NCBI GenBank assembly: GCA_965221125.1
Contig: CBDCRW010000005.1
Span: forward strand, 640,001-704,000
Length of the DNA stretch: 64,000 nt
Direction of reading: 5' to 3'
DNA from: Alphaproteobacteria bacterium
GTDB taxonomy: Bacteria; Pseudomonadota; Alphaproteobacteria; UBA828
Shown here: positions 1-64,000 of the stretch, piece by piece
Layout of the letters: each line of letters opens with the position of its first letter
How positions within the stretch are numbered: position 1 is the first letter of the stretch
Notes under the pieces: generated by a model
Seen by the model: the letters and a program-made list of their open reading frames with translations, nothing else
Told to the model about the DNA's origin: nothing
Databases searched by the model: none
Translations under genes and position numbers: made by a program

Positions 1-109
1 ACCGCCTCGCCCGGCGGCACACGAGCGTCCACCGGGCCGCGGTGGCGGTGGCGGCGATGGCAGCCCCGGCAGAGGGGCGGCCGCGGGTCCGGGTCGCGGG
101 AGGAAGGCG

Positions 110-1141
110 ATGAAGGCTGCGGTTATCCACGGCTACGGCGAGGCGTTCGACACCATCGTCTACGAGGACGTGCAGACGCCGGCGGCCGGCCCCGGAGAGC
201 TGCTCATCGAGGTCCATGCCTCCGGCGTGAACCACTGCGATACCGACCTGCGCAAGGGCCTCTTCGGCGTGGACAGCCCCATGCCCCATGTCATGGGGGT
301 CGACGCGGCAGGCGCGGTCGCCGACGTCGGCCCCGGCGTGACGGGGTTCGCCGAGGGCGACCGGGTCGCGCCCCACTTCATGCTGAGCTGCGGCGCCTGC
401 GCCGACTGCCGCGACGGGCGCGAGAACCTGTGCATGAACGCCGGCGTGCTCGGCGTCACCCACTGGGGCGGCTACGCCGAGTACGTGAAGGTGCGCCACG
501 ACCACGTGGTCCGGATTCCCGATTCGCTCTCCTACGAGGACGCGGTGGCGGGCCAGATCCCCTTCGCGACGGCGTGGGAGGCGCTGATCGAGGAGATCGG
601 CGTTCGCGCCGGCGAGACGGTGCTGATCACGGCGGCGGGCGGCGGCGTGGGCTCGGCTGCGGTGCAGATCGCGAAGCTTGCGGGCGCGCGGGTGATCGCG
701 GCTGCCGGCGCCGAGGAGAAGCTGGAGAAGGCGCTCGCGCTTGGCGCCGACGCGGCCATCGACTACACGCGCGAGGATCTGGGCGACGCGGCCCGGCGGC
801 TCACCGACGGACGCGGCGTGGACGCGGCGCTGGAGATGACCGGCGGCGCGATCCTGGTGGGCGCCATCGACGCGCTCGCGCCCGGCGCCCGCCTCGCCAC
901 CATCGGCGCCCACGGTGGCGAGCAGGTGGAGATCGACTTCATCGAGTTCTTCCGCAAGCACATCGCCGTGCACGGCTGCGGGCGGTCCACCAAGACCCAC
1001 GTGGAGCAGGTGCTGCGGCTGATGGCGGAGGGCCACCTCAATCCGGTGATCCACCAGACCTTCGCCTTGAGCGAGGCATCGGCGGCGCATGCGCTGATGG
1101 AGAGCCGCAACTTCTTCGGCCGCATGATCATGCGGCCCTGA
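110..1141 (+). CDS. Zinc-binding alcohol dehydrogenase (MDR family)
   Basis: GVNHCD, structural Zn cluster CGACADC...ENLC, AAGGGVG Rossmann motif; RBS ggagg upstream. Confidence 0.88.
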   Translation: MKAAVIHGYGEAFDTIVYEDVQTPAAGPGELLIEVHASGVNHCDTDLRKGLFGVDSPMPHVMGVDAAGAVADVGPGVTGFAEGDRVAPHFMLSCGACADCRDGRENLCMNAGVLGVTHWGGYAEYVKVRHDHVVRIPDSLSYEDAVAGQIPFATAWEALIEEIGVRAGETVLITAAGGGVGSAAVQIAKLAGARVIAAAGAEEKLEKALALGADAAIDYTREDLGDAARRLTDGRGVDAALEMTGGAILVGAIDALAPGARLATIGAHGGEQVEIDFIEFFRKHIAVHGCGRSTKTHVEQVLRLMAEGHLNPVIHQTFALSEASAAHALMESRNFFGRMIMRP

Positions 1142-1155
1142 TTCGATCGAACACG

Positions 1156-1806
1156 GTGCCCGATCCGCTCGGCAACTTCGCGTTCACCTGGCCGTTCTAC
1201 GCGGGCGGGGTCATCGCCTATCTGATCGGCGCGCTGCCCATGGGCTTGATCGTGGCGCGCCTCTTTCGGCTCGGCGACCTGCGCCGCATCGGCTCGGGCA
1301 ACATCGGCGCCACCAACGTGCTGCGGACCGGCAACAAGGCGGCCGCGGCGCTCACCCTGCTGCTCGACGGCGGCAAGGGCGCCGTGGCGGTGGTCATCGC
1401 CCAGCGCTTCGGCCCCGACATGGCGGTGATCGCCGCCGGTGCCGTGGTCGTCGGCCACGTCGCGCCGGTCTGGCTGCTCTTCAAGGGCGGCAAGGGCGTG
1501 GCCACGACGCTGGGCGTCCTGCTCGCGATCGCCTGGCCGCTTGGCCTGATCGCCTGCGGGCTCTGGCTCGCCGTCGCCGGGCTCTTCCGCTATTCCTCCC
1601 TCGCCGCGCTGATCGCGATCTGCGCCACGCCGGGGTTCGCAATCCTCTTCGACATGCCGCAGATCGCCTGGCTCGCGGGCTTCCTCGCGGTCATCGTGAC
1701 GCTACGCCATGCCGGGAACATCGTGCGCCTCGCCCGTGGTCGCGAGCCCCGGATCGGGCGGAGCGCCCCGGCCGCGCCCGAGGCCGACCCCCCGGCGGGC
1801 CAGTGA
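1156..1806 (+). CDS. plsY: Glycerol-3-phosphate 1-O-acyltransferase PlsY
   Basis: DLRRIGSGNIGATNVLR, LLDGGKG, GHVAPVWLLFKGGKGVAT, RHAGNI motifs; GTG start at 1156 inside the 430..1806 ORF. Confidence 0.95.
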   Translation: MPDPLGNFAFTWPFYAGGVIAYLIGALPMGLIVARLFRLGDLRRIGSGNIGATNVLRTGNKAAAALTLLLDGGKGAVAVVIAQRFGPDMAVIAAGAVVVGHVAPVWLLFKGGKGVATTLGVLLAIAWPLGLIACGLWLAVAGLFRYSSLAALIAICATPGFAILFDMPQIAWLAGFLAVIVTLRHAGNIVRLARGREPRIGRSAPAAPEADPPAGQ

Positions 1807-2951
1807 GCGTTCCCGGTCCCGACGAGCGCCGCACGCTCTCGGACGCCGAGCGGCTCGACTGGCTGCGCCTCGCCAGAAGCGAGAACGTGGGCCCCATCAC
1901 GTTTTTCGCTCTGCTGGAGCGCTTCGGCACGGCCGCCGCCGTGCTCGAGGCGCTGCCGGCGCTCGCGCGGCGCGGCGGCCGGCGGCGCCCGATCAAGGTC
2001 TGCGCGCGCACCGCGGCCGAGCGCGAAATCGAGGCGCTCAGCGCGCTCGGCGGGCGCATGATCGCACTGGTCGAACCCGCCTACCCCGAGCCGCTTGCTG
2101 CCACCGCCGACCCGCCGCCGGTGCTCAGCCTGCGGGGCCGCGCGGACCTGCTTGCGACCGACTGCATCGCGGTCGTGGGCGCGCGCAACGCGTCGGCGAA
2201 CGGACTTCACTTCGCCGAGCGCCTGGCGGCGGACCTCGGCGCGGCCGGGCTCACCGTGGTCTCGGGCATGGCGCGCGGCATCGACGCCCGCGCCCACGTC
2301 GGCGCGATGGATACCGGCACGGTGGCGATCATGGGCGGCGGCGTCGACGTGCTCTACCCCAAGGAGAACGGCTCGCTCTTCGAGCGTCTCCTGACGGAAG
2401 GCGCGGTGATCGCGGAGGCGCCGCTCGGCACCGTGCCCATGGGCCGCCACTTCCCGCGCCGCAACCGCATCATCGCGGGCCTCTCCCGCGGCGTCGTCGT
2501 GGTGGAAGGGGCGGCGCGTTCCGGCTCGCTGATCACGGCCCGGCTCGCGCTCGAGCAGGGACGCGAGGTGATGGCGGTTCCGGGCTCGCCCCTCGACCCC
2601 CGCGCGAGCGGCCCCAACCGCCTGATTCGACAGGGGGCGACACTGGTGGAGAACGCGAACGACGTGCTCGACGCGCTGGCCGAAGGCGGCCGCCCGGTGC
2701 TTGCCGAGTGCCGGCAACGGTGGCCGTCAGACGCCGCTCCCGCCGCTCCGGAGGAGGACCAAGCGCCGGCCGATGCACGCGAATCCCTGGCCCAACTGCT
2801 GGGCGCCAGCCCGGTGCCGGTGGACCTTCTGGTGCGGCAGAGCCGGTTGACTCCCGCGATGGTGGCGACCATTTTGCTGGAGCTTGAGTTGGCGGGACGC
2901 CTGGAGAGACACTCGGGCAACCGCGTTTCACACTCTCAGCCGGCGGCGTAG
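1803..2951 (+). CDS. dprA: DNA-processing protein DprA
   Basis: AVVGARNAS, VVSGMARGID, FPRRNRII, SGSLITA motifs; C-terminal LLELEL winged helix. Confidence 0.96.
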   Translation: MSVPGPDERRTLSDAERLDWLRLARSENVGPITFFALLERFGTAAAVLEALPALARRGGRRRPIKVCARTAAEREIEALSALGGRMIALVEPAYPEPLAATADPPPVLSLRGRADLLATDCIAVVGARNASANGLHFAERLAADLGAAGLTVVSGMARGIDARAHVGAMDTGTVAIMGGGVDVLYPKENGSLFERLLTEGAVIAEAPLGTVPMGRHFPRRNRIIAGLSRGVVVVEGAARSGSLITARLALEQGREVMAVPGSPLDPRASGPNRLIRQGATLVENANDVLDALAEGGRPVLAECRQRWPSDAAPAAPEEDQAPADARESLAQLLGASPVPVDLLVRQSRLTPAMVATILLELELAGRLERHSGNRVSHSQPAA

Positions 2952-2986
2952 CGCCGCCCACAGGCGCTACCGGAAATCGTTTCAGG

Positions 2987-5605
2987 ATGAACGTCGTCGT
3001 CGTCGAATCGCCTACCAAGGCGTCAACCATCGGCAGGTACCTGGGGCCCGACTACACGGTCGTGGCCTCCTACGGCCATGTCCGCGACCTCCTGCCGAAG
3101 GACGGGTCCGTGCGCCCGGACGATGCCTTCGCCATGGACTGGACCGTCTCCGACGGCGCGGAGAAGCACATCGGCGCCATCGGCCGGGCACTCAGAGGCG
3201 CCCAAAAACTCTACCTCGCCACCGACCCCGACCGCGAGGGCGAGGCGATCTCCTGGCACGTGCGGGACGAGCTCGGCCGGCGCGGGCTGCTCGACGGCGT
3301 CGCCGTGCAGCGCGTGGTCTTCTCCGAAGTCACCAAGTCCGCCGTGCTCGACGCCATGGCCGCGCCCCGCGACCTCGACGACAACCTGATCGACGCCTAT
3401 AAGGCGCGCCGCGCGCTCGACTACCTGGTGGGCTTCACGCTTTCGCCCGTGCTCTGGCGCAAGCTCCCCGGCTCGCGCTCGGCCGGCCGCGTGCAGTCCG
3501 TGGCGCTCCGGCTGATCTGCGCGCGCGAGGTCGAGATCGAGGCCTTCAAGCCCCGAGAATACTGGTCGATCGAGGTCGATCTCGACACGCCCAGGGACGA
3601 GCGCGTGGTCGCCCGCCTCGTGAGCCTGGAAGGCGAGAAGCTCGGCAAGTACGCGCTCGGCGATCAGGCGGCGGCGGAGCAGGCTGCCGCGCTGGTGCGC
3701 GACGGCCGCTACCGGGTCGCGTCGGTCGAAACCAGGCGGGTCAAGCGCAATCCGGCACCGCCGTTCACCACGTCGACGCTGCAGCAGGAGGCCTCGCGCA
3801 AGCTGGGGTTCGCCGCGCGGCGCACCATGCAGGTGGCCCAGCAGCTCTACGAAGGCATCGCCGTGGGCGGCGAGCAGGTGGGCCTCATCACCTACATGCG
3901 GACCGACGGCGTGCAGATCGCCGAGCAGGCGCTGCGCCAGGCCAGGGACGTGATCGGCCGGCGCTACGGCAAGGCCTATGTGCCCGAGAAAGCCCGCCGC
4001 TACCGCACCAAGGCGAAGAACGCACAGGAGGCGCACGAGGCGATCCGCCCCACCGATCTCGCCCGCGATCCGCGCTCGCTCGCAGGCGCGCTCAACAAGG
4101 ACCAGGCCCGGCTCTACGAGCTGATCTGGAAGCGCGCGCTGGCGAGCCAGATGGCGAGCGCCGAGATCGACCGGGTGAGCGTGGACATCGCCTCCGGCGA
4201 CGGCCGCGTGGGCCTGCGCGCCACGGGCTCCACGGTCGCCTTCGACGGCTTTTTCCGGGTCTATCAGGAGGGCCGGGACGACACGCGAAAGGACAGTGGC
4301 GACGACGCGGACGATGAGCGCACGCTGCCTGCGGTGAAAGAGGGCGAGGCGATGGCGGTCGCCGGCGTCACACCGAACAAGCACGTGACCGAGCCGCCGC
4401 CCCGCTACTCCGAAGCGAGCCTCGTGCGCCGGCTGGAAGAACTCGGCATCGGCCGCCCCTCCACCTACGCCTCGATCATCTCGGTGTTGCAGGACCGCAA
4501 CTACGTGCGCCTGGAGAAGCGCCGCTTCATGCCGGAGGATCGCGGGCGCATCGTCACGGTGTTCCTGGAGAGTTTTTTCAGCCGCTACGTCGAATACGAC
4601 TTCACGGCCTCGCTGGAAGGCCAGCTCGATACCGTCTCCGCCGGCGAGATCGACTGGCGGCAGGTGCTGAGCGAATTCTGGCGCGATTTCGCCGGCGCGG
4701 TGGAGGAGACCAAGGGGCTCAGGGTCAAGCATGTCCTGGATGCCCTTGACGAGACCCTGGGCAGGCACCTGTTCCCGGCCGAGGACGGCGGCGAGGATCG
4801 CCGCTGCCCCTCCTGCGAGGACGGCCGGCTCGGGCTCAAGCTCGGCCGCTACGGCCCCTTCGTCGGCTGCGCCAACTATCCCGAGTGCCGCTTCACCCGC
4901 CCGCTCGCCGACGCCGGCGACGAGGCGGCGGAGCCCCGCACGCTGGGCAGCGATCCGGAGACCGGCCTGCCGGTCGCCTTGAAGCGCGGCCCCTACGGGC
5001 TCTACGTCGAGCGCGTCGCCCCGGAAGGCGCCAAGGAGAAGCCCAAGCGGGTCTCCCTGCCGCAGGACCTCGCGCCCGACATGGTCGACCTGGAGACGGC
5101 GGTGGGCCTGCTCGCGCTGCCCCGCGAGGTCGGCACCCATCCCGAGAGCGGCAAGCCGATCACCGCCGGGATCGGCCGCTTCGGCGCCTACGTCAAGCAC
5201 GACGGCGCCTATCGCTCGCTGCCGCGCGGCGAGAACGTGCTGACGGTGGGTCTCAACCGGGCGGTGGTGCTGATCGCCGAGAAGAAGGGGGGCGCAAAGG
5301 TGCTGCGCGAGCTCGGCGCCCATCCCGCGGGCGGCGAGCCCGTGCGGCTCTACACCGGCCGCTACGGGCCCTATGTCCAGCATCGCAGGCTGCGCGCGTC
5401 GCTGCCCAAGGGCACGTCCGACGAGGACCTGACCCTCGAGCAGGCCGTCACGCTGCTCGCCGCCAAGGCGAAGAAGGGCGGCGCGAAGAAGACCGCCGGA
5501 GGGCGGCGGAAGTCGGCGGCGGCGAAGGCCGGCGGGGCGCGAAGGACGAAGGCGAAGCGCGCCCCGAGCCCGCAGCCGGACGCGCCTGCCGGCGGCGCGC
5601 CATAG
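2987..5605 (+). CDS. topA: Type I DNA topoisomerase
   Basis: VVVESPTK TOPRIM, ATDPDREGE, SAGRVQS, LITYMRTD catalytic Tyr, GIGRPSTY, Zn ribbon and GRYGPY C-terminal repeats. Confidence 0.98.
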   Translation: MNVVVVESPTKASTIGRYLGPDYTVVASYGHVRDLLPKDGSVRPDDAFAMDWTVSDGAEKHIGAIGRALRGAQKLYLATDPDREGEAISWHVRDELGRRGLLDGVAVQRVVFSEVTKSAVLDAMAAPRDLDDNLIDAYKARRALDYLVGFTLSPVLWRKLPGSRSAGRVQSVALRLICAREVEIEAFKPREYWSIEVDLDTPRDERVVARLVSLEGEKLGKYALGDQAAAEQAAALVRDGRYRVASVETRRVKRNPAPPFTTSTLQQEASRKLGFAARRTMQVAQQLYEGIAVGGEQVGLITYMRTDGVQIAEQALRQARDVIGRRYGKAYVPEKARRYRTKAKNAQEAHEAIRPTDLARDPRSLAGALNKDQARLYELIWKRALASQMASAEIDRVSVDIASGDGRVGLRATGSTVAFDGFFRVYQEGRDDTRKDSGDDADDERTLPAVKEGEAMAVAGVTPNKHVTEPPPRYSEASLVRRLEELGIGRPSTYASIISVLQDRNYVRLEKRRFMPEDRGRIVTVFLESFFSRYVEYDFTASLEGQLDTVSAGEIDWRQVLSEFWRDFAGAVEETKGLRVKHVLDALDETLGRHLFPAEDGGEDRRCPSCEDGRLGLKLGRYGPFVGCANYPECRFTRPLADAGDEAAEPRTLGSDPETGLPVALKRGPYGLYVERVAPEGAKEKPKRVSLPQDLAPDMVDLETAVGLLALPREVGTHPESGKPITAGIGRFGAYVKHDGAYRSLPRGENVLTVGLNRAVVLIAEKKGGAKVLRELGAHPAGGEPVRLYTGRYGPYVQHRRLRASLPKGTSDEDLTLEQAVTLLAAKAKKGGAKKTAGGRRKSAAAKAGGARRTKAKRAPSPQPDAPAGGAP

Positions 5606-5620
5606 CGGCCCGCACACGCC

Positions 5621-7825
5621 TTGGCGGGCAAGCCGGCTCCCTTTCCCAGCAAGGACGAGGTGCTGCGCTTTGTCCGGGAGAGCCCGGGCAGGGTCGGCCG
5701 GCGCGAGATCGCGCGCGCCTTCGGCATCCGCGGCAACGACCGCGCCGCGCTGACGGAGCTCCTGCGCGCGCTGGAGGAGGAAGGCGCGCTCGAAGGCCGG
5801 CGCAAGCGGCGCCGTCCTGCCGGAACCCTGCCGTCCGTCACGGTGCTGGAGGTCGACGGCCTCGACGAGGACGGCGCGCTCACGGCCCGGCCCACGCGGT
5901 GGGAGGAGCCCGATCCGCCGCCGCCGATCACGCTCGACCCGGCGCCACGGGGCGTGCACGAGCCGGGGGAAGGCGACCGGGTGCTGGCGCGGCTCAGGCC
6001 CGCGCCGGATGGCGGCGGCTACCTGGCGCGGCCCATGCGCGTGCTGGACGACCGCCCCCGCCGGGTGGTCGGGGTCTTCCGCGCGGACGGGCGGGGCGGC
6101 GGGACGATCGAGCCGTCCGACCGGCGCTCTCGGCGGGATTTCGCGGTAAGCGCGGAGGATAGCGCCGCTGCCCGCTCCGGCGAGCTGGTGGTGGCCGACA
6201 CCCTGGAGGGCCGGCGCCACGGCCTGGTGGAAGCCAAGGTGGTCGAGCGGTTGGGCGACGGGGATTTGCCCGGTGCGATCAGTCTGGCGGTGATCCATGG
6301 CCACGGCCTGCCGGTCGACTTTCCGGCAGAAGCGTTGGCGGAGGCGGAGCAAGCGGTGGCGCCGGGTCTCGACGGGCGCTCCGACCTGCGGGCGCTTCCG
6401 CTCGTCACCATCGACGGCGCGGACGCCCGCGATTTCGACGATGCGGTCTGGGCCGAGGCCGATTCCGCGCCAGACAATGCGGGCGGCTGGCGCGCCGTCG
6501 TCGCCATCGCCGACGTGGCGCACTTCGTGCGGCCGGGCAGCGCGCTCGACAAGGCGGCGCGGGAGCGCGGCAACTCCGCCTATTTTCCCGACCGCGTGGT
6601 GCCGATGCTGCCGGAGGCGCTTTCGGCCGGCCTCTGCTCGCTGAAACCCGGCGAGGACCGCGCCTGCCTCGCCGCGCACCTCAGGATCGACGCGGACGGC
6701 ACACTGCGCGACTGGCGCTTCGAGCGCGCGCTCATGCGCTCGGCCGCGCGCCTCACGTACGCGGCCGTGCAGGACGCTGCCGATGGGGAGGGCGACGGCC
6801 TGCCCGAGCCAGCCAAGGCCGCGATCCCCGCCCTGTACGGGGTCTACGGCGCGCTCAGGGCGGCGCGGGAGCGGCGCGGTGCGCTCGACCTGGAGCTGCC
6901 CGAGCGTGTCGTCACCCTCGCGGACGACGGCACGGTGGCCCACATCGGCTTCGCGCGCCGCTACGATAGCCACCGCCTGATCGAGGAGCTGATGGTCGCG
7001 GCCAACGTCGCCGCCGCCAGCGCGCTCGAAGCGAAGCACGCACCCTGCATGTACCGCGTCCACGACCGGCCCGACACGGCGAAGCTGGAGACGCTCCGCG
7101 AGTTCATGCGCAGCCGCGGGATCGCGCTGCCGCGGGGCGGCGCGGTCCGCCCCGACACCTTCAACCGCTTCCTCGCCCTGCTCGAAGACCCGAGAAACGT
7201 GGGGGTCGCCAGCCTGATGATCCTGCGCGCCCAGGCGCAGGCCGAGTACAGCCCGCGCAACATCGGGCATTTCGGCCTCGGCCTCGCGCGCTACGCCCAC
7301 TTCACCTCGCCGATCCGCCGCTACGCGGACCTGCTGGTGCACCGCGCCCTGATCGACGCCTACGGCCTCGGGCCGGGCGGCTCCGGGCGCGGCGGTGCGG
7401 ACGCGCTGGAACTCGCGGGCACGCACATCTCGTCGACCGAACGGCGCGCGCAGGCCGCCGAGCGCGACGCGCTGGATCGCTACTGCGCCGCCTATCTCGC
7501 CCAGCACACGGGCGCGGAGTTCGCCGGCCGCATCGCCGGCGTGACCCGCTTCGGCGTCTTCGTCTCGCTCGACGAGACCGGGGCCGAGGGGCTCGTGCCG
7601 GCACGAACGCTCGGCGCGGGCAGGCCGCGCTTCGATGCCAGGCGCCAGACCCTCGATGCAGGCGGCCGCACGCTCTGCCTGGGCGATCCCGTGGTCGTGA
7701 TGCTGGAGGAGGCGGAGCCCATGTCGGGCGGCCTGACCTTCTCGCTCGTCGCCGTGGGCGGAGAGGGCTGGGAGGCGTCGGGCCGAGACGGCGGGCGGCG
7801 CGGGAGGCCGCGGCGGCGGCGCTGA
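5621..7825 (+). CDS. rnr: Ribonuclease R
   Basis: TIDGADARDFDDA, AIADV, HFTSPIRRYADL, C-terminal S1 domain; follows topA. Confidence 0.95.
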   Translation: MAGKPAPFPSKDEVLRFVRESPGRVGRREIARAFGIRGNDRAALTELLRALEEEGALEGRRKRRRPAGTLPSVTVLEVDGLDEDGALTARPTRWEEPDPPPPITLDPAPRGVHEPGEGDRVLARLRPAPDGGGYLARPMRVLDDRPRRVVGVFRADGRGGGTIEPSDRRSRRDFAVSAEDSAAARSGELVVADTLEGRRHGLVEAKVVERLGDGDLPGAISLAVIHGHGLPVDFPAEALAEAEQAVAPGLDGRSDLRALPLVTIDGADARDFDDAVWAEADSAPDNAGGWRAVVAIADVAHFVRPGSALDKAARERGNSAYFPDRVVPMLPEALSAGLCSLKPGEDRACLAAHLRIDADGTLRDWRFERALMRSAARLTYAAVQDAADGEGDGLPEPAKAAIPALYGVYGALRAARERRGALDLELPERVVTLADDGTVAHIGFARRYDSHRLIEELMVAANVAAASALEAKHAPCMYRVHDRPDTAKLETLREFMRSRGIALPRGGAVRPDTFNRFLALLEDPRNVGVASLMILRAQAQAEYSPRNIGHFGLGLARYAHFTSPIRRYADLLVHRALIDAYGLGPGGSGRGGADALELAGTHISSTERRAQAAERDALDRYCAAYLAQHTGAEFAGRIAGVTRFGVFVSLDETGAEGLVPARTLGAGRPRFDARRQTLDAGGRTLCLGDPVVVMLEEAEPMSGGLTFSLVAVGGEGWEASGRDGGRRGRPRRRR

Positions 7826-7827
7826 CC

Positions 7828-9045
7828 GTGGCGCTCGTGCGCACCCGCTGGGACATCGTCGCAATTGCATTTGCGGCGGGCTTCATGGTCGGCATGCAGG
7901 TCGGCAAGGTGCCGCCGGCGCTGCCCATGCTGCAGGCCGAGCTCGAGCTTTCCCGCGTCATCGCCGGGCTGATCGCATCGTCGTACTACGGCATCGGCGC
8001 CATACTCGGCGTCGCCGGCGGGCTGCTCGTGGACCGGCTCGGCATCCGGCGCATGGTCGTCGTGGGCGGCGCCGCGATGGCGCTCGCGAGCGTTGCGGGC
8101 GCGTTCGCCGAGAGCGGGGGGCCGCTCCTCGCAGCCCGCATCGTCGAAGGTTTTGGCTTCGTCACCCTCACTGTCGTGGGCCCCAAGATGCTGGTCAGCG
8201 CGGCGGATGCCGGGGTGCGCCGCTTCCTCCTCGGCGTCTGGGGCACCTACATGCCGGTCGGCATAGCGCTCTCGCTTGCGATCGCGACCGCGTCGCTGGA
8301 GGGGATCGGCTGGCGCGGACTCTGGTTCCTCAATGGGGGGATCATTCTGCTCTTCGTGCTCGTCTTTCTCTGGGGCGCGGCACCGGGGCGCTGGCGGGCG
8401 CCGGCGGTGAGCGGCGGGGGCTTCGACCGCGCGGGCGTGCGCGCGACTCTGGCGCGGCCGGGGCCCTGGCTGTTCGGCCTGAGCTTCGCGATCTTCGCGG
8501 TCGAGTGGCAGGCGCTGATGGCATGGCTGCCGACCTTCCTGATCGAGACGCAGGCGCGCTCGCTCGCCGCCGCCGCGCTCTTCACCGCGCTTTTCGTCCT
8601 CGTCACCGCCGCGGTCTCGATTGCCTGCGCCCGGCTCCTGCAGCGGGGCATCGCCCGCTGGCCGCTGCTGGCGATCACCTTCGCAGGCATGGGGGTCAGC
8701 GCAGCGGCGCTCTTCGCGCCGTTCACGCCTGACGACGCCAAGCTGCCGCTCGCCCTCTGCTTCGCGCTCGCTAGCGGGCCGCTGCCTGCCGTCTGCTTCG
8801 AAGGCGGCGTGGCGCACGCGCCGAGCGCCGGGCAGGTCGCGATGGCCGGCGGCTTTGTGGCGCAGGGCGCCGCGCTCGGCGCGGTGCTCGGCCCGCCGCT
8901 GCTCGCCGCCGTGACCGAGGCACTGGGCGGCTGGGAGGCCGCGTGGTGGACGATGCTGGTCTGGTCCTCGCTCGGGCTCGCGGTCGCCGCCGGCGTGTGG
9001 CGGGCCGATGCGCGTCTCGCGCGCCTGGCGGCGGTCGCGCCATGA
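7828..9045 (+). CDS. MFS transporter (CynX/NimT-like)
   Basis: About 12 hydrophobic segments, GLLVDRLGIRR motif A, QVGKVPPALP N-terminal motif. Confidence 0.85.
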   Translation: MALVRTRWDIVAIAFAAGFMVGMQVGKVPPALPMLQAELELSRVIAGLIASSYYGIGAILGVAGGLLVDRLGIRRMVVVGGAAMALASVAGAFAESGGPLLAARIVEGFGFVTLTVVGPKMLVSAADAGVRRFLLGVWGTYMPVGIALSLAIATASLEGIGWRGLWFLNGGIILLFVLVFLWGAAPGRWRAPAVSGGGFDRAGVRATLARPGPWLFGLSFAIFAVEWQALMAWLPTFLIETQARSLAAAALFTALFVLVTAAVSIACARLLQRGIARWPLLAITFAGMGVSAAALFAPFTPDDAKLPLALCFALASGPLPAVCFEGGVAHAPSAGQVAMAGGFVAQGAALGAVLGPPLLAAVTEALGGWEAAWWTMLVWSSLGLAVAAGVWRADARLARLAAVAP

Positions 9046-10028
9046 GCGGACGCCTGCTGGCCCGCATGGCCGTCGCCTTGCTGTTGGGCGCGGCGACGCT
9101 CGCGTCCGGCGGCGCTTCTGCCGCCTCCATCCAGCTTTCCGCGCGGCCGGTCGCTCTCGATCCCGATGACCGCGCCCGCCAGCAGGTCGGCGACTTGCAG
9201 TTCCTGGGCGGGCTGGACCTGCGAAGCGACGCGGCAGCGTTCGGCGGGCTCTCGGGGCTGAGCGTCGGCGCGGACGGGCGGCTCGCCGCCGTCACCGACC
9301 GCGGCCACTGGCTCACCGCCCGCATCGTGCGAAACGACGTCGGCCGCCTCGTGGATCTCGCCGACGGCGAGATGGGGCCGCTTAGGGACACGCACGGCCG
9401 GTCGGTGGCGAACGAATGGCGCGATGCCGAGTCACTGGAACGGCTGCCCGATGGCGACTGGCTGGTGAGCTTCGAGGGCGAGCACCGCGTCTGGCGCTAC
9501 CCGGCGGAGACCGGAGGCCTGCAAGGCCGGCCCGTGCCCTTCCCGGCGCCCGAGGCCATCGCGCGCGCCCCTGCCAACGGCGGGGTGGAGGCGCTTGCGC
9601 CGCTCCCCGACGGGCGCATCCTGATGCTGGCGCAGGGCCTGAAGCGGGAGGGCGGCGCCCGCGCCGGCTGGCTCGTGGGCGACGGCGCGGTCGAGCCGCT
9701 GGGCTACCGCACCGCGCCGAACTTCCTGCCGACCGACGCCGCGGCGCTGCCGAACGGCGACGTTCTCGTGCTAACGCGCAATTTTACCGTGCTCGGCGGC
9801 GCCAGGGTGCGTCTGGAGCGCGTACCCGCGGCAGCGGTCGACGCCGAGACCACCCTTCAGGGCACACTGCTGGCGCGCTTCCAACGCCCGCTCACCGTGG
9901 ACAACTTCGAAGGGTTGGCGACGGTGCAGGGCGAGGACGGCGCGACGCTCGTCTACATCCTCTCGGACGACAACTTCAACTTCTTCCAGCGCACGCTGCT
10001 CCTCCTCTTCCGCCTGCGGGGCGACTGA
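9042..10028 (+). CDS. Secreted esterase-like activity of phytase family protein
   Basis: Signal peptide, FGGLSGL, DAESL, VSFEG, NGGVEAL, DNFEGL, SDDNF motifs; ATG overlaps upstream stop. Confidence 0.8.
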   Translation: MSGRLLARMAVALLLGAATLASGGASAASIQLSARPVALDPDDRARQQVGDLQFLGGLDLRSDAAAFGGLSGLSVGADGRLAAVTDRGHWLTARIVRNDVGRLVDLADGEMGPLRDTHGRSVANEWRDAESLERLPDGDWLVSFEGEHRVWRYPAETGGLQGRPVPFPAPEAIARAPANGGVEALAPLPDGRILMLAQGLKREGGARAGWLVGDGAVEPLGYRTAPNFLPTDAAALPNGDVLVLTRNFTVLGGARVRLERVPAAAVDAETTLQGTLLARFQRPLTVDNFEGLATVQGEDGATLVYILSDDNFNFFQRTLLLLFRLRGD

Positions 10029-10078
10029 CGGCCTCGCGCCCGTGACAGCGGCGCGAAATCCGCGCTAGCTTCTCCCCC

Positions 10079-11035
10079 ATGCGGAAAATCCTCGTCACCG
10101 GGGCGCTGGGGCAGATCGGCGCCGAGCTCGTGCCGGAACTCAGGCGGCGCCACGGCGCCGACAACGTCATCGCGTCCGGCTGGCGGCGGCGGGACGTGGG
10201 GACGGTCGTTGACGGCGGGCCGTTCGAGATCGTCGACTGCACGAAGCCGGGCGACATCGCGGCCGTCGTCGAGAGGCACGAGATCGGCACCATCTACCAC
10301 ATGCCGGCGTTCCTCTCGGTGCTCGGCGAGGAGAAGCCGGAAGACGCCTGGGCGCTCAACCTCGGCGGCTACGCCAACGCGCTGGAGGTGGCGCGCCGCC
10401 ACGATTGCGCGGTGTTCTTCCCGAGCTCCATCGGCGCCTTCGGGCCGGGCACGCCGCTCCAGAACACGCCGCAGGACACGATCCAGCGGCCGAACACCAT
10501 CTACGGCGTCTCCAAGGTCGCGGGCGAGCTGCTCGGCGACTACTACCACGCGCGCTTCGGGCTGGACACGCGGGGCCTCAGGCTGCCCGGTCTAATCTCC
10601 CACGTGGCGCTGCCGGGGGGCGGCACCACGGATTACGCGGTCCACATCTTCTACGACGCGCTGAAGGAGGGGCGCTACACCTGCTTCCTGCGCCCCGATT
10701 CCCGCCTCGACATGATGTACATGCCGGATGCGGTCGCCGCGATCCTCGACCTGATGGACGCCGATCCCGCCGAGCTCCGCCACCGCAACGCCTTCAACGT
10801 GAGCGCCATGAGCTTCACGCCGGAAGAGCTTGCCGCCGAGATCCGCCGCCACGTCCCCGGCTTCGAGATCGACTACGAGGTCGACCCGCTCAAGCAGGCC
10901 ATCGCGGATTCCTGGCCGGACTGGATGGACGACAGCGCCGCTCGCGAGGAGTGGGGCTGGCAGCCCCGCTACGACCTAGCCGCCATGACGGCGGAGATGA
11001 TCGGGACGCTCCGGCGGAAGCAAGACCTCGCCTGA
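10079..11035 (+). CDS. NAD-dependent epimerase/dehydratase, L-threonine 3-dehydrogenase-like (extended SDR)
   Basis: TGALGQIG, PSSIGAFG, YGVSK, PGGGTTDYAV, QAIADSWP motifs typical of SDR-type TDH. Confidence 0.85.
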   Translation: MRKILVTGALGQIGAELVPELRRRHGADNVIASGWRRRDVGTVVDGGPFEIVDCTKPGDIAAVVERHEIGTIYHMPAFLSVLGEEKPEDAWALNLGGYANALEVARRHDCAVFFPSSIGAFGPGTPLQNTPQDTIQRPNTIYGVSKVAGELLGDYYHARFGLDTRGLRLPGLISHVALPGGGTTDYAVHIFYDALKEGRYTCFLRPDSRLDMMYMPDAVAAILDLMDADPAELRHRNAFNVSAMSFTPEELAAEIRRHVPGFEIDYEVDPLKQAIADSWPDWMDDSAAREEWGWQPRYDLAAMTAEMIGTLRRKQDLA

Positions 11036-11695
11036 GGCAGCGGGGCGCGAACGGTCGGGACGCTCCGGCGGCAGCGCCACGTCGCCCGAAGCCGTCCGGC
11101 GGGGGAACGCTCGCTCCCCGAACCCCCAGCTGCGCACGGGGCCCACGTCGATGTGCACGAAGTCGGACGCCCGGTAGAGGCCAACGCCGCCCCGCCGCAG
11201 GTCGACCGCCACCCGCCACACCGCCTCGGAGGCGATGCCGGGCACCCTGATGTCGGCGGCCATGCCGATCGTGTGCAGCGAGTTGCGGGCGACGCCCCTG
11301 CCGTTGGCGCGGAGCCACGCGTTGGTCCCCGCCGAGCGGTAGCCCGAGACGAGATCGATCCGCGCGGGCCTCTCCAGCGCCTTCCACAGGAAGAAGAGCT
11401 GATCGAGCACGCCGTAGAAGATCGGCTCGACCTCGCCGTTGCGGCGGTCGCGAAACAGGTAGCTGTAGGCATCCAGCGCGTGCCGGTCGTAGGCGCGGTC
11501 GCGCCAGTAGACGAGATCGCGCCTCTCGCCGGTCCACAGGTTGCGGATCGGCACCCGGCGCTCGGCGTCGTCCAGAAAGCTCCGCGCGCCGGCCGCGCCG
11601 GGAGATGCTGCAAGGCCGAGCAGGGCCGCCGCTCCGGCCGCACAGAATTCCCGACGGGCGAGGCGCCTGCCCCGCGCCCCTCCCCGGTCGCGCAT
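10976..11695 (-). CDS. YcbK/DUF882 (peptidase M15 family) murein endopeptidase-like protein, Tat signal
   Basis: RREF twin-arginine leader, SGYRS..TN, NSLH..GMAAD, GGVGLY...FVHIDVG; start chosen at ATG 11695. Confidence 0.85.
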   Translation of the reverse strand: MRDRGGARGRRLARREFCAAGAAALLGLAASPGAAGARSFLDDAERRVPIRNLWTGERRDLVYWRDRAYDRHALDAYSYLFRDRRNGEVEPIFYGVLDQLFFLWKALERPARIDLVSGYRSAGTNAWLRANGRGVARNSLHTIGMAADIRVPGIASEAVWRVAVDLRRGGVGLYRASDFVHIDVGPVRSWGFGERAFPRRTASGDVALPPERPDRSRPAASGEVLLPPERPDHLRRHGG

Positions 11696-11823
11696 TCCGC
11701 AGCCTAACACGGTGCCCACCCTTGAGTGCAGAGGCGGGCGTGCCTTGCCGGCCTGGCGCCGCATCGGCGATACTGCCGGCCTTCCTCAGCACCCCAATCC
11801 GCCGACCGAAGGGATTCCATACC

Positions 11824-13314
11824 ATGAGCACCGCCGCCGCCGAGATCGTGAAGGGCGTCTTCCTCCAGGACCAGTCGCTGTTCCGCCAGCAATGCTACGT
11901 GGACGGCAAGTGGCTGGATGCCAAGTCGGGGCGGACCACCGACGTGGTGAACCCGGCCGACGGCAACGTGATCGGCACCGTGCCGGCGTTCTCCGCCGCC
12001 GAGACCCGCGCCGCCATCGAGGCGGCGAACCGGGCCTTCCCCGCGTGGCGGGCCAAGACCGCCAAGGAGCGCGCCCAGATCCTGCGCAAGTGGTACGACC
12101 TGATGATGGCGAACCAGGAGGATCTCGCCATCATCATGACCGCCGAGCAGGGCAAGCCCATGGCGGAATCGCGGGGCGAGATCGGCTACGGCGGCTCCTT
12201 CATCGAGTGGTTCGCGGAGGAGGGCAAGCGCGCCTACGGCGACGTGATCCCGCCGCACCTGAGCGACCGGCGCATCGTGGTGACCAAGGAGCCGGTGGGC
12301 GTCGTCGGCATGATCACGCCGTGGAACTTCCCGAACGCCATGATCACCCGCAAGGCCGGGCCCGCGCTGGCCGCCGGCTGCACCGTGATCGCGCGCCCCG
12401 CCACGGCGACGCCGTTCTCGGCGCTGGCACTCTGCGAGCTGGGCGAGCGCGCCGGCATCCCGCCCGGCGTCTTCAACGTCATCACCGGCCCGTCCGGCGA
12501 GACCGGCGGCGAGATGACCGCCAACCCCATCGTGCGCAAGCTCTCCTTTACCGGCTCGACCGAGGTGGGGAAGATCCTGCTCGAGCAGTGCGCGCACACG
12601 GTGAAGAAGGTCTCGATGGAGCTCGGCGGCAACGCGCCCTTCATCGTCTTCGACGATGCCGACATGGAGTCCGCCGTGAGCGGCGCCATGATGTCCAAGT
12701 ACCGCAACACGGGCCAGACCTGCGTCTGCGCCAACCGCTTCCTGGTGCAGGGCGGCGTCTACGACACCTTCGCCGAGCGCCTGGCCGAGGCGTCGTCGAA
12801 GCTCGTCGTCGGCCCCGGCCTCGAAGGCGAGACCCAGCAGGGGCCGCTGATCGACGCGGACGCCGTCGCCAAGGTCGAGGAGCACATCCAGGACGCCGTC
12901 GACAAGGGCGCCGAGGTGATCCAGGGCGGCAAGCGCCATCCGCTCGGCGGCAACTTCTTCGAGCCCACCGTGATCGCCAACGTGAACACCCAGATGAAGG
13001 TCGCCCGCGAGGAGACCTTCGGCCCGCTCGCGCCGATCTTCCGCTTCGAGACCGACGACGAGGCGGTGCAGCTCGCCAACGACACCGAGTTCGGCCTCGC
13101 GGCCTACTTCTACAGCCGCGACATAGGGCGCATCTGGCGGGTGGCCGAGCAGCTCGAATACGGCATCGTCGGCATCAACACCGGGATCATCTCGACCGAG
13201 GTGGCGCCCTTCGGCGGCATGAAGGAATCCGGCATCGGCCGCGAGGGCTCGCACTACGGCCTCGATGAGTTCCTCGAGGTCAAGTACATGTGCATGGGCG
13301 ACATCGACAAGTAG
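11824..13314 (+). CDS. gabD: NADP-dependent succinate-semialdehyde dehydrogenase
   Basis: ITPWNFP, SFTGST, MELGGNAPF, GQTCVC, EETFGP, PFGGMKESGIGREGS. Confidence 0.9.
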   Translation: MSTAAAEIVKGVFLQDQSLFRQQCYVDGKWLDAKSGRTTDVVNPADGNVIGTVPAFSAAETRAAIEAANRAFPAWRAKTAKERAQILRKWYDLMMANQEDLAIIMTAEQGKPMAESRGEIGYGGSFIEWFAEEGKRAYGDVIPPHLSDRRIVVTKEPVGVVGMITPWNFPNAMITRKAGPALAAGCTVIARPATATPFSALALCELGERAGIPPGVFNVITGPSGETGGEMTANPIVRKLSFTGSTEVGKILLEQCAHTVKKVSMELGGNAPFIVFDDADMESAVSGAMMSKYRNTGQTCVCANRFLVQGGVYDTFAERLAEASSKLVVGPGLEGETQQGPLIDADAVAKVEEHIQDAVDKGAEVIQGGKRHPLGGNFFEPTVIANVNTQMKVAREETFGPLAPIFRFETDDEAVQLANDTEFGLAAYFYSRDIGRIWRVAEQLEYGIVGINTGIISTEVAPFGGMKESGIGREGSHYGLDEFLEVKYMCMGDIDK

Positions 13315-13367
13315 CCGCGCTCCGAGCGCCGCGAAGCGACGAGCGCGAGAGAGCCCCGCTTGCGGCG

Positions 13368-14060
13368 GTGACCGCCCGCTACGCCATCTACGTCGCACCC
13401 GATGCCGGCTCGCCGCTCGCGCGATTCGGCGCCGCCTGGCTCGGGCGCGATGCCGAGACCGGCGCGCGCGTGAGGCGGCCCGCGGTCGAGGGTTTTGGCG
13501 ACGAACGACTGGAACGGATCACCGAGACGCCGCGCGGCTACGGCTTTCACGCGACGCTGGCGCCGCCCATGCGGCTCGCCGATGGCTGCACGCCCGGCAT
13601 GCTCGACGACGCGCTCACCGCATTCGCCGCCGGGCGCGCGCCGTTCCTGGCACCGCCGTTGCGTCTCTCGCCCATGAAGGGGTTTCTCGCCTTGCTGCTC
13701 TCGGCCGAGAGCGACGCCATGCAGGCGCTCGAAGACGATACGATCCGCACCTTCGAGCGCTTCCGCACACCGCCGAACGCCGCCGAGCTTGCACGGGGCG
13801 CGGACGAAGGGCTCACGCCGCGCCAGGAGGCCCTGTTCCGCGCGTGGGGCTACCCCTACGTGCTGGACGAGTTCCGCTTCCACATGACGCTCTCGTGCGA
13901 GCTCGATGCGCCCGAGCTGCAGGTGTTGCAGACGGCGCTCGCGCCGCTCGCGGCGCCCCATTGCGCCCGGCCGCTCGAAGTAGGCGGGATCGCGCTGTTC
14001 GAGCAGGCGACGCAGGACGCACCCTTCATGCTCGCCGGGCGCTACCCGTTCACGGCCTGA
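13368..14060 (+). CDS. DUF1045-like 2H phosphoesterase-fold protein
   Basis: RYAIY, YGFHATL and RFHMTL (two HxT motifs), WGYPYV. Confidence 0.8.
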   Translation: MTARYAIYVAPDAGSPLARFGAAWLGRDAETGARVRRPAVEGFGDERLERITETPRGYGFHATLAPPMRLADGCTPGMLDDALTAFAAGRAPFLAPPLRLSPMKGFLALLLSAESDAMQALEDDTIRTFERFRTPPNAAELARGADEGLTPRQEALFRAWGYPYVLDEFRFHMTLSCELDAPELQVLQTALAPLAAPHCARPLEVGGIALFEQATQDAPFMLAGRYPFTA

Positions 14061-14099
14061 CCGCGCGCCCGGCGCCCGCCCGACGAGGCCGGATGCGCC

Positions 14100-14921
14100 C
14101 TACGCGGCCTCCTCGGCGTCCGCCGGCTCGGCGCTGCTGCCCGGCAGGCAGCCGCCGCAGACGGTAAGCTCCTGCGCCGTGATGTGGCGGCCGCGCTCGC
14201 TCGCGAGGAAGACCGCCATGTCGGCGACGGAATCGGTAGTGACCAGCGCGCCCAGCATGTTGGCGCGCATGTTCTGCGCGTAGTGGGTCTCGTAGTCGAG
14301 GCCGAGATCGGCGGCGAGGCCGCGGTGCGCGTCCTGCGCCATCCTGGTCTCGACCCAGCCGGGGCAGATGGCGTTGACGCGGACGCCCACGCCGCCCACC
14401 TCGTCCGCGAGACAGTGCATGAATGCGTTCAGCCCGTTCTTGGTCATCGCGTAGGCACCCCAGCCGGCCGAGTAGGCGCCGGCCGCGATCGACGAGACGA
14501 AGATGATCGACGCGCCCGCGCCGGAAGCGCGGATCGCCGGCAGCGACGCCTGGGTCGCGAGAAAGGCAGAAGTGAGGTTGGTCTCCACCATGCTGTCCCA
14601 ACTGGCGAGGTCCATCTCGGCCACCGGCTTGCGGATGAAGGTCCCGGCGTTGTTGACCAGGATGTCGAGGCCGCCGAGGCGCTCGATGGCGGCGGCGCAC
14701 ATGCGAGAAATGGCGGCGCGGTCGCGAAGGTCGGCTGCGGCGGCGAAGGCACGGCCTCCCGACGCCTCGATCGCGTCCACGGTCGGCCTGGCGCGCTCGT
14801 CGCTCCGGGCATGTACGGCGACATGCGCGCCCTCCCGCGCGAAGGCTTCGGCGATGGCGGCGCCGATGCCGCTTGCCGCCCCGGTAACCAGGGCGCGGCG
14901 GCCCTGAAGAGAAGTCTCCAT
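14100..14921 (-). CDS. Short-chain dehydrogenase/reductase
   Basis: TGAASGIG, NNAG, YAMTK, VNAICPG; RBS gggag before ATG 14921. Confidence 0.9.
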   Translation of the reverse strand: METSLQGRRALVTGAASGIGAAIAEAFAREGAHVAVHARSDERARPTVDAIEASGGRAFAAAADLRDRAAISRMCAAAIERLGGLDILVNNAGTFIRKPVAEMDLASWDSMVETNLTSAFLATQASLPAIRASGAGASIIFVSSIAAGAYSAGWGAYAMTKNGLNAFMHCLADEVGGVGVRVNAICPGWVETRMAQDAHRGLAADLGLDYETHYAQNMRANMLGALVTTDSVADMAVFLASERGRHITAQELTVCGGCLPGSSAEPADAEEAA

Positions 14922-15076
14922 TCTGGTCTCCCTGCGATGCTGCGTGTCGGTCCGGGACGGCGGCCCGGCCGGCCGCCAAATGGGGATCGAACAGGCGAGT
15001 TGCGCTATTGCCTCGCGGTCATGATGATCCGCTTCGCGCAATCATGCCAGAGACGAGGGACGACGGGGGAGCCGCG

Positions 15077-16099
15077 ATGGCGACGGAAACACCGTTTCAA
15101 GTGAGAGAGGGTATGCATGCGCCGGCGGTGCGCCGCGCGACTGCCGCCGAGGTGCCGGTCGTCGATTTCGGCGCGCTCTATTCGCCGAGCGTGGCCGAGC
15201 GCAAGACCATGGCGCGGGCGATCCGCGCGGCCTGCGAAGGCCCCGGCTTCTTCTACATCGTGAACCATCAGTTTCCGCAGGCGGTGATATTGCGCGCGCA
15301 GGCCGCCATGGAGCGGTTCTTCGCGCTGCCGGTCGCCCGGAAGATGCGCAACCACTATCTCGACTGGCCCAATCACCGGGGCTACGTGCCCTCGGGCGGG
15401 ATCACCGCCGACCACAGCCTCGAAGGCTCCAGCGACATCTCAGAGGCCATCGAGATGGCGCACGACCTGCCGGCGGACGATCCCGACCACGTGCGCGGCA
15501 TCCGCTTCTACGGCCCCAACAACTGGCCTCAGGAGCCCGCCGACTTTCGCTGGGCGCTCGGCACCTATTTCGACTGCCAGCTGGAGCTGGGCCGCCAGCT
15601 CTTCCGCGCCTTCGAGTACGCCCTCGATCTGGAGGAGGGGTACTTCACCGCCAAGTACACCAAGCCGCTGGCGCGCCTCCGCGTCTGCTACTACGAGCCG
15701 CAGCCGGAGCCCCTCGACATCGCTCACATCGGGCTCGGCGCGCATACCGACTACGAGTGCTTCACCACCGTCTGGCAGGACCGCGAGGGGTTGCAGATGC
15801 TGAGCCGCGACGGCGAGTGGCTGATCCTGCCGCCGGTGGACGGCAGCTTCGCCGTCAACCTCGGCGACCTCATGCAGCAGTGGACGAACGACCTGTTCGT
15901 CTCGACCATGCACAGGGTCATCAACACCTCGGGCCGCAGGCGCTACTCGCTCGTGCAGTTCTTCGGCGTCGATTACGACGTGGAGGTCGAGGCGATCCCC
16001 GGCTGCGCCGGCCCGAACAACCCCTGGCGCTACGAGTCAATAAAAGCGGGCGACCACTCGGAGAGAATGGTCGCCCGCACGTACCACTACGACGAGTAG
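15077..16099 (+). CDS. 2-oxoglutarate/Fe(II)-dependent dioxygenase (IPNS-like)
   Basis: GFFYIVNH, HTD...H triad (AHTDY, MHRV), RYS 2OG-binding motif. Confidence 0.9.
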   Translation: MATETPFQVREGMHAPAVRRATAAEVPVVDFGALYSPSVAERKTMARAIRAACEGPGFFYIVNHQFPQAVILRAQAAMERFFALPVARKMRNHYLDWPNHRGYVPSGGITADHSLEGSSDISEAIEMAHDLPADDPDHVRGIRFYGPNNWPQEPADFRWALGTYFDCQLELGRQLFRAFEYALDLEEGYFTAKYTKPLARLRVCYYEPQPEPLDIAHIGLGAHTDYECFTTVWQDREGLQMLSRDGEWLILPPVDGSFAVNLGDLMQQWTNDLFVSTMHRVINTSGRRRYSLVQFFGVDYDVEVEAIPGCAGPNNPWRYESIKAGDHSERMVARTYHYDE

Positions 16100-16114
16100 A
16101 GAGTCAGCGACTCC

Positions 16115-17014
16115 CTACTCGGCTTCGATCAACGAGACCTCTGCCCGGCGATTGCGGCCGTCGGCCACGTTGTCGCTGGTCTTGGCGATCGGCTCGGATT
16201 CGCCGAGGCCCTCTGCGTGGATCACGAAGCGCCCGGCCCCGTTCTCGATGAGGTAGCTCGCCACCGAGAGCGCACGCTGCTCCGAGAGCTTCATGTTGTA
16301 CGCGTCAGGCCCGGCCCGGTCGGTGTGGCCGCGGATGAGGATCTTGTAGGGCCTCATCTCCGTCGCGGTCGCCGCCGCTTCGTCCAGCGTCTGCATCGCG
16401 GCGCCCGAGAGATCCGAGCTGTCGAACTCGAAGAACACCACGTAGTAGGTGACGTAGCTGGGCTCGGGCTCAGGCTCGGGCTCAGGCTCGGGCGGCGGCG
16501 GAGGCCGCATCGCCACCTCGGCGGCAACCACCGAGCCGTAGAACGCGTTGCGGCATTCGGCGATGTCGTCGGGCTGGTGGCCTTCCTCCTGCTCCTGCAC
16601 CCAGCAGTCGAAGCTGAGCTGCGCGTGGGCTGCGGAGATGGGCGCCTTGCCCTTGCCGCTCCCGACCAGCATGGCCATGAGCCTGTTTCTCGCTTTCGCA
16701 AGCTCTTCCACCGCGTCGGCTGGAATCCGGCGCTCCTCCAGGGCGGTCGGCCGCACGTCGTCTCCCCTGGCCGCGACGGCCGCCTTTGCCGCGAAGTAGT
16801 CGGAATCCCGGTAGTCGTTCTCTCCAAGCTCGTTCGCGGAGAGCTCGATATAACCCGCATAGAGCTGCTGGTTGAACTCCGATCCCTGGGGATCGAGGCC
16901 CTGGACGCCTTCGAGCGCGACACCGCCGCACGCGCCGAGCATCGCGGCGATACCCGCGACCGCTGCGAGGCGAAGCCCGGTCGAAGAGACCTTGGTTCCC
17001 TTGAGCATTCTCAT
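16115..17014 (-). CDS. OmpA-family lipoprotein
   Basis: Lipobox LGAC, Pro/Glu linker PPPPPEPEPEPEPEP, FFEFDS, GHTDRAG..YN..LS..RA, NRRAEV. Confidence 0.9.
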   Translation of the reverse strand: MRMLKGTKVSSTGLRLAAVAGIAAMLGACGGVALEGVQGLDPQGSEFNQQLYAGYIELSANELGENDYRDSDYFAAKAAVAARGDDVRPTALEERRIPADAVEELAKARNRLMAMLVGSGKGKAPISAAHAQLSFDCWVQEQEEGHQPDDIAECRNAFYGSVVAAEVAMRPPPPPEPEPEPEPEPSYVTYYVVFFEFDSSDLSGAAMQTLDEAAATATEMRPYKILIRGHTDRAGPDAYNMKLSEQRALSVASYLIENGAGRFVIHAEGLGESEPIAKTSDNVADGRNRRAEVSLIEAE

Positions 17015-17114
17015 TCGTTGCCTCCCGTGCTGTCACTCGGACTATAGCGCGATCCACCGCACCGCATAAAGCACGATGACAGGTGAATTTGGGCATTTTG
17101 AGGCGGACGGAACC

Positions 17115-19204
17115 CAGGAACATTTTTTAGTCATGGCTGAGAGGGCGGGATGACCGAGAGCGGGCAGGCTTGGGCCGATGAAGGTCCTGGCCGAGCTTGG
17201 CTGGGCGGCTGCATGGGGTCCGCGGGGGCCGGTAGGGCTCGGTTTTCGGGCTCGCCGGGCAAAGCGATCCCGCCGCGCCGTTCGACGGCGCGTCCCGTCG
17301 CGCTCTGCGACGCGGTTACGCCCGCAGGATCATGCAGCGGGCGCGATCAGGATCGCGTCGAGAGCCTCCTGGGCGCGGGCGGCATAATGCCGGTTGGCCT
17401 CGGGCAGGAAGCGGAAGCGCCCGTCGCAGCGCACGATGGCGATGGCCGCGTTGGTCAGGCAGGAGAGATTGCGCGGCAGGTGGCGCACGTACGCCCGGCA
17501 GCGGTCTTCGTCATAGGTGAAGTCGCGCACGTAGTGCAGCCGGTTCTCGATGTGCCAGTGATTGCGGACCAGAGCCAGAAGCTCCTCGGGCCCGGCGCGG
17601 TCTGCGCCGAGCGAGGTCAGGCTCCAGGTCACCTCGACGCTGCGCTCGCCGGTCTTGAGGATCTCGCGCTCGCGTTCGATGCGCATCGCCTGGCGGCGTC
17701 CGTGAAGGTTGGCGTAGCCGTCCCATTCGGCAGCGGAGAGGTCGACGACGGCGCAGCGGCGGCGCTCGATGCGGCCATGGCCCTTGTCGACGGTTTCGTG
17801 CCAGGGCGCGTCGGAGAAGTCGATCGCCTTGAGGTCTTCGAGGATGGTCTCCTGATTGTCCTTCACCGCGGTGACCACGTAGTCGGCGCGACGCCCGAGC
17901 AGGCAGCGCGCGGTCTCGTGCTGGGCGTGCATCGCATCGAGGGTGACGGTCCGGCCTGCGAGGTCGAGACTGCTGGAGAGTTCGCGCACGGCGGGGATCT
18001 CGTTGCTCTTTCTATCGACCTCGACCTGTCCCAGGACCATGCCGGTCTTGTGCACCAGCGCCGCGACCATCATGCGCCGCCCGTCTTCGGTCTGCTTCGA
18101 GGCGCCGCGCAGGTCCTTTCCGTCCATGGCGACCGGGGCGTGCGCGCCGTCGTGCTGGCCGGTCCACCGGCCGATGGCGTTGTCCAGCGTCTCCGGCGGC
18201 AGGGCGGCGAGGATGTTGTGGAAGGTGGTGATCGCGGGCGCGGTGTAGCGCTTCTTCGAAGGGCTCCAGAACGCGCCGACCGCCTCGAGCTGCTCCTGCG
18301 AGAGCAGGGCGGCGAACTGGGCGAAGGCTGTCGAGCCCCGGTAGCCGGCAAGGCGGGCGGCGACGGCAACCGCCAGCACGGTCTTCAAGGGATAGCGCTT
18401 GCCCCGGGCATGGCGGCACTCGGGCACCTCGCCCAGGCACTCGAACAGGCTGCGCAGCCGGGGCGCCGTCATCGGCTCGCTGTGTTGCTCGGCGTTCCAG
18501 TTCGCCGGGATCTCGGCCCGGCTCAGCGCTTCGGCGGCGCCATCGCTAAGTTCGAACACGAAGACCTCCTTGGGCTGGCCGTGGTGGCGCCAGCGCGGAG
18601 CAGCTCCGGGGTCACGGGCAAAGCCGCGCGTCATCCCCAGCGAGCGCCAGTTCGACGCGCGGTAGCAGGTGCCGGCGAAGCGCGCGGGATCGACGAAGGT
18701 CTCGGCCAGGAGCGCCGGGTATCCATGCACCGCCTGGGTGTCCGCAGACAGCCGCCGCAGGCTCAGCCCCAGAACCCGCGAGGCCAGGTTGGGAACCCGC
18801 TCAGGCGTCAGGATCACGAAGCGCGAGTTGTTCGCGATCAGATGCAGGCGCCGGAACTGCTGCTCCGCCGACCAGCCGATCCAGCGGTCGCGCGCGGCCA
18901 GCTTGAACGCGCCCGGCTGCCAGCCGATCAGGGCGAGCCAGGTCTCGCCATGCACCGCGACATGGCGCAGCCCCTTGCCGACGACGCCGTGGAATCGCAG
19001 GTAGTGGTGCTCCTCCACCAGCCGGTCCCAGCGCCGGTGCTCCCGCGCGCCCCAGGTCGGGCGCACCGTGACCGCACGCAGATCAATGGACGAATCCAGG
19101 CCCGGCAACGTCGCCATGGCCGCTACACTGCCACAGCGAAAACGAAATGACCAGCGCCGCGATCACCTCACGCCGCTCGCCGGGCGGACAAAAAACGAGC
19201 CCTG
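17115..19204 (-). mobile_element. ISAs1-family insertion sequence with 10-bp target duplication
   Basis: Direct repeat GGACGGAACC at 17105-17114 and 19205-19214; imperfect terminal IRs CAGGAACATTTTTTAGTC / CAGGGCTCGTTTTTTGTC. Confidence 0.85.
17330..19117 (-). CDS. ISAs1-family transposase with N-terminal DUF4338 (DruA-like) domain
   Basis: N-term HHYL, RDRWIGW, NNSRF, NLASRVL, ETFVD, GTCYRASNW; C-term AMDGK, KSNEIPA, TLDAMH, VKDNQ, RNHWHIEN.LHYVRD. Confidence 0.9.
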   Translation of the reverse strand: MATLPGLDSSIDLRAVTVRPTWGAREHRRWDRLVEEHHYLRFHGVVGKGLRHVAVHGETWLALIGWQPGAFKLAARDRWIGWSAEQQFRRLHLIANNSRFVILTPERVPNLASRVLGLSLRRLSADTQAVHGYPALLAETFVDPARFAGTCYRASNWRSLGMTRGFARDPGAAPRWRHHGQPKEVFVFELSDGAAEALSRAEIPANWNAEQHSEPMTAPRLRSLFECLGEVPECRHARGKRYPLKTVLAVAVAARLAGYRGSTAFAQFAALLSQEQLEAVGAFWSPSKKRYTAPAITTFHNILAALPPETLDNAIGRWTGQHDGAHAPVAMDGKDLRGASKQTEDGRRMMVAALVHKTGMVLGQVEVDRKSNEIPAVRELSSSLDLAGRTVTLDAMHAQHETARCLLGRRADYVVTAVKDNQETILEDLKAIDFSDAPWHETVDKGHGRIERRRCAVVDLSAAEWDGYANLHGRRQAMRIEREREILKTGERSVEVTWSLTSLGADRAGPEELLALVRNHWHIENRLHYVRDFTYDEDRCRAYVRHLPRNLSCLTNAAIAIVRCDGRFRFLPEANRHYAARAQEALDAILIAPAA

Positions 19205-19291
19205 GGACGGAACCGCTGCCGCTCGACAACATCGACAATTCCGCCTAGATCACAAGCGACCAGAGCAACGCAACCAGACCGGAGGCGCGCC

Positions 19292-20296
19292 ATGCTGCAG
19301 AGGCTCCTCGTTCCCGTCCTTCTCGCCGGTGCGCTCGCCGCGCCCGCCGCCGCCGAGGAGGACTCGCGCTATTCCGAATGGCGCGCGGACGGCGCCGAGG
19401 CCGAGGGCACGGACGCGCTCGACGCGCTGGCGCGGGAGCTCGAGGCCCTGATCGACGATGCCGAGAAGGCGCGGGCGGCGGATCCGCGCTTCCTCCAGGA
19501 CCTGCGCGACATGATCGCGGCCCACGTCGCCGAGGCCGCGCCGCGCGAAGCCCTGATCCGCGACGACTTCTCGGATGGCGACTACACGGACGATCCGAGC
19601 TGGGAGGTGGTGAGCGGCGAGTTCTCGGTCGAGGGCAGGCTCGGTTTGCGCACGACGATCCCGCTGAGCGGCGCCGATGCGGAGACGATGAGGATCTCCC
19701 TCGACACCATCATGGAGACCAAGGACGAGCTGCTCGACAAGGGCGGCGCGCTGCTCGACAAGGGCAAGGACACGGTCACCGACTTGCTGAGCGGCGAGAA
19801 GACCTTTGGCGACCTCCTGGGCGGCGACGACGACGAGGAGGCGAAGGAGGACACCGGGCCGGCCGGGCCGGAGCCTGCGGTGATCGTCCTCGACGCGGAC
19901 ATCCCCAACGCCTTCGCCCTCGAGGTGGAGATGATGTCGGGGATCGCGCACAGGGACGCCCAGTTCGAGGTCGACCTGTTTCAGGGCAGAGGCGGGGCTT
20001 CGGGCTATCGCCTCGCCTACATGGCGGGCGACGATCCCGGCCTCACGCTCTCGCGCTTCAGCCGGCGGGGCGCGGAGGTGATCGGCGAGCATGACGATGC
20101 GCTCGCTCTCGAAGACGGTGAAAGCCACACGCTCGCTCTCGTGCGCGAGGGCGACGGGACGATGACCGCGACGGTCGATGGCGCCGAGCTGATCCGGGTG
20201 AAGAGCAGCGCGCTGGAGGATCCCTTCGACGGCCTCTCCCTCGTCAACGGCGGCGGCGACTACGCCATCCGCAGCATCGCGGTCTATGGCGAGTAG
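19292..20296 (+). CDS. Hypothetical secreted protein (beta-rich, acidic)
   Basis: Signal peptide, RBS ggagg, DDFSDGDYTDDPSW motif; family not recognised. Confidence 0.7.
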   Translation: MLQRLLVPVLLAGALAAPAAAEEDSRYSEWRADGAEAEGTDALDALARELEALIDDAEKARAADPRFLQDLRDMIAAHVAEAAPREALIRDDFSDGDYTDDPSWEVVSGEFSVEGRLGLRTTIPLSGADAETMRISLDTIMETKDELLDKGGALLDKGKDTVTDLLSGEKTFGDLLGGDDDEEAKEDTGPAGPEPAVIVLDADIPNAFALEVEMMSGIAHRDAQFEVDLFQGRGGASGYRLAYMAGDDPGLTLSRFSRRGAEVIGEHDDALALEDGESHTLALVREGDGTMTATVDGAELIRVKSSALEDPFDGLSLVNGGGDYAIRSIAVYGE

Positions 20297-21674
20297 TCGT
20301 TCGAGAGGGAACGCGCGGGCGGCGGTGGAGCGCTGCCTCGCGCGGATCGAACAGCTCGATCCCGTGTTCAACGCCATGATCACGACCACGGCGGAGCGGG
20401 CGCGGGAGGAGGCCGATGCCTGCGATGCCGCCGCCGCCGAGGGGCGCTGGCTCGGCCTCCTGCACGGCATGCCCGTGGCCCTCAAGGACAACATCGAGAC
20501 GGCGGGCGTGCGCACCACCAGCGGCGCCGCGTACCTCGCCGACCACATTCCCAACAGCGACGCTCCCGTGGTGGGCCGGCTGAAGGCGCAGGGCGCGGTG
20601 CTGATCGGCAAGGCCAACATGCAGGAGCTGGCCTGGGGCGTGGTCTCGACCAACCCGGTGGTGGGCCAGTGCCGCAACCCGTGGAACCCGGAGCGCATAC
20701 CGGGGGGCTCCAGCGGCGGCTCCGGGGCCGTGGTGGCGGCGGAGATGGCCGACGCCGCGCTCGGTACGGACACCGGCGGCTCGGTGCGGATTCCGGCCTC
20801 GATGACCGGCGTCGCGGGCCTGCGCCCCACCCACGGGCGCATCTCGATCCGCGGCATCACGCCGGTCAGCGTCGCGCACGACACCGTGGGCCCCATGGCG
20901 CGCACCGTGGCGGATGTCGCGCGCCTCTTCGCCGTGCTCGCCGCCTATGACCCGCTTGACCCGGTCTCGCGCGACCTGCCGCTCGAAAACTTCCTGCCCC
21001 TGCTGGATGACGGGATCGAGGGCGTGCGCATCGGCCTCGCGCGCAACTTCTTCTTCGACGAATTGGACGCGGAGGTCGAGGCCGCGGTCCGGGCCGCCGC
21101 CGGCACCCTGGAATCCCTCGGCGCTCGCCTGGTCGATGTCGCCGTCCCCGGCGCCGAGACCGCCCAGCGCTGGACCACGGTCATGGCCTACGCCGATGCC
21201 TGCGCTTATCACCGGGAACGCCTCGACGCGGGCCCCGGCGCGCTTTCTGCGCCGGTCTACGAGCGCATGATGATGGGCCGCGAGTTCAGCGCGGTGGACT
21301 ACGCCGAGGCCATGCGCGGGCGCGAGGCCTGGCGCCGCGCGCTGGCGCAGGTGTTCGAGACCGTGGACGTGCTGCTCGCGCCGACCACGCCCCGGCCGGC
21401 GCCGCCGATTGCCGACGACCGCAGCCTCCACCGTGCCACGCAGGACGCGACGCGCTTCACCTATGGCGGCGCGCTGGCGTCGATACCGGGTCTCTCGGTC
21501 CCCTGCGGCTTCTCGTCGGACGGCATGCCCATCGGCATGATGCTGGAGGCCGCCTGGGGCGCGGAGCCGCTGCTCTTCAGGGTGGGCCACGCCTATCAGC
21601 AGGCGACGGAGTGGCACCTGCGCCGCGCGCCCTGCCTTGACGAGGGGGATCGAGGCACCACCTCGAACCAATGA
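20286..21674 (+). CDS. Amidase (amidase signature family)
   Basis: PVALKD, GGSSGGS, GTDTGGSVRIPA (Lys-cisSer-Ser triad). Confidence 0.92.
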   Translation: MASSRSRGNARAAVERCLARIEQLDPVFNAMITTTAERAREEADACDAAAAEGRWLGLLHGMPVALKDNIETAGVRTTSGAAYLADHIPNSDAPVVGRLKAQGAVLIGKANMQELAWGVVSTNPVVGQCRNPWNPERIPGGSSGGSGAVVAAEMADAALGTDTGGSVRIPASMTGVAGLRPTHGRISIRGITPVSVAHDTVGPMARTVADVARLFAVLAAYDPLDPVSRDLPLENFLPLLDDGIEGVRIGLARNFFFDELDAEVEAAVRAAAGTLESLGARLVDVAVPGAETAQRWTTVMAYADACAYHRERLDAGPGALSAPVYERMMMGREFSAVDYAEAMRGREAWRRALAQVFETVDVLLAPTTPRPAPPIADDRSLHRATQDATRFTYGGALASIPGLSVPCGFSSDGMPIGMMLEAAWGAEPLLFRVGHAYQQATEWHLRRAPCLDEGDRGTTSNQ

Positions 21675-22669
21675 CCGGGGTTCCCGCTGCGCCTGACCCA
21701 GCGCCGCCGGGCGAGGGACGCGATGCGGCGGCCCGCCTGATCGTCGAAGAGGCCGCCGCGCGCTACTGCGCCGCGCGGCGCGCGAAAATCGACGGCTTCG
21801 TGGATCGCAACTTCTCCCTTCTCGGCGCGCTTCGGCTGCACCGCCGGGCGCTCGGCTGGGATCTCCTGCGCTCACCGGCCAATCTGGCGCTGGCCGCACC
21901 CCACCTCGCGGCGCGGGTGAGCGCCGGGCTCGCGCGGCGCGCAGGCCTTGCGCCCGCTGCCGACTGGCTCGACAGCCGGCGCTACTTCCTGCAGACCGAC
22001 GTCGCGCGGGAGCTTGAGTGGCGCATCTACACCGAACTGCTGGAGCTTCCGTTCAGGCAGGGCGGGCGCGTCTCGGAGCGGGATGCGCTGGCGGACGAGA
22101 TCCTGCGCGACCCCCGCATCGCAGCGGGCGGCGCGGATGACCTGCGCTCGCCGGCGGAGCAGGAGGCGTTGCGCGATTGGCTCACAGGCGCGGCCAGCAC
22201 CTACGAGGGGACGCGCGTCGCCGCCGCCGATCTCACGACTGCGGCGGTGAGCGCCGGCGTCGGCGCCTTCGTCTTCAAGAAGTTCACGCCCGGCATGATG
22301 TCGCTCGGGCCCGCGACGGCGCAGGTGCTGGTGCAGAACGCGGCGATCGCGGGCTTTCCGCTCGGCAGCGGGGCGGGCGCGCTCTGGTACGGCGTCTTCC
22401 CGGCGGCGGCGCCGGCCGCGCTCGCCATCGGGCTCACCGGCGGCCTGCTCGCGGCGGGCGCGGTGGTCGGAGCCTTCTCCGGCGTCGTCACCGACCCCAT
22501 CCAGCGCCGCCTCGGCCTGCACCATCGCCGGCTCAGGCGCCTGATCGATTGCCTGGAGCGCGAGTTGACCGGCAAGGGCGACAGCCGCTTCGTGGTGCGC
22601 GATCATTACGTCGCGCGCACGCTCGACGTGATCGAGGCGCTGGGCCTCGTCTGGCGCGCCGCCCGCTAA
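21671..22669 (+). CDS. Conserved hypothetical membrane-associated protein (DUF6635-like)
   Basis: Coupled start; LHRRALGWDLLRSP, DPIQRRLGLHHRRL motifs; family assignment from memory. Confidence 0.6.
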   Translation: MTGVPAAPDPAPPGEGRDAAARLIVEEAAARYCAARRAKIDGFVDRNFSLLGALRLHRRALGWDLLRSPANLALAAPHLAARVSAGLARRAGLAPAADWLDSRRYFLQTDVARELEWRIYTELLELPFRQGGRVSERDALADEILRDPRIAAGGADDLRSPAEQEALRDWLTGAASTYEGTRVAAADLTTAAVSAGVGAFVFKKFTPGMMSLGPATAQVLVQNAAIAGFPLGSGAGALWYGVFPAAAPAALAIGLTGGLLAAGAVVGAFSGVVTDPIQRRLGLHHRRLRRLIDCLERELTGKGDSRFVVRDHYVARTLDVIEALGLVWRAAR

Positions 22670-22687
22670 CACCCCGCAGGAGTGCCC

Positions 22688-23353
22688 ATGTCCGCCCGAC
22701 CCACCACGCTCACGGACGCGCTGCACGACTACCTTCAGGCCCTCGGCGTGCGCGAGAGCGCGGTCATGCGTCGCCTCCGCGAAGAGACCGCCCGCCACGA
22801 GATGGCGATGATGCAGATCTCGCCGGAGCAGGGCGCGCTGATGGCGCTGCTGGTTGAGCTGACCGGGGCCACGCGCGCGCTCGAGGTGGGTGTCTTCACC
22901 GGCTACAGCGCGCTGGCGGTGGCGCAGGCGATGGGCGCGGACGGCAGGCTCACGGCGCTCGACATCAGCGCGGAATACACGGATATCGCGCGGCGCTTCT
23001 GGGCCGAGGCGGGCCTCGCGGAGCGGATCGATCTCCGATTGGGAGACGCGCGGGAGAGCCTGGCGGCGCTGCGGGCGGAGGGCCTCGACGGCGCCTACGA
23101 CTTCGCCTTCATCGACGCCGACAAGTCCGGCTACGACACCTACTACGAGCACTGCCTTGCGCTCGTCCGCCCCGGCGGCCTGATCCTGATCGACAACACC
23201 TTCCACATGGGCCAGATCGCGGAGCGTGGGCGCTGGGGCAAGAACGCCCCCGTCGTCGACGCCCTGAACAGGAAGATCAAGGCGGACGAGCGGGTGACGA
23301 TGGTCATGCTGCCCATCGGCGACGGCCTCACGATCTGCCGCAAGCGAGGGTGA
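22688..23353 (+). CDS. Class I SAM-dependent O-methyltransferase (CCoAOMT-like)
   Basis: MQISPEQG, LEVGVFTGYS, FIDADK, IDN, PIGDGL. Confidence 0.92.
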   Translation: MSARPTTLTDALHDYLQALGVRESAVMRRLREETARHEMAMMQISPEQGALMALLVELTGATRALEVGVFTGYSALAVAQAMGADGRLTALDISAEYTDIARRFWAEAGLAERIDLRLGDARESLAALRAEGLDGAYDFAFIDADKSGYDTYYEHCLALVRPGGLILIDNTFHMGQIAERGRWGKNAPVVDALNRKIKADERVTMVMLPIGDGLTICRKRG

Positions 23354-23421
23354 GCGGACGGGCCGCTCCTGCTTTGCTTGAGACCCCCCGTGTTCTACGT
23401 TGCGCGGCGGGAGGTGGGCGC

Positions 23422-24684
23422 ATGGACGCGAAGGCCGAAGCGCTGGCGGCCGCGGCGGCGGTGGACGAGGCGCGGCTCTGGACGCGCCAGATGGCGATGG
23501 CGGAGATCGGGGCGACCGAGAAGGGCGGGGTCAACCGTGCCGCGCTCTCGGACGAGGATCGGCGTGCCCGCAGGCTGATGGTGGAATGGGCGGGGGAGCT
23601 CGGCTTCGAGGTCGCGACCGATGGCATCGCGAACCTCTACGTCCGCCGCCCCGGCCGGCAAGCGGATGCGGCGCCCGTGGTGACGGGGAGCCACCTCGAC
23701 AGCCAGCCGCGCGGCGGCAAGTTCGACGGCGCCTACGGCGTCATCGGCGGCTTCGAGGCGCTGGAGGCCATCGCCCGCGCCGGGGTGCAGACCGAGCGGC
23801 CCATCGACCTCGTCGCCTGGACCAATGAGGAAGGCGGACGCTTCCAGCCCGGCGCCATGGGGTCCGCGGTGTTCGCCGGTGTGCTCAGTCTCGAAGACCA
23901 GCTCGGCCACGTGGACGGCGAAGGGGTGATGCTCGAAGACGCGCTCGCCGAGACGCTGGCGTCCACGCCGGGACTGCCGCAGCGCCCCTTCGGCCAGCCC
24001 TTCTCGGCCTACGTGGAGGCGCATATCGAGCAGGGCCCGCGGCTGGAGAACGAAGGCCTGACCATCGGCGCCGTGACCGGGATCCAGGGCATCTACTGGT
24101 TCGGCGTGGAGGTGCGCGGCGCGGAGGCGCACGCCGGCACCACCCCGCTCAGGGTGCGCAAGGACGCGCTCAAGGCGGCGGTCTCCATGGTGAGCGCGCT
24201 CGAAGAGCTGATGGCCGACGAGACCGACACGATCCGCTTCACCGTCGGCCGCTTCGAGTGCCATCCCGGCTCGCCCGCCACGGTGCCGAGCCGCGTCAAC
24301 TTCACCATCGACTTCCGCCACCCGGACCCGGAAGTGATCGAGCGCATCGGCTCGCAACTCGGGGCGGTCTGCGAAGCGCACGCGCGAGGCTGCGCGGTCA
24401 CGGTCGAGCCCGTCATGGAGATCGCGCCGCTGACGTTCGACCCGGCCCTGATCGACATGGTGGAGGGCTATGCCGGGACCCTCGGCCACCCTGTGATGCG
24501 GATGCCGTCCGGCGCCGGCCACGATGCAGGCCACATCAATCACCTTTGCCCCACCGGCATGATCTTCGTGCCGTGCGAGCGCGGCATCAGCCACAACGAG
24601 GCGGAGAACGCGATCCCCGCCGACCTTGCCGCCGGCGCCCGGACGCTCGCCGCCTGCCTCGTCGACCTCGCCAACCGGGACTAG
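23422..24684 (+). CDS. M20 family Zn-dependent amidohydrolase (N-carbamoyl-amino acid/allantoate hydrolase-like)
   Basis: GSHLDSQP.GG.FDG, NEEG, EAHIEQG, HAGTTP, SGAGHDA, SHNEAE. Confidence 0.92.
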   Translation: MDAKAEALAAAAAVDEARLWTRQMAMAEIGATEKGGVNRAALSDEDRRARRLMVEWAGELGFEVATDGIANLYVRRPGRQADAAPVVTGSHLDSQPRGGKFDGAYGVIGGFEALEAIARAGVQTERPIDLVAWTNEEGGRFQPGAMGSAVFAGVLSLEDQLGHVDGEGVMLEDALAETLASTPGLPQRPFGQPFSAYVEAHIEQGPRLENEGLTIGAVTGIQGIYWFGVEVRGAEAHAGTTPLRVRKDALKAAVSMVSALEELMADETDTIRFTVGRFECHPGSPATVPSRVNFTIDFRHPDPEVIERIGSQLGAVCEAHARGCAVTVEPVMEIAPLTFDPALIDMVEGYAGTLGHPVMRMPSGAGHDAGHINHLCPTGMIFVPCERGISHNEAENAIPADLAAGARTLAACLVDLANRD

Positions 24685-24830
24685 AGCGCGTCCGACTTTG
24701 ACGGACGCGCGATAGGCCGCGACAGCGGCCCGCCGCGCATGCGGCGCCCTCGCGGAGGCGCTGGCCGCAGGCCAGCTGCCGTGAGCGAAAAATTCATAGA
24801 GCGTTTCCGTCTAGAACGGATACGCTCTAG
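24681..24830. repeat. Palindromic intergenic mosaic element, copy 1
   Basis: Hairpin GCGCGTCCG..CGGACGCGC, core GATAGGCCGCGACAGCGGCCCGCCGCG, GCTGCCGTGAGCGA, terminal hairpin TAGAGCGTTTCCGT..ACGGATACGCTCTA; matches 36723-36897. Confidence 0.8.
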
Positions 24831-24832
24831 CC

Positions 24833-26593
24833 ATGAGCAAGCGTCAGAGCGAGTACGCGACCTTCGACCCCGAGGCGATCGATGCGCTCCGGCCGGTGAT
24901 CCGCGGCCACAAGCACGGGATCGTCGCCGGGCACTACCTGGCGGCGCAGGCGGGCTTCGCGATCCTGGAAGCGGGCGGCAACGCCATCGACGCGGGCTGC
25001 GCCGCGGGCATCGCGCTCGGCGTCGTGCACAGCGATCTCGTCAACGTCGCGGGCGTGGCACCCATCATCCTCTACAGCGCGAAGACGCGGCAGGTCGAGA
25101 CCATCAGCGGGCTCGGCACCTGGCCTGCCGCGATGACGCCCGATCTCTTCCAGCGCGAGCACGGCGGGCACATCCCGGTGGGCCCGTTGCGCACCGTCGT
25201 GCCCAGCGCGCCGGACGCCTGGATCACCGCGCTGGAGCGCCACGGCACCATGACCTTCGGCGAGGTGGCGGAGGCGGCGATCAGGCTCGCGCGCGACGGC
25301 TTCGTCATGTACCCGTTGATGGCGAGCGTGATCGCCAAGAAGGCGGAGAACTACGCCCGCTGGCCGTCCAACGCCGCGATCTACCTGCCGGAGGGCCGAC
25401 CGCCCGCCGTCGGCGACGTCTTCGTGCAGGCCGACCTCGGGCGCTCGCTCCAGTACATGGCGGACGAGGAGCGCGCCGCCGCCGGCGGCCGTGCCGCAGG
25501 CCTCGCGGCCGCGCGCGATGCTTTCTACAAGGGCGACATCGCCGCGGCCATCGCCACGTACCATCGCGAGAACGGCGGCCTGCTCACGGCCGACGACTTG
25601 GCCTCCTTCCGCGTGGCAGTGGAGCCGCCGGAGCGGGTCTCGGTCGGCGGCATCGACGTCTATGCCTGTGGCCCGTGGTGCCAGGGGCCGACGCTGCTGC
25701 AGGCGCTCCGCCTGTTGGACATGAAGGCGCTGGCGGCGCACGGCCACAACAGCCCGGAGGCGCTGCACACGATGGCCGAGGCGCTGAAATTGGCCTTCGC
25801 GGACCGCGAGCGCTGGATCGGCGACCCCCGCTTCGTCGACGTGCCGATGGCGGCGCTGCTCTCGGACGAATACACGGAGCAGCGCCGCGCCCTCATCCGG
25901 CCCGGCGAGGCGTGGCCCGAGATGCCGCCGGCGGGCGATCCGGCCCAGGGTCTCGCGACGGCGGCCTGCGCGGAAGCGGCGGCTTCGGCCGGCCCGGCCG
26001 AGCCCGCGCACGATACCTCCTACGTCTGCACCATCGACGCAGACGGCAACGTCTTCTCGGCGACGCCGAGCGACATCTCTTTCGACTCTCCGGTGATCCC
26101 CGGCACCGGGCTCTGCGCGTCGTCGCGGGGCGCGCAGTCCTGGGCCGATCCCGCGCACACGTCTAGCGTGGCACCCGGCAAGCGGCCGAGGCTCACGCCC
26201 AACCCGGCGCTGGCCATCAAGGAGGGCGCCTTCGTCATGCCCTTCGGCACGCCGGGCGGCGACGTCCAGATCCAGGCGATGCTGCAGACCTTCGTGAATA
26301 TCGTCGCTTACGGCATGAACCCGCAGGCCGCCGTGGAGGCGCCGCGCTTCGCCACCATGAGCTTCCCCAACTCCTTCGAGCCGCACGAGTACCACCCCAA
26401 CAAGTTAGTGCTGGAGGCGCGCATTCCCGAGGCCGCCGGCGAGACGCTCGCGGCATGGGGACACGGCGTGGAATGGTGGCCGGAGTGGGCCTGGCCGGCG
26501 GGCGCCATGTGCGTGCTCGTGCAGGATCTCGCGCGGGGCACGATTTCAGGCGGCGCCGACCCGCGGCGGCCGGCCTACGGTCTCGCCTGGTAG
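24833..26593 (+). CDS. ggt: Gamma-glutamyltransferase family protein
   Basis: GGNAIDA, catalytic Thr in HDTSY, PGKRPRLT, GTPGGD.Q.Q, GGADPRR. Confidence 0.9.
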   Translation: MSKRQSEYATFDPEAIDALRPVIRGHKHGIVAGHYLAAQAGFAILEAGGNAIDAGCAAGIALGVVHSDLVNVAGVAPIILYSAKTRQVETISGLGTWPAAMTPDLFQREHGGHIPVGPLRTVVPSAPDAWITALERHGTMTFGEVAEAAIRLARDGFVMYPLMASVIAKKAENYARWPSNAAIYLPEGRPPAVGDVFVQADLGRSLQYMADEERAAAGGRAAGLAAARDAFYKGDIAAAIATYHRENGGLLTADDLASFRVAVEPPERVSVGGIDVYACGPWCQGPTLLQALRLLDMKALAAHGHNSPEALHTMAEALKLAFADRERWIGDPRFVDVPMAALLSDEYTEQRRALIRPGEAWPEMPPAGDPAQGLATAACAEAAASAGPAEPAHDTSYVCTIDADGNVFSATPSDISFDSPVIPGTGLCASSRGAQSWADPAHTSSVAPGKRPRLTPNPALAIKEGAFVMPFGTPGGDVQIQAMLQTFVNIVAYGMNPQAAVEAPRFATMSFPNSFEPHEYHPNKLVLEARIPEAAGETLAAWGHGVEWWPEWAWPAGAMCVLVQDLARGTISGGADPRRPAYGLAW

Positions 26594-26621
26594 GCGGCGG
26601 ATCACACAGAGGAGCAGCACC

Positions 26622-27851
26622 GTGACGATCGTCTTCGAGGGATGCAGGGTCTTCGACGGGGTCTCGGCGGAGCCGCGCGAGAACGCGACCGTGGTGGTGG
26701 AAGACGGCCGGATCAGGGAGGTCGCCGACGGCCCGGTCCGCGCGCCGGCTGAGGCGCAGCACGTGGCCTGCGGCGAGCGCACGCTGATGCCGGGGCTGAT
26801 CGACGCCCACTTCCACGCGCTCCTCGTCGAGATCGACGTGCCCGCGATCGAGGACATTCCGCCGTCGCTGCTCTACCAGCAGGCGCGGCACAGTCTGGAG
26901 GGCGCGCTGCGGCGGGGCTTCACCACGGTACGCGACGCCGGCGGGGCCGATCTGGGTCTGGCGATGGCGGTGGAGCGCGGCCTGATCGCGGGCCCCCGGA
27001 TCTTCTTCGCGGGCAAGGCGCTGAGCCAGACCGGCGGCCACGGCGACATGCGCAGGCAGACCAGCTTCGAGCCCTGCGGCTGCGCCGCCTACCACGGGCC
27101 GGTCTCGGAGGTGGCGGACGGGGTCGATGCGGTCCGCAAGGCGGTGCGGGAGCATCTGCGCAAGGGCGCCCACCAGATCAAGATGATGGTCTCGGGCGGC
27201 GTGCTCTCGCCGACCGACCCGCTCTGGATGGACCAGTACTCCGACGAGGAGATCAGCGTCGGCGTGGAGGAAGCCGCGACGCGGCGGACCTACGTGATGG
27301 CGCACGCGCACACGGCCAACGCGGTGCGCCGCTGCGCCGCGCTCGGCGTGCGCTCCATCGAGCACGGCACTCAGATCGACGAAGGGGCGGCAAAGGTGGC
27401 GGCGGCGGCCGGGGCCTTCGTCGTGCCGACGCTGGTGACCCTCTTCGCCATGCTCGAATCCGGGGCCGACATCGGGCTGCCAAAAATCTATGCCGACAAG
27501 CTCCAGGGCCTGGGCGACGAGGGGCTGCGCTCCCTTGAAGTCTGCCGGGCCGCCGGCGTGCCGATGGGCTTCGGCACGGACCTGCTCGGCGAGCTTCAGG
27601 ATCGCCAGAGCCAGGAGTTCCTGATCCGCAGCCAGGTTCTGGCGCCGGTCGACGTGCTGCGCTCCGCGACCTCGGTCAACGCCGAGCTGATCCAGCGCGC
27701 GGGCGAGCTCGGCACCATAGCTGCGGGCGCGGTGGCGGATATCCTGGTGGTGGACGGCGACCCGCTCGCCGACCTCGGCCTCCTGCAGGAGCAGGGCCGC
27801 CACATCCCCGTCATCATGAAAGAGGGCCGGTTTTGCAAGAACGCCCTTTGA
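26622..27851 (+). CDS. Metal-dependent amidohydrolase (prolidase-like)
   Basis: PGLIDAHFH, GFTTVRDAGG, AHAH, SIEHG, FGTD. Confidence 0.9.
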   Translation: MTIVFEGCRVFDGVSAEPRENATVVVEDGRIREVADGPVRAPAEAQHVACGERTLMPGLIDAHFHALLVEIDVPAIEDIPPSLLYQQARHSLEGALRRGFTTVRDAGGADLGLAMAVERGLIAGPRIFFAGKALSQTGGHGDMRRQTSFEPCGCAAYHGPVSEVADGVDAVRKAVREHLRKGAHQIKMMVSGGVLSPTDPLWMDQYSDEEISVGVEEAATRRTYVMAHAHTANAVRRCAALGVRSIEHGTQIDEGAAKVAAAAGAFVVPTLVTLFAMLESGADIGLPKIYADKLQGLGDEGLRSLEVCRAAGVPMGFGTDLLGELQDRQSQEFLIRSQVLAPVDVLRSATSVNAELIQRAGELGTIAAGAVADILVVDGDPLADLGLLQEQGRHIPVIMKEGRFCKNAL

Positions 27852-27913
27852 CGGATCGGGGTTCGATGGGCGGGACGGCGGCGCCCGGTCCGCGCCACGC
27901 GGGAGAGTGATCG

Positions 27914-28870
27914 ATGGCGACCGTACTGCAGACCGACTTCGCCTGGCCCGACGTCGGCATCGAGCGCGACGTGATCGAGGGCGCCGGCCACAGGCTGGTC
28001 ACGGGCCCCTCGGAGCCGAGCCCGGCGGCGGCGGTCGAGGCCATGGTGGCGGAGCACGACCCCGCGGCCATCCTCACCTGCTGGGCGGAGATCTCGGCCG
28101 AGGCGATCCGCCGCCCGACGGCGCTCAGGATCGTGCAGCGGCTGGGCGTCGGGCTCGACAACATCGCCATGGAGGCGGCGACGGCGCGCGGCGCCTGGGT
28201 CGCCAACGTGCCGGACTACTGCGTGGAGGAGGTCTCGGACCATGCGGTGGCGCTGGCCTATGCGTGGTTCCGCGGCATCGCGTCGTTCGACCACGCGGTG
28301 AAGGGCGGCCGGTGGGACCCCTCCGGCGCCAGGCTCCGGCGCGGGGCTGCGCTCACCGCCGGCATCCTGGGGCTCGGCCGCATCGGCCGCTGCACCGCGC
28401 GCAAGCTGGATGCGCTGGGCATGACCGTGCTCGGCCACGACATCGCCGCCCCGCCGGAGAGCGTGCCGGCGCGCATGGTCGGGCTCGACGCGCTCTCTGC
28501 GGACTCCGACATCGTCATCGTCCACCTGCCGCTCACCGACGAGACGCACCACCTGGTGGACGCGGCCTTCCTCGCCCGCGTGAAGCCCGGCGCCTTCCTC
28601 ATCAACGTGAGCCGGGGGCCGGTGGTCGACAACGATGCGCTGATCGCCGCCCTGGAAGCGGGCCATCTCGCGGGCGCCGGCCTCGACGTGGTGGAGGGCG
28701 AGCCGAGCCCGCCCGCCGCGCTCGTGGCGCGGGCGGACGTGATCGCGACGCCGCACGTGGCCTTCTCCTCCGACGCGTCGCTGGCGGAACTGAGACGGCG
28801 CGGCGCGGAGGAGGTGGTGCGCGTGCTGGCCGGCGCGCGGCCCGAGAATCCCTGCAACGACGTCGGCTGA
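27914..28870 (+). CDS. D-2-hydroxyacid dehydrogenase (CtBP-like)
   Basis: GVGLDNI, NVPDYC..EV.DH, GLGRIG, INVSRG, LDV..EP, TPHVAF. Confidence 0.9.
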   Translation: MATVLQTDFAWPDVGIERDVIEGAGHRLVTGPSEPSPAAAVEAMVAEHDPAAILTCWAEISAEAIRRPTALRIVQRLGVGLDNIAMEAATARGAWVANVPDYCVEEVSDHAVALAYAWFRGIASFDHAVKGGRWDPSGARLRRGAALTAGILGLGRIGRCTARKLDALGMTVLGHDIAAPPESVPARMVGLDALSADSDIVIVHLPLTDETHHLVDAAFLARVKPGAFLINVSRGPVVDNDALIAALEAGHLAGAGLDVVEGEPSPPAALVARADVIATPHVAFSSDASLAELRRRGAEEVVRVLAGARPENPCNDVG

Positions 28871-28925
28871 CGATGGGCGGCACGCAGCGCCTCGCCGCTC
28901 CGGCCGGGCGCGAAGGGAGGGGGCG

Positions 28926-29324
28926 GTGAGCGCGCCGAAACCCGCCTTCGTCGATCAGGCGACCTTGGAGTGGGAGAGCAGTGAAGACTCCGGCCTCGCA
29001 ACCGGCAAGGGCATTCGCTGGAAGCTGCTGGTCGCGGGCGAGCGGACCGGGAGCGAGGGCCTCGTCACCGGCATCGCCGAGATCGCACCCGGCGGGCAGC
29101 TCATGCGCCACCACCACGAGCCGGCGGAGACCTATTACATCGTGAGCGGCCGGGGCGAGATGGAGATCGAGGGCCGCGTCGAGGCCGTGGGGCCGGGCAG
29201 CGCGGTCTACATCCCGCCGGATGCCCGCCACACGGTGCGCTGCACCGGCGCGGAGCCGCTGGTCTTCGTCTTCTCCTTCCCGCGCGACCGCTTCGACCGG
29301 ATCGTCTACCACTTCGATCATTAG
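28926..29324 (+). CDS. Cupin domain protein (DddW-like size and motifs)
   Basis: HHHEPAETYYIVSGRG and GSAVYIPPDARH cupin motifs. Confidence 0.8.
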   Translation: MSAPKPAFVDQATLEWESSEDSGLATGKGIRWKLLVAGERTGSEGLVTGIAEIAPGGQLMRHHHEPAETYYIVSGRGEMEIEGRVEAVGPGSAVYIPPDARHTVRCTGAEPLVFVFSFPRDRFDRIVYHFDH

Positions 29325-29350
29325 AGCGGTCCCGTTTTGCACGCAAAGGC

Positions 29351-29520
29351 CTTAAAGCGGCCTATTCCGGTCTATTCCGGTCCAAAGTGGCCCAAAGTGG
29401 CCCAAGGTGGTCCAAACGAGCGGCCCAAAGTGGTCCAAAGTGGCCCAAGGTGGCCCGCCGCAAGCGGCCCAAAGTGGCCCAAAGTGACCCAAGGCGGCTC
29501 ATGGCGGCCCAAGCCGGCCC
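29351..29520. repeat. Tandem 10-bp repeat array (consensus CCCAAAGTGG) in three triplet blocks
   Basis: Direct reading: tccaaagtgg cccaaagtgg cccaaggtgg / cccaaagtgg tccaaagtgg cccaaggtgg / cccaaagtgg cccaaagtga cccaaggcgg, with degenerate flanking decamers. Confidence 0.9.
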
Positions 29521-29544
29521 GCCCAGGGCCGCCACCCGCCGGCC

Positions 29545-30168
29545 TCATTCGCCCTCCGCATCCTGCGCCTTCAATCGCCAATAGGCCTCGGCGACGGCTT
29601 CTTCGCCCGCGACCGGATCGTAGATGCCCCAGTGGCCCTCCACCGCCGCGCGGATGTGGGCGACGGCGTCGGGGGAGAGCCCCTTCTTCTGCTCCTCCGC
29701 AGACCTGGGCCAGCCTGCAAGCGGGCCGGCGCCGCGCGGGGCAGGGTTGCGCGCGGCCGCGCTCTCGCGTTCCGCACCGCTCTTCTCGGCGGACTCGATG
29801 CGCTGCAGGGCGAGCGCGAGCGTGGCGATCTGCTCGACGGGGGGCGGCTTCTCTTCGCGGCGGAGGTCGCCGGCGGCGCGCGTGGCGAGGGCTCTCACCG
29901 TCTCGCGCGCGTACCGCCCGGTTCCGCCCTCGGGCTGCTCGCCGAGCGACGCGAGCCAGAAATCGGCAAGCCCCTGGTCCTCCCGCCAGTCCCGCAGCCT
30001 CTCGCGCGCCCCCTTGACGTAGCGGACGACGGCCGAGCGCGAGCAGGTCCCGCCGTTCGCGCGGATGCGCCGGACGATCTCGTCGATGGTGGCGCCCTCG
30101 ACGATCGCCTTGTGCACCCGCGCCAGGATCGGCGGCGGCAACAGCTCGAGGGACGAGCGCCCGGCCAT
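29545..30168 (-). CDS. DUF3486 / phage Mu gp27-like protein (orphan)
   Basis: MAGRSSLELLP..., TIDEI...SRSAVVRY HTH-like N-terminus, C-terminal GLSPDAVAHIR; last 207 aa of the 29545..31617 ORF. Confidence 0.7.
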   Translation of the reverse strand: MAGRSSLELLPPPILARVHKAIVEGATIDEIVRRIRANGGTCSRSAVVRYVKGARERLRDWREDQGLADFWLASLGEQPEGGTGRYARETVRALATRAAGDLRREEKPPPVEQIATLALALQRIESAEKSGAERESAAARNPAPRGAGPLAGWPRSAEEQKKGLSPDAVAHIRAAVEGHWGIYDPVAGEEAVAEAYWRLKAQDAEGE

Positions 30169-30444
30169 CAGCCGGCTTTCCGGGGCCGCTCCGGCCCCAC
30201 CGTCCCGGCACGGCGGTGGCCTGCTGTCCCGGAAGGGCGATGGTCTGCGCGCTGCATCCGCACAGCCTGCCCCCACCAAGCGGCCCCGTGCACCGCACCA
30301 TGGTCCGGGTCCCCGCCCGCGGCTGAACAGTGGCGGGGTTGATTCGGCGGGGCGAAAGCGGTCACCATGCCCGCACTCGTCGAGCCCCGCACCGCCGCTG
30401 GCGCAGGGCCGCGCCATACGACCCAACTGCAGGGAGAGCAACCG

Positions 30445-31662
30445 ATGACCGAACGCAAGGGCAAGCACAGCAAGCATCTCTACTTTCCGCTTTCGCGGCG
30501 CCACTTCATCAAGGGCGCGGCGGCAGGCGCGGTGATCGCCGGCGCGCCGGCGGTGCTGCAGGGGCTCACGCGCCGGGCCAAGGCGCAGGAGAAGGGCGTG
30601 ATCCGCATGCTCTTCACGGCGCCCACCATGATCCCGGGCGACTGGACCCGCTTCGAGGCCGACACCGGCCTCAAGATGGAAGACACGGTGATCAAGGACG
30701 ATCCCGGCATCTTCCTCACCGAGGTCGAGGTCAACGACGCCGGCGACCGCTTCGACCTGATCTCGACGCTCTCCGGCGTGGAGCAGAGCCTGATCGACGG
30801 CGGCTACATCATCCAGGCCGAGACCGGCGCGGTCCCCAACTGGGGCGGCATGCCGGACAGCATCAAGGGCATCCCCTACCTGGTGCGTGACCTGAGCCCG
30901 GACGGCGGCAACGTCTGGGGCCTGCCGCTCGCCATGAACGCGGACAGCTTCGGCTATCTGCCGGCCAAGCTGAACGAGCCGCGCCCGCCGGAGGAGGCCT
31001 CCTGGGCGCTGGTCTTCGAGAGCGAGAAGACCATGGGCCGGTCCTCCACCGGCGACAACTACATCTACCTCTGGGAGGCGCTGGCCTACCTCAAGAACAG
31101 CGGGCAGCTCGAGGTGGCGGACATCCTCAACCCGTCGCCGGACGAGGCGCGGGCGACCGCCGACTTCCTCATCGAGCGCAAGCAGGCCGGGCAGTTCCGC
31201 AACTTCTGGAAGATTTTTGACGACCAGGTCGCCGACATGAAGAACGGCGAGGTCGACGCCATCCGCTGCTGGGAGCCGGCGGTGCGCGAGGCCAACAAGG
31301 CTGGCGGCGACTGGGTCTACGCCAACGCCAAGGAGTTCTACACCAAGTGGCTCCACGCGGCGTACATCCCGTCCCAGGTCGAGGATCGCGGCAATCTCGA
31401 GGAGGTCTACACCGCCCTCGACTGGTTCCTGAGCGGCGGCTACGCCTCCACCATCACGCCGCTGCGCGGCTACCTCAACGGCCGGCCGGACCTCGCGGTC
31501 GAGTACGCCGAGCGCAACGAGATCGGCGACATCTCGGCCGACATGGACGCCGCCCAGGCGAAGATGAAGCACAAGTTCGCCAAGGAGGATTTCTGGTTCA
31601 GCGCGGTGCCCGAGCACCTGCAGGAGATGCAGGCGCAGATGGACCGCGTGCTCAACGCGTAA
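30445..31662 (+). CDS. ABC transporter substrate-binding protein (PotD/PotF-like), Tat-exported
   Basis: SRRHFIKG Tat motif, RBS gggag; cognate permeases and ATPase at 33741-36704. Confidence 0.85.
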   Translation: MTERKGKHSKHLYFPLSRRHFIKGAAAGAVIAGAPAVLQGLTRRAKAQEKGVIRMLFTAPTMIPGDWTRFEADTGLKMEDTVIKDDPGIFLTEVEVNDAGDRFDLISTLSGVEQSLIDGGYIIQAETGAVPNWGGMPDSIKGIPYLVRDLSPDGGNVWGLPLAMNADSFGYLPAKLNEPRPPEEASWALVFESEKTMGRSSTGDNYIYLWEALAYLKNSGQLEVADILNPSPDEARATADFLIERKQAGQFRNFWKIFDDQVADMKNGEVDAIRCWEPAVREANKAGGDWVYANAKEFYTKWLHAAYIPSQVEDRGNLEEVYTALDWFLSGGYASTITPLRGYLNGRPDLAVEYAERNEIGDISADMDAAQAKMKHKFAKEDFWFSAVPEHLQEMQAQMDRVLNA

Positions 31663-31683
31663 ACTCCGCCTCGCTTGCGGGCC

Positions 31684-31720
31684 GGGCCTGCCTCGCCGGA
31701 CGATCCGGCGGGGCGGGCCC
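31684..31720 (+). terminator. GC-rich stem-loop after the substrate-binding protein gene
   Basis: GGGCCTGCCTCGCCGGA-cga-TCCGGCGGGGCGGGCCC inverted repeat; no U-tract, may be an mRNA stabiliser. Confidence 0.45.
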
Positions 31721-31730
31721 CGCCCCCTAG

Positions 31731-32023
31731 GGCGTCTCGTCCATGAAGTTGCACCGCGACCTGAAGGTGACGCAGAAGACCGCGTGGTTCATGCTGCGCC
31801 GTATCCGCGAGGCTTGGTCCGCAGAGAGCGAATCGCTATTCTCGGGGCCGGTCGAGGCCGATGAGACGTACATGGGCGGTCGGCGCGCAAACATGTCGAA
31901 GGCCAAGCGCAAAACGCTGAGCGGACGCGGCGCGGTCGGAAAGAGGCCGTGATCGGAAAGCGCCTGTGCTACGCGGACCTCATCGCCGACAACGGGTTGT
32001 CTTCCAGCGCTCGCAGCGGCTGA
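31731..32023 (+). pseudogene. IS1595-family transposase remnant (5' truncated, internally deleted)
   Basis: GVSSMKLHRDLKVTQKTAWFMLRRIRE...GPVEADETYMGG...GRGAVGK joined out of frame to the C-terminal GKRLCYADLIADNGL. Confidence 0.85.
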
Positions 32024-32961
32024 TGCAGGATGCGCTGGAGGCGGCATTGCCGCCGAAGTTGCGGGCGCTAAACCCCTCCCAGGACCAACAAGCGATTCCA
32101 GCGTTGGCGAAGGACCGCCGCTCTACGGCGCGAATCCGCGCCCTGCTGCCGACCATGGAGACGACTCACGAAGTCATCTTGGGAGACGCCAGAGATGTGC
32201 GGTTGCCTCCATCGTCGGTGCATTTGGTCGTTACCTCGCCGCCGTACTGGACCCTGAAGGAGTATCCCGAGACGGCGGGGCAACTCGGGCGGATCACGGA
32301 ATATGAGGCATTCCTGACCAGCTTGCGGGCGGTGTGGGAAGGCTGTTATGACGCCTTGGCCCCCGGCGGACGGCTGGTCTGCGTTGTCGGCGATGTCTGT
32401 CTATCCCGGCGCGCGAATGGCGGCCGTCACACCGTCATCCCGCTCCACGCCTCCATCCAGACACAGTGCTGCGAGATCGGGTTCGACAACCTTGCTCCGA
32501 TCATCTGGCACAAGATCGCCAACATGAAGACGGAAGCGCGGGGAAGCGGCTCCTACCTCGGCAAGCCGTTCGAGCCGAACGGCGTCATCAAGAACGATAT
32601 CGAGTTCATCCTCATGCTCCGCAAGCCGGGCGGCTACCGTAGCCCGAGCGAGGCGGCACGCCTTCTAAGCGTAATCTCCGCCGAAGAGCACGATCTCTGG
32701 TTCCGTCAGATATGGGACGATCTCAGCGGAACTTCGACGCGCGACCACCCGGCGCCCTTCCCGGCAGAGCTCGCTGAACGGCTGATCCGCATGTTCAGCT
32801 TCGTCGGCGATACGGTGTTCGACCCCTTCACGGGGACTGCCACCACCCAAGTCGCAGCGCGTCAACTCGGGCGGAATAGCATCGGTGTCGAGATCGAGCC
32901 GGTCTATCATGCAATGGCCGAAGCGCGGCTGACCGATGATCTCGCTGCAAGACGCGGTTGA
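32023..32961 (+). CDS. DNA methyltransferase, N4-cytosine/N6-adenine beta class
   Basis: VVTSPPY motif IV precedes HPAPFP and DPFTGTATT motif I; TGATG coupling to the transposase remnant. Confidence 0.92.
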   Translation: MQDALEAALPPKLRALNPSQDQQAIPALAKDRRSTARIRALLPTMETTHEVILGDARDVRLPPSSVHLVVTSPPYWTLKEYPETAGQLGRITEYEAFLTSLRAVWEGCYDALAPGGRLVCVVGDVCLSRRANGGRHTVIPLHASIQTQCCEIGFDNLAPIIWHKIANMKTEARGSGSYLGKPFEPNGVIKNDIEFILMLRKPGGYRSPSEAARLLSVISAEEHDLWFRQIWDDLSGTSTRDHPAPFPAELAERLIRMFSFVGDTVFDPFTGTATTQVAARQLGRNSIGVEIEPVYHAMAEARLTDDLAARRG

Positions 32962-33547
32962 CACCCTCTACCGAGTCGTCGTGGTCGACAAGAAGCCGAC
33001 TTCAAATGCGCGACTGGCGACACTGGCAGACATGTGTCTCCAGCAGCTCGCCGCGCGTGGGCTTGCGGACGGAACCACAGAAGCGTTGGTGCCTGGAATT
33101 GGGCGGACGAAGAAGTGGGACGTGGCATGGCCGAGTGACGGCAAGGTGCGGCTTGGCATCAGCCTCAAATCGCTGCTCAAGAACGTCGGCGGCTCTGTGC
33201 CTAACCGGGCCGACGATCTGATGGGGGAAGTAGCGAACGTCCAGCTTTCATCGCCGGAGATCGTCACCGGCTATGTCATGCTCTTCGACGTTGGGCAGAA
33301 CGGAGGCGGAGTGCAGAAGAGCGGCGAGCGGTGGGTTGACACCTTCCGCTCCTATGTCGAACAGCTTTCCGGGCGGGCAGCGCCAGCGTGGGCGGCTGGA
33401 ATGGTCGAGGCCGCAGCCATCGTTGAAATCGACTTTTCCGAGGGGCCCCGCATCGTAGCGGAACCTGACATGTCGGCCTTCTTCGATCGACTCGCCCACT
33501 GTGTGCGAGAGCGAAACCCAGGGACCATCGCAGGGGACACGCCATGA
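32936..33547 (+). CDS. Putative type II restriction endonuclease (PaeR7I/XhoI-like PD-(D/E)xK fold)
   Basis: Overlaps MTase; RTKKWDV...ISLKS and NRADDLMGE resemble the PaeR7I/XhoI family pattern. Confidence 0.65.
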   Translation: MISLQDAVDTLYRVVVVDKKPTSNARLATLADMCLQQLAARGLADGTTEALVPGIGRTKKWDVAWPSDGKVRLGISLKSLLKNVGGSVPNRADDLMGEVANVQLSSPEIVTGYVMLFDVGQNGGGVQKSGERWVDTFRSYVEQLSGRAAPAWAAGMVEAAAIVEIDFSEGPRIVAEPDMSAFFDRLAHCVRERNPGTIAGDTP

Positions 33548-33720
33548 CGGCAGAGAAGCGCAGGACAGAGCCTGAAATTCTGAATCCCCGCTACGCCGGG
33601 GCGACGCCTGAGCAGGTGGGCCGAGCGTTCTTGCGGCACGAGCCGGCGGCCGATGGCGGGGAGGCTAACAGCAATCCGGGCGTCGCTGCTGACGAACCGG
33701 AAGTTCGGTCAGATATATAG
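33544..33720 (+). CDS. Small hypothetical protein at the IS1595 right end
   Basis: MTAEKRRTEPEILNPRYAGATPEQVGRAFLR..., ATGA overlap with upstream gene, stop lies within the terminal repeat-like sequence. Confidence 0.45.
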   Translation: MTAEKRRTEPEILNPRYAGATPEQVGRAFLRHEPAADGGEANSNPGVAADEPEVRSDI

Positions 33721-33740
33721 CCCCCTTTGGCTGAGCTGAG

Positions 33741-34658
33741 ATGGCCGCCGCGCTACCCGCCAACGACGACCTCATACGCCGCCTGGTGCCGCGTCTGCCG
33801 GCGGGCGTGTGGTCGCTCTCGGGCTTCAGCGTCGTCTGGTTCGGCGGCATCGTCATCCCGCTGCTCGCGATCATCCTGGTCTCGTTCTTCCAGGGCCGCG
33901 GCATCAGGATCAACATCGACCCGACGTTCCTGCAGTACGAGCGCTTCTTCTCCTACGGCGGCGCCGATCTTCTCTCACGCTCGGTGCGCATCGCGGCGAC
34001 AATCACCGTCATCGAGCTGCTGATCGCGTTCCCCTTCGCGCTCTGGCTCGCGAAGGGCTGCAAGAACAACACGGTGCGCCTGCTCACCTTCACGGCGCTC
34101 ACCGTGCCCTTCTTCCTCAGCCCGGCGGCCCGCGTCATCGTCTGGCGCTCGGTCTTCGGCATCAACGGCGTGGTCAATCAGGCGCTGCTCGGCATCGGCG
34201 TGGTGGACGAGCCCGTGACCTGGCTGATCTTCTCCGAATTCGCCGTGCACTTCGGCTTTCTCGGGTTCTTCTTCCCCACCATGGTGTGGCCGATCTTTCT
34301 CTCCATCAGCCTGATCGATAACGATTTTCTCGAAGCCAGCAACGACCTCGGCGCGCATCGCTTCAGGACGCTCGTGCACATCATCTTCCCGCTCGCGCTG
34401 CCGGGCGTGGTCGCGGGCTTCGTCTTCACCTTCATCCCCATGCTGGGCGACACGGTGGTGGCGCAGCACATGGGCGGCAACAACGTGCTGATGCTGAGCG
34501 CCCAGGTGCAGAGCCTGATCGGAGTCTCGAATTTCCTCGTCGCCGCCGCCCTTGCCGCGGTCGTGCTCGCCATCATGCTGGCCTTCCAGGTCGTGCTCTG
34601 GGCCGCGCTCCGGCCCGTGGGCGGCCTCAACGAAGTCTTCGCGAACCTCCGCCGATGA
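33741..34658 (+). CDS. ABC transporter permease (PotB-like)
   Basis: Hydrophobic; EAA loop EASNDLGA...IIFPLALPG. Confidence 0.9.
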   Translation: MAAALPANDDLIRRLVPRLPAGVWSLSGFSVVWFGGIVIPLLAIILVSFFQGRGIRINIDPTFLQYERFFSYGGADLLSRSVRIAATITVIELLIAFPFALWLAKGCKNNTVRLLTFTALTVPFFLSPAARVIVWRSVFGINGVVNQALLGIGVVDEPVTWLIFSEFAVHFGFLGFFFPTMVWPIFLSISLIDNDFLEASNDLGAHRFRTLVHIIFPLALPGVVAGFVFTFIPMLGDTVVAQHMGGNNVLMLSAQVQSLIGVSNFLVAAALAAVVLAIMLAFQVVLWAALRPVGGLNEVFANLRR

Positions 34659-35551
34659 CGATGACCGCGCCCACCGAGACCATCACCTACGCGCGCGTGC
34701 GCCCGCCCTTCTGGCGCCGCGTCGCCGACGGGCTGCCGAACGGCACCGGCCTCTTCTTCGGCTACGGCGTGCTGTTCATCCTGTACCTCCCCATCGTCTG
34801 GCTGATGATCCTCTCGATCAGCGGCGAGCCGCTCACCGGCATTCCGGGCGACTGGACGCTGACCTGGTACGAGGACGTGATCTACGCCGACATCGCCCAG
34901 CGCGACGGCGAGGCCTACGGCAGCAACTTCCGCGTGGGCGATCCGCTGCTGCTCTCGATCATGCTGGCCTTCGTCACCTCCGCCGCGTGCGTGATCGGCG
35001 CGCTCATCGTGGGCCCGGTGCTGCCCCGGGTGAAGCGGCGCGGACCGCTGCTCATCGGCTTCCTCATGCCGCTGATGGTGCCGGGCATCGTGGCCGGCGT
35101 CGGGCTCTTCATGTGGTATCGCCTCGTGATCCACGTGAAGATGGGGGTCTGGTCGCTGGCGGTGGCCCATTTCGTCTGGGCCTTCCCCTTCGCCCTGCTG
35201 GCGATGCTGGTGGTCGCATCGCGCTTCGACACGCGGCTGATGGAGGCGGCGGAGGATCTGGGCGCCAGCCGCTGGCAGCGCTTCTGGCAGATCGAGGTGC
35301 CGATCCTGAAGCCCGGCATCTTCGCCGCGGGCTTCTTCGGCTTCCTGCTGTCGTTCAACGAGCTGCCCTTCAGCATCTTCATGCGCGCAGGACAGGACAC
35401 ACTGCCGCTCTATCTGTGGATACAATCGGGCGCGCACAACACGACCGTGCCCTTGATCTATGCGATGAGTACGCTGGTGACGATCGTGAGCATCGGGCTG
35501 ACCTTCCTCGCGATCAAGCTTGCCTTCGGAGGAGGCCGAGATGGCAAATAG
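34655..35551 (+). CDS. ABC transporter permease (PotC-like)
   Basis: EAAEDLGA...P, FLLSFNE, TLPL. Confidence 0.9.
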   Translation: MTMTAPTETITYARVRPPFWRRVADGLPNGTGLFFGYGVLFILYLPIVWLMILSISGEPLTGIPGDWTLTWYEDVIYADIAQRDGEAYGSNFRVGDPLLLSIMLAFVTSAACVIGALIVGPVLPRVKRRGPLLIGFLMPLMVPGIVAGVGLFMWYRLVIHVKMGVWSLAVAHFVWAFPFALLAMLVVASRFDTRLMEAAEDLGASRWQRFWQIEVPILKPGIFAAGFFGFLLSFNELPFSIFMRAGQDTLPLYLWIQSGAHNTTVPLIYAMSTLVTIVSIGLTFLAIKLAFGGGRDGK

Positions 35552-36704
35552 TGAAGTCGCAGCGCCGCGCGCTGCCGCCGCCGCAGGCGATCACATCCTG
35601 CAGGTCGAGCACGCCACCCACCGCTTCGGCGAGGTGGTGGCGCTCGACGACGTGTCGATCACGGCACGGCGGGGCGAGTTCCTGACCCTGCTGGGCGAGA
35701 GCGGCTCGGGCAAGACGACGCTGCTCAGGATCGTCGCCGGGCTGGAGCGCCCGACCCGGATCGCGCGCATCGCCATCGACGGCGAGGACGTCTCGGCCAT
35801 TCCCGCGTCCAGGCGCAACTGCACCACGGTGTTCCAGCACTACGCGCTCTTCCCCCACATGTCGGTCGGCCAGAACGTCGAGTACGGGCTCCGCGTGCGC
35901 GGCATCGACAAGGACCAGCGTCGCAAGCGGGCGGAGGACGCGCTCGCCCTGGTGCGCCTCCTCGACAAGTACGGCCGCCGCGTCCATCAGCTCTCGGGCG
36001 GCGAGCGTCAGCGGGTGGCGCTGGCCCGCGCGCTGGTGACCGAGCCCGCGATCCTGCTCCTCGACGAGCCGCTCGGCGCGCTCGACGAGAAGCTCCGCGT
36101 CGACATGCAGGTGGAGCTGCTCGATCTGCACGAGAAGCTCGGCCTCACCTTCATCTACGTCACGCACAGCCAGGAAGAGGCGCTCACCATGAGCGACCGC
36201 ATCATCCTCATGCGGCGCGGGCGCATCGTGCAGGAGGGGCCGCCGACCGACCTGTTCGACCGGCCGGCGACCCGCTTCGTCGCGGACTTCATGGGGGTCG
36301 AGAACCTGCTCGAAGGGACCATCGAGAGCGTGCAGAACGGCACGGCCAGCGTGCGCATCGGCAGCCACGTGATCAACGGCGCCTGGAGCGGCGCCGGCCC
36401 GGCGGAGAAGGGTGCTGCCGCCTGCGTCGCGGTGCGGGCGGAGCGGATCAGGCTCGCGCCGCACGGCGCAGCCATCGACGAGCCCGGCGTCAACACCCTG
36501 CCGTGCACCAGCGGGGCCACGATCTACAAGGGCAAGTACCTCGACCAGACGCTTGATACCGAGATCGGCCCGGTCAAGGCGCGGATCTGGGACCGCGGCG
36601 TCGATGTCGCCGATCTGGAGGCTCTCTGGTGGCGGGAGTCCGAGTGCGCCATCACCTCGGCCGAGAACGGTGCGGGCGCGGGCGCCGAGGCCGAAGGAGA
36701 CTGA
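35541..36704 (+). CDS. ABC transporter ATP-binding protein (PotA-like)
   Basis: GESGSGKT, FQHYALFPHM, LSGGERQRVALARAL, LLDEP, YVTHSQEEA. Confidence 0.93.
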   Translation: MANSEVAAPRAAAAAGDHILQVEHATHRFGEVVALDDVSITARRGEFLTLLGESGSGKTTLLRIVAGLERPTRIARIAIDGEDVSAIPASRRNCTTVFQHYALFPHMSVGQNVEYGLRVRGIDKDQRRKRAEDALALVRLLDKYGRRVHQLSGGERQRVALARALVTEPAILLLDEPLGALDEKLRVDMQVELLDLHEKLGLTFIYVTHSQEEALTMSDRIILMRRGRIVQEGPPTDLFDRPATRFVADFMGVENLLEGTIESVQNGTASVRIGSHVINGAWSGAGPAEKGAAACVAVRAERIRLAPHGAAIDEPGVNTLPCTSGATIYKGKYLDQTLDTEIGPVKARIWDRGVDVADLEALWWRESECAITSAENGAGAGAEAEGD

Positions 36705-36722
36705 TTGCCCGTCTGATCAGGC

Positions 36723-36897
36723 CTGGAGCGCGTCCGTCAACGCCGGACGCGCGATAGGCCGCGACAGCGGCCCGCCGCGAATGCGGCGCGCCCGCATCGT
36801 GCGCTCTGCGCGTCCCGCGCGACGGCGCCGGCTGAAAGCCGGCTGCCGTGAGCGACAGATGCTTAGAGCGTTTTCGTTTTGCACGAAAACGCTCTAA
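36723..36897. repeat. Palindromic intergenic mosaic element, copy 2
   Basis: Same modules as 24681-24830; terminal hairpin TTAGAGCGTTTTCGT..ACGAAAACGCTCTAA. Confidence 0.8.
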
Positions 36898-37277
36898 GCG
36901 GCGGCCAGCGCCTCGATCTCGATCAGCCAGCGCGCGTCGGCGAGGCCGGCGACGATGAGCAGCGTCGAGGCCGCCTGGTGGCCGGCCAGGTGGCGGTCCC
37001 TGATCTCGCGGTAGGCGCCGAGGTGGGCGCGGTCCACCAGCAGCGCGCGCACGATCACCAGGTTCTCCATGGTCATGCCGGCGGCGGCGAGCAGGGCGCG
37101 GATGTTGCGCCAGACCTGGTCGCTCTGCGCCTCGAAGCCGTCCGCCAGCGTGCCGTCCGGCGCGGCGCCCACCTGGCCCGAGATGTGGAGCCAGCGCTTG
37201 TCCGGCCCCACCTCCGCCGCCTGGCTGTAGAACGACGCGGGCGAGACGACGGTGTCCGGATTGTGCAGCGTGATCAT
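36894..37277 (-). CDS. Rid (YjgF/YER057c/UK114) family protein
   Basis: YSQAAEV, LHISGQVG, ASTLLIVAGL, IEIEALA. Confidence 0.88.
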   Translation of the reverse strand: MITLHNPDTVVSPASFYSQAAEVGPDKRWLHISGQVGAAPDGTLADGFEAQSDQVWRNIRALLAAAGMTMENLVIVRALLVDRAHLGAYREIRDRHLAGHQAASTLLIVAGLADARWLIEIEALAAA

Positions 37278-37458
37278 CGGTTACTCCCTGGCAGGCGCCA
37301 CAGCGGCGCGGCCCGTCATAGTGCCACGGAGGACAAGATTCGGAGAAGGAGCGGGAGATTCGATGCAGGGCGAGCGGCGCCGGACATTCGCGGTTCACTG
37401 ATCCTCCGTCTCCCGCTATCGTCCTGTCCGACGATGCGTCGTCCGCAAGGTCTACCGG

Positions 37459-37734
37459 ATGGACGAAATGGACATCACGGCATCCGATATCGAGGCCGCG
37501 CTGAAGCGCGAACTGAGGAACCCTCCGACCCCGGTCAGCTGGTGGGAGGTGGAAACCGGGGTCGACTGGGCGGACGACCCCGCAGTGTGGGTGTGGGTCT
37601 ATCTCACGGAAGAGGAGGTGGACTTCGAAACCCGAGACCTGCTGCGGAATACAGTGCGCGATCTGGTCCGCCGCGAGACCGAATCCTCGATGTTGGTCTA
37701 TGTTCGCTTCCGAGGGGCTTCGGAGGCCGCCTGA
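37459..37734 (+). CDS. Small acidic protein, putative MNT-like antitoxin
   Basis: 91 aa, DWADDPAVWVWV, YVRFR; directly upstream of a HEPN-like gene. Confidence 0.55.
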   Translation: MDEMDITASDIEAALKRELRNPPTPVSWWEVETGVDWADDPAVWVWVYLTEEEVDFETRDLLRNTVRDLVRRETESSMLVYVRFRGASEAA

Positions 37735-37739
37735 GTGTC

Positions 37740-38249
37740 GTGAGCCTGCATGTTGACCTGTTGCGGCAAGCCCGACAGCTTGCCGTCAAGGAGCCGCGGC
37801 GGCCCCTGCAGGCGAGCCTGCGCCGGGCAGTCTCGGCGTCGTACTACGCCCTCTTTCATCTGTTGGTCGATGAAGCGACGAAGCGCATGCTTCGTGGTCG
37901 CGACAGAGCCGCTCTCCGCCAGTGCCTGGCACGAGCGTTCGGTCACGCCGCAATGAAACAGGTCGCCCAGCAGTTTTCTGACAGCAAAGTTTCAACGAAG
38001 CTCTCTCCCGGGTTGGGCGGCCAACCCGTGCAACCCGAACTCGTTCGGGTTGCCAGCGCATTCGTCGAACTTCAGGGGGCCCGCCACGAAGCGGATTACG
38101 ACACGGCCCGTCGTTTCACCCGTCGTGAAGTTCTCGATTTCGTGGAGCGGGCGGAGCAGGCGTTTGCCGACTGGCACGGCGTCCGCGGGAGCATTCAGGC
38201 AGATACCTTCCTGACCGGGCTTCTCGCATTCGGAAACATGCGCAGTTGA
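37740..38249 (+). CDS. HEPN-like domain protein
   Basis: RRAVSASYYALFH and RHEADYD motifs; GTG start inside the 36879..38249 ORF. Confidence 0.7.
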   Translation: MSLHVDLLRQARQLAVKEPRRPLQASLRRAVSASYYALFHLLVDEATKRMLRGRDRAALRQCLARAFGHAAMKQVAQQFSDSKVSTKLSPGLGGQPVQPELVRVASAFVELQGARHEADYDTARRFTRREVLDFVERAEQAFADWHGVRGSIQADTFLTGLLAFGNMRS

Positions 38250-38426
38250 CAGTCAGGGGGATACTTGCGTTTCGGGAGTTTCGACAGACTTTGCCGAGGG
38301 GTCTGGGCGAGATTGGGGATCGGCAGTGCGTAGAAGCGCGACGCACTAATGCGATACGTCAGCATAACTTATAAGCGCCATAAGTGGATACTCTTGGACG
38401 CTATATGGCCATATCGAATAGGTTAT

Positions 38427-39879
38427 GGTTGTGTCCCCAGACGTGGTGTAGGAGCTCCCGCTACCCCCGGTAGCTGTGGGTAACCGGCTTGGCGCCGCGA
38501 CCGCCCTCGAGTCTGGTGGCGCCAAGCCGGTTATCCACAGCGGGGTGGCCATCGCGGTTCCGGTTTAGGGTTTGGGTGAATCCGAATCGACCCGAGCCTA
38601 AGGAGAACCACGATGACCGATGACAAGCTTACCCTGCGGACGCTGTTGGAGAAGAGCTCTGACGCCGATCTGCTGCGTGAGATGATCGCCTTCTCTGCGC
38701 AGCGCCTTATGGAGCTGGAAGTCGAGGGCCTGACCGGCGCCGAGCATGGCGCGCGGACGCCGGAGCGGATCAACCAGCGCAACGGCTACCGCGATCGGCC
38801 TTGGGAGACCCGGGCCGGCACGGTCGACCTGAAGATTCCGAAGCTCAGGAAGGGGAGCTACTTCCCCGGCTTCCTGGAGCCCCGACGGACGGCGGAGAAG
38901 GCGCTCACGGCGGTGATCCAGGAGGCCTACATCCAGGGGGTATCGACCCGCTCGGTCGACGAACTGGTTCAGGCCATGGGCATGAGCGGGATATCGAAGA
39001 GCCAGGTCTCGCGCCTTTGCGGGGAGATAGACGACAAGATCCGCAGCTTCCTCGACCGCCCGCTCGAAGGCGACTGGCCCTATCTCTGGCTGGATGCGAC
39101 TTACGTGAAGGTGCGCGAGGCCGGGCGCATCGTCCCGGTCGCGGTCACCGTGGCCGTCGCGGTCAACGACCAGGGCCGGCGCGAGATCCTCGGCATGGCG
39201 ATCGGCGCCTCCGAGGCCGAGACCTTCTGGACCGAGTTCCTGCGCTCGCTGACCAGGCGCGGCCTGCGCGGCGTGCAGCTGGTGATCTCCGACGACCACA
39301 AGGGCCTGAAGGCCGCCACCACCCGGATCCTCGGCGCCACCTGGCAGAGATGCCGCGTCCACTTCATGCGCAACCTGCTGGCCCATGCCGGCAAGCAGGG
39401 CCGGCGCGTCGTCTCCGCCTTCGTCGCCACCGCCTTCGCCCAGGACGATGCCGAGGCCGCTGCCGCCCAGTGGCGCCTGATCGCCGACCAGCTCAGGCCC
39501 AAGGCCTCCAAGCTGGCGGCCCTCATGGACGAGGCCCAGCACGACGTCCTCGCCTACATGAGCTTCCCCAAGGAGCACCGGGTCAAGCTTCACTCGACCA
39601 ACCCGCTCGAACGCGTCAACGGCGAGATCAAGCGACGCACCAACGTCGTCGGCATCTTCCCCAACGAGGACGCCATCACCCGCCTCGTCGGCGCCGTGCT
39701 GCTCGAGCAGAACGACGAATGGACCGTCGGAAGGAGGTACATGACGCTGGAATCGATCGCTCCCCTGAGCGACAATCCCACGATCAAGCTGTCCGCTGTG
39801 GCAGCCTGAATAACCCGGCCCTACCCGCCGGATGCCGCGTAAAGCGCGACGCTCTTACACCACTCCTCGGGACACGATC
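38427..39879 (+). mobile_element. IS256-family insertion sequence with 8-bp target duplication
   Basis: 26-bp imperfect IRs GGTTGTGTCCCCAGACGTGGTGTAGG / GATCGTGTCCCGAGGAGTGGTGTAAG; direct repeat TAGGTTAT at 38419-38426 and 39880-39887. Confidence 0.95.
38613..39809 (+). CDS. IS256-family transposase
   Basis: [54 protein letters not shown]. Confidence 0.97.
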
Positions 39880-40115
39880 TAGGTTATGTCCTGTCGGGAT
39901 TCGTGCCGGCCGGTCGGTGCCGCAGGCCTGCCGAACATGGAGTGACGGGCATGAAGAATTCGCGGTGTGTGGGCGTGCGAACGGGCGGGGACTCGCTTCG
40001 CCACAGGGCCAATTTTGACGCCGGCCGGCGGGCCCGCGACGGTGTCTGCAGAGCCTTGCGGGCATCCCGCGGAACGGGATCGGCCCCAGGTTCCGCCTGA
40101 CGGAATCCGACATCG

Positions 40116-41276
40116 ATGACTTCGGAACCGAGCATGCCGGCGGGCTCTTCGATGCCGCCCGTTTTCGTCACGGGTTCGGCCGGGCATGTCGGTGCCAACC
40201 TCGTGCGCCGGCTGCTCGACGAGGGCGTGCGGGTCCGGGTGTTGTTGAGACACGAGGACAACAACGAGGGCCTGGACGGTCTCGAGGTCGAACGCGTGTT
40301 CGGCGACATTCGGAATTTTGACGACACCAGGCGAGCGCTCGCGGGCTGTCAGGGTGTCTATCACTGCGCGGCCATGATCTCGACCATCGAAGGCAACCGC
40401 GCCCATCGCCGCGACATGTTCGAGTGCAACGTTCTCGGCACCCGCAACGTGCTGCGGGCGGCGCAGGAGGCGGAGGCCGGCCGGGTGGTCGTTACCGGCT
40501 CGTTCAGCGCGGTGGGATACGACCTGGACGATCCCTCCGCTCCCAGCGACGAGACGATGCCGTTCTACCCCATGGAGCGCACGATGCCCTACGAGCGCAG
40601 CAAGTCGCTCGTCGAGCAGGAGTGCTGGCGCGCGGCGGCAACGGGACAGGACGTGGTGGTCGCGACCTGCTGCGCGGTGGTCGGCGGCGCCGATTTCCTC
40701 CCCTCGCGCCTGGGGCGAACGCTCTGCGACTACACGAACGGCAAGCTCCGCGCCTATATCGATGGCGGTTTCGAGTTCGTCGCGGCCCGCGACATCGTCG
40801 AGGGGCACGTGTTGTGCATGCGCCACGGTCGCTCGGGCGAAAAGTACATCTTCAGCACCGAGTACAAGACCATTTCCGATATCCTGGATCTCTACGAGGA
40901 GGTCTCGGGCGTCCCGCGGCCGCGCCGGCGATTTCCGACCCGCCTCATGCTCGTCTTTGCCGAGATCGCGAGCTTCTATCTCAGCCGCTTTCACCCGGAC
41001 TTCCCCCAGCGCTTCACTCCCGGCGCCATACGCCTGTTGCGAAAGTGCCGCCACGCCGACGTCTCCAAGGCGAAACGGGAGCTCGGCTATCGGCCGACCG
41101 GCCTCCGCGCCGCGGTTCAGGAGGCCTACGCGTTTCACTACGGCCGCAACGCGATCGCGAACCCGCAGGCGAAGCGCCCGCGCGAGGACACCGCGAATCA
41201 CCGCGTCGCGCGAGAAGAGGACGATCCCGTGCCGGAGCGAGGCATGCGGACGATGGCGGGCGGGGGCGCGCCATGA
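40116..41276 (+). CDS. sdmB: NAD(P)-dependent extended SDR, 3-beta-HSD/SdmB-like sterol C-4 decarboxylase/reductase
   Basis: TGSAGHVG, HCAA, YERSK; first gene of sterol operon, coupled to Rieske oxygenase. Symbol inferred from context. Confidence 0.7.
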   Translation: MTSEPSMPAGSSMPPVFVTGSAGHVGANLVRRLLDEGVRVRVLLRHEDNNEGLDGLEVERVFGDIRNFDDTRRALAGCQGVYHCAAMISTIEGNRAHRRDMFECNVLGTRNVLRAAQEAEAGRVVVTGSFSAVGYDLDDPSAPSDETMPFYPMERTMPYERSKSLVEQECWRAAATGQDVVVATCCAVVGGADFLPSRLGRTLCDYTNGKLRAYIDGGFEFVAARDIVEGHVLCMRHGRSGEKYIFSTEYKTISDILDLYEEVSGVPRPRRRFPTRLMLVFAEIASFYLSRFHPDFPQRFTPGAIRLLRKCRHADVSKAKRELGYRPTGLRAAVQEAYAFHYGRNAIANPQAKRPREDTANHRVAREEDDPVPERGMRTMAGGGAP

Positions 41277-42370
41277 GGGCGGCGCCCGACGCGCCGCCCG
41301 GCTTCGAGGATGCCGGCAACCTGCGCCAGCAGGCCCGCGCCGCGGGCATGGACCCGAATTACTGGTATCCGGTCGAGGAAGTGAGGCGGATCAAGCCGGA
41401 GACGGTGATCGAGGTCGTCTTCTGGAAGCGTTCCATCGCGCTCTTCCGGGGAAAGGACGGCAATTTCCAGGCGGTCGAGGACCGCTGCGCGCATCGCCAG
41501 CTCAAGCTCTCCATCGGCGACGTGCAGGGTTGCCGGCTCGTCTGCGCCTACCATGGCTGGGAGTACGGCGGCGACGGCCGCCCCGCCGGGGTGCCCTACG
41601 ACGACCAGGGGCGGAGCTTCCCCAACCTTGCGCTCAGGACCTACCCGGTGAAGGTCCGCTACGGCCTGGTCTGGCTCTTCCCGGGAGATCCGGAGCAGGC
41701 GGAGGTGCGCCGGATCCCCGACATTCCCGAGCTCGAGGGACCCGGCCGCTGGGCCTGCGTGCCGCTCTGCTTCACCTGGTCGGCCCACCACTCGATGGTG
41801 ATCGACAATGTGAGCGACTTCACCCACGCCCATCTGCACCGCCGCTACCGGCCCTTCGACGGCGCCACGCTCACCCGCTGCGAGACCGTCGGCGACGACG
41901 TGCACCTCGCCTACGACACGAGCGTCGGGCGCGGGCGCATCTCCGGACTCTTCGTCGATCACGACCGGATCGACACCAATTGCATGGAGCTTTGCTACGA
42001 GTACCCCTACCAGTGGTCGAACACCGATGACGCGATCAAGCACTGGCTCTTCGTGCTGCCGGTCGACGAGCGCACGACCCGCGTGTTCTTCCTGTTCTAC
42101 TTCAAGTCGCTGAAGATTCCCCTGCTGCCGCTGCGCATTCCCCGCCCCGCCATGAACGCGGTCTTGAGGATCTCCAACCGCCTGCTCATCGCCCCTCTGC
42201 TCTCCCAGGACCAGTTCGCGCTGGAGGCGGAGCAGCAGGGATACGAGGAGCACTGGGACGCCCGCCCCGTCGAGTTCAACCCGGTGGTCAGGGCCTTTCA
42301 GAAGGTGACCGTGCGCAAGTGGCGGGAGCATCTCGCGCGCGAAGCGGAGAACGGCGATGCCGCCGCCTGA
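41273..42370 (+). CDS. sdmA: Rieske non-heme iron oxygenase, SdmA-like sterol C-4 methyl oxidase
   Basis: CAHR...CAYHGW Rieske ligands, DNVSDFTHAHLH mononuclear Fe motif; context in sterol operon. Symbol inferred from context. Confidence 0.75.
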   Translation: MRAAPDAPPGFEDAGNLRQQARAAGMDPNYWYPVEEVRRIKPETVIEVVFWKRSIALFRGKDGNFQAVEDRCAHRQLKLSIGDVQGCRLVCAYHGWEYGGDGRPAGVPYDDQGRSFPNLALRTYPVKVRYGLVWLFPGDPEQAEVRRIPDIPELEGPGRWACVPLCFTWSAHHSMVIDNVSDFTHAHLHRRYRPFDGATLTRCETVGDDVHLAYDTSVGRGRISGLFVDHDRIDTNCMELCYEYPYQWSNTDDAIKHWLFVLPVDERTTRVFFLFYFKSLKIPLLPLRIPRPAMNAVLRISNRLLIAPLLSQDQFALEAEQQGYEEHWDARPVEFNPVVRAFQKVTVRKWREHLAREAENGDAAA

Positions 42371-43457
42371 AGCGCTCGACCTCTCGTCGGCGCTCTCCTG
42401 CGGGACCCTGCTCGAGGCGGCGGCGATGGTGCTGGGGTTCATCGCCCTCCTCTTCGTGATGTCGCTGGTCCTGCCGGGTCGTCGCGTCACGGGCCCCGAT
42501 GCCGACGGAAACGAGCGCGTCTACAAGCTCAACGGCCTCTCCCTCTATCTGATCGTCATGATTGCGGCGTGTGGCGCGCAGGCCTCCGGCATTCTCTCCC
42601 TTTCGGTGCTGCATACCCACATTCTCGCCCTCTTCGTCGTGGCGAACGGATTCGCGTTCGCGCTCTCCGGCTGGCTCTACCTGCGCGGCGTGCGAAAGCC
42701 TCATGCATCGCCCCGGTCCTGGCGGGACTTCTTCTACGGCGTGGACGCCGCTCCGGCCTGGTTGGGGCTGGATCTGAAGCTCTTCAGCTATTGCCCCTCG
42801 CTCATCGGCCTCGCCCTCTTCAACGCATCGTTTGCCGCCGTGCAGTACGAGACCTACGGCGAGCTGACCCTGGGGATGATGCTCTACCAAGTCTTCACCT
42901 TCCTCTACGTGCTCAACTACTTCCAGTTCGAGCAGGGGATGATCCACACCTGGGACATCCTTCGCGAGCGCTTCGGGTGGATGCTGGTCTGGGGCGACTA
43001 CGTGCTGGTGCCCTTCTTCTACTGTCTCCCCGGCTGGTGGCTGGTTCACGCACCGGAGCCGCTGTCTCCGGCCGCCGCCGGCGGGATCGTCGTGCTCTTC
43101 GTTTTCGGCTTCTGGCTCTTTCGCGGGTCGAACCAGCAAAAGCACCGCTTCAAGCGCAATCCCGACGCCAGGATCTGGGGCAAGCCGGCCCGGACCCTGG
43201 ACGGGCGCCTGCTGGTCTCCGGATTCTGGGGCATCGGACGGCATCTCAACTATACCGGCGAGATCTGCGTCTATTTCTCGTTCGCCCTCACCACCGGGTT
43301 TAGCTCCTGGGCTCCCTTCCTGTTGCCGGTATGGCTGGCGGGCCTGCTGTGGCACCGCTCGGGACGCGACGAGCGCCGCTGCCGCGCCAAGTACGGCGCG
43401 CTGTGGGAGCGCTATACCCAGCGGGCGCGCTTCGCGATGCTGCCGTTCATCCATTGA
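42357..43457 (+). CDS. ERG4/ERG24-family sterol reductase (probably Delta14-reductase)
   Basis: YKLNG, TWDILRERFGWMLVWGD..VPFFY, LLVSGFWGIGRHLNYTGE, RDERRCRAKYG. Confidence 0.9.
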   Translation: MPPPEALDLSSALSCGTLLEAAAMVLGFIALLFVMSLVLPGRRVTGPDADGNERVYKLNGLSLYLIVMIAACGAQASGILSLSVLHTHILALFVVANGFAFALSGWLYLRGVRKPHASPRSWRDFFYGVDAAPAWLGLDLKLFSYCPSLIGLALFNASFAAVQYETYGELTLGMMLYQVFTFLYVLNYFQFEQGMIHTWDILRERFGWMLVWGDYVLVPFFYCLPGWWLVHAPEPLSPAAAGGIVVLFVFGFWLFRGSNQQKHRFKRNPDARIWGKPARTLDGRLLVSGFWGIGRHLNYTGEICVYFSFALTTGFSSWAPFLLPVWLAGLLWHRSGRDERRCRAKYGALWERYTQRARFAMLPFIH

Positions 43458-43465
43458 GGCCGGCG

Positions 43466-44875
43466 ATGGCAAACCGAATTCACAGTCTGGATGCGCCGCG
43501 CTCGGCTCGGTTCCGGCCGCGCTCGGAGAACGCCGCTCCCATGCTCGCGGGCGGGTGGCCGTTGCTCGGCCATCTGCCGGAATTCCAGAGGGATCCGGTC
43601 GCCATGTTGAGCCGCGGCTGGCGCGAGCATGGCGCGCTCTTCCGCTTCCGGCTCGGGACCCGCGCTTTCGTTCTCTTCGCCGGGCCCGAAGCCCACGACT
43701 TCTATTTCAGGGCACCCGAGGAACAGCTGAACGCCAAGGCCGTCTACCGCTTCACCGTGCCCATCTTCGGACGCGGCGTGGCCTACGACACCTCCCCGGA
43801 GATCATGTCGGAGCAGCTGGGCTTTCTCTTTCCGGCGCTCCGCGAGGCGGCCATGCGCAGGTTCGCCCTCGTCATGTTCGACGAGGCGCGGCAGTTCGCC
43901 GACTCCCTGGGCAAGGAAGGGGAAATCGATCTGCCGCAGGCGATGAACGAGCTCACGGTCAAGATCGCCGGCCGCTGCCTGATCGGACAGGAAGTCCGCG
44001 ATCGGGTGGACGCCGGCTTTGCCGAGATCTACCGCGACCTGCAGAAGGGCATTAACACCCTGGGATTTTTCCTCCCTAGGCTTCCCGTCGCAGCGCATCG
44101 AAAGCGCGACAAGGCCCGGCGACGGGTGGCGGAGCTCTTCGGCGGGATCATGGCCGCGCGCCGGGATGCCGGGGCCAGCCCCGACGACTTCATGCAGACG
44201 CTCATGAACGCCCGCTACAAGAGCGGCCGCGCCCTCAGCGACGACGAGATCACGGGGATCCTGCTGACGGTGCTCTTCGCAGGCCAGCACACCAGCGCGG
44301 TGCTCGCGACCTGGATCGGCCTGGAGCTGCTCAGGGCGCCGGCGTACCTGGCACGGGCGAGAGACGAGGTGCGGGAGGTTTACCGCGAAGCAGGGTCCGT
44401 GAGCATCGACAGCCTCCAGCGCCAGCCGGCCCTGGAGAACGCCGTCCGCGAATGCGAGCGGCTGCACCCGCCGCTGATATTGCTGATCCGGAAGGTGCTC
44501 GAGCCCCTGCGCTACGGAGACCGCGTCGTGCCCGCCGGCACCATGGCGATGGTGTCGCCGGCGGTCTCTCACCGCCTGCCCCACATCTTCGAGGACCCGG
44601 AGCGCTTCTTTCCCGACCGCTTCGCCGCTCCGGCGTGCGAGGACAAGCAGCACCACTACGCCCTGATCGGCTTCGGCGGCGGCAAGCACGCGTGCATGGG
44701 CAAGAACTTCGCGTACATGCAGCTCAAGGCGATCTGGACCGTTCTGCTCGATCGCTTCGATTTCTCTCTCAGCGGCGCGTTTCCCCGTCCGAACTACGGC
44801 AGCTGGGTGACCGGGCCTGAGAGACCGTGCCGCGTCCGCTACCGTCGCCGCGCGCAGCCGAGCGCATTCTCATGA
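43466..44875 (+). CDS. cyp51: Sterol 14-alpha-demethylase cytochrome P450 (CYP51)
   Basis: VYRFTVPIFGRGVAYD (SRS1), FAGQHTS I-helix signature, ECER, heme motif FGGGKHACMG; start could alternatively be ATG 43541. Confidence 0.92.
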   Translation: MANRIHSLDAPRSARFRPRSENAAPMLAGGWPLLGHLPEFQRDPVAMLSRGWREHGALFRFRLGTRAFVLFAGPEAHDFYFRAPEEQLNAKAVYRFTVPIFGRGVAYDTSPEIMSEQLGFLFPALREAAMRRFALVMFDEARQFADSLGKEGEIDLPQAMNELTVKIAGRCLIGQEVRDRVDAGFAEIYRDLQKGINTLGFFLPRLPVAAHRKRDKARRRVAELFGGIMAARRDAGASPDDFMQTLMNARYKSGRALSDDEITGILLTVLFAGQHTSAVLATWIGLELLRAPAYLARARDEVREVYREAGSVSIDSLQRQPALENAVRECERLHPPLILLIRKVLEPLRYGDRVVPAGTMAMVSPAVSHRLPHIFEDPERFFPDRFAAPACEDKQHHYALIGFGGGKHACMGKNFAYMQLKAIWTVLLDRFDFSLSGAFPRPNYGSWVTGPERPCRVRYRRRAQPSAFS

Positions 44876-47800
44876 GCGCCGCCGCGTCGCGGCGTTACGA
44901 CGTGGCCATCGTCGGCGCGGGGCCGGTGGGGAGCCTGTGCGCGCTCGCTCACGCGCGGAAGGGCGCCCGGGTGGCCCTGCTGGAAGCGAATCCCAGGGCG
45001 TCCGAGCGCCTGGCGGGCGAATGGCTGCATCCGCCCGGCGTCCAGATACTGCGGCACTTCGGGATCGGGCCGGACACCCTGCCCCGCAGCACCGCGGGCA
45101 GGGGCTTCGTCGTGTTTCCCGATGACGGCTCGAAGCCGATCGTGCTTCCCTACATGAACGGCTCGCGGGGTCTGGCCTGCGACCATGCGGTGCTCGTCTC
45201 GAAGCTGCGGGACGCCATCGGGAACGAGCCGGACGTGGATTTCTTCGCCCCCGCGCGGGTCGGTGAAGTCGAAGACGGCCGGCTGGCCTTCACCAGCAAC
45301 GGCACGGTTCACACCGTCCGCGCCGCACGGATTATCGGCGCCGACGGCCGGGCCTCGATCGTGCGCCAGTCGCTCGGCCTGTCGACGGACCCGATGCTCT
45401 GCTCGCGCATGCTGGGGGTCACGGTGAGCGGTGTGAGCCTGCCCTTCGAAGGTCATGGGCATGTGCTGCTCGGCGGCCCAGGGCCGATACTCGCCTACGG
45501 CGTGGCAAACGATTGCGTCCGGATCATCGCCGATGTCCCGCTGGACCGCTGGTCACGCCAGGACCGGGTCGGCTTCCTGACGGAATCCTATGCCGCCCTG
45601 CTGCCGGAGACTCTCAGGCCGGCGTTCGTCGAGGCGCTGCGAGCGGGGCAATTCGACGTTGCAGCCAATCAGCTGCGGCCGCGCGTCACTTACGGCACCC
45701 CGCTTCGCGTGTTGATCGGCGACGCGGCCGGGCACTACCACCCCATGACGGCGGTCGGCATGACCCTCGGATTCGGCGATGCGCTCGCCCTCGCCGAGGG
45801 CGGGAGCTTTCGCGACTTCGCCGCCAGGCGCTTCCGGGCGACCCATGTGCCGGAGTTGCTCGCCATGGGGCTCTACGAGGTCTTCGCCGATCGTCGGGCC
45901 GAGGCGGTGGCGATGAAACACGCGGTCTACCGGGGGCTGCGAACGAGCTCCGATTACCGGGAGCGGACCTCGCGGATACTTGCCTGCGAAGATCGATCCG
46001 CGCTCGGGATGGGTCTCGCGTTTTTCGGAACGGCAATCCGGGCGGCGGCCGTGGAGATTCCGCTCTCCCTCCGCCAGTTCGCTCCGCGCCGGGGTCTGAG
46101 GATCTTCGGTGCGCTCGTCGTTCGTCTCTGGTGGCTCCTGCGTTGGGGTCTGCAGCTGCGCCGGTCAAGACGCCGGGGCGGGCGGAACGACGAGCGGGCC
46201 CTGGACAGCCTGGCCCGAGCACTCCTGCACTCCATGCCGTCGGGGCTCGACGCGGCCGGATCCGGCCGGCCGAAGGACTCCGAGGCGCCCGATGCCGGTC
46301 CGGCACTGGCGAGCGCGACGGCGCAGCTCCTCAGCCTCCAGGGCGAGGACGGCGGCTGGGAAGGCGAGATGGTCTGGTGCCCCATGCTCACCGCGCAATA
46401 CGTGCTGCTGCACCACATCATCGGCCGGCCGCTCGAGCCCGGCCGGCGCCGGCGCGTGCTGCGCTCCTTCGAACGGACCCGTCTCGAAGCAGGCTCCTGG
46501 GGCCTGCACGAGCACGCGTCGCCCCACCTCTTCGTCACCGCCATGGTCTACGTCGCGGCGAGGCTGCTCGGGGTCGAGCGTGACGATCCCCTTGTCGAGC
46601 CGGCCCGGCGCTTCATACAGGCCGAGGGGATCGTGGCCATTCCGAGCTGGGGAAAGTTCTGGCTGGCGCTGCTCAACCTCTACGACTGGCGCGGGGTCAA
46701 CGCCGTCCTGCCGGAGCTGTGGAGCCTGCCGCGGCGCATACCCTTGCATCCCTCCAACTGGTACTGCCACACGCGGCTCATCTACATGGCGATGGCGGCG
46801 GTTTACGCGCACCGCTTCCAGGCACCCGTCACGCCCCTGATCGCCGCGCTGCGGGAGGAGCTGTTCCCGCAAGGATTTGCGGAGGTAGATTTCTCCGCCG
46901 CCCGCAGTTGCCTGCGGGAGGCCGACCTCTACGCGCGGCCGAGCGTGTGGCTCAAGGCTGGATACAGGATTGCGCGCGTGTTCGATCGGCTCCACGGCAA
47001 GCGCCTGCGTGCCCGATGCACGGAGGCGATCGTCCGGCAGATCAGATGGGAGCTGCAGACCACCAGCCATACGAGCATCTCTCCGGTGAGCGGCCTTCTC
47101 AACATGCTTGCCCTGTGGCTGCGCGATCCGGACGACGCCGATCTGCACCAGGCGCTCGCGAAGCTGGACGGCTGGTTCTGGGAGGACGAGGAAGAGGGTG
47201 CGCGCGTCGTCGGCGCGAGAAGCGCCTCGTGGGACAGCGGCTTCGCGTTGCAGGCGCTGGCGGCGGCGCCCGCGTTCGACGGGGTAGAGGACGCGCTGCA
47301 GCGCGGCGCCGACTTCCTGCTCAGGCAACAGATTGCCGCCAGCTTCGACGGGTTTCGCGAGGCCTATCGAACCGACCCCAGGGGCGGCTGGTGCTTTGCC
47401 GGGGGATGGCATGGCTGGCCGGTGAGCGACTGCACTGCGGAGGCGGTGCTCGGACTTCACGCTGCCGGTCGCGGCGCTCTGCACGCGAGCGCGTTGCGCG
47501 ATGCGGTCGGGTTCATGCTGCGCTGCCAGAACCGCGATGGCGGATTCGGCAGCTACGAGGCGCGACGCGCGGCTTTCGGTCTGGAGTGGATGAATCCGGC
47601 CGAGATGTTCGGCGATTCGATGACCGAGCAATCCTATGTCGAGTGCACCGTGTCCTGCCTCGCGGCGCTCGCCGCCTGCAGGGAGGACGTTCCGCAAATC
47701 GTGGATGGAGCCGTGACGGGCGCGATCGCCCGGGCCGATGCCTGGCTTCGCCGAACCCAGGCAAGCGACGGGTCGTGGCGCGGCGTGTGGGGGGTTCAGT

Positions 47801-48282
47801 TCATTTACGGAACCCTCTTCGGAATCAGGGGTCTTCTGTCGGCCGGAGCCGGCCCCGACGATCCGGCGCTTCGCTCGGCCTGCCGCTGGCTGCTGGAGCG
47901 CCAGCGGGAAGACGGCGGATGGGGCGAGCACCACAGCGGCTGCCTGACCGGCCGATACGTGCCGCACGAGGAAAGCCAGGTCGTCCAGACCGCGTGGGCC
48001 TTGATCGCACTCCTCGAGGCGAACGAATCGAACTGGACTGCGATTTCGCGGGGCGCCCGCTTCCTGCTCGACGCGCAGGACGCCGACGGGACGTGGCCCA
48101 GGCAGGACATGGCTGGCGTGTTCTTCCGAACGGCGCTCCTGGATTACGTGCTGTACCGACGGTATTTCCCGCTGCACGCGCTCGCTCTCTACGAGCGCCG
48201 CCGCCGCGAGCGGCTGGGTCTCGCCGCCGCCCCGCGCGCCGCCGACGCGCCTGCGGCTCCGTCCGAGGCGGCTGCGGCCTGA
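44872..48282 (+). CDS. osc: Squalene epoxidase - oxidosqualene cyclase fusion protein
   Basis: N-half: IVGAGPVG, RLAGEWLHPPG, GADG, IGDAAGHYHPMTAVGMT. C-half: QW repeats (QGEDGGW, QNRDGGF, QASDGSW, QREDGGWGE, QDADGTW), WYCHTR, GWPVSDCTAE; continuous frame. Confidence 0.93.
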   Translation: MSAAASRRYDVAIVGAGPVGSLCALAHARKGARVALLEANPRASERLAGEWLHPPGVQILRHFGIGPDTLPRSTAGRGFVVFPDDGSKPIVLPYMNGSRGLACDHAVLVSKLRDAIGNEPDVDFFAPARVGEVEDGRLAFTSNGTVHTVRAARIIGADGRASIVRQSLGLSTDPMLCSRMLGVTVSGVSLPFEGHGHVLLGGPGPILAYGVANDCVRIIADVPLDRWSRQDRVGFLTESYAALLPETLRPAFVEALRAGQFDVAANQLRPRVTYGTPLRVLIGDAAGHYHPMTAVGMTLGFGDALALAEGGSFRDFAARRFRATHVPELLAMGLYEVFADRRAEAVAMKHAVYRGLRTSSDYRERTSRILACEDRSALGMGLAFFGTAIRAAAVEIPLSLRQFAPRRGLRIFGALVVRLWWLLRWGLQLRRSRRRGGRNDERALDSLARALLHSMPSGLDAAGSGRPKDSEAPDAGPALASATAQLLSLQGEDGGWEGEMVWCPMLTAQYVLLHHIIGRPLEPGRRRRVLRSFERTRLEAGSWGLHEHASPHLFVTAMVYVAARLLGVERDDPLVEPARRFIQAEGIVAIPSWGKFWLALLNLYDWRGVNAVLPELWSLPRRIPLHPSNWYCHTRLIYMAMAAVYAHRFQAPVTPLIAALREELFPQGFAEVDFSAARSCLREADLYARPSVWLKAGYRIARVFDRLHGKRLRARCTEAIVRQIRWELQTTSHTSISPVSGLLNMLALWLRDPDDADLHQALAKLDGWFWEDEEEGARVVGARSASWDSGFALQALAAAPAFDGVEDALQRGADFLLRQQIAASFDGFREAYRTDPRGGWCFAGGWHGWPVSDCTAEAVLGLHAAGRGALHASALRDAVGFMLRCQNRDGGFGSYEARRAAFGLEWMNPAEMFGDSMTEQSYVECTVSCLAALAACREDVPQIVDGAVTGAIARADAWLRRTQASDGSWRGVWGVQFIYGTLFGIRGLLSAGAGPDDPALRSACRWLLERQREDGGWGEHHSGCLTGRYVPHEESQVVQTAWALIALLEANESNWTAISRGARFLLDAQDADGTWPRQDMAGVFFRTALLDYVLYRRYFPLHALALYERRRRERLGLAAAPRAADAPAAPSEAAAA

Positions 48283-48348
48283 TTCCCGGTCCCGAGCGTC
48301 GGCGTTCCCGCAGAGGCGCGCGCGGCCGACAGATAACGCCCGCTTCGA

Positions 48349-49380
48349 TCAGTCGTGCGGGGGGCCGGGCTTGCGGGCCAGGAAAAAGAACATCGGCGTG
48401 AAGACGCCGGACCTGCCGCCGTCCACCAGCGCGTCCGCCGCCGCGTTCAGGAGCGTGCTGACCGCGCGGGAGCCCTCGGGAAAGAGCCGAAGCCGTTCGC
48501 CCACCCGCAAGGTCAGGTTGGTCAGCGCGCGGCCGACGGGCGTGCGCGGAAGACTCGAAAGACTGAGGTCACGACCCTGCAAGGCACGATACCAGGGCAT
48601 CTCCGGGTCCGCTTCGGGCGCGCGGTCGCGCGCGTCCAGGAGCTCGAATCCCGCCGTCCGCAACGCGGCGGAAACCTGCGACGTGGAAGCGATGTCCGGC
48701 AGCGCATCGCCGACCATGATGTCGTTCCTGATTCGCCGATGCTCCGCGTTGGCTGAATCGAATTTCTCGGTGAGGCACCAGTCGTAGCCCGCGAAGCAGG
48801 CTCCGGGACGAAGCACACGCAGGATCTCCCGGAACGCCGCTGTCTTGTCGGGCGCGTGGGGCATGGACTCGATCGCAATGGCAGCATCGTAGCGGTCGTC
48901 TTCCTCGGGAATCTGCATGTAGTCGCCGTGAATGAAGCGGCATAACGACCGGACATCCCGGGTGTGAAGTTTGGCGCGCTCGATCTGGTAGGCGTTGTTG
49001 TTGATTCCGACAAAGCTGGCCCCGGAATGGCGGGCCAGATTGCCCGTCGGCCCGCCGACACCGCAGCCGACATCGAGCACGTGCATACCCGGCTTCAGGG
49101 ACAGCCTTTCGGCCAGAAAATGCTGGTGCCGGAGCAGCGACGCCTTGAAGCTCTCGCCCCGCCTTCGGGGAGCGAAGTGAAAGGACTGGCCCCAACCGAA
49201 CTCATAGAAATCGGTCACCAGATCGTAGTAGCGATTCACGAACGAGCGATAATGCTCCTTCCTGCGCTCCAGGCCGGCATCGTAGATTTCGGTGTATCCG
49301 TCGACCGTGGACCTTACTTCGTCCGGGGCGAGATTCGCGAGGGTGCGCGCTTTCGATCGTGCGCCGGAGGTGCGATTCAT
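48349..49380 (-). CDS. smt: Sterol C-24 methyltransferase (SMT/ERG6-like)
   Basis: YYDLVTDFYEFGWGQSFHFA (SMT region I), LDVGCGVGGP, GINNNAYQ, IESMPHAP, GYDW, LVDGGRSGVFTPMFFFLARKP. Confidence 0.92.
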   Translation of the reverse strand: MNRTSGARSKARTLANLAPDEVRSTVDGYTEIYDAGLERRKEHYRSFVNRYYDLVTDFYEFGWGQSFHFAPRRRGESFKASLLRHQHFLAERLSLKPGMHVLDVGCGVGGPTGNLARHSGASFVGINNNAYQIERAKLHTRDVRSLCRFIHGDYMQIPEEDDRYDAAIAIESMPHAPDKTAAFREILRVLRPGACFAGYDWCLTEKFDSANAEHRRIRNDIMVGDALPDIASTSQVSAALRTAGFELLDARDRAPEADPEMPWYRALQGRDLSLSSLPRTPVGRALTNLTLRVGERLRLFPEGSRAVSTLLNAAADALVDGGRSGVFTPMFFFLARKPGPPHD

Positions 49381-49545
49381 CCGTGCATCTTGCCAGAGCC
49401 GCACGTCGTCCCCAAGACCGGCGTGTTGCGGGTTCCAGCGCTTCGCTTCATGTCACCGATACGGACCGCGTCCGGGGTGCCGCCCTCTCCGCGGGGTACA
49501 ATGCGGCAAGCCTCAGCACCGGCGTATCCGAGAGGAGCGAATCGC

Positions 49546-50280
49546 ATGATCGAAAGGCAAGCGGACCGAGGCCCATGCGAATCCGGCACTCACCGGACCT
49601 GGCTGGCAATCCCGCCGGTGGTGTTCGCCGGGTCGATCATCGCGATTCTGACAGCGGCCGGCATCGGTGCGCGCTACGGCGTTCGTGGCGATTTCGACGT
49701 CATTCATGCACTCCTGATGCTCTTCTTTTCGATCAACCTGTTGATATGCCACTGGGAGGTGTGCCTCTTCTTCAGGCGGGATTATGTCGAGAAGCGTGCC
49801 GAATACTGGCGTGAGCGCCGAGACGAAACAGGCCGGACATCGGCCGTCGAATTCCTCACCGGAAGGGTTCCGTTGACGCGAATATTGTCGTCGACGGTAT
49901 GGGCCGACGTCTGGGCTACCTATTCCCAGTTCGACGGTTCCTACGCCGACCGGCGCACGTACGGCTACAACGTGGATATCGCCAACGGCTTCGTAACGCC
50001 GGTGCCGACGCTGATCCTCTTCGCCGCCTTCACCGTCGATTTCCTGCCCGCCCTCGTCGCCGGCATCGTCGGGGCGATGCTGTTCTGGCAGCTGACCTAC
50101 GCGACCTCGGTCTATTGGGTCAGCTTTTTCGTGGCCAAGCGGCAAAGACGCATCGGCCGCAAGGATATGTACATCTACATCTGGGGACTGAATTGCCCGT
50201 GGGTGCTGTTCGCCCTGCTGGGCCTCTACGTCTCCATTCGCCTGATTCTTGACGGCAACTACAGCGTTCTCGGCCATTGA
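49546..50280 (+). CDS. Membrane protein, EBP/EXPERA-like (candidate sterol Delta8-Delta7 isomerase)
   Basis: About 5 TM segments; HWE, VWATYSQFDGSYAD and GLNCPW resemble EBP W.EY..DSRY and N..W; RBS gaggag. Confidence 0.55.
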   Translation: MIERQADRGPCESGTHRTWLAIPPVVFAGSIIAILTAAGIGARYGVRGDFDVIHALLMLFFSINLLICHWEVCLFFRRDYVEKRAEYWRERRDETGRTSAVEFLTGRVPLTRILSSTVWADVWATYSQFDGSYADRRTYGYNVDIANGFVTPVPTLILFAAFTVDFLPALVAGIVGAMLFWQLTYATSVYWVSFFVAKRQRRIGRKDMYIYIWGLNCPWVLFALLGLYVSIRLILDGNYSVLGH

Positions 50281-50430
50281 TCGCGGCTTCCCCCGGAACA
50301 ACGCCGATCGAGGGTAATCCTTCGGTCATAGAGTGATGGCATGTTGGGCGTTGACATCAACGACCGCGCCTGGAGACGCGCTCGGTAGGAATTGCTGGTA
50401 ACGAATTTCGCCATGCGCTAGCGTGAGTGC

Positions 50431-52716
50431 ATGGCGATTCGCGACGCGTCTGCCGCGGCACACCTCTCGCTGGTCGAGGGGTCTGACGGTCCATGGTCTT
50501 TTCCTCCTGATAATCCGTCCTCCGAAGAGCCGGACTGGCGATCCCTGTCCGAGCGGGCGCACGCCCGTGCGGAGAGCGAGGGGGCGCGGGCAGACGCGGC
50601 TGAAGCGCGCATCCAGGAACTGCTCGGCGATATCCGTCGGCTCCGCGCTTCTTTGCGCAAAACGGGAGCAGCCGGAAGTACGGGGGAGCCGCTGCCGAGG
50701 GGTGCCCGTGGAGCGCACAAAGCGCCGCGAAGATTGCGACGGAACGACACCATCGGCTCGCTGCATGTGGAGAACGCCGAACTGCGCGAGGAGGCCACAA
50801 CGCTGCGCAAGGCGGCGGGTGCGGCACAGACGTCGCTCTCCAGGAAAGACGCCCGGCTGCTCAAGGCCCGGGAACGTTCGCAGGCCCAAAGGAGCACGAT
50901 CGAGGAGCTGCGCCGGCAGGTCCGTTCCCTGGAAAGGCAGGTCGCCCGGCAGAGCCGCGACCTGGAGGAGGCGGAAAGCCGCAGGCAGACTATCCGTGAT
51001 CTCTCCCGCGAGAACGCGGAACTCCGTGGAGCACTCAGGGATTGGCGCGACCAGGAGGCCACCATCGAATGGTTCGACGGCCGCGTCAGCGAGCTGGAAT
51101 GTGCCCTGGACGAGGCCGCAGACGAGAGGCGGTGGATGGAGGCCGATCTTGCCGATCGCCCTCTGTTGCCCGTGGCCTTCGAACGACTGCGCACCCAGGA
51201 GAAGACGATCCAATCGCTCACCGAGAAGATCCAGTCCCTCTCCGAGAAAAACGAGCGGTTGCGGGCCCGGATCACGGACCTGGAGGCGACGGTTGCCAGG
51301 CACCGTGCGAGCAGGGCCGTGCTGTCCAAGGCACTGTTCGGCAGCAAGAGCGAGCAGCAGGAGAAGCCCAGCACGGGGCGCAAGCGCGGCCAGCAGCGCG
51401 GCGCTCCCGGCCACGGCCGTACCCCGCGGCCCGGGCTCGAGGAGCGCACCGACAAGCGCAACCCGCCCAAGGACGCGCGCGCGTGCTCCTGTTGCGGCAA
51501 GCCCTATGTCGCCAACGGCGAGCACGTCTCGACCATCATCGAGATCGAGGTCAAGGCCCACAAACGCAGGATCGTCCGCCCCCGCTGGCGCCGGGGTTGC
51601 GACTGCCCGTCCTCGCCCCTGGAAGTGACGGCGCCCCCGCCGCTGCGCCTGTTCCCCAGGACACCCTACGGAACCAGCGTGTGGGCGAGCTTCCTCTACG
51701 AGCGCTACGCCTCTCTGCGGCCCCTCAGCCAGGTCTCCGCGTGGCTGTCCGGCCTCGGTCTGCCGATCGCTGCCGGCACCCTCGCCGGCAGCGTGGAGCG
51801 CTTCATTCCTGTGTTCGAGCCCGTGGCGGACGCGATCCTCGCGCACCAGAACCAACAGGCGGTCCGTCACGGCGACGAGACCGGCTGGCGTATCCAGTCG
51901 CTGCGCGAGATCGGCCGCTCCAACCGCGCGTGGCTGTGGAACTCGGTCAGCGAGGATGCGGTCTACTTCCACTGCGACCCCTCGCGCTCGGCCGAGGCCG
52001 CGAAGACGTTGTTCGGCGATACCGCCGTCGTCGTGTTCGTGGTCTGCGACCGCCTCTCCAGCTACAAGAAGATGGCGCGCGACCTCGACGGCAAGGTGAT
52101 CCTCTGCTTCTGCTGGGTCCATCAACGGCGGGACTTCATCCAATGCGCGGCCAGCCACAATCGGCTGACGGACTGGTGCCAGAGTTGGATCGAGCGCATC
52201 GCCTCGATCTACAGCCTGAACAAGGCGCGGCTGCGGCATTACGACCCCGCTCTGGAGCGCCAGACGCCACAGTTCGACGCCGCACAGAGAGAGTTGGAGA
52301 AGGCCGTCGACAAGCTGTTCGCGGACGCAAAAGCGGAACTGGCCGGCCTGCCGGCCGGCTCGCGCGAGGCCAAGCCGCTGCGCTCGCTGCTCAACCACCG
52401 CGAGGGGTTGTGCGTCTTCGTCGACAACCCGCAGGTGCCCATGGACAATAACGCTGCCGAGCGGGCGTTCAGGAAAGCGGTCATAGGACGACGCCTCAGC
52501 TTCGGATCCGACAGCGAGGACGGCGCGAAGTTCACGGCAATCATGTACTCCGTCGTCGGCACCCTCGCCATGAACGGCATCGATGTCCGGCGCTGGCTGG
52601 AGGCATGGCTGAAGACCTGCGCGAAGAATGGCGGCAAACCGCCGGACGACTTGTCGCCCTGGCTGCCGTGGTCGATGAGCGAGAAGCGAAGGCGCAAGTT
52701 CACGGCGCCGGGATGA
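50431..52716 (+). CDS. IS66-family transposase with extended N-terminal coiled coil
   Basis: LFGSKSE, GAPGHGR, CSCCG zinc finger, HGDETGW, VCDRLSSY, CWVHQRRDF, DNNAAERAFR. Confidence 0.93.
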   Translation: MAIRDASAAAHLSLVEGSDGPWSFPPDNPSSEEPDWRSLSERAHARAESEGARADAAEARIQELLGDIRRLRASLRKTGAAGSTGEPLPRGARGAHKAPRRLRRNDTIGSLHVENAELREEATTLRKAAGAAQTSLSRKDARLLKARERSQAQRSTIEELRRQVRSLERQVARQSRDLEEAESRRQTIRDLSRENAELRGALRDWRDQEATIEWFDGRVSELECALDEAADERRWMEADLADRPLLPVAFERLRTQEKTIQSLTEKIQSLSEKNERLRARITDLEATVARHRASRAVLSKALFGSKSEQQEKPSTGRKRGQQRGAPGHGRTPRPGLEERTDKRNPPKDARACSCCGKPYVANGEHVSTIIEIEVKAHKRRIVRPRWRRGCDCPSSPLEVTAPPPLRLFPRTPYGTSVWASFLYERYASLRPLSQVSAWLSGLGLPIAAGTLAGSVERFIPVFEPVADAILAHQNQQAVRHGDETGWRIQSLREIGRSNRAWLWNSVSEDAVYFHCDPSRSAEAAKTLFGDTAVVVFVVCDRLSSYKKMARDLDGKVILCFCWVHQRRDFIQCAASHNRLTDWCQSWIERIASIYSLNKARLRHYDPALERQTPQFDAAQRELEKAVDKLFADAKAELAGLPAGSREAKPLRSLLNHREGLCVFVDNPQVPMDNNAAERAFRKAVIGRRLSFGSDSEDGAKFTAIMYSVVGTLAMNGIDVRRWLEAWLKTCAKNGGKPPDDLSPWLPWSMSEKRRRKFTAPG

Positions 52717-53594
52717 CCGGCGCCATCGAGTGCCGCTACTACGGGCGCGACTTCACTTCGGAAGAGATGGCGCTGCTGCGCGCGCTCATCGCCGCCGACC
52801 CGCCCCTCAACCGCCATGCCCTGTCCAAGGAGTTCTGCCGGCGCATCGGCTGGGTCAAGCCTGACGGCGGGCTCAAGGACATGATGGCCAGGGTCACCAT
52901 GCTGGCCATGCACAAGGACGGTCTGATCACCCTGCCGCCGCCGAGATGGAAACCGGGTCCGCCAAAGCCCATCGTCTTCGGGCCTGACACCGAGCCGCCG
53001 CTCTTCCCCGCCCCCACTACCCTCGATGACGTTCGCCCGCTCGAGATGCGCACCGTCGTGCGCAACACCCGGGAGGGCAAGCTCTGGAACGAGTTCGTCG
53101 CCCGCTACCACTACCTCGGCTTCAAGACCCTGGTCGGTGCCCAGATGCGCTACGCCGTCCACGGCCGCGACGGCTGGCCGCTCGCCATGCTCGGCTTCTC
53201 CACCGCCGCCTGGAAGCTCGCGCCGCGCGACAGCTTCATCGGGTGGACGCCCGAGAAGCGCGAGAAAAACCTGCCGCTGGTGGTCGACAACCCGCGTTTC
53301 CTCATCCTGCCCTGGATCAAGATCCCAAACCTCGGCTCGCACATCCTCGCCATCGTCCGCCGCCGCCTGCCCGAGGATTGGATCGAGCGCTACAACACCA
53401 CGCCCGTGCTCGTCGAGACCTTCGTCCAGAGGCCGCCCTACACCGGCGCCGTCTACAGGGCCTCGGGATGGATCCATGTCGGAACCACACAGGGGCGCGG
53501 CCGCTATGACAGATACTCCCAAAGGGCCCTGCCGCAGAAAGACATCTGGCTCCGGCCCCTCCGAAAAGACTGGAAACGAGCACTCAACCGATGA
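52713..53594 (+). CDS. DUF4338 (DruA-like) domain protein
   Basis: RYYGRDF, RYHYLG, RDSFIGW, DNPRFLILPW, NLGSHIL, VETFV, GAVYRASGW; ATGA overlap with transposase. Confidence 0.85.
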   Translation: MTGAIECRYYGRDFTSEEMALLRALIAADPPLNRHALSKEFCRRIGWVKPDGGLKDMMARVTMLAMHKDGLITLPPPRWKPGPPKPIVFGPDTEPPLFPAPTTLDDVRPLEMRTVVRNTREGKLWNEFVARYHYLGFKTLVGAQMRYAVHGRDGWPLAMLGFSTAAWKLAPRDSFIGWTPEKREKNLPLVVDNPRFLILPWIKIPNLGSHILAIVRRRLPEDWIERYNTTPVLVETFVQRPPYTGAVYRASGWIHVGTTQGRGRYDRYSQRALPQKDIWLRPLRKDWKRALNR

Positions 53595-53808
53595 CATCTC
53601 GGTCCTCATCACGCACCATCACCCGGTGACCGAAGGGATTCGATCGAGGCGACCGGCCTCGTCATGCCTTCAGCTCGTTCAGCCGCTCGAACGGCCATGG
53701 CGCAAGCCCTGACCTTGGCGAGAAATGCGGTCTAACACCCTGTATTACAATCCTTATTCAGGAGGACCCTGCAACGCTGTGCCACAGTCCGATCGCTTGT
53801 GGTCACGG

Positions 53809-55011
53809 TTAACTGCTGCCCACCATGGCGATCGCGTAGATTTCGTGCAGGTAGCCTTCGAGGTAGAGGCCGGTGCAGCCGATCGGCGTCCAGGCGGGGC
53901 CGCGGCCGGGCCGGAACAGCTCCTGGCCCACGCCCATCACGGTCTCCCAGGCTCGCGGGTCCTTGTGGAAGGAGACGATCTCGACGATGTCGTCGAGGCT
54001 AGCGCCGTGCTTTTCCAGCACGCCCCGGATCTGGCTGAAGCAGTAGTGCGCCTGGGAGGCGACGTCGCCGCGCGCGATGATGTTCTGCTGCCCGTCCGAA
54101 GCGACCTGGCCGGAGATGCCGATGAGCCGCCCGCTCTGCTTGCGGCTTGCGCCGGAGATGCGCTGGTCGTGCCAGTGGATGCTCGGCAGGTTGTGCGCGA
54201 CGCGGGGGCCGGCGCTGAAGTCCGCGATGGCGCGGTAGCAGCCGACCTGGCCCATGCGGTGGAGGCCGGTCATGCCGATCGCGGTGTACGACGTGGCCTC
54301 GCCGATGGGGAGCCCTTCGACCGTCTCGTTGCACCAGGTATCGACCGCGGCGTCCATCCCGCGGGCGTCGTGATTGAAGCAGATCATGTCGACGATGTCG
54401 TCGAGCGAGCCGCCCGCCGCCCGCATCACGTCCTTGAGCCGGTCGTAGCAGAAGCGCGCCTGCGCCATGTGGTCGGCGGGCGCGACCACCGAGCCTCCGT
54501 CGTCAGCGGCGACGATGCCGCTGGTGAAGAGGTAGTCGCCCTTGCGGCAGGCGGCCGAGACCGGCAGCCCCTCCATCCAGCCGAAGCCGGCGGGCGTCAC
54601 CCCCTGTTTCTCGCCGGCGCCCGCGTGGGCGACCACGCGGACCACGACCTCGAGGCCCGGATCGTGGCCGCCCACCATGCCGAGCGCGGTCCAGGCCGGA
54701 TAGGGCGCGGAGAACGCCTCGCGCCCGGCGGCGAAGGCGGCATCCATGGTGCGGGGGTCCTTGTGGAAGGTCATCACGTCGAGCACGTCGTCCATGCCCG
54801 CACCCGCCGCCTCCAGCACGCTGCGCACGCGGGCGAAGGCGTTCCGCGCCTGCGCCGCCGCATCGCCCGCGTCGATCACCCGGCCGTCGTCGGAGACGCT
54901 CGCCTGGCCTGAGAGGAACACGAGATCGCCCGCCCTGACCGCCGCCGAGGCCGGGCGGCCGCTCATCCAGGCTTCGCTCGCGGGCGTGAGGTGAGTGCGA
55001 TCGTCGGCCAT
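53809..55011 (-). CDS. Protein with three tandem Rid (YjgF/UK114) domains
   Basis: Three repeats: VFLSGQ..PAWTALG; LFTSGI..TSYTAIG; IGISGQ..PAWTPIG, each about 130 aa. Confidence 0.85.
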   Translation of the reverse strand: MADDRTHLTPASEAWMSGRPASAAVRAGDLVFLSGQASVSDDGRVIDAGDAAAQARNAFARVRSVLEAAGAGMDDVLDVMTFHKDPRTMDAAFAAGREAFSAPYPAWTALGMVGGHDPGLEVVVRVVAHAGAGEKQGVTPAGFGWMEGLPVSAACRKGDYLFTSGIVAADDGGSVVAPADHMAQARFCYDRLKDVMRAAGGSLDDIVDMICFNHDARGMDAAVDTWCNETVEGLPIGEATSYTAIGMTGLHRMGQVGCYRAIADFSAGPRVAHNLPSIHWHDQRISGASRKQSGRLIGISGQVASDGQQNIIARGDVASQAHYCFSQIRGVLEKHGASLDDIVEIVSFHKDPRAWETVMGVGQELFRPGRGPAWTPIGCTGLYLEGYLHEIYAIAMVGSS

Positions 55012-55033
55012 CCTTGGGTCCTCCTCTGGGCGG

Positions 55034-56755
55034 CTACGGGCGCCGGACCACCGGCAGGTCGATGAACGACGGGCGGGCGCCGTCGTGGAACACGGTCTGA
55101 TGCGCGGGCTCAAGGTCGAAGGCGTGCTCGCTGCCGATCGGCCCGCCGGTATTCGGGTTGCGGTCGAAGGCCGGGAAGTTGCTGCTCGAGACCTCGACCC
55201 GGACGCGGTGGCCCGCGCGGAAGAGGTGGCAGATCACGCCCACGTCGATGTCGAATTCGTAGACCCGGTGGGGCTCCAGCGGCACCTCGGCCTCGCGGCT
55301 CTCGCGGAAGCGGCCGCGGATCACGCCCTCGAACAGGTTGATCGCGCGCCCGTCCGGCTCCACGTCGCAGAGCTTCACCGTGAAGTCGGTGTCGGCGGCG
55401 CTGGTCGCCGCATTCAGCCGCGCCTTGACGAAGCCCGCGGCGAAACAGGGCGCCTCCAGCGGCGCGGACGTGTAGACCAGCACGTCGTTCCGGTACTCCA
55501 CCGGCCGCTGGTCCATCGGCCCCATGGGCGCCACCTGCGGCAGGCAGCAGGAGTGGCCGCCCAGGCTCGGCACGGGATCGAAGGGGTTGTAGATGAAGAA
55601 ATCCGGCGGCTCGTCGCCGGGAGCCTCGCGGTCGAGGGCGCCGTCCCCGCTCAGCGAGTTCGCGCGGCCGCCGCTATGGAGATACCAGCGCTCGGAGCCC
55701 GCGCCGGCGAGAGGCCACGCGTCGGCATCGTGCCAGCGGTTCTCGCCGGTGACGAAGACGCGCACCGGCGGGAGCGCGTCCAGCGCGGTCCGGTCGTCCT
55801 TCAGCCAGGCATCGAACCAGGCGCGCTCGTAGACGCTGACGGCGTTCTTCGCCTCGTCGCCGAAATCGATGGCGCCCACCTGCTGCGTCCACGGAATGTG
55901 ATACCAGGGGCCGACCAACAGCCGGTGCTCGGCCTGGCCGGCAGCGCTCAGCGTCTCGTAGGCCGCGATGGTCTGGGGGATGAAGCTGTCGTACCAGCCG
56001 CTCACGTGGAAGCAGGGCACGTCGATCTGCCCTAGCCGGGGCGCGATCTCCCATTCCTCCCAATAGGCGCCCTGGGCCGGGTGGTCCACGTAGTCCTTGA
56101 GGAAGGGGAGCAGGTCCGGCGTCTCGAGGAAGGGGATATCCCGGAGCGAGAGCGCCGCCGGCCACTTGCCGCAGGCCGCCTGCGCCGCGCCGATGGCGCC
56201 GAGGACCTCCCTGTCGCCCCGCCGCTTCGCCGCGTCGCCCGCGAGAATGAGCGCCCAGTCCATCACCGCCGCGAGCCCGAAGGTGCCCCCCACGTGGCTG
56301 AAGCCCTCGTACATGCCGCCCGGATAGAAGCCGGGCACGGCGGCAGCGAGGTGCGGGGGCTTGAGCGCGGCGGCGAGCAGCTGGTTCACGCCGGGGATGG
56401 AGAAGCCGAAACTGCCCACCCGGCCGTTGCACCAGGGCTGGGTCGCGCACCACTCGATGGTGTCGTAGCCGTCCTCGGCATCGAGGCGAAGGGGGTAGAA
56501 TTCGCCCTCGGAAGCGAAGCGGCCGCGCGTGTCCTCGATCACCACGGCGTAGCCGTGGCGCGCATAGACCGCCGGGTGGTCGTAGACGTAGGTCTGCGCC
56601 ACGCGCTTGTCGTAGGGCTGGCGCTGCACCAGGGCGGGGACGGGGCCGCCCGAGGCCGGCCGGTAGACGTCGCAGGCGAGGTGCACGCCGTCCCGCATCC
56701 TCACCATGACGTCGGTCTCGACCACGATGCCGGCAGCGTCGCGCGCGTCCGTCAT
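55034..56755 (-). CDS. CocE/NonD family hydrolase
   Basis: MRDGVHLACDVYRP, DTRGRFASEG, GSFGFSIPG nucleophile elbow, GWYD, GPWYH, SSSNFP.FDRN. Confidence 0.92.
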   Translation of the reverse strand: MTDARDAAGIVVETDVMVRMRDGVHLACDVYRPASGGPVPALVQRQPYDKRVAQTYVYDHPAVYARHGYAVVIEDTRGRFASEGEFYPLRLDAEDGYDTIEWCATQPWCNGRVGSFGFSIPGVNQLLAAALKPPHLAAAVPGFYPGGMYEGFSHVGGTFGLAAVMDWALILAGDAAKRRGDREVLGAIGAAQAACGKWPAALSLRDIPFLETPDLLPFLKDYVDHPAQGAYWEEWEIAPRLGQIDVPCFHVSGWYDSFIPQTIAAYETLSAAGQAEHRLLVGPWYHIPWTQQVGAIDFGDEAKNAVSVYERAWFDAWLKDDRTALDALPPVRVFVTGENRWHDADAWPLAGAGSERWYLHSGGRANSLSGDGALDREAPGDEPPDFFIYNPFDPVPSLGGHSCCLPQVAPMGPMDQRPVEYRNDVLVYTSAPLEAPCFAAGFVKARLNAATSAADTDFTVKLCDVEPDGRAINLFEGVIRGRFRESREAEVPLEPHRVYEFDIDVGVICHLFRAGHRVRVEVSSSNFPAFDRNPNTGGPIGSEHAFDLEPAHQTVFHDGARPSFIDLPVVRRP

Positions 56756-56894
56756 GTTCGCCCCTCCCCGGTCGGTGCCGGAGCCTAGCCCGGTCGAAGT
56801 GGGGCGGCAATTGACTCGTCCCGGCTGCGGGCGGCACACTCCGAAGATGAGGATCAACCGCTGTCGGAACACAGCGAACAAGGGAGGGAGACAG

Positions 56895-58034
56895 GTGAGG
56901 ATCAGGGCAACCAAGGGCCTCGTCCGCTGGGCGATGGCCGCCGGCGTGGCGGTAGCGCTCGCCGCCGGCGTGACGGCTGAGAAGGCCGAGGCAAAAACCG
57001 AGGACGGCAAGTTCCTCGTCTATTACAGCATGAGCTATGTCGGCAACGCCTGGCAGACGGAAGCGAGAAACACCGTCATCGCCATGGCCAAGGCGCCGCA
57101 GTATCGCGACCGCGTCGAGCTCAGGGTTCAGGCTTCGGGCCCCGACGCGCAGAAGCAGATCCAGCAGATGAACGCGATGATCGCGGCCGGCGCGGATGCC
57201 ATCGTGGCCTTCCCGATCTCGCCGACGGCGCTCAACAAGGTCATCAGGAACGCGTGCAAGAGGGGCGTGGTCGTGGCCGTGATCAACGGCGTGACCGAGC
57301 CCTGTGCCTATGTTGTGAAGATCGACGGCGTCGCACTCGGCGACTACCGCACCCAGTACGTGATCGACCAGATGGGCGGCAAGGGCAACATCGTCGCGAT
57401 CACCGGCGTGCCCGGCGTCTCCTACGGCGAGGACCACCACAAGGGCTTCAAGCAGGCCGTGGCCCGGCACCCCGAGGTCAACGTGCTGGCCGAGCTGGTT
57501 GGCATGTGGAGCCACTCCGAGGCCCGCCTCAAGATGCGCGAGCTGCTCGCCACCCACAGCTGGGCGGACATCGACGGCATCGTGGCGCAGACCGGCTGCT
57601 ACACGGTCTCGCAGATGCAGGTGGAGGACGGCTGGTGGCCGGACAACCCGATCATCCCGTGCGCGGGCGAGTCGGCCAACGGCAACCGGCTGCAGATGCT
57701 GCCTGTCGATTCCGGGATCGAGGGCGCGCTCGGCAAGAAGGGCCAGTCCATCGGCTCCGGCCTCTGGGCCGTCTCCTACACCTTCAAGACGGCGATGGAG
57801 GTTCTCGACGGCAACGAGGACGTGCCACACCTCAGGTGGTACACCGGCGTCGAGGTCACGCAGGACAACGTGAAGCTCTGCGAGAACGGCACGGCGGAGG
57901 AGTTCGCCGCGGGCTGCAACACCATCAAGCCCGGCATCGTGCCGCCCGACTATGCCATCGACTTCTGGTCGCCCCAGGTGCCGGAGCTCGGCTTCCGCGC
58001 GGCCACCGAAGGGAAGCTGGACGACGAGTCCTGA
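56895..58034 (+). CDS. Sugar-type ABC transporter substrate-binding protein
   Basis: Signal peptide, SYVGNAWQ, QIQQMNAMIAAGADAI (RbsB-like); RBS ggaggga. Confidence 0.87.
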   Translation: MRIRATKGLVRWAMAAGVAVALAAGVTAEKAEAKTEDGKFLVYYSMSYVGNAWQTEARNTVIAMAKAPQYRDRVELRVQASGPDAQKQIQQMNAMIAAGADAIVAFPISPTALNKVIRNACKRGVVVAVINGVTEPCAYVVKIDGVALGDYRTQYVIDQMGGKGNIVAITGVPGVSYGEDHHKGFKQAVARHPEVNVLAELVGMWSHSEARLKMRELLATHSWADIDGIVAQTGCYTVSQMQVEDGWWPDNPIIPCAGESANGNRLQMLPVDSGIEGALGKKGQSIGSGLWAVSYTFKTAMEVLDGNEDVPHLRWYTGVEVTQDNVKLCENGTAEEFAAGCNTIKPGIVPPDYAIDFWSPQVPELGFRAATEGKLDDES

Positions 58035-58135
58035 GGGATCGGCGGCTCGTCCGCCATGATCCCTGACGACCGTAGCGCCGGGGCCGGCCGCGTACTTGGC
58101 ACGGCCCCGGCGCGCTTTCCTCCGCGCGGGCACGC

Positions 58136-59680
58136 ATGAACGATGCGGCGCCCGCCATTGAGGTCGAGGGCCTCTCCAAGCGGTTCGACGCGACTGTCGC
58201 CCTCGACGACGTAACGTTTTCCATCCCCCAGGGCGAAATCCGCGCGCTGATCGGCGAGAACGGCGCCGGCAAGTCCACCCTCGTCAAGATCCTGGCGGGG
58301 CTGGTCCGCGAGGACACCGGCTCCATCCGCGTGTTCGGCGAGGACGCGAGCATCGGGCGGCCCGCCCGCGCCCACAGGTTCGGCATTCAGACCGCGTTTC
58401 AGGAAATGACCCTGATCGACGATCTGACCGTCACCCAGAACATGCTGCTGCCCTACGAGCCGCTGGTGGCGGGGCAGATCGACCGGCGCGGGAGCAAGCG
58501 CGCCGTGGTGCAGCACTTCGCCCGGCTCGGGCTCGAGGACGTGGACCCCAACGCGATGGTGAGCGACCTCGCGCTGTCGACCCGCCAGAAGATCGAGATC
58601 GCCAAGGCGGTCGCACGCGAGCCCCGGGTGCTGCTGCTGGACGAGCCCACCTCGACGCTCTCGGCCTCCGACGTCGACTGGCTCGGCGACCTCATCGAGA
58701 GCCTCAACGTGGACGGCGTGACCATCGTCTTCATCTCGCATCGCATGGCGGAGGTGCGCCGCTTCTGCCAGAGCCTCACCGTGCTGCGCAACGGCCGGCA
58801 CGTGGGCTCCTACGGGATCGACGAGGTGACTGACGACGAGGTGGTGAGCCTCGTCATCGGCCGCTCCCTCGGCGCGATCTATCCCGAGCGCGAGAACTAC
58901 CGCCAGGCCGACGCGGCGACGCCGGCCTTCGCGGGCGAAGGGCTCACCATCGGGGGCACGCTGGACGATCTCTCGTTCCAGCTCTGGCCCGGCGAGGTGC
59001 TCGGCATCGGCGCGCTCCAGGGCATGGGCCAGCGCGAGCTGTTCGAGGCGCTCTTCGGCGAGCGCGGCGTGGACAGCGGCACCATCGCGCTCGGCGGCAA
59101 GCCGCTCACGCTCGCCTCGCCGGCGGACGCGGTGCGCGCCGGCATCAGCATGGTGCCGGAGGACCGCAAGACCGAGGCGCTGTTCCTCAGGCTCACCGGG
59201 GGCGCCAACGCCTCGATCCCGATCATCGACCGCTTCGCGTCGGCCGGCTGGATCGACCGCAAGGCCGAGGCCGCCGCCGTGGACGAGGTGCTGAACGACC
59301 TGCAGGTGCACCCCCGCGCGCTCTACAAGACCGCGTCGTCGTTCTCCGGCGGCAACCAGCAGAAGATCGCCATCGCCAAGTGGCTGCTGGCGCGGAGCCA
59401 GGTGCTGCTCACGTTCGATCCGACGCGGGGCGTGGACATCGGCACCAAGCACGAGATCTACGTGCTGATCCGCGCGCTCGCCAGGGCCGGCGTCGCAATC
59501 CTCTACTACACGACCGAGATTCCGGAACTGGTGAACATCTGCGACCGGGTGCTGGTCATGTATCGCGGCCGCGCCGTGAAGGAACTGATCGGCGACGAGA
59601 TCACCGAGCAGGCGATCATGGGCTACGCGCTCGGCGCCGAGCGGCCGGCCGACGCGGCGCAGCCGGGAGCGGCCCCGTGA
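58136..59680 (+). CDS. Sugar ABC transporter ATP-binding protein (RbsA-like, two domains)
   Basis: GENGAGKST, LLDEPT, VPEDRK, SGGNQQK, DPTRGVDIG. Confidence 0.93.
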   Translation: MNDAAPAIEVEGLSKRFDATVALDDVTFSIPQGEIRALIGENGAGKSTLVKILAGLVREDTGSIRVFGEDASIGRPARAHRFGIQTAFQEMTLIDDLTVTQNMLLPYEPLVAGQIDRRGSKRAVVQHFARLGLEDVDPNAMVSDLALSTRQKIEIAKAVAREPRVLLLDEPTSTLSASDVDWLGDLIESLNVDGVTIVFISHRMAEVRRFCQSLTVLRNGRHVGSYGIDEVTDDEVVSLVIGRSLGAIYPERENYRQADAATPAFAGEGLTIGGTLDDLSFQLWPGEVLGIGALQGMGQRELFEALFGERGVDSGTIALGGKPLTLASPADAVRAGISMVPEDRKTEALFLRLTGGANASIPIIDRFASAGWIDRKAEAAAVDEVLNDLQVHPRALYKTASSFSGGNQQKIAIAKWLLARSQVLLTFDPTRGVDIGTKHEIYVLIRALARAGVAILYYTTEIPELVNICDRVLVMYRGRAVKELIGDEITEQAIMGYALGAERPADAAQPGAAP

Positions 59681-61755
59681 GCGATATCCCGGCCACGCGC
59701 CTGCCGCGGCTCTCCTGGCAGCAGGGGCTTGCGCGGAACCGGCGGCTCCTGGTCGCGGTCACGGCCTTCATCGGCATCTTCGCCTGCCTCGACGTGATCT
59801 CGCCCGGCCCGATCAGCTATTTCGAGATCAACTTCCTCTCGTCCAACACCGGGCCGCTGGCCTTCGCCGCCATGGGCCAGACGGTGGTGTTCCTGATCGG
59901 CGGGTTCGATCTCTCCTGCGGCGCGGTGCTCTCACTGGTCAACGTGATCATGGCGCTGCACACCACCGATTCCCTGTGGAGCCAGGTGCTGATGTGCTTC
60001 GCGGGCCTCGGCATCGGGGCTGCCGTCGGCGCCGTCAACGGCTTCTTCATCGCCTACATGCGGCTGCAGCCGGTGGTGGTCACGCTGGCGGTGATGTTCA
60101 TCATCCTGGGGCTAAACCTGCTGCTGATGCCGGACCCGGGCGGCTACATCCCCTACGGCCTCTCGATGGTCTTCACCGGCGACCTGATCCCCGACGGCTT
60201 CCCTGCAGCGCTCCTCGTCATCCTGCTGGCGCTAGGGCTGTGGGCGCTCATCAAGCGCTCGCGCTTCGGCACCGCGCTCTACGCCGTCGGCAGCAACGAG
60301 GACGCCGCCTTCGCCAACGGCATCTCGGTCGCGCGGACCAAGTTCTTCGGCTACACGCTGGCCGGCACCTTCTACGGCGCGGGCGGGGTCTTCCTCAGCG
60401 CGCAGACCAGCTCCGGCGATCCGCTGGTGGGCAGCGGCATGCTGCTCCTCATCTTCGCCGCGACCATCCTGGGCGGGACGCGAATCGGCGGCGGCGAGGG
60501 CGGCTGCCTCGGCACCGTGTTCGCGGCGTTCACGCTGATGCTGATCTCGAACGTGCTGATCGTGCTCAACTGGTCGCCCAACGTCATGCCGATCACGGAA
60601 GCCGTAATCCTGCTGCTGGCGGTGATCGGCGCCTCCATCGGCCGCGACACGTCCTTGGCCGAGTACTGGCGGGTGACCGGCCTCAAGATATCGGGGCTCC
60701 GGCACCGGAGCCTCCCCTCCTTCCACGGCAGCGCGCGGGCCAACGCGGGCAAGCTCGCCACGAGCTGGACCCCGCGGCCGAGCGACGAGCTGAAGGGGCC
60801 GCAGCTCTGGCAATGGACGACGAAGAACTGGGACGTGCTCCGCCTGATGGTGCCGGCGTGGACACTGCTGGTCGTGGTCTACATCCTCGTGGTCGCGGTG
60901 ATCGGCGGCGAGAGCGTGAGCGTCCACTACCTCAACTCGCTGCTGACGCTGGCGCTCTTCCTCGCCGTGCTCGGTCTCGGCCAGGGCGCGGTGGTGCTCA
61001 CCGGCGGGCTCGACCTCTCGGTGCCGCACACATTAGCCTTCACCGGCGTGGTGCTGGCGGCCGTCTGCAACGGGATGGACGCGCCGGCCTACTGGGCGGT
61101 GCCGATGGTGCTGGCGATCGGCATCGGCGTCGGCCTCTTCAACGGCATCGGCGTGGTGCTCTTCGGCATGCCGGCGATCGTCGTCACGCTCGCCACCAAC
61201 GGCATCATGCAGGGCGCGGGGCTCCTCTTTACCGGCGGCATTCCCACCGGGCGCTCGCCGCCGGCGCTGGTGTGGTTCTTCACCGAGCGGCTGGCCGGGC
61301 TCGCGCCCGCCGCCTGGTTCCTCCTCGCCTTCGCCGGCGTCGCCTACGTCGTGCTGCACCGCACCACCTTCGGCCGGCGCGTCTTCGCGGTCGGCAACAG
61401 CGCGCGGGTGGCGCGGCTCTCGGGCGTGCGCGTCGACTGGACGACGCTCGGCGTCTACGTGCTGAGCGGCTTCTGCTCGGCGCTGGCCGGCGTGCTGATG
61501 ACCGGCTTCTCCACCGTCTCCTTCCTCAACATGGGCCAGCGCTTCCTGCTGCCGGCGATCGCCGTCGTGCTGGTGGGCGGCACGCTCGCCATCGGCGGGC
61601 GCGGGCACTATCTCGGCATATTCGGCGGCGCGCTGCTGCTGACGGCGGTGGGCACGCTGGTCTCGGGCTCGGAGCTTCACTTCGCCTGGCGCGACATCAT
61701 CTTCGGCATCGTTGTCCTCGGCGCCGTCCTGACGCTCCGCGAACGTGCGAGTTGA
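59677..61755 (+). CDS. Fused double ABC permease (two RbsC-like domains)
   Basis: GGFDLS and GGLDLS repeats, two AVG.N..AA.SG-type loops; GTG overlapping upstream TGA. Confidence 0.88.
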   Translation: MSDIPATRLPRLSWQQGLARNRRLLVAVTAFIGIFACLDVISPGPISYFEINFLSSNTGPLAFAAMGQTVVFLIGGFDLSCGAVLSLVNVIMALHTTDSLWSQVLMCFAGLGIGAAVGAVNGFFIAYMRLQPVVVTLAVMFIILGLNLLLMPDPGGYIPYGLSMVFTGDLIPDGFPAALLVILLALGLWALIKRSRFGTALYAVGSNEDAAFANGISVARTKFFGYTLAGTFYGAGGVFLSAQTSSGDPLVGSGMLLLIFAATILGGTRIGGGEGGCLGTVFAAFTLMLISNVLIVLNWSPNVMPITEAVILLLAVIGASIGRDTSLAEYWRVTGLKISGLRHRSLPSFHGSARANAGKLATSWTPRPSDELKGPQLWQWTTKNWDVLRLMVPAWTLLVVVYILVVAVIGGESVSVHYLNSLLTLALFLAVLGLGQGAVVLTGGLDLSVPHTLAFTGVVLAAVCNGMDAPAYWAVPMVLAIGIGVGLFNGIGVVLFGMPAIVVTLATNGIMQGAGLLFTGGIPTGRSPPALVWFFTERLAGLAPAAWFLLAFAGVAYVVLHRTTFGRRVFAVGNSARVARLSGVRVDWTTLGVYVLSGFCSALAGVLMTGFSTVSFLNMGQRFLLPAIAVVLVGGTLAIGGRGHYLGIFGGALLLTAVGTLVSGSELHFAWRDIIFGIVVLGAVLTLRERAS

Positions 61756-61867
61756 CCGGGTAGACCGTGCCCGGCTTGCGGCGCCTGGGGCGCGCGGGTA
61801 GCCTCTCGCCCGCACGCGCGAGCGGGCTGACGCTCCGCGCTGCACAGTGATCGTAAGCCCGGTGCCC

Positions 61868-63229
61868 ATGCAGAAACTCCTGATCGCGAACCGGGGCGAG
61901 ATAGCCTGCCGGATCATGCGGAGCGCGCGCTCGCTCGGTATCGCGACGGTCGCGGTCTATTCCGAGGCCGACGCCGACGCCCGTCACGTGGCCCAGGCCG
62001 ACGAGGCGCTCCCCATCGGGCCGGCGGCCGCGAAGGAGAGCTACCTGGTCGCCGACAAGATCATCGCGGCGGCGCGCGAGAGCGGCGCCGATGCGATCCA
62101 TCCGGGCTACGGCTTCCTCGCCGAGAACCCCTCTTTCGCGCAGGCGGTGGAGGACGCGGGCCTCGTCTGGGTCGGACCGACGGCGGAGAGCATCGCCGCC
62201 ATGGGCGACAAGGAGCGCGCGCGGACCATCGCGCGGGACGCGGGCCTTCCCGTCGTCCCCGGCAGCGCGCGGCTCACGGCGGACGATCTCTCCGGACTCG
62301 ACGAGATGGCGCAGGCGGTGGGCTTCCCCCTGCTGGTGAAGGCGTCCGCCGGCGGCGGCGGCATCGGCATGCGGCAGGTGGACGACCCGGCCAAGCTAGC
62401 CGACGTGGTCGGCGCGACCCAGACCATGGCCGAGCGCGCGTTCGGCGACGGCACGGTCTACCTGGAGAAGCTGGTGCTCCAGCCGCGCCACGTGGAGATC
62501 CAGGTCTTCGGGCACGGCGACGGGCGCGGCTTCCACCTCATGGAGCGCGAGTGCTCGGTGCAGCGGCGCTTCCAGAAGATCGTCGAGGAGGTGCCGTCCC
62601 CGGCAGTGGACCCGGCGCTGCGCGCGCGCATGACCGATGCCGCGCTCGCCCTGGTGGAGCGGGAGCGCTACCGCGGCGCCGGCACGGTCGAGTTCATCCT
62701 GGCGCCGGACGGCGCGTTCTACTTCCTGGAGATGAACACGCGCATCCAGGTCGAGCACCCGGCGACGGAGATGATCACCGGCCTCGACCTGGTGGGCCTG
62801 CAGCTCCGCCTCGCGCGGGGCGAGGACCTGTCGGCACTCGCCGCGCCGGCAGACGGGCCCGACGGCCACGCCATCGAGTGCCGCATCTATGCCGAGAACC
62901 CGGACAGGAATTTCCTGCCCTCGCCCGGCCTGCTGGAGCGCTTCGCGCCGCCGCCGGAGGGAGAGGGCATCCGGCTGGATACCGGCGTGGCCGAGGGCGA
63001 CCGCATCACGCCCTACTACGACCCCATGATCGCCAAGCTCGTGGCCCACGGCGGCGACCGCGCTGCCGCCATCGACAAGATGCTGACGGCCCTCGGCGAA
63101 TTCCGTATAGAGGGGATCGTCACCAACATCGACTTCCTGCGCCGGGTTGTCGACCACGACGCCTTCCGCGCCGGCCGCACGCACACCGGCTTCGTGGACG
63201 AGCATCGGTCGGACCTGATGGCCGCCTGA
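61868..63229 (+). CDS. Biotin carboxylase subunit
   Basis: LIANRGEIA, HPGYGFLAEN, GGGGIGM, RECSVQRR.QK, FLEMNTRIQVEHP, YDPMIAK. Confidence 0.94.
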   Translation: MQKLLIANRGEIACRIMRSARSLGIATVAVYSEADADARHVAQADEALPIGPAAAKESYLVADKIIAAARESGADAIHPGYGFLAENPSFAQAVEDAGLVWVGPTAESIAAMGDKERARTIARDAGLPVVPGSARLTADDLSGLDEMAQAVGFPLLVKASAGGGGIGMRQVDDPAKLADVVGATQTMAERAFGDGTVYLEKLVLQPRHVEIQVFGHGDGRGFHLMERECSVQRRFQKIVEEVPSPAVDPALRARMTDAALALVERERYRGAGTVEFILAPDGAFYFLEMNTRIQVEHPATEMITGLDLVGLQLRLARGEDLSALAAPADGPDGHAIECRIYAENPDRNFLPSPGLLERFAPPPEGEGIRLDTGVAEGDRITPYYDPMIAKLVAHGGDRAAAIDKMLTALGEFRIEGIVTNIDFLRRVVDHDAFRAGRTHTGFVDEHRSDLMAA

Positions 63230-63253
63230 ACGCCGGCTCGAGAAAGCAGCGCC

Positions 63254-64000
63254 ATGATCTACGAAGAAGCCAAATTCCTGCCGGGCGGCGACCGCTACGT
63301 GCTGATCGAGTTCGGCAACGAGATGAACCTCGAGCTGAACTTCATCGCGCAGGGGCTGGCGGCGCGCATCGTCGCCGACAAGACCAAGGGCATCGTCGAG
63401 ACCGCGCCCTGCTTCGCCTCGATGCTGGTCCACTACGAGCCGCGCGATATCTCCTACGACGACGTGGTGAAGGAGCTGAAGGCGCTGATCGCGAGCCTCG
63501 GCTCCACCGACGACATCGAGCTCGACAGCCGGCTCTTCCTGTTCGAGACCATGTATCTCGACCCCTGGACGAAGGAGTGCATCGACGACTACAGCGAGAA
63601 GATCACGCCCAAGGAGTACGACCCGGACCTGGTGGCGCGGCTCAACGGCCTCGCCGACCGCGACCAGCTCGTCCGCGTCCATTCAAGCTCGGAGTACTGG
63701 GTCGCCTCCCTCGGCTTCTGGCCGGGCCTGCCATTCCTCCAGCCGCTCGACCCGCGGGCGATGATCACGGTGCCCAAGTACAATCCGCCCCGCACATGGA
63801 CGCCGCAGGGGACGGTCGGCATGGGGGGGTCCGCGAGCGCGATCTACCCGGTCAACACGCCGGGCGGCTATCAGCTCCTCGGCCGCACGCCGGTGCCGAT
63901 CTGGGACACCGAGAAGCGCTTCGACGTCTTCGGCGGGGACATCGTGCTCTTCCAGCCCGGCGACCGGATCAAGTTCGTGCCCGTGACCCAGGAGGGCTAC
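63254..64000 (+). CDS. Carboxyltransferase-domain protein (urea carboxylase / allophanate hydrolase subunit 1 / PxpB-like), runs off window
   Basis: MIYEEAKFLPGGDRYVLIEFG, GFWPGLP, PKYNPPRTWTP.G, IYP..TPGGYQL.GRTP; no stop before window end. Confidence 0.85.
   Translation, partial: MIYEEAKFLPGGDRYVLIEFGNEMNLELNFIAQGLAARIVADKTKGIVETAPCFASMLVHYEPRDISYDDVVKELKALIASLGSTDDIELDSRLFLFETMYLDPWTKECIDDYSEKITPKEYDPDLVARLNGLADRDQLVRVHSSSEYWVASLGFWPGLPFLQPLDPRAMITVPKYNPPRTWTPQGTVGMGGSASAIYPVNTPGGYQLLGRTPVPIWDTEKRFDVFGGDIVLFQPGDRIKFVPVTQEGY

Follow-up and report, generated by a model that had tools for sequence, protein, structure and literature searches.

A probable alphaproteobacterial copy of the sponge-symbiont sterol-biosynthesis cassette within a recent lineage-specific insertion

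The window analysed here, a whole stretch of 64,000 nucleotides, carries seven intact genes at 40116-50280 in the arrangement that the initial annotation had given. This region is probably an alphaproteobacterial version of the sterol-biosynthesis cassette that has spread horizontally among sponge symbionts, termed the "msb" locus or "clusters of steroid genes" (CSGs). The gene identities and the route from squalene to an alkylated sterol proposed earlier hold by homology, from which all of the enzymatic steps and the product are predicted. The genes are as follows.

40116-41276, plus strand: SdmB-like NAD(P)-dependent SDR (NCBIfam and Pfam profiles)
41273-42370, plus strand: SdmA-like Rieske oxygenase; 4-bp overlap of its start with the SDR stop
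42357-43457, plus strand: ERG4/ERG24 reductase; 14-bp overlap with the Rieske gene
43466-44875, plus strand: CYP51 P450, 469 aa; 8-bp gap after the reductase
44872-48282, plus strand: squalene epoxidase-oxidosqualene cyclase (SE-OSC) fusion, 1136 aa; 4-bp overlap with the P450
48349-49380, minus strand: sterol methyltransferase (SMT), 343 aa; convergent, 66 bp from the fusion stop
49546-50280, plus strand: X244, a helical membrane protein of 244 aa; divergent from SMT across a 165-bp spacer

The coordinates bear out the description of five co-oriented genes with overlapping or nearly adjacent stops and starts, followed by a convergent SMT and a divergent last gene whose stop is position 50280. 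The genes are free of introns, and all seven frames are full length compared with their relatives. An X244 frame listed from 48964 was rejected as an over-extension in favour of the ATG at 49546, which is preceded by a ribosome-binding site. Six of the seven genes have strong Pfam, NCBIfam or PDB matches and all seven show dN/dS of 0.13-0.38 against four related loci, which argues that they are more than chance reading frames. The seven frames are under purifying selection.

The first four genes encode putative C-4 and C-14 processing enzymes. The SDR matches NF052578 (SdmB) best among NCBIfam models (288.8 bits, cut-off 600), followed by HpnA (233.9 bits), and also scores with Pfam Epimerase (115 bits) and 3Beta_HSD (66 bits); it is a predicted C-4 decarboxylase/3-ketoreductase. 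The oxygenase, which consists of Rieske and VanA_C domains by Pfam, aligns with positions 5-348 of 351 of NF052579 (393.4 bits) and is a predicted 4-methylsterol monooxygenase. Both SdmA (393 bits) and SdmB (289 bits) thus lie under the NCBIfam equivalog cut-offs of 600. The reductase matches PF01222 (233 bits) and the delta(14)-sterol reductase 4quv (221.5 bits), suggesting a delta-14 reductase. The 56 best PDB sequence matches of the P450 are all CYP51/sterol 14-alpha-demethylases, led by 6mcw (359.5 bits), compared with 137.9 bits for the best-scoring non-CYP51 P450. This CYP51 bears no fused ferredoxin, and the analysis identified no redox partner that would serve it, SdmA or the epoxidase.

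The fusion protein joins a squalene epoxidase domain (residues ~1-410; Pfam SE, 85 bits) to an oxidosqualene cyclase domain (residues ~480-1110; SQHop_cyclase_N, 179 bits; SQHop_cyclase_C, 184 bits). The cyclase assignment made earlier, oxidosqualene rather than hopene, stood when tested: TIGR03463 (osq_cycl) gives 752.5 bits, under the model cut-off of 851, versus 273.2 for the hopene_cyclase model, and in the PDB human lanosterol synthase gives 429.8 bits versus 174.7 for hopene cyclase. Human squalene monooxygenase matches with 84.5 bits. The DCTAE-type motif WHGWPVSDCTAEA is located at residue 846, and WHGWPV(S/T)DCT occurs in all of the best 80 of 402 relatives. The valine at the product-determining position suggests a lanosterol-type product. 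The SMT matches Pfam Sterol_MT_C (75.1 bits, cut-off 21.7) and SAM-methyltransferase domains, carries the motif YEFGWGQSFHF and is the sole Sterol_MT_C protein of the genome; judged by homology, it is a sterol C-24 methyltransferase of the SMT/ERG6 type.

X244 was described in the initial annotation as EBP-like. A remote similarity in profile and fold was found, whereas family membership was not: X244 has no match in Pfam, including EBP, or in NCBIfam. The AF2 model (pLDDT 84, pTM 0.80) has one convincing fold match in the PDB by Foldseek, human EBP of the EXPERA superfamily (8w0r, TM 0.47/0.53; 6oht, TM 0.51/0.59), with an E-value of 0.027 and an identity of 12-14%; the remaining listed matches all have TM ≤0.23. 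Human EBP is a 3-beta-hydroxysteroid delta8,delta7-isomerase. EBP is also the best PDB sequence match of the X244 family profile (E 0.045), and Pfam EBP appears below threshold in 4 of 58 family members. Four invariant or near-invariant residues of the family, Glu71, Asp144, Asn216 and Trp219, align with Glu88, Glu130, Asn201 and Trp204 of the EBP chain, which with the chain offset of 8 residues correspond to Glu80, Glu122, Asn193 and Trp196, presumably the residues essential for EBP. EBP His76 aligns with X244 Ile67 at a point where the alignment scores below zero. The dN/dS of X244 is 0.17-0.38. In the genus, X244 tracks SE-OSC, occurring in all seven carriers and in G020, and in a class sample of 401 genomes the two are found in the same three. 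X244 therefore represents an unnamed, remotely EXPERA/EBP-like family and is a candidate sterol nucleus isomerase.

The cassette is a recent lineage-specific insertion, and two insertion sequences (IS) have recently inserted in its ends.

38251-53820: lineage-specific insertion of 15.6 kb (cassette and two IS), defined by empty sites in congeners
38255-38427: left end, conserved non-coding; 88% identity with loci L003/L103, 73% with L004
38428-39879, plus strand: IS256/Mutator-family IS, 1452 bp (Pfam Transposase_mut, 407 bits)
50314-53640, plus strand: IS66-family element, 3327 bp (Pfam DDE_Tnp_IS66, 182 bits)
53641-53702: right end, conserved non-coding; 81% identity with the post-X244 stretch of G015/L103

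Convergent host genes (36879-38249, plus strand; 53809-55113, minus strand) flank the insertion. The site is empty in four of five congeners examined (G002, G011, G015 and G019), where the left flank (to 37279-37291, or 38250 in G011) meets the right flank (from 53821) within ~45 bp and the genome's own sterol cassette sits on a different contig or at a distance of 3.3 Mb; the fifth, G008, has ~10 kb of other DNA at this site. The IS256-type element (transposase at 38613-39809) is inserted 236 bp upstream of sdmB, has imperfect inverted repeats as ends and is bordered by the 9-bp duplication TAGGTTATG at 38419-38427 and 39880-39888. Fourteen copies at 100% identity occur on contigs C4-C7, and in run X18 one unitig covers exactly 38427-39879 at ~8x the depth of the flanks. 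This element has cut sdmB off from a conserved upstream stretch of 173 bp, the counterpart of which directly abuts the cassette in L003/L103, and may affect transcription. The IS66-family element is inserted 33 bp downstream of X244, contains a DruA-like ORF (52605-53594), lies between copies of the 9-bp duplication CGATCGAGG (50305-50313 and 53641-53649) and has a second copy on C5. In run X22, one contig passes directly from 50304 to 53641, the form without this element. Both IS landed in the non-coding ends of the cassette and none in its genes.

The host is alphaproteobacterial by the labels of the nearest relatives, as previously proposed. An origin of the cluster in eukaryotic (sponge) DNA, or a mis-binned or chimeric contig, is extremely improbable. 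The contamination estimate of the MAG is 5.8%, and among the Logan contigs of the runs compared none bridges the IS copies or spans the region, so that these contigs give no read continuity over 37-54 kb. Against this, the genes lack introns and overlap at their starts and stops, SdmA and SdmB form a bacterial C-4 system, and the cassette is located inside a 764-kb contig whose flanks are syntenic with congeners at 88-92% identity. The nearest cassettes (87-93%) are from the same genus, and the identical IS256-type copies are spread over four contigs. The stretch is present in runs from nine studies; of the 23 runs listed, 17 are labelled as sponge, coral, marine or unspecified metagenomes (14 sponge) and six have coded organism names.

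A search with SE-OSC found 402 relatives. Eight phyla are represented among the labels of the best 80 of these 402 loci, all of which contain the full-length fusion (64-93% identity). Among these 80, the five-gene operon is colinear in 56, SMT lies within the locus in 54 (oppositely oriented in 36, co-oriented in 18), X244 is present in 26 and all seven genes in 14; P450, MMPL/sterol-sensing transporter, amine oxidase and LolA-like families recur in the flanks. In the tree, the window's copy is nested among alphaproteobacterial MAGs (support 99 and 100). Several related loci bear MAG names in the style of Kelly 2022.

Contrary to the earlier claim, the cassette is not self-contained. The window lacks a squalene synthase, a C-5 desaturase and a second reductase, as noted earlier: PF00494 matches in the genome occur only on contig C4, and the cluster gene is the only PF01222 copy. 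The two FA_hydroxylase matches of the genome are both on C4. The genome search proposed for hpnCDE/sqs recovered HpnC (250.7 bits) and HpnD (309 bits), both above cut-offs and on another contig than the cassette, whereas TIGR03467 and PF01593 recovered no HpnE in this 92% complete assembly; N-terminal dinucleotide-binding motifs alone matched, and the best candidate was an Oxidored_FMN protein. The genome also encodes a hopene cyclase (787 bits, likewise off the cassette's contig), HpnH, dxs and dxr. Further genes that adjoin the cassette in other symbionts lie elsewhere on C4; they encode a GPP34-P450, another SdmB-like SDR, and an MMPL transporter together with a LolA-like protein.

The position of the two IS, the undetected HpnE and the GC3 of the seven genes (0.79-0.92, versus an average of 0.923 over 22 host ORFs in the window) would also suit a passenger of recent acquisition that is poorly expressed or decaying and makes little or no sterol. 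Visible damage affects two of the seven congener cassettes: in G015, the stretch from sdmB into the 5´ portion of CYP51 is missing and the fusion gene contains a TAG, and in G011 ~2.7 kb is inserted in sdmB, so cassette retention in congeners is not universal. The intact, full-length frames of the window's copy, their low dN/dS and the confinement of both IS to non-coding ends make this reading unlikely.

The novelty implied by the initial annotation does not hold, as the same cluster type, with an SE-OSC fusion and adjacent SMT, was published in 2020-2023 for sponge symbionts. The msbA-F locus of a gammaproteobacterial symbiont of Melophlus sarasinorum has the same NAD(P) oxidoreductase overlapping a Rieske oxygenase, sterol reductase, 14-alpha demethylase and SMT, and the same bifunctional squalene epoxidase/sterol cyclase with the lanosterol-type valine; in that genome, as here, squalene synthase is away from the locus (Mohanty 2020, PMC7074536). 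The present copy differs in its alphaproteobacterial host, two IS insertions and X244, which is not mentioned in the available part of the msb account. Its authors assigned the locus to sarasinoside biosynthesis. With the same six-gene architecture, the present cassette could likewise provide the triterpenoid or steroid backbone of a secreted product, such as a sarasinoside-type norlanostane saponin, rather than a membrane sterol, and SdmA/SdmB-type enzymes would then serve other redox tailoring. This is quite improbable: among the best 80 of 402 loci the cassette spans eight phyla and many sponge hosts, wider than one saponin, with no recurrent glycosyltransferase among the flanking families, and homologous SMTs from symbionts add a C-24 methyl to ordinary sterols in vitro (Brown 2023, PMC10070321).

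Sterol biosynthesis by the horizontally spread cassette also agrees with the CSGs reported in 115 of 537 sponge MAGs (11 classes, 10 phyla), which in Ircinia sponge MAGs show horizontal transfer and purifying selection (Kelly 2022, PMC9531527). These CSGs share an ERG24-CYP51-LSS core with a 5´ "DFR" and hypothetical protein, equivalent to SdmB and SdmA here, and carry SMT or FDFT1 at the 3´ end on the opposite strand; FDFT1 is absent beside the present copy. The words fusion, transposase, mobile and plasmid are absent from that main text, and its available parts contain no insertion-site or empty-site analysis and name ERG2 in several CSGs but no EBP-like gene (PMC9531527). Many symbiont SMTs are clustered with sdmA, sdmB and OSC, as here; 8 of 10 tested methylated desmosterol in vitro, and some gave 24-ethyl or 24-isopropyl side chains (Brown 2023, PMC10070321). 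The same study raises host-sterol modification for a Chlamydiae SMT. Here, SMT and perhaps X244 could act mainly on sponge-host sterols, given that Sterol_MT_C occurs in 13 of 20 congeners, of which G003, G004, G007, G010, G014 and G020 showed no SE-OSC, and that five of seven cassette carriers have a second, unlinked SMT. We consider this unlikely, because the single SMT of this genome adjoins, convergently, a complete de novo operon and the occurrence of X244 follows that of SE-OSC rather than that of SMT by itself.

Compared with Methylococcus capsulatus, whose proteins underlie the SdmA and SdmB NCBIfam models that match best here and whose CYP51 (6mcw) is the top PDB match, the present cassette has no ferredoxin domain on CYP51, which is a CYP51-ferredoxin fusion in that organism, but has its epoxidase and cyclase fused. 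To our knowledge, M. capsulatus lacks an SMT. M. capsulatus removes only one C-4 methyl, Calothrix SdmAB remove both and Enhygromyxa requires SdmC (Lee 2023, PMC10202945). The 15.6-kb insertion site, the two IS with target duplications and the EBP-fold X244 family do not appear in the available parts of the published cassette accounts.

As a sterol cassette, the region would draw on squalene supplied by the hopanoid-type pathway of the host. The N-terminal domain of the fusion would epoxidise squalene and the C-terminal domain cyclise it to a protosterol, from which CYP51 and the ERG24-type reductase would remove the 14-alpha methyl and reduce the delta-14 bond. SdmA and SdmB would strip at least one C-4 methyl, SMT would methylate C-24, and the EBP-fold X244 would most likely isomerise the delta-8 double bond of the nucleus to delta-7.

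The cassette in the window comprises seven genes, of which the first five form a colinear operon:

40116-41276, + strand: SDR gene, the first of the operon
41273-42370, + strand: Rieske oxygenase gene, overlapping the SDR gene by 4 bp
42357-43457, + strand: ERG4/ERG24 reductase gene, overlapping the Rieske oxygenase gene by 14 bp
43466-44875, + strand: P450 (CYP51) gene, 8 bp after the reductase gene
44872-48282, + strand: SE-OSC (squalene epoxidase/oxidosqualene cyclase) fusion gene, 1136 aa, overlapping the P450 gene by 4 bp
48349-49380, - strand: SMT gene, convergent, 66 bp from the fusion stop
49546-50280, + strand: gene of X244, a 244-aa membrane protein, divergent from the SMT gene across a 165-bp spacer

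All seven genes listed in the initial annotation were found intact and in the arrangement described there. The operon order SDR, Rieske, ERG24, CYP51, cyclase agrees with the available parts of the published descriptions of msb loci and CSGs, the names given to such cassettes. In pairwise comparisons with four related loci, each gene has a dN/dS of 0.13-0.38, and the seven are therefore real genes under constraint. Their GC3 is 0.79-0.92, compared with 0.923 on average in 22 host ORFs of the window. A scan of 38200-50400 returned one promoter-like site (1.2 expected) and 10 terminator-like sites (6.1 ± 2.8 expected).

The fusion protein contains the Pfam SE domain (PF08491, 85 bits, cut-off 20.1), FAD_binding_3 (73.7 bits) and both squalene-cyclase domains in the same ORF. 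Its N-terminal half matches human squalene monooxygenase (PDB 6c6n, 84.5 bits). For the cyclase, oxidosqualene cyclase models and structures score higher than those of squalene-hopene cyclases, which points to the oxidosqualene type. The cyclase half reaches 752.5 bits with TIGR03463 (oxidosqualene cyclase), a match to the C-terminal 630 residues only and below the curated cut-off of 851 bits, against 273.2 bits with the hopene_cyclase model. Among PDB sequences, human lanosterol synthase (1w6k) gives 429.8 bits and hopene cyclase (1gsz) 174.7 bits. The motif WHGWPVSDCTAEA at residue 846 contains a catalytic Asp of the DCTAE type, not DxDDTA, a difference that we take to separate oxidosqualene cyclases from squalene-hopene cyclases. 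WHGWPV(S/T)DCT occurs in 80/80 fusion relatives (the best 80 of 402). Two residues ahead of the catalytic Asp stands a valine, presumably the lanosterol-type residue, and the histidine four residues further N-terminal is, we assume, of the cycloartenol type. The protosterol would probably, not certainly, be lanosterol. A homologue is called a lanosterol cyclase on the basis of the valine in the accessible text of Mohanty et al. 2020 (PMC7074536).

The remaining enzymes fit the later steps of the pathway to different degrees. The 56 best PDB sequence matches of the P450 are all CYP51 (359.5-203.8 bits, top match 6mcw), compared with 137.9 bits for the best other P450; the protein carries the haem-thiolate motif FGGGKHACMG and is assigned by sequence to CYP51. 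The reductase matches PF01222 (233 bits, cut-off 27) and the delta-14 sterol reductase 4quv (221.5 bits, PDB); we infer its delta-14 specificity from just its position beside CYP51 and the names of its best PDB matches. The methyltransferase matches Sterol_MT_C (PF08498, 75.1 bits, cut-off 21.7) and Methyltransf_11 (66.7 bits). Its motif YEFGWGQSFHF has counterparts in 47/51 related SMTs scanned and belongs to the YEYGWG-SFHF type, presumably the sterol-binding 'region I' of C-24 methyltransferases. It is a predicted sterol C-24 methyltransferase (ERG6/SMT). The best NCBIfam model of the Rieske protein is SdmA (NF052579), at 393.4 bits over the full length and under the equivalog cut-off of 600; the next model scores 36.5 bits. 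The SDR is best matched by SdmB (NF052578), again over the full length and under a cut-off of 600 (288.8 bits), with HpnA near at 233.9 bits. The Rieske protein is thus SdmA-like and a putative 4-methylsterol monooxygenase, and its pairing with the SdmB-like SDR is supported by gene adjacency and overlap. SdmAB systems show all three C-4 demethylation outcomes in the part of Lee 2023 available. We infer every pathway step from homology.

The cluster is a known kind of system. The initial annotation implied that it was novel, and such cassettes have been in print since 2020-2023. As far as the accessible parts of these papers go, Mohanty et al. 2020 describe msbA-F, which includes a bifunctional squalene epoxidase/sterol cyclase (msbE) and an SMT. 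Kelly et al. 2022 (PMC9531527) report clusters of steroid genes in 115/537 Ircinia MAGs from 11 classes and 10 phyla, and find HGT as well as purifying selection. Brown et al. 2023 (PMC10070321) report symbiont SMTs that are active in vitro, many of them clustered with sdmAB and OSC. The colinear operon, the epoxidase-cyclase fusion, the adjoining SMT and the sponge-associated occurrence of these systems, as given in those parts, are all shared by the window locus. That the cassette builds a scaffold for a natural product, as the sarasinoside hypothesis would have it, is considered quite unlikely.

A scan with the fusion protein of one genome per prokaryotic species returned 402 relatives, and the best-scoring 80 loci were kept. 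All 80 encode full-length fusions with 64-93% identity, and many of their record titles name sponge symbiont taxa or bins. The composition of these loci is as follows.

Gene content and phylum labels (from record titles) of the best 80 of 402 loci
Five-gene operon colinear, order and spacing as in the window: 56/80
SMT within the locus: 54/80
X244 at the locus: 26/80
All seven genes: 14/80
Fusion gene alone: 10/80
Pseudomonadota: 55 (26 alpha, 29 gamma)
Nitrospirota: 7
Binatota: 3
Actinomycetota: 3
Thermodesulfobacteriota: 2
Acidobacteriota: 2
Nitrospinota: 1
Rhodothermota: 1
Unlabelled: 6

In a FastTree of the fusion proteins, the window copy is nested among alphaproteobacterial MAGs (support 99 and 100). 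The phyla mostly form their own groups, and the whole tree is shallow. The closest fusion protein beyond the genus-level group of the window is that of L010, a MAG with a gammaproteobacterial label (Thiotrichales), and is sister to the alphaproteobacterial group of the window with support 99; its placement would reflect either inter-class transfer or a binning error. The window stretch is present in sequencing runs of nine studies. Environmental-metagenome labels are attached to 17/23 listed runs (14 sponge, 1 coral, 1 marine, 1 unspecified); the remaining 6/23, which include the four best-matching of the listed runs, bear coded organism names. The fusion gene occurs in 7/20 other species of the genus and in 0/40 other genomes sampled from the family, order and class. 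Within the genus, Dxs identity is 88-96% and SE-OSC identity 87-93%, values that fit vertical descent with loss and within-genus transfer alike.

The position of the cassette differs among these species. Nucleotide similarity to the nearest loci (88-89%) spans exactly 39891-50313 of the window, and a homologue of 38255-38427 directly abuts the cassette in two of the related loci (L003 and L004). The window stretches are separated and followed by two insertion sequences:

38428-39879: IS256/Mutator-family element, 1452 bp, between the 38255-38427 and 39891-50313 stretches and upstream of sdmB
50314-53640: IS66-family element, 3327 bp, 33 bp past the X244 gene

The IS256-type element is flanked by the 9-bp target duplication TAGGTTATG and is present in 14 copies on four contigs (C4-C7) of the 4.58-Mb assembly. 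These copies are 100% identical, which suggests very recent transposition bursts in the symbiont. Its location upstream of sdmB might affect expression. The IS66-type element is bounded by the 9-bp duplication CGATCGAGG. A contig of another sample joins 50304 to 53641 and represents the form without this element, and window 53641-53702 matches the sequence directly after the X244 gene in the congener G015. An ORF within the IS66-type element (52605-53594) matches Pfam DruA (Druantia) at 123.6 bits, and the element is found again, as an interrupted copy, at C5:118273-126225, on the contig of the window.

The most clear-cut finding is an empty site: in four of the five congeners examined (G002, G011, G015 and G019), the window flanks are adjacent within ~45 bp; their own cassettes lie on another contig or 3.3 Mb distant. 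G008 has ~10 kb of other DNA at this site. Therefore, 38251-53820 is a lineage-specific insertion between two convergent genes. When six congener loci were compared pairwise, the 10.4-10.5-kb cassette was the sole shared stretch in 12/15 pairs; in the other three, which are formed by L004, L015 and L105, some DNA to the right of the cassette is common as well. No recombinase or integrase, terminal inverted repeat or tRNA was seen at either end of the cassette, and the data therefore suggest no mechanism for its movement. These insertion-site and IS facts argue against a chimeric contig, and contamination or chimerism is a very improbable source of the sterol genes. In four runs, the Logan contigs amount to short unitigs interrupted at IS copies and at variants of related symbionts; none spans the region, and their breaks prove nothing. 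Many 20-21-nt 'joints' in them were dismissed as cross-matches between related cassettes.

Directly left of the insertion lies an ORF of 456 aa (36879-38249) with a weak HEPN match only (E 0.19). G011 has this ORF at full length (83% nucleotide identity), and in G002, G015 and G019 it is cut to the first ~400 bp. A dispersed repeat of ~170 bp (36723-36896) occupies the spacer after an ABC-transporter ATPase gene; it has dozens of matches per congener genome (72-89% identity) and coincides with an increase in read depth.

Of the seven cassette copies in congeners, two are damaged. At G015:C71 (L003/L103), the conserved left end runs directly into mid-CYP51 sequence; sdmB, sdmA, ERG24 and the 5' portion of CYP51 are missing, and an in-frame TAG interrupts the fusion gene. 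At G011:C3 (L105), ~2.7 kb is inserted in sdmB. The reading of the cassette as a silent or decaying passenger, set beside both these broken copies and the constraint on the intact genes, is held to be improbable.

The initial annotation described the cluster as self-contained. It is not: its squalene would have to come from a hopanoid-type pathway, and for the final step of that pathway no gene could be assigned in this assembly. The window genome (G000; 4.58 Mb, seven contigs, estimated 92% complete with 5.8% contamination), in which the window occupies C5:640001-704000, was searched for the squalene genes. HpnD (309 bits) and HpnC (250.7 bits) were found on C4, both above their cut-offs and adjoining dxr, and a hopene cyclase (TIGR01507, 787.5 bits), HpnH and dxs are on C3. 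HpnE was not found in this assembly, in which TIGR03467 and PF01593 gave N-terminal FAD-motif matches only; the best candidate was rejected as an Oxidored_FMN/Pyr_redox protein. Apart from the claims of self-containment and novelty, the earlier interpretation was right in substance. An amine-oxidase-family gene, possibly HpnE-like, lies directly upstream of sdmB in 16/80 loci (best 80 of 402; e.g. L045:3633-5168), and tblastn gave no counterpart of it in G000 at E 1e-5 or better.

ERG24 and Sterol_MT_C are each single copy in G000. Homologues of genes that flank the cassette elsewhere were found on C4 as two sets:

G000:C4:915613-918742 (L107 9614-12743): GPP34-domain/P450 fusion ORF, 678 aa, followed by a second SdmB/HpnA-like SDR
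G000:C4:884476-888986 (L108 6477-10987): MMPL transporter with a sterol-sensing-domain match, unknown 427-aa ORF and LolA-like protein

The GPP34-P450 gene is 55% identical to its cassette-flanking homologue, and its family stands beside the cassette in 26/80 loci (best 80 of 402). The SDR directly after it scores 197 bits with NF052578 and 218 bits with HpnA. The two may be a further sterol-tailoring pair, in which the SDR would have a role like that of SdmC. The MMPL transporter is 68% and the LolA-like protein 55% identical to the respective cassette-flanking homologues, whose families occur at 18/80 and 9/80 of the same best 80 of 402 loci. We take this trio to resemble the sterol transporter of Methylococcus. 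Paralogous MMPL/LolA-type sets are present on C7 and C3; the C3 set, near the hopene cyclase, may be a hopanoid transporter.

SMT genes are also found outside the cassette in the genus. Sterol_MT_C matches occur in 6/13 congeners in which SE-OSC was not detected (G003, G004, G007, G010, G014 and G020), of which G007 and G010 are only 62-67% complete, and 5/7 cassette-carrying congeners have a second, unlinked SMT. An SMT without a cyclase hints at methylation of sterols that are not bacterially made. These six genomes prompt the alternative that the enzymes act on host sterols, which we nevertheless judge to have a low probability as an account of the cassette; synthesis from squalene is the preferred reading.

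The last gene of the cassette was called EBP-like in the initial annotation. The EBP fold is retained with moderate confidence, and membership of the Pfam EBP family is not. X244 has no Pfam or NCBIfam match, and PF05241 (EBP/EXPERA) gave none even at E up to 1; this model reached sub-threshold scores in 4/58 members of the X244 family (best E 0.0029). A profile search of 1.84 billion representatives placed 324 in the family at E 0.001 or better. All named members are called 'hypothetical' or 'unknown', and no precomputed Pfam domain was attached to the proteins listed in two X244 homology searches. The family has a broadly distributed diatom branch (Seminavis, Thalassiosira, Skeletonema, Nitzschia, Stephanocyclus and Attheya; e.g. 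P0198, P0118, P0178), whose members are unnamed, lack Pfam domains and are ~27-30% identical to X244.

An AlphaFold (AF2) model of X244 built from 20 homologues has a pLDDT of 84 and a pTM of 0.80. In a Foldseek search of the PDB, it matched human EBP (8w0r_A) with E 0.027, probability 1.00 and TM 0.47/0.53, and EBP 6oht_A with TM 0.51/0.59; all other listed matches have TM 0.23 or lower. EBP thus appears, with moderate confidence, to be the only convincing PDB fold match. A protein-atlas feature search also indicates an EBP-bearing set. The 20-member profile gave chance matches only against PDB sequences (E 0.39 or worse), and EBP is the best match of the 58-member profile (E 0.045, 16.4 bits). 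In this weak alignment (E 0.045), the invariant or near-invariant residues E71, D144, N216 and W219 of the family pair with E80, E122, N193 and W196 of EBP. EBP H76 pairs with I67, and the stretch with E71 scores -0.3. H76, E80, E122, N193 and W196, numbered via the chain's 8-residue offset, are presumably the essential residues of EBP.

The distribution of X244 follows that of the cyclase. Across 401 alphaproteobacterial genomes, sampled evenly, three genomes from two genera have the X244 family and the same three have SE-OSC; a phylum-level sample of 400 other genomes contained no X244 or OSC-grade match. Within the genus, X244 is present in 7/7 cassette carriers and in G020. In our reading, X244 is a remote protein of the EXPERA fold with a functional link to the cassette, and its most probable role is that of a sterol nucleus isomerase. 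Pfam EBP has no match in G000, and ERG2 (PF04622) has none in G000 or four other cassette carriers, with controls that likewise lack a match. Whether X244 could be a cyclopropyl isomerase like that of plants was addressed by a search with a diatom member, and all proteins that it brought up are unnamed ones from diatoms or metagenomes. For bacteria, the isomerases considered to date belong to the ERG2 type. The main text of Lee et al. 2023, as far as available, names ERG2 and nowhere EBP, and places a C-8 isomerisation homologue in a Calothrix cluster; the accessible part of Hoshino and Gaucher 2021 has EBP arising within eukaryotes. No bacterial EBP/EXPERA homologue in sterol clusters was found in a literature search that covered few subscription papers.

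Taken together, one composite proposal is offered tentatively, and we regard it as possible but doubtful as a whole. X244 would found an unannotated EXPERA/EBP branch (324 representative clusters, from diatoms and from sponge symbionts across many phyla) and would be the missing nuclear double-bond isomerase, acting from delta-8 to delta-7 or in a related carbocation isomerisation such as cyclopropyl-ring opening. The ~10.5-kb cassette would be a discrete unit that relocates between sites within the genus and between phyla without a recombinase of its own. Possible novelties are the empty sites, as evidence that the cassette is a discrete mobile unit, its turnover within the genus and the EBP-fold candidate enzyme.

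C-24-alkylated steranes serve as biomarkers of eukaryotes and sponges. Bacterial cassettes that potentially make such sterols weaken this reading, an argument in print since 2020-2023, to which the window locus contributes only a further intact case, from an alphaproteobacterial genome that is almost complete. The locus adds the cassette as a discrete insertion, with an empty site in congeners and a different genomic context per species, and ongoing turnover in the form of IS insertions and broken copies in sister species. It also adds an EBP-fold candidate for an unassigned step, which accompanies the cassette and is confined to genomes with the cyclase (G020 being the exception in the genus). 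The congeners that keep an SMT without a cyclase bear on whether symbionts modify host sterols.

Follow-up and report, generated by a model that had tools for sequence, protein, structure and literature searches.

Does a single bacterial gene carry both enzymes that lead from squalene to a cyclic sterol precursor? The question is raised by one long open frame in a 64,000-nucleotide stretch of DNA, the whole of which is here called the window. In a preliminary description the frame was read as one polypeptide of 1136 amino acids with squalene epoxidase motifs followed by a full oxidosqualene cyclase with DCTAE. The explanation that accounts best for the data, with a probability of roughly 0.8, is a natural bifunctional squalene monooxygenase-oxidosqualene cyclase (SMO-OSC) enzyme encoded in a transferred sterol operon, the two activities, the product and any benefit of the fusion being predicted from sequence.

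Layout and integrity of the gene

The open frame spans from a GTG at 44827 to a TGA ending at 48282, and the ATG at 44872, which forms an ATGA overlap with the stop codon of the P450 gene ahead of it, yields 1136 aa. The encoded chain consists of a squalene monooxygenase unit, a tether and a complete oxidosqualene cyclase.

44872..48282, + strand: SMO-OSC fusion gene, 1136 codons plus TGA, frame uninterrupted in 79 of 80 related loci
44872..46182, + strand: squalene monooxygenase unit, aa 1-437 (Pfam SE and FAD_binding_3; model against 6c6n)
46183..46281, + strand: tether, aa 438-470: short helix (440-450) followed by a loop rich in Pro, Gly, Ser and Asp
46282..48216, + strand: oxidosqualene cyclase unit, aa 471-1115 (TIGR01787 and 1w6k; TIGR03463 below its cut-off)

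The description of one polypeptide with both enzymes held, as the single uninterrupted frame contains the Pfam domains of both halves, and the hallmark motifs were likewise present in each half. The fusion is far beyond chance because of the Pfam E-values and because 79 of the 80 related species genomes, some of them closed chromosomes of 2-7 Mb, have the whole frame open. One real, conserved gene encodes both enzymes on one chain.

An assembly or sequencing artefact, in which an indel at the junction or a lost stop made two adjacent genes read as one, would be favoured by the high-GC DNA and its MAG origin, and by the stop/start overlaps usual in the operon, where a single error could join two genes. 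It is almost certainly not the case here, since the same frame recurs in the 79 independent species genomes, closed chromosomes included, since the best 120 database clusters are all fused, and since the junction region of the sponge clade aligns with only few small indels across 80 sequences. The junction itself, which the preliminary description had wanted inspected for a stop or indel, was clean in contigs from three studies: judged on assembled Logan contigs of four runs, those of runs X1, X5 and X7 bridge 45977-46290 gap-free, and no indel is listed within the gene. In the closest species genome (L003) there is an in-frame stop at codon 650. The match in genome G030, which is probably the same genome as L003, shows one TAG. 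In the RNA run X20 (a coral metatranscriptome, share 0.05) only pieces 90-99% alike were present, none covering 45459-46280; these come from relatives and have no bearing on a transcript across the join.

The squalene monooxygenase half

Pfam placed FAD_binding_3 at aa 9-308 (2e-20) and the squalene epoxidase domain SE (PF08491) at aa 154-393 (5.6e-24, 85.1 bits against a cut-off of 20.1). The FAD fold motif GAGPVG lies at aa 15-20 and the GD motif GDAAGHYHPMTAVGMTLG at aa 283-300, and the residues G15, G17, G20, D284, H290, P291, G296 and T298 are invariant in an alignment of 43 sequences of 63-88% identity (A1). Structure prediction, which the preliminary description had proposed, paired the epoxidase half with human SQLE (6c6n) and the cyclase half with human lanosterol synthase (1w6k), the pTM of the full chain being only 0.63. 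The epoxidase model (aa 7-437) superposes on residues 122-571 of 6c6n with Z 36.4 and an rmsd of 2.6 over 419 aa, and this best structural match includes the C-terminal helical domain. Other flavin monooxygenases gave Z values of about 31 or less; most of them align only to about residue 377 and a few reach 388-458, e.g. PltA, Bmp2 and CndH (415-458). Two long helices, 377-401 and 405-434, end the modelled unit and in the model correspond to the helical domain by which human SQLE associates with the membrane. Kyte-Doolittle hydropathy over 19 residues peaks at 1.46 (aa 385-391) and no segment is of transmembrane grade, so that amphipathic, surface-bound helices are favoured and a membrane-spanning linker was rejected.

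In the fusion F79 and H53 occupy the positions of Y195 and Q168 of human SQLE (phmmer alignment), and the Y195F change removes more than 90% of the activity of the human enzyme, according to the available text of PMC6327030. This crippling exchange is the point in favour of a protein in which only the cyclase is catalytic and the epoxidase-like half is a degenerate membrane anchor, a regulatory domain or an oxidase of another substrate. We consider such a protein very improbable, as none of the 43 aligned sequences departs from the FAD and GD motifs, as the half is kept at 54-95% identity to the window per 20-residue block in related loci, and as the H/F pair is the norm of the family: 169 of the 171 bacterial homologues have it, among them 123 of the 125 that stand alone. 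Because of this prevalence the Tyr195-Gln168 pair may be specific to eukaryotes rather than family-defining. A DCTAE cyclase furthermore needs an epoxide, and a protein search of the genome gave no second squalene monooxygenase that could supply it.

The oxidosqualene cyclase half

DCTAE marks oxidosqualene cyclases, and DxDD marks squalene-hopene cyclases. The fusion has DCTAE at aa 853-857 (window 47428-47442), within a wider VSDCTAE at aa 851-857, and Pfam placed SQHop_cyclase_N at aa 480-773 (9.6e-53) and SQHop_cyclase_C at aa 784-1108 (5.4e-54). The broader squalene/oxidosqualene cyclase model TIGR01787 scored 502.5 bits, above its cut-off of 322.7, and the hopene cyclase model scored 273.2 bits, below its cut-off of 431.1. 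Human lanosterol synthase 1w6k matches this half at 1.9e-127 (phmmer), and the model of aa 471-1115 has the two-barrel triterpene cyclase fold, aligning to residues 69-727 of 1w6k with Z 31.6. The human residues D455, C456, C533, H232 and Y503, which we take to be catalytic, correspond in the phmmer alignment to D853, C854, C925, H633 and Y895 of the fusion, all invariant in the 43-sequence alignment.

At the positions of human T381, C449 and V453, which presumably separate lanosterol from cycloartenol synthases, the aligned fusion carries A, H and V. This mixed pattern, together with a score of 752.5 bits for the oxidosqualene cyclase model TIGR03463 (aa 484-1107), below its curated cut-off of 851, could mean that both halves are active and the product is cycloartenol, parkeol or another oxidosqualene skeleton, or that the epoxidase yields a diepoxide. 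Such outcomes are unlikely, though they carry some weight; the neighbouring genes (a P450 in the CYP51 position, ERG24, SdmA/B and a sterol methyltransferase) fit a lanosterol-type route, and the Pfam-scanned ORFs of window positions 36879-56035 gave no match to a cyclopropyl-isomerase family.

The join between the halves

The preliminary description had placed a linker, first Arg-rich and hydrophobic and then Ala/Pro-rich, at 46030-46300 (aa 387-477). The composition was described correctly, but the first two thirds of that segment belong to the epoxidase fold, and the true join is, in the model, a poorly conserved loop of about 12-30 residues. The tether is the least conserved stretch of the chain, with 45-49% identity to the window against 70-95% in the domains, and its pLDDT is below 50 at aa 458-469. 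Between two fixed anchors the span is 93-143 residues in distant fused forms (39-53% identity); the near-constant length in the sponge clade is therefore attributed to recent common ancestry, and a fixed linker length as the sign of a rigid channel was rejected. Weak conservation, low model confidence and variable length argue against a fixed channel between the domains, and with a loop of this kind as the join a rigid channel is unsupported. The 2,3-oxidosqualene may be channelled between the halves, as the preliminary description had supposed.

The stand-alone SMO P0141 covers query positions 1-463 and the stand-alone OSC P0132 begins at 464, so that unfused relatives end and begin exactly at the loop. 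This coincidence, the low conservation and low confidence of the loop, and a Met at aa 455 that is common in the clade, though not universal, would suit two proteins made from the single ORF by internal initiation or by cleavage at aa 456-470, with the fusion serving co-expression. Two separate products are nevertheless improbable, since homologues that have diverged to about 64-94% identity still have the frame and co-expression by overlapping genes needs no such frame.

The sterol gene cluster

The fusion is the final gene of a tightly packed series, sdmB-sdmA-ERG24-CYP51-fusion, in which overlapping stops and starts are the rule, and 58 of 80 loci have the five genes in this order. The neighbouring features are as follows.

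38613..39809, + strand: Mutator-family transposase, upstream flank of the cluster (Pfam PF00872, 7.3e-122)
40116..41276, + strand: SdmB-like NAD-dependent reductase/dehydrogenase, C-4 demethylation (NF052578; Pfam Epimerase and 3Beta_HSD)
41273..42370, + strand: SdmA-like Rieske oxygenase, C-4 demethylation (NF052579; Pfam Rieske and VanA_C)
42357..43457, + strand: ERG4/ERG24-family sterol C-14 reductase (Pfam PF01222, 7.5e-69), in 66 of 80 loci
43466..44875, + strand: cytochrome P450, putative CYP51 (Pfam p450, 1.3e-58), stop overlapping the fusion start
48349..49404, - strand: sterol C-24 methyltransferase, convergent with the fusion (Sterol_MT_C 4.8e-21 and methyltransferase domains), in 56 of 80 loci
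50431..52716, + strand: IS66-family transposase, downstream flank of the cluster (Pfam PF03050, 2.2e-53)

The SdmB-like gene, found in 65 of the 80 loci, scored 289 bits with NF052578 (7.9e-86), and the SdmA-like gene, found in 67, scored 393 bits (8.2e-118) with its best NCBIfam model NF052579 (4beta-methylsterol monooxygenase), both below the cut-off of 600. In 69 of 80 loci the gene immediately before the fusion is homologous to the P450 of the window, which is named a putative sterol 14-demethylase (CYP51) by its position, as in the clusters of Kelly et al. Two tandem SQS_PSY genes in the same genome would account for squalene supply.

Distribution and ancestry

A search for full-length homologues, suggested in the preliminary description, found them in abundance: all of the best 120 database clusters carry SE and both cyclase Pfam domains, 119 of them with lengths of 1104-1181 aa and one being a 996-aa partial. 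That the fusion would be singular was not borne out; within a large clade of MAGs from symbionts it is the usual form, and Brown et al. (2023) had already mentioned it. It is carried by MAGs from at least seven phyla, many of whose titles point to sponge symbionts, and shows 64-77% identity in MAGs with the titles Nitrospirales, Binatia, Acidimicrobiia, Bryobacterales, Rhodothermales, Nitrospinaceae and Thermodesulfobacteriota. Record titles of the relatives (L003-L082) include Spongia_Bin9, Porisulfidus and Poriferihabitaceae. The stretch is contained in 20 runs (11 sponge metagenomes, 8 DNA runs with coded organisms and one RNA coral metagenome). Within the order, 8 of the 21 genomes from the window's own genus have the full-length fusion, against none of the 28 from the 13 other genera.

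The cluster of sterol genes is thus probably accessory in sponge-associated bacteria and acquired by horizontal transfer, a claim that shares the probability of the main reading. It is drawn from the patchy occurrence in the genus, the 64-77% identity across phyla, the transposases on both sides and the trees of Kelly et al. 2022 (PMC9531527), in whose available text the gene trees of such clusters conflict with the genome tree.

Stand-alone SMOs of 460-479 aa occur at 57-67% identity on contigs of up to 4.9 Mb, stand-alone OSCs are known (P0131 and P0132), and stand-alone relatives overall are 48-67% identical; since such close unfused relatives exist, the fusion is not obligatory. In the cyclase tree (FastTree) 22 of 22 fused domains fell in one clade of 26 with 4 unfused sequences nested, and in the epoxidase tree (FastTree) 23 of 25 fell in one clade of 32 with 8 stand-alone sequences nested. 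With unfused rows nested in fused clades the trees fit one or several origins alike, and a single origin of the fusion was not accepted. Some of the "stand-alone" rows may be cut gene calls, P0210 being nearly identical to the fused fragment P0128. Differently fused forms, SMO-SQS and SQS-OSC, are also present in the databases.

Proposed function and significance

In the proposed bifunctional enzyme the N-terminal flavin squalene monooxygenase would convert squalene, with O2 and reducing equivalents, to 2,3-oxidosqualene, and the Asp of DCTAE in the C-terminal cyclase would protonate the epoxide to give a protosterol, probably lanosterol. The join would have arisen as an end-to-end fusion of two former neighbour genes via a short flexible loop. 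Both units would be monotopic membrane enzymes, kept by the tether in a 1:1 ratio and next to each other on one face of the membrane; the hydrophobic epoxide would then have a short path by proximity, with no closed tunnel. The fusion would be translated last in a translationally coupled operon with the sterol methyltransferase opposite, and the operon, with the squalene synthase-type genes of the genome, would lead to C-4- and C-14-demethylated sterols with a methylated side chain.

If both halves work, a single natural gene covers the way from squalene to a tetracyclic sterol precursor, in a form that is bacterial and probably compatible with E. coli and would be useful for triterpenoid engineering. 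Artificial SQE-OSC fusions in that field have been built by hand. The fused, unfused and differently fused forms are a ready-made experiment on the benefit of joining consecutive membrane enzymes. The finding also bears on the debate whether sponge "biomarker" sterols are made de novo by bacterial symbionts, as the clusters have so far been annotated without an epoxidase and the predicted epoxidase sits inside the "lanosterol synthase" gene.

That the fusion is a self-contained squalene-to-protosterol module, whose tether enforces 1:1 co-localisation, and not a neutral accident, is a tentative and rather doubtful proposal. If it is true, escape or over-oxidation of the epoxide would be limited and the first oxygen-dependent part of sterol synthesis would be transferable as one gene, which would have aided the spread of the cluster among at least seven bacterial phyla inside sponges. 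An epoxidase hidden from annotation surveys would then mean that the capacity of sponge bacteria for de novo sterol synthesis has been under-counted.

Comparison with known systems

The architecture is known and already in print, is uncharacterised and is ordinary for the sponge habitat. "Fused SMO/OSC homologs" were named by Brown, Olagunju, Giner and Welander (Nat Commun 2023, PMC10070321; bioRxiv 10.1101/2022.05.16.491679), and in the text available there the SMO is likewise N-terminal to the OSC in bacterial and metagenomic sterol clusters, which also contain sdmA, sdmB and a sterol methyltransferase and include demosponge microbiomes. Unlike the present analysis, that text deals with the fusion in one Methods sentence, the N-termini being trimmed for the tree, and in the same portion of the paper no activity, structure, distribution or origin is given for it. 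The portions consulted of Hoshino and Gaucher 2021 and Santana-Molina et al. 2020 gave no relevant "fused" or "fusion" passage, and a literature search limited to openly accessible main texts yielded no publication that describes the activity or structure of a natural SMO-OSC fusion.

The window cluster is a "cluster of steroid genes" (CSG) as defined by Kelly et al. (Microbiome 2022, PMC9531527), who in the available text report CSGs in 115 of 537 MAGs from 10 phyla. The gene order there is that of the window (DFR-like, hypothetical protein, ERG24, CYP51 and "LSS/ERG7"), with SMT or FDFT1 on the opposite strand, and sponge habitat, many phyla and signs of transfer are shared. In contrast to the window, the last gene is annotated there as lanosterol synthase only and the epoxidase half, together with the initial O2-requiring step, is unreported, the words "fused", "SQLE", "ERG1", "monooxygenase" and "epoxidase" being absent from the main text.

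Human SQLE receives its electrons from NADPH-cytochrome P450 reductase, as given in the accessible part of PMC6327030. The folds and most hallmark residues of human SQLE (6c6n) and lanosterol synthase (1w6k) are kept in the fusion, the pair Y195/Q168 against F79/H53 being the difference in SQLE. The human enzymes are separate proteins, whereas the fusion is one chain, and residues 1-121 of human SQLE and 1-68 of the human OSC are without counterpart in the fusion models. The cultured sterol bacteria Methylococcus, Gemmata and the myxobacteria reportedly carry separate, adjacent sqmo and osc genes; both steps and the logic of the neighbourhood agree with those of the fusion, with two genes there and one here.

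A single fused gene, not an assembly artefact

One open frame spans 44827-48282 (+) and, from an ATG at 44872 that shares bases (ATGA) with the TGA stop codon of the P450 gene lying upstream, encodes a protein of 1136 residues. The preliminary description of one squalene monooxygenase-oxidosqualene cyclase polypeptide at 44872-48282 is thus borne out by the frame and by its Pfam domains:

aa 9-308, FAD_binding_3
aa 154-393, squalene epoxidase domain (85.1 bits, cut-off 20.1)
aa 480-773, first triterpene cyclase domain
aa 784-1108, second triterpene cyclase domain

The top NCBIfam model was TIGR03463 (2,3-oxidosqualene cyclase), which covered aa 484-1107 with 752.5 bits, below its cut-off of 851; the cut-off of the broader cyclase model TIGR01787 was exceeded. 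The DCTAE motif lies at aa 853-857.

Full-length fusion homologues proved to be many. A search of 5.8 billion proteins, with 8000 candidates scored, gave 1220 matches, and all 120 listed (69-94% identity) contain the two cyclase domains as well as that of the epoxidase; of these, 119 measure 1104-1181 aa and one is a 996-aa partial. With each GTDB species represented by a single genome, relatives are encoded in 402 stretches, and in each of the best 80 of these the match to the query starts no later than residue 10 and ends no earlier than residue 1108. Re-derived frames were uninterrupted in 79/80 loci (1111-1179 aa). The fusion is not rare.

No stop or indel was found at the junction. Logan contigs (contigs, not reads) from three runs, each of a different study, span the join with no gap, over 45345-46290 with zero differences (X1), 45855-46365 (X5) and 45977-46290 (X7), and no insertions or deletions were listed inside the gene. 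An assembly artefact is ruled out by these contigs and the 79/80 open frames. We judge this to be a genuine, conserved gene whose product is very probably bifunctional (probability about 0.8).

The nearest species genome (L003:8001-11351; G030:C71:36752-40159) encodes a 93% identical protein with one in-frame TAG at codon 650, within the cyclase and away from the join; either this codon was sequenced wrongly or the lineage has recently lost the function.

Anatomy of the join

An AlphaFold2 model from a 43-sequence alignment (mean pLDDT 72.4, pTM 0.63) was compared with solved structures. Model residues 7-437 match residues 122-571 of human squalene epoxidase 6c6n (Z 36.4, rmsd 2.6, 419 aligned), taking in the catalytic domain in full, its C-terminal helical domain included; Padyana et al. 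(PMC6327030) describe this helical domain of human SQLE as membrane-associated. Residues 471-1115 match residues 69-727 of human lanosterol synthase (Z 31.6). The Arg-rich/hydrophobic stretch earlier read as linker is present, but because the 6c6n match includes the C-terminal helical domain, its helices 377-401 and 405-434 belong to the epoxidase. A stand-alone 477-aa epoxidase (cluster P0141) covers query residues 1-463 and a stand-alone 665-aa cyclase (P0132) begins at 464, which places the join within a Pro/Gly/Ser-rich loop at aa 456-470; pLDDT is below 50 at aa 458-469. No segment of the fusion protein reaches transmembrane-grade hydropathy.

Across 80 clade members the span 381-480 has almost no indels, yet its identity is only 45-49%, where the domains reach 70-95%; in fused forms of 39-53% identity the span measures 93-143 residues. 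Because of this low identity and variable length, the modelled tether resembles a short and flexible connection. A rigid channel between the domains finds no support, and the channelling of 2,3-oxidosqualene proposed in the preliminary description is plausible only in a weak form, as a putative enforced proximity on the membrane.

Catalytic residues

Human lanosterol synthase D455, C456 and C533, which we take to be the catalytic acid and its partners, and H232 and Y503, presumably the deprotonating pair, align with D853, C854, C925, H633 and Y895, all five invariant in the 43-sequence alignment. At human T381, C449 and V453, assumed here to distinguish lanosterol from cycloartenol synthases, the fusion has A, H and V, a mixed set that points to neither product.

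The epoxidase FAD and GD motifs are invariant, and F79 and H53 replace human SQLE Y195 and Q168. In the human enzyme Y195F is reported to abolish >90% of activity (PMC6327030). Since the H/F pair occurs in 169/171 alignable homologues, including 123/125 stand-alone proteins, it appears to be characteristic of this bacterial family and no sign that the fused protein has decayed.

Wider family and other fusions

In a 50%-identity clustering of 1.84 billion representatives, the same architecture was found in the window's own cluster and eight others, P0122-P0127 (46-53% identity) and P0135-P0136 (39%). In quick trees most fused cyclase domains group in a single clade, and so do most fused epoxidase domains, each clade also holding some unfused rows; the pattern could reflect either a single ancient fusion that was later split in places or fusion on more than one occasion.

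Fifteen further clusters of 1034-1200 aa (P0196, P0206, P0213, P0215, P0216, P0219, P0223, P0231, P0238, P0240, P0243, P0247, P0251, P0261, P0262) have an N-terminal squalene epoxidase domain and a C-terminal squalene/phytoene synthase domain, with about 400 residues lacking a Pfam match between them. By domain order these appear to be another kind of natural fusion between consecutive enzymes of the squalene pathway, with the pathway order reversed. In P0208 (1022 aa) a squalene/phytoene synthase domain (29-327) precedes a complete triterpene cyclase (388-1020); the cyclase tree puts P0208 in a group with P0169 (852 aa).

Sterol operon and genome context

The fusion is the last gene of a compact five-gene operon with start/stop overlaps at 3/4 junctions. 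Its neighbours are:

38613-39809 (+), Mutator-family transposase, flanking the sterol cluster
40116-41276 (+), SdmB-like reductase, first gene of the operon
41273-42370 (+), SdmA-like Rieske oxygenase (top NCBIfam match 4beta-methylsterol monooxygenase, below cut-off)
42357-43457 (+), ERG24-family C-14 reductase
43466-44875 (+), P450 in the CYP51 position
48349-49404 (-), sterol methyltransferase, downstream and convergent with the fusion
50431-52716 (+), IS66-family transposase, flanking the sterol cluster

The five-gene order recurs in 58/80 related loci. In 10/80 (L012, L029, L033, L039, L044, L049, L051, L058, L067, L070), including all three Acidimicrobiia loci, none of these sterol neighbours lies beside the fusion in the DNA fetched; the downstream genes may be elsewhere, or the organisms may stop at protosterol.

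The window's genome also holds a tandem pair of squalene/phytoene-synthase-type genes (G000:C4:797170-798797, -), presumably HpnC/HpnD-like by arrangement, and a separate canonical squalene-hopene cyclase (G000:C3:299308-301170, +). Given these genes, squalene should be available, and hopanoids and sterols are probably both made from one pool.

A 244-aa protein at 49546-50280 (+), with several hydrophobic helices and lower G+C (0.60-0.63), has neither a Pfam nor an NCBIfam match. Homologues adjoin or lie near the sterol methyltransferase in many loci (L004 80%, L005 75%, L023 69%, L031 69%); matches occur in 52/80 loci, some merely an antisense shadow of the methyltransferase gene. By language-model features it is similar to clusters where an EBP (sterol delta8-delta7 isomerase) domain occurs in 20% of the members, so that, as a lead only, it is a candidate sterol-modifying enzyme of the kind otherwise missing here. 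Beyond the IS66 element, at 52605-53594, lies a homologue of DruA (Druantia defence).

Earlier reports, distribution and transfer

Brown et al. 2023 (PMC10070321) mention 'fused SMO/OSC homologs' in their Methods, the one mention found in the searchable literature. Kelly et al. 2022 (PMC9531527) describe the cluster and name the gene LSS/ERG7; an epoxidase is nowhere mentioned in their main text. The searchable literature, to which supplements and subscription journals do not belong, yielded no report on activity, structure or origin. Fusions of this type have been noticed before but never characterised, and this gene is a further member. It will not surprise bacterial-sterol specialists, but it lends itself to a well-defined, inexpensive experiment of some relevance to biotechnology and geobiology.

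Excluding L003 with its in-frame stop, MAG titles among the best 80 of 402 loci name Alpha- and Gammaproteobacteria (54), Nitrospirota (7), Binatota (3), Acidimicrobiia (3), Acidobacteriota (2), Thermodesulfobacteriota (2), Nitrospinota (1) and Rhodothermota (1), with six rankless; many indicate sponges. Copies from other phyla are 64-77% identical to the window's protein. On a FastTree tree of the same set the copies of each phylum mostly form one group, the eight phylum labels requiring 8 changes (minimum 7), and the groups are far too similar to have been inherited from a shared bacterial ancestor. A full-length match was found in 8/21 genomes of the window's genus, and in 0/28 genomes from 13 other genera of its order, which have just a cyclase of about 30% identity. 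This pattern points to an acquired accessory cluster, in agreement with the distribution given by Kelly et al. 2022 (PMC9531527), where the cluster was found in 115/537 sponge MAGs of 10 phyla and transfer was inferred.

Follow-up and report, generated by a model that had tools for sequence, protein, structure and literature searches.

An intact sterol C-24 methyltransferase in a sponge-symbiont sterol cassette, predicted to yield C28 and probably C29, and not C30, sterols

Side-chain-alkylated steranes, chiefly 24-isopropylcholestane, serve as fossil evidence of early animals, and bacterial sterol methyltransferases (SMTs) complicate the reading of this record. The 64,000-nucleotide stretch of alphaproteobacterial DNA analysed here (hereafter the window) carries a putative SMT gene beside a gene for a fused squalene epoxidase-oxidosqualene cyclase (SE-OSC), and we were wondering whether it encodes a genuine sterol C-24 methyltransferase and how many carbons the enzyme would add to the side chain. 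We regard it as likely that the product is a working sterol C-24 methyltransferase with SAM as methyl donor, of a lineage circulating among sponge- and coral-associated bacteria, and that it would make C28, probably C29, and not C30 sterols.

The window gene is an intact SMT homologue

The SMT coding sequence lies on the minus strand at 48349..49380 and gives a stop-free translation of 343 amino acids. The open reading frame was listed as 48349..49404 on the same strand, with an alternative GTG start at 49404; we favour the ATG at 49380 because most of the 120 relatives listed are 343 amino acids long and cover the query from residue 1. Pfam searches returned Methyltransf_11 (PF08241; 66.7 bits, E 2.9e-18, above cut-off) together with Sterol_MT_C (PF08498; 75.1 bits, E 4.7e-21, cut-off 21.7) at residues 277-338 (48367..48552, minus strand), which is the make-up of a class I SAM methyltransferase with a C-terminal Sterol_MT_C domain, and the match is far beyond chance. 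All 25 residues reported to be conserved in functional SMTs were found in the protein, as were the Region I pattern GWGxxFHF, the Region II pattern DxGxGxxGP, E195 and G217, the yeast numbering being set from the published residue list and motif context, without alignment to the yeast protein; across the 72 sequences of a family alignment (A2), in which identity goes down to 32%, the 25 residues vary little or not at all. The AlphaFold model (pLDDT 91.1, pTM 0.89) displays a Rossmann-like strand/helix core, and a PDB sequence search with the SMT returned no solved SMT, the top match being MitM (E 2.5e-21). The gene is under strong purifying selection (dN/dS 0.11-0.22 against nine relatives). 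Judged by its sequence, the window gene is an intact bacterial sterol side-chain methyltransferase and a bona fide SMT homologue; the first-pass annotation had called it a bacterial SMT, and the family domains above cut-off, the conserved residues and the surrounding sterol cluster all bear this out.

Around the gene, a promoter scan found no sigma-70-like sites (0 versus 0.5 expected), and three terminator-like sites were counted where 1.8 were expected; these counts carry no weight. In a sponge-metagenome RNA library, short contigs match the SMT at ~90-97% over 48982-49331. RNA run X1 contained small diverged pieces only (share 0.08), and gaps in its cover of the cassette have no meaning; these contigs come from relatives, DNA carry-over is possible, and they give a weak hint of SMT expression.

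The variant motifs are widespread in the lineage

The four SMT regions could all be located on the minus strand. Region I (sterol binding), YEFGWGQSFHF, covers residues 59-69 (49174..49206), with yeast Y81 corresponding to Y59 and yeast position 83 to F61. Region II (SAM binding), LDVGCGVGGP, lies at 49048..49077; all 72 sequences of A2 share its D, G, G, G and P. Region III, IAIESMPHAP (48850..48879), places Ile168 at yeast Y192 and E171 at E195; within it, IESMPHAP (residues 170-177, 48850-48873) has Ser-Met-Pro for the family's usual Ala-Thr-Cys. Region IV, GACFAGYDW (48778..48804), corresponds to yeast 217-225 with Asp at 224, and the translation reads YDW at residues 199-201 (48778-48786).

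YEFGWGQSFHF, IESMPHAP and YDW are all present as the first-pass annotation had described them. The idea that the variants set this particular gene apart did not hold: IESMPHAP occurs in 167 of 212 relatives of at least 65% identity and is the majority form of the lineage, and YDW occurs in 57 of these 212 as well as in 12 of 52 distant SMTs. YEF is found in 202 of the 212 lineage rows. At Region III, the distant SMTs have Tyr at the Ile168 site in 43 of 52 cases, and Ala, Thr and Cys in 37, 31 and 39 of 52. Across the sequences compared, the unusual motifs are typical of the sponge-symbiont lineage and not unique to the window gene. As the first-pass annotation had it, how many methylations take place does depend on Regions I, III and IV according to the literature summary. 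We also considered whether a Ser-Met-Pro Region III might steer deprotonation to delta-25(27) olefins but did not keep this idea as a main claim, because the chief C29 products of the Aplysina enzyme are isofucosterol and fucosterol.

The SMT belongs to a conserved sterol cassette

The SMT lies within a conserved 10.4-kb sterol cassette (39891..50313) that is collinear with other MAGs. Using blastn, we obtained a single 10.4-kb alignment at 88-89% nucleotide identity to each of the loci L002, L003 and L004, and L048 and L050 were likewise collinear with the window. The order is sdmB-sdmA-ERG24-CYP51-SE/OSC, then the SMT on the opposite strand and finally an EBP-fold gene. The cassette opens on the plus strand with an SdmB-like SDR (40116..41276; NCBIfam top match SdmB, E 7.9e-86, below the equivalog cut-off) and an SdmA-like Rieske 4-methylsterol monooxygenase (41330..42370, start approximate; NCBIfam top match SdmA, E 1.2e-116, below the equivalog cut-off), both assigned to C-4 demethylation in the pathway proposed below. 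These are followed on the same strand by an ERG24-type sterol C-14 reductase (42357..43457; ERG4_ERG24, E 7.5e-69), the sole copy found in the genome, and a CYP51-type P450, a sterol 14-demethylase homologue (43331..44875, start unrefined; p450, E 1.8e-58), whose relatives are 63-93% identical. The fused SE-OSC (44827..48282, plus strand, 1151 amino acids) was recognised by Pfam and NCBIfam: residues 24-408 carry the SE and FAD_binding_3 domains, residues 495-1123 the two cyclase domains, and 2,3-oxidosqualene cyclase comes first among the NCBIfam models (752.5 bits against a cut-off of 851 bits, hence below it; E 3.3e-226). The SE and OSC parts are contiguous and in frame in all 50 loci having both.

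The physical linkage of SMT and OSC proposed earlier is confirmed, the two genes converging with 66 nt between their stops. This convergent layout is common to 31 of 51 related loci with the core. The position of the SMT relative to the fixed core varies among loci; because the identity of the SMT rises and falls with that of the core (Spearman 0.82, n=51 loci), the SMT has mostly travelled with the core. The Pfam scan of the cassette flanks took in 138 ORFs out of 159, belonging to 44 of these 51 loci.

The last gene of the cassette (49546..50280, plus strand) encodes a 244-amino-acid EBP-fold (EXPERA) membrane protein, a putative sterol C-8 isomerase. It stands head-to-head with the SMT, with 165 nt between them, which corrects the earlier description. 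The Pfam EBP profile (PF05241) gave no match at E values up to 10 in the protein search or up to 1 in the genome search, and an Atlas feature match leads to a cluster with PF05241 in 20% of its members. In structural comparison of the model (pLDDT 83.3), VIA-align placed human EBP (6oht_A) first with Z 15.4, rmsd 2.5 A and 178 of 206 residues, followed by the sigma-2 receptor (Z 10.3) and then a match at 7.6, and human EBP was also the best Foldseek match (E 0.036). The product of the neighbouring gene, as modelled, has the EBP fold. Of 136 loci, 32 have a homologue (51-89% identity), and the frame at 49546-50280 is free of stops. The head-to-head pair of SMT and EBP-like gene was found in 15 loci, three of which have no core gene in the locus. 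The suggestion that these two genes were added to the core as a separate module is therefore upheld in part: the variable placement of the SMT and the recurring pair speak for it, whereas the co-variation with core identity and the opposite orientations of EBP-like gene and SMT speak against it.

Horizontal spread and insertion sequences at the cassette edges

Near-identical copies are found in phyla that are far apart: in a tree that was built without named eukaryotic SMTs, the window SMT falls in a 96-row set (support 100) carrying nine phylum labels, and its dS is 0.77 to a Nitrospirales copy and 1.47 to a Dehalococcoidia copy. According to PMC10070321, bacterial SMTs form clades separate from sponge SMTs, and PMC9531527, on Ircinia sponge symbionts, reports clusters of steroid genes (CSGs) in 115 of 537 MAGs, spread over 10 phyla, with purifying selection and gene trees that indicate horizontal gene transfer (HGT).

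Both ends of the cassette adjoin insertion sequences. An IS256-family element (38431..39875, plus strand; Transposase_mut, E 7.3e-122) with 25-nt terminal inverted repeats that are 84% complementary abuts the left end and is missing at the same junction of L002. Abutting the right end is a possible IS66-family element (50308..53647, plus strand), which carries an IS66 transposase (DDE_Tnp_IS66, E 2.2e-53) and a DruA-like gene (DruA, E 1.2e-35) and has weak inverted repeats (32 nt, 75% complementary). These sharp cassette edges beside insertion sequences suggest a route by which the pathway moves between phyla.

Proposed pathway and natural substrate

From homology and context we infer the activity, the natural substrate and the methylation number of the SMT, and with them a pathway. 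A genome search found a single SMT and a single ERG24, together with two SQS_PSY genes that lie side by side on another contig and could provide squalene. From squalene the fused epoxidase-cyclase would form a tetracyclic sterol; loss of the 14-methyl group would be due to CYP51 and ERG24, C-4 demethylation to SdmA and SdmB, and a shift of the double bond in the nucleus to the EBP-fold protein. Lastly, the SMT would methylate the side chain at its delta-24 bond with SAM as donor, giving 24-methyl or 24-methylene (C28) sterols, and a second round would probably yield 24-ethyl or 24-ethylidene (C29) sterols. With the window, one more bacterium of sponge-symbiont type is seen to carry a complete pathway that appears to work de novo.

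The SMT could instead act mainly on sterols of a eukaryotic host and not on products of the adjacent pathway. Such use seems to exist in the lineage: of 10 checked genomes in which the 10 kb around the SMT contain no core gene, half were without an OSC orthologue (no match in three, and only a 30-32% identical cyclase in two), and a similar case has been discussed in the literature for a Chlamydiae MAG. In the window genome, however, the whole cassette is intact beside the SMT, and the co-variation of SMT and core identities across the 51 loci also argues against a separate role, so that we consider host sterols an unlikely main substrate here.

Equally improbable in our judgement is that the enzyme is silent on common delta-24 sterols or has another substrate or site, such as C-26 methylation of codisterol-type sterols, for which a 26-SMT is still undiscovered according to the literature. 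In published assays, 2 of 10, 2 of 14 and 6 of 10 homologues did not methylate either test substrate, and four inactive ones had kept the conserved residues; Ile168 and Ser-Met-Pro in the window SMT also differ from the Tyr and Ala-Thr-Cys that prevail in distant SMTs. On the other hand, the same Region III form is found in L013, which we take to be an assayed enzyme with a C-24 methyl product, and the full complement of conserved residues under strong purifying selection points to a working enzyme. We therefore continue with C-24 methylation of the pathway's own sterols as the preferred reading.

Yeast position 249 and the predicted product

A Gly at yeast position 249 is reported to be necessary for 24-isopropyl products, and all propylating SMTs known to the authors have Gly249 (bioRxiv 10.64898/2025.12.19.695621). 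Eleven substitutions at this position in one enzyme gave no C30 product; G249D in the Aplysina symbiont enzyme abolished C30 and kept C29, and in the Chlamydiae enzyme it abolished C29 too. By motif-context mapping, the corresponding residue of the window SMT is Asp225 (codon 48706..48708, minus strand). With Asp and not Gly at this position, no 24-isopropyl (C30) sterols are predicted, and because G249D in the Chlamydiae enzyme also removed C29, the Asp could mean a single methylation. Applying the published residue rule to the window sequence gives a concrete prediction: C28 products, probably C29, with C30 unlikely. Of the non-standard or multiple alkylations (C28, C29 or C30) put forward in the first-pass annotation, C28 and C29 thus remain plausible and C30 does not.

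Several features could nevertheless be read as signs of a propylating SMT, one that methylates three times in succession to give 24-isopropyl sterols. The propylating Aplysina SMT (the gene numbered ...11) directly adjoins the SE-OSC fusion gene as the window SMT does, its key Gly carries the same number, 225, as the window Asp, and at 42.4% its identity to yeast ERG6 is near that of the lineage's assayed members (38.8-41.6%, versus ~35% for second paralogues). A Phe at yeast 81 and/or 83 is a further feature, and the window SMT, having Y59 and F61, has Phe at 83; the preprint authors report that Phe at 81/83 is not required for propylation and does not suffice for it. Two lineage members at 80-82% identity (P0055 and P0097) do carry Gly at 249. 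Against Asp225, the loss of C30 upon G249D in both enzymes tested and the absence of 24-isopropyl sterols from the Petrosia and Theonella cluster SMTs of the same lineage, as given in the authors' statement in the peer-review file, propylation by the window SMT is very improbable.

Among the 212 lineage rows, position 249 is D in 141, N in 58, T in 8, S in 3 and G in 2, so that the C30-linked Gly allele is rare in the sampled lineage, and its two carriers are nearest to different subgroups. As a tentative idea that we hold to be possible but doubtful, yeast position 249 may be a natural single-residue switch that sets the side-chain carbon number within one circulating SMT lineage, with C30-capable alleles appearing now and then through point mutation on a cassette that is mobile, here precisely bracketed by IS256- and IS66-type elements, and the window gene representing the common allele that stops at C28/C29. 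If this were true, each allele in a metagenome would tell of its potential for 24-isopropyl products, and a plausible vehicle for cross-phylum spread would be named.

Comparison with assayed relatives and known systems

Lineage members have been assayed (PMC10070321) and gave ordinary C-24 products. The closest of them, from Petrosia ficiformis (LXNJ01014139, L081), has an SMT 87% identical to that of the window over 338 amino acids. At 86% nucleotide identity, the gene order of its 3-kb contig follows that of the window, with a head-to-head EBP-like neighbour (82% identical), the same convergence with the OSC and similar Regions I and IV; it differs in having FEIEATAHAP at Region III, YEW, and Asn at yeast 249, and it is one of the Petrosia cluster SMTs for which the authors state that no 24-isopropyl sterols were made. 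A further assayed relative, L084 (LXNJ01003202), is 71% identical. L013, which is taken to be the SMT labelled 'Nitrospira sp., coral reef 1 of 2' that made (epi)codisterol from desmosterol, is 78% identical and shares ESMPHAP, but its SMT heads a same-strand operon, SMT-sdmB-sdmA-ERG24-CYP51-SE/OSC; its residue at yeast 249 is Asn, and YDW is replaced by CEW.

A figure legend of the preprint indicates a functional SMT in each of the Aplysina, Petrosia and Theonella clusters. The Aplysina aerophoba symbiont SMT (JGIcombinedJ30088_1000083511, '1 of 2', Ap_sym_SMT), compared here by its description, lies beside an SE-OSC fusion gene, after which come CYP51, ERG24, sdmA and sdmB, and its numbering (G225 = yeast 249) fits a protein of the window SMT's length. 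With Gly225 it carries out three methylations to 24S-24-isopropylcholesta-5,25-dienol, whereas the window SMT has Asp225. The Aplysina contig JGIcombinedJ30088_10000835 was not among the returns of our metagenome scan. Saccharomyces cerevisiae ERG6, which adds one carbon, has the same 25 conserved residues and, like the window SMT, Asp at 249, the residue that the preprint authors introduced in place of G249; its Y192, G218 and T219 stand against I168, A194 and C195.

The gene layout is that of the Ircinia CSGs as described in PMC9531527: an ERG24-CYP51-LSS core, preceded on the same strand by 'DFR' and a hypothetical gene, which are sdmB and sdmA here, and followed on the opposite strand by SMT1/ERG6. 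The window cluster likewise has the ERG24-CYP51-OSC core, with sdmB and sdmA upstream in the same orientation and the SMT on the other strand at the 3' end. In the passages of that paper on the cluster, the cyclase is named LSS/ERG7 and a fusion is left unmentioned; the paper is silent on transposases, mobile elements and plasmids. Earlier work has already described the lineage, its cluster layout and HGT among sponge symbionts, and current views stand; the window SMT and its cassette are a further example of the horizontally shared sponge-symbiont cassette already described.

The SMT is an intact member of a lineage with its own motif signature

The open reading frame of the sterol C-24 methyltransferase (SMT) spans 48349..49404 on the minus strand, and its ATG at 49380 gives a stop-free translation of 343 aa; this start is supported because most of the 120 relatives listed are also 343 aa long and cover the whole query. 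The protein carries the Region I motif YEFGWGQSFHF at residues 59-69, LDVGCGVGGP at 102-111, IAIESMPHAP at 168-177 and GACFAGYDW at 193-201, and Pfam searches matched it to Sterol_MT_C (E 4.7e-21, 75.1 bits against a cut-off of 21.7) as well as to several class I methyltransferase models, confirming the first-pass annotation of an SMT with these motifs. All 25 residues listed as conserved in functional SMTs in the available text of 10.64898/2025.12.19.695621 are present, and pairwise dN/dS against relatives is 0.11-0.22. We conclude that this gene, the only SMT of its genome, encodes a genuine, intact enzyme under purifying selection within a complete bacterial sterol cassette.

The motifs had also been taken as a sign of unusual chemistry, a reading that stands only in part, given that they are common in the lineage and that Asp225 makes sterols with three side-chain methylations (C30) unlikely. 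Motifs were counted in the 212 rows with at least 65% identity (120 clustered proteins plus locus translations) of an alignment of 259 rows, window included, of which 15 are duplicates. IESMPHAP occurs in 167 of the 212 rows and G-A-C at positions 217-219 of yeast ERG6 numbering in 162, while Phe (130) and Ile (61) fill yeast position 192 far more often than Tyr (2), and YEW (149) is accompanied by YDW (57). Below 65% identity (46 rows), 41 rows have Tyr192 and 2 have IESMPHAP; 52 distant family members show Y192 in 43, A196 in 37, T197 in 31, C198 in 39, E224 in 38 and D224 in 12. Because of these counts, Ser-Met-Pro together with a non-Tyr residue at 192 reads as a signature of the lineage and YDW as a common minority form across SMTs; judged by sequence, neither is peculiar to the window SMT, whose combination of I168, IESMPHAP, YDW and D225 is found in 17 of the 212 rows.

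The SMT lies in a sterol cassette bordered by insertion sequences

On the plus strand, the cassette begins with an SdmB-like SDR (40116-41276; best NCBIfam match SdmB, 7.9e-86) and an SdmA-like Rieske oxygenase (about 41330-42370; SdmA, 1.2e-116), both below the strict model cut-offs, followed by ERG24 (42357-43457), a CYP51-type P450 (43331-44875) and a fusion of squalene epoxidase and oxidosqualene cyclase (SE-OSC, 44827-48282, 1151 aa), on which the SMT gene converges with a gap of 66 nt. The squalene-epoxidase/FAD domain of the fusion covers residues 24-408 and both cyclase domains lie within 495-1123; its best NCBIfam match is 2,3-oxidosqualene cyclase (3.3e-226), again below the strict cut-off. 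In all 50 related loci holding both parts (L002-L080 range), these adjoin each other in frame. A full-text literature search returned no paper describing this fusion in its title or the start of its abstract; it can be read indirectly from Supplementary Data 1 of PMC10070321, which lists clusters with ERG1 and ERG7 matching the same gene ID.

Upstream of the SMT and head-to-head with it, 165 nt away, lies a gene for a 244-aa membrane protein (49546-50280) that had no match in a Pfam search. Its model (pLDDT 83.3) matches human EBP with Z 15.4 and rmsd 2.5 A over 178 residues, followed by the sigma-2 receptor (Z 10.3) and unrelated chains at 7.6 or less, and Foldseek also ranked human EBP first (E 0.036). 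The fold thus supports the label 'EBP-like' given to this gene earlier; the strand then assigned needs correcting, since the gene actually lies on the plus strand.

Using blastn, we found that 39891-50313 forms a single collinear block with three related loci, L002, L003 and L004, at 88-89% nucleotide identity. An IS256-family element (38431-39875; transposase E 7.3e-122, 25-nt terminal inverted repeats) abuts its left edge and is missing from the matching junction of L002, and a stretch bounded by weak 32-nt inverted repeats (50308-53647), with an IS66 transposase and a DruA-like gene (PF14236, E 1.2e-35), abuts the right edge next to the SMT and EBP-fold genes. GC content is 0.65-0.69 across the cassette versus 0.70-0.74 further out. 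L003 has a DruA-like copy of 85% identity at the other (sdmB) end of its cassette (16678-17461), and the gene may belong to a mobile element travelling with the cassette. In the closest relative, L001 (SMT 93% identical), the cassette is truncated: when L001 15692-15892 is set against window 38255-43684, a 173-bp left flank is retained but the counterpart of 38428-43684 is missing, and with it the IS256 element, sdmB, sdmA, ERG24 and the first part of CYP51.

A scan of flanks, covering 44 of 51 core-bearing loci and 138 of 159 ORFs, found seven loci with domains of a transposase, an integrase or a reverse transcriptase no more than 3.5 kb away. Accessory genes around the cassette are highly variable: nine loci have flanking FAD enzymes of the amine-oxidase type, long ORFs that join GPP34 to a cytochrome P450 occur in L014, L015, L025, L035, L043 and L054, and KshA-like Rieske genes in L014 and L036, with single additions of ERG2_Sigma1R (L032), FA_hydroxylase (L016) and FAD_binding_4 (L034).

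The window's genome (4.58 Mb, 7 contigs, 92% complete) holds one ERG24, two adjacent SQS_PSY genes and a separate hopene-type cyclase (contig 3, 300217-301170; SQHop_cyclase_C, E 5.4e-132), and may therefore make both hopanoids and sterols. Short contigs from one sponge-metagenome RNA library are about 90-97% identical to the SMT (48982-49331) and to other genes of the cassette; they derive from relatives, and with DNA carry-over possible they give a weak hint of expression.

The lineage is spread across phyla with a variable gene layout

Genome_contigs contained 153 SMT relatives, the best 80 of which are 68-93% identical and come from MAGs labelled Alphaproteobacteria, Nitrospirales, Gammaproteobacteria, Gemmatimonadota, Acidobacteria, Binatia, Thermodesulfobacteriota, Dehalococcoidia and Rhodothermales, among others, including the sponge-named taxa Poriferihabitaceae and Porisulfidus. 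The metagenome collection added ten loci with SMTs of 71-87% identity, remaining full-length matches being at most 57% identical; nine of the ten lie on contigs with the prefixes LXNJ, LXNI and JGIcombinedJ30088, assigned to Petrosia, Sarcotragus and Aplysina sponge metagenomes in the available text of PMC10070321 and 10.64898/2025.12.19.695621, and the tenth is Ga0209544. A FastTree phylogeny of 246 rows grouped the window SMT, with support 100, in a set of 96 rows that spans nine phylum labels. Synonymous divergence is low, with a dS of 0.77 from a Nitrospirales copy and 1.47 from a Dehalococcoidia one, which fits recent transfer between phyla.

At least four of six core parts were present within the fetched flanks of 51 of 80 genome loci; five carried one to three and 24 none. 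The window-like arrangement, with the SMT converging on the cyclase, accounts for 31 of the 51, while the SMT follows the cyclase on the same strand in nine, heads the operon on the same strand in five, separates a split sdmBA from the remaining core genes in four and is divergent from sdmB in two. SMT identity to the window tracks mean core identity (Spearman 0.82, n=51). Of 136 loci, 32 hold the EBP-fold gene (51-89% identical); in 15 of these it faces the SMT head-to-head at a distance of 101-330 nt, and in three of the 15 (L046, L066, L072) the locus has no core gene.

Ten genomes carrying the SMT lineage were checked for an OSC orthologue, and five, whose completeness is not stated, had none: G002, G004, G005, G006 and G009, the genomes of L022, L031, L033, L038 and L019, respectively. 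Three gave no match and two only a cyclase of 30-32% identity; in L019, a CYP51 of 70% identity is still near the SMT. These five may methylate host-derived sterols. Many related loci hold two or three SMT paralogues, for example L052 (1162-4348), L036 (8678-12105) and L041, or L007, L013, L056 and L078, where they lie some 2-5 kb upstream of the principal SMT. In one type of paralogue (L052_2240, L036_11146, L068_9404, L125), yeast 249 is Gly; in a second, Met-Val replaces Tyr-Glu in Region I.

Position 249 and comparison with characterised enzymes

Yeast numbering was mapped through the residue list of 10.64898/2025.12.19.695621 and motif context, not alignment to the yeast sequence; both flanking anchors, G217 = 193 and G268 = 244, agree on an offset of 24, so that yeast 249 is residue 225 of the window SMT, an Asp. 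In the available text of that source, C30 formation requires Gly at 249. None of 11 substitutions at this position in a Chlamydiae enzyme gave C30; A, S, N and T retained C29 (two methylations), and D gave C28 only (one). For the Aplysina symbiont enzyme, the G249D change (G225D in its own numbering) abolished C30, and C29 was retained. Given Asp225 and these results, the window SMT is predicted to methylate once, probably twice, and not three times. Across the 212 lineage rows, position 249 is D in 141, N in 58, T in 8, S in 3 and G in 2. The Gly alleles, P0055 (82% identical to the window) and P0097 (80%), are 78% identical to each other, and P0097 also carries Phe at yeast 81.

Close relatives have been assayed. 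As far as the available text of PMC10070321 goes, desmosterol was methylated by 8 of 10 sponge-symbiont and 12 of 14 environmental SMTs, and three of the enzymes tested gave 24-isopropyl sterols. Lineage members assayed there include L081 (LXNJ01014139, 87% identical to the window SMT) and L084 (LXNJ01003202, 71%), and L013 (78%) is presumed, partly from its gene order, to represent 'Nitrospira sp., coral reef 1 of 2'. According to a preprint figure legend, the SMTs of the Aplysina, Petrosia and Theonella clusters are functional; replying to reviewers, the authors report no 24-isopropyl sterols from those of Petrosia and Theonella. The Aplysina propylating SMT, gene ...11, adjoins SE-OSC fusion gene ...12, shares 42.4% identity with ERG6 (38.8-41.6% for the other assayed first-copy cluster SMTs, about 35% for the second copies) and has its key Gly numbered 225, features which together suggest membership of the window's lineage.

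According to the available text of PMC9531527, 115 of 537 MAGs of Ircinia symbionts from 10 phyla contain 'clusters of steroid genes', with an ERG24-CYP51-LSS core, 'DFR' and a hypothetical gene upstream on the same strand, SMT1/ERG6 at the 3' end on the opposite strand, purifying selection and gene trees pointing to HGT; transposases and mobile elements go unmentioned in that text. The lineage, the cluster layout and HGT are thus already published, and the window adds the exact cassette borders adjoining insertion sequences, a model-based fold assignment for the EBP-like neighbour, the position-249 allele counts in the lineage and a specific product prediction for the SMT.
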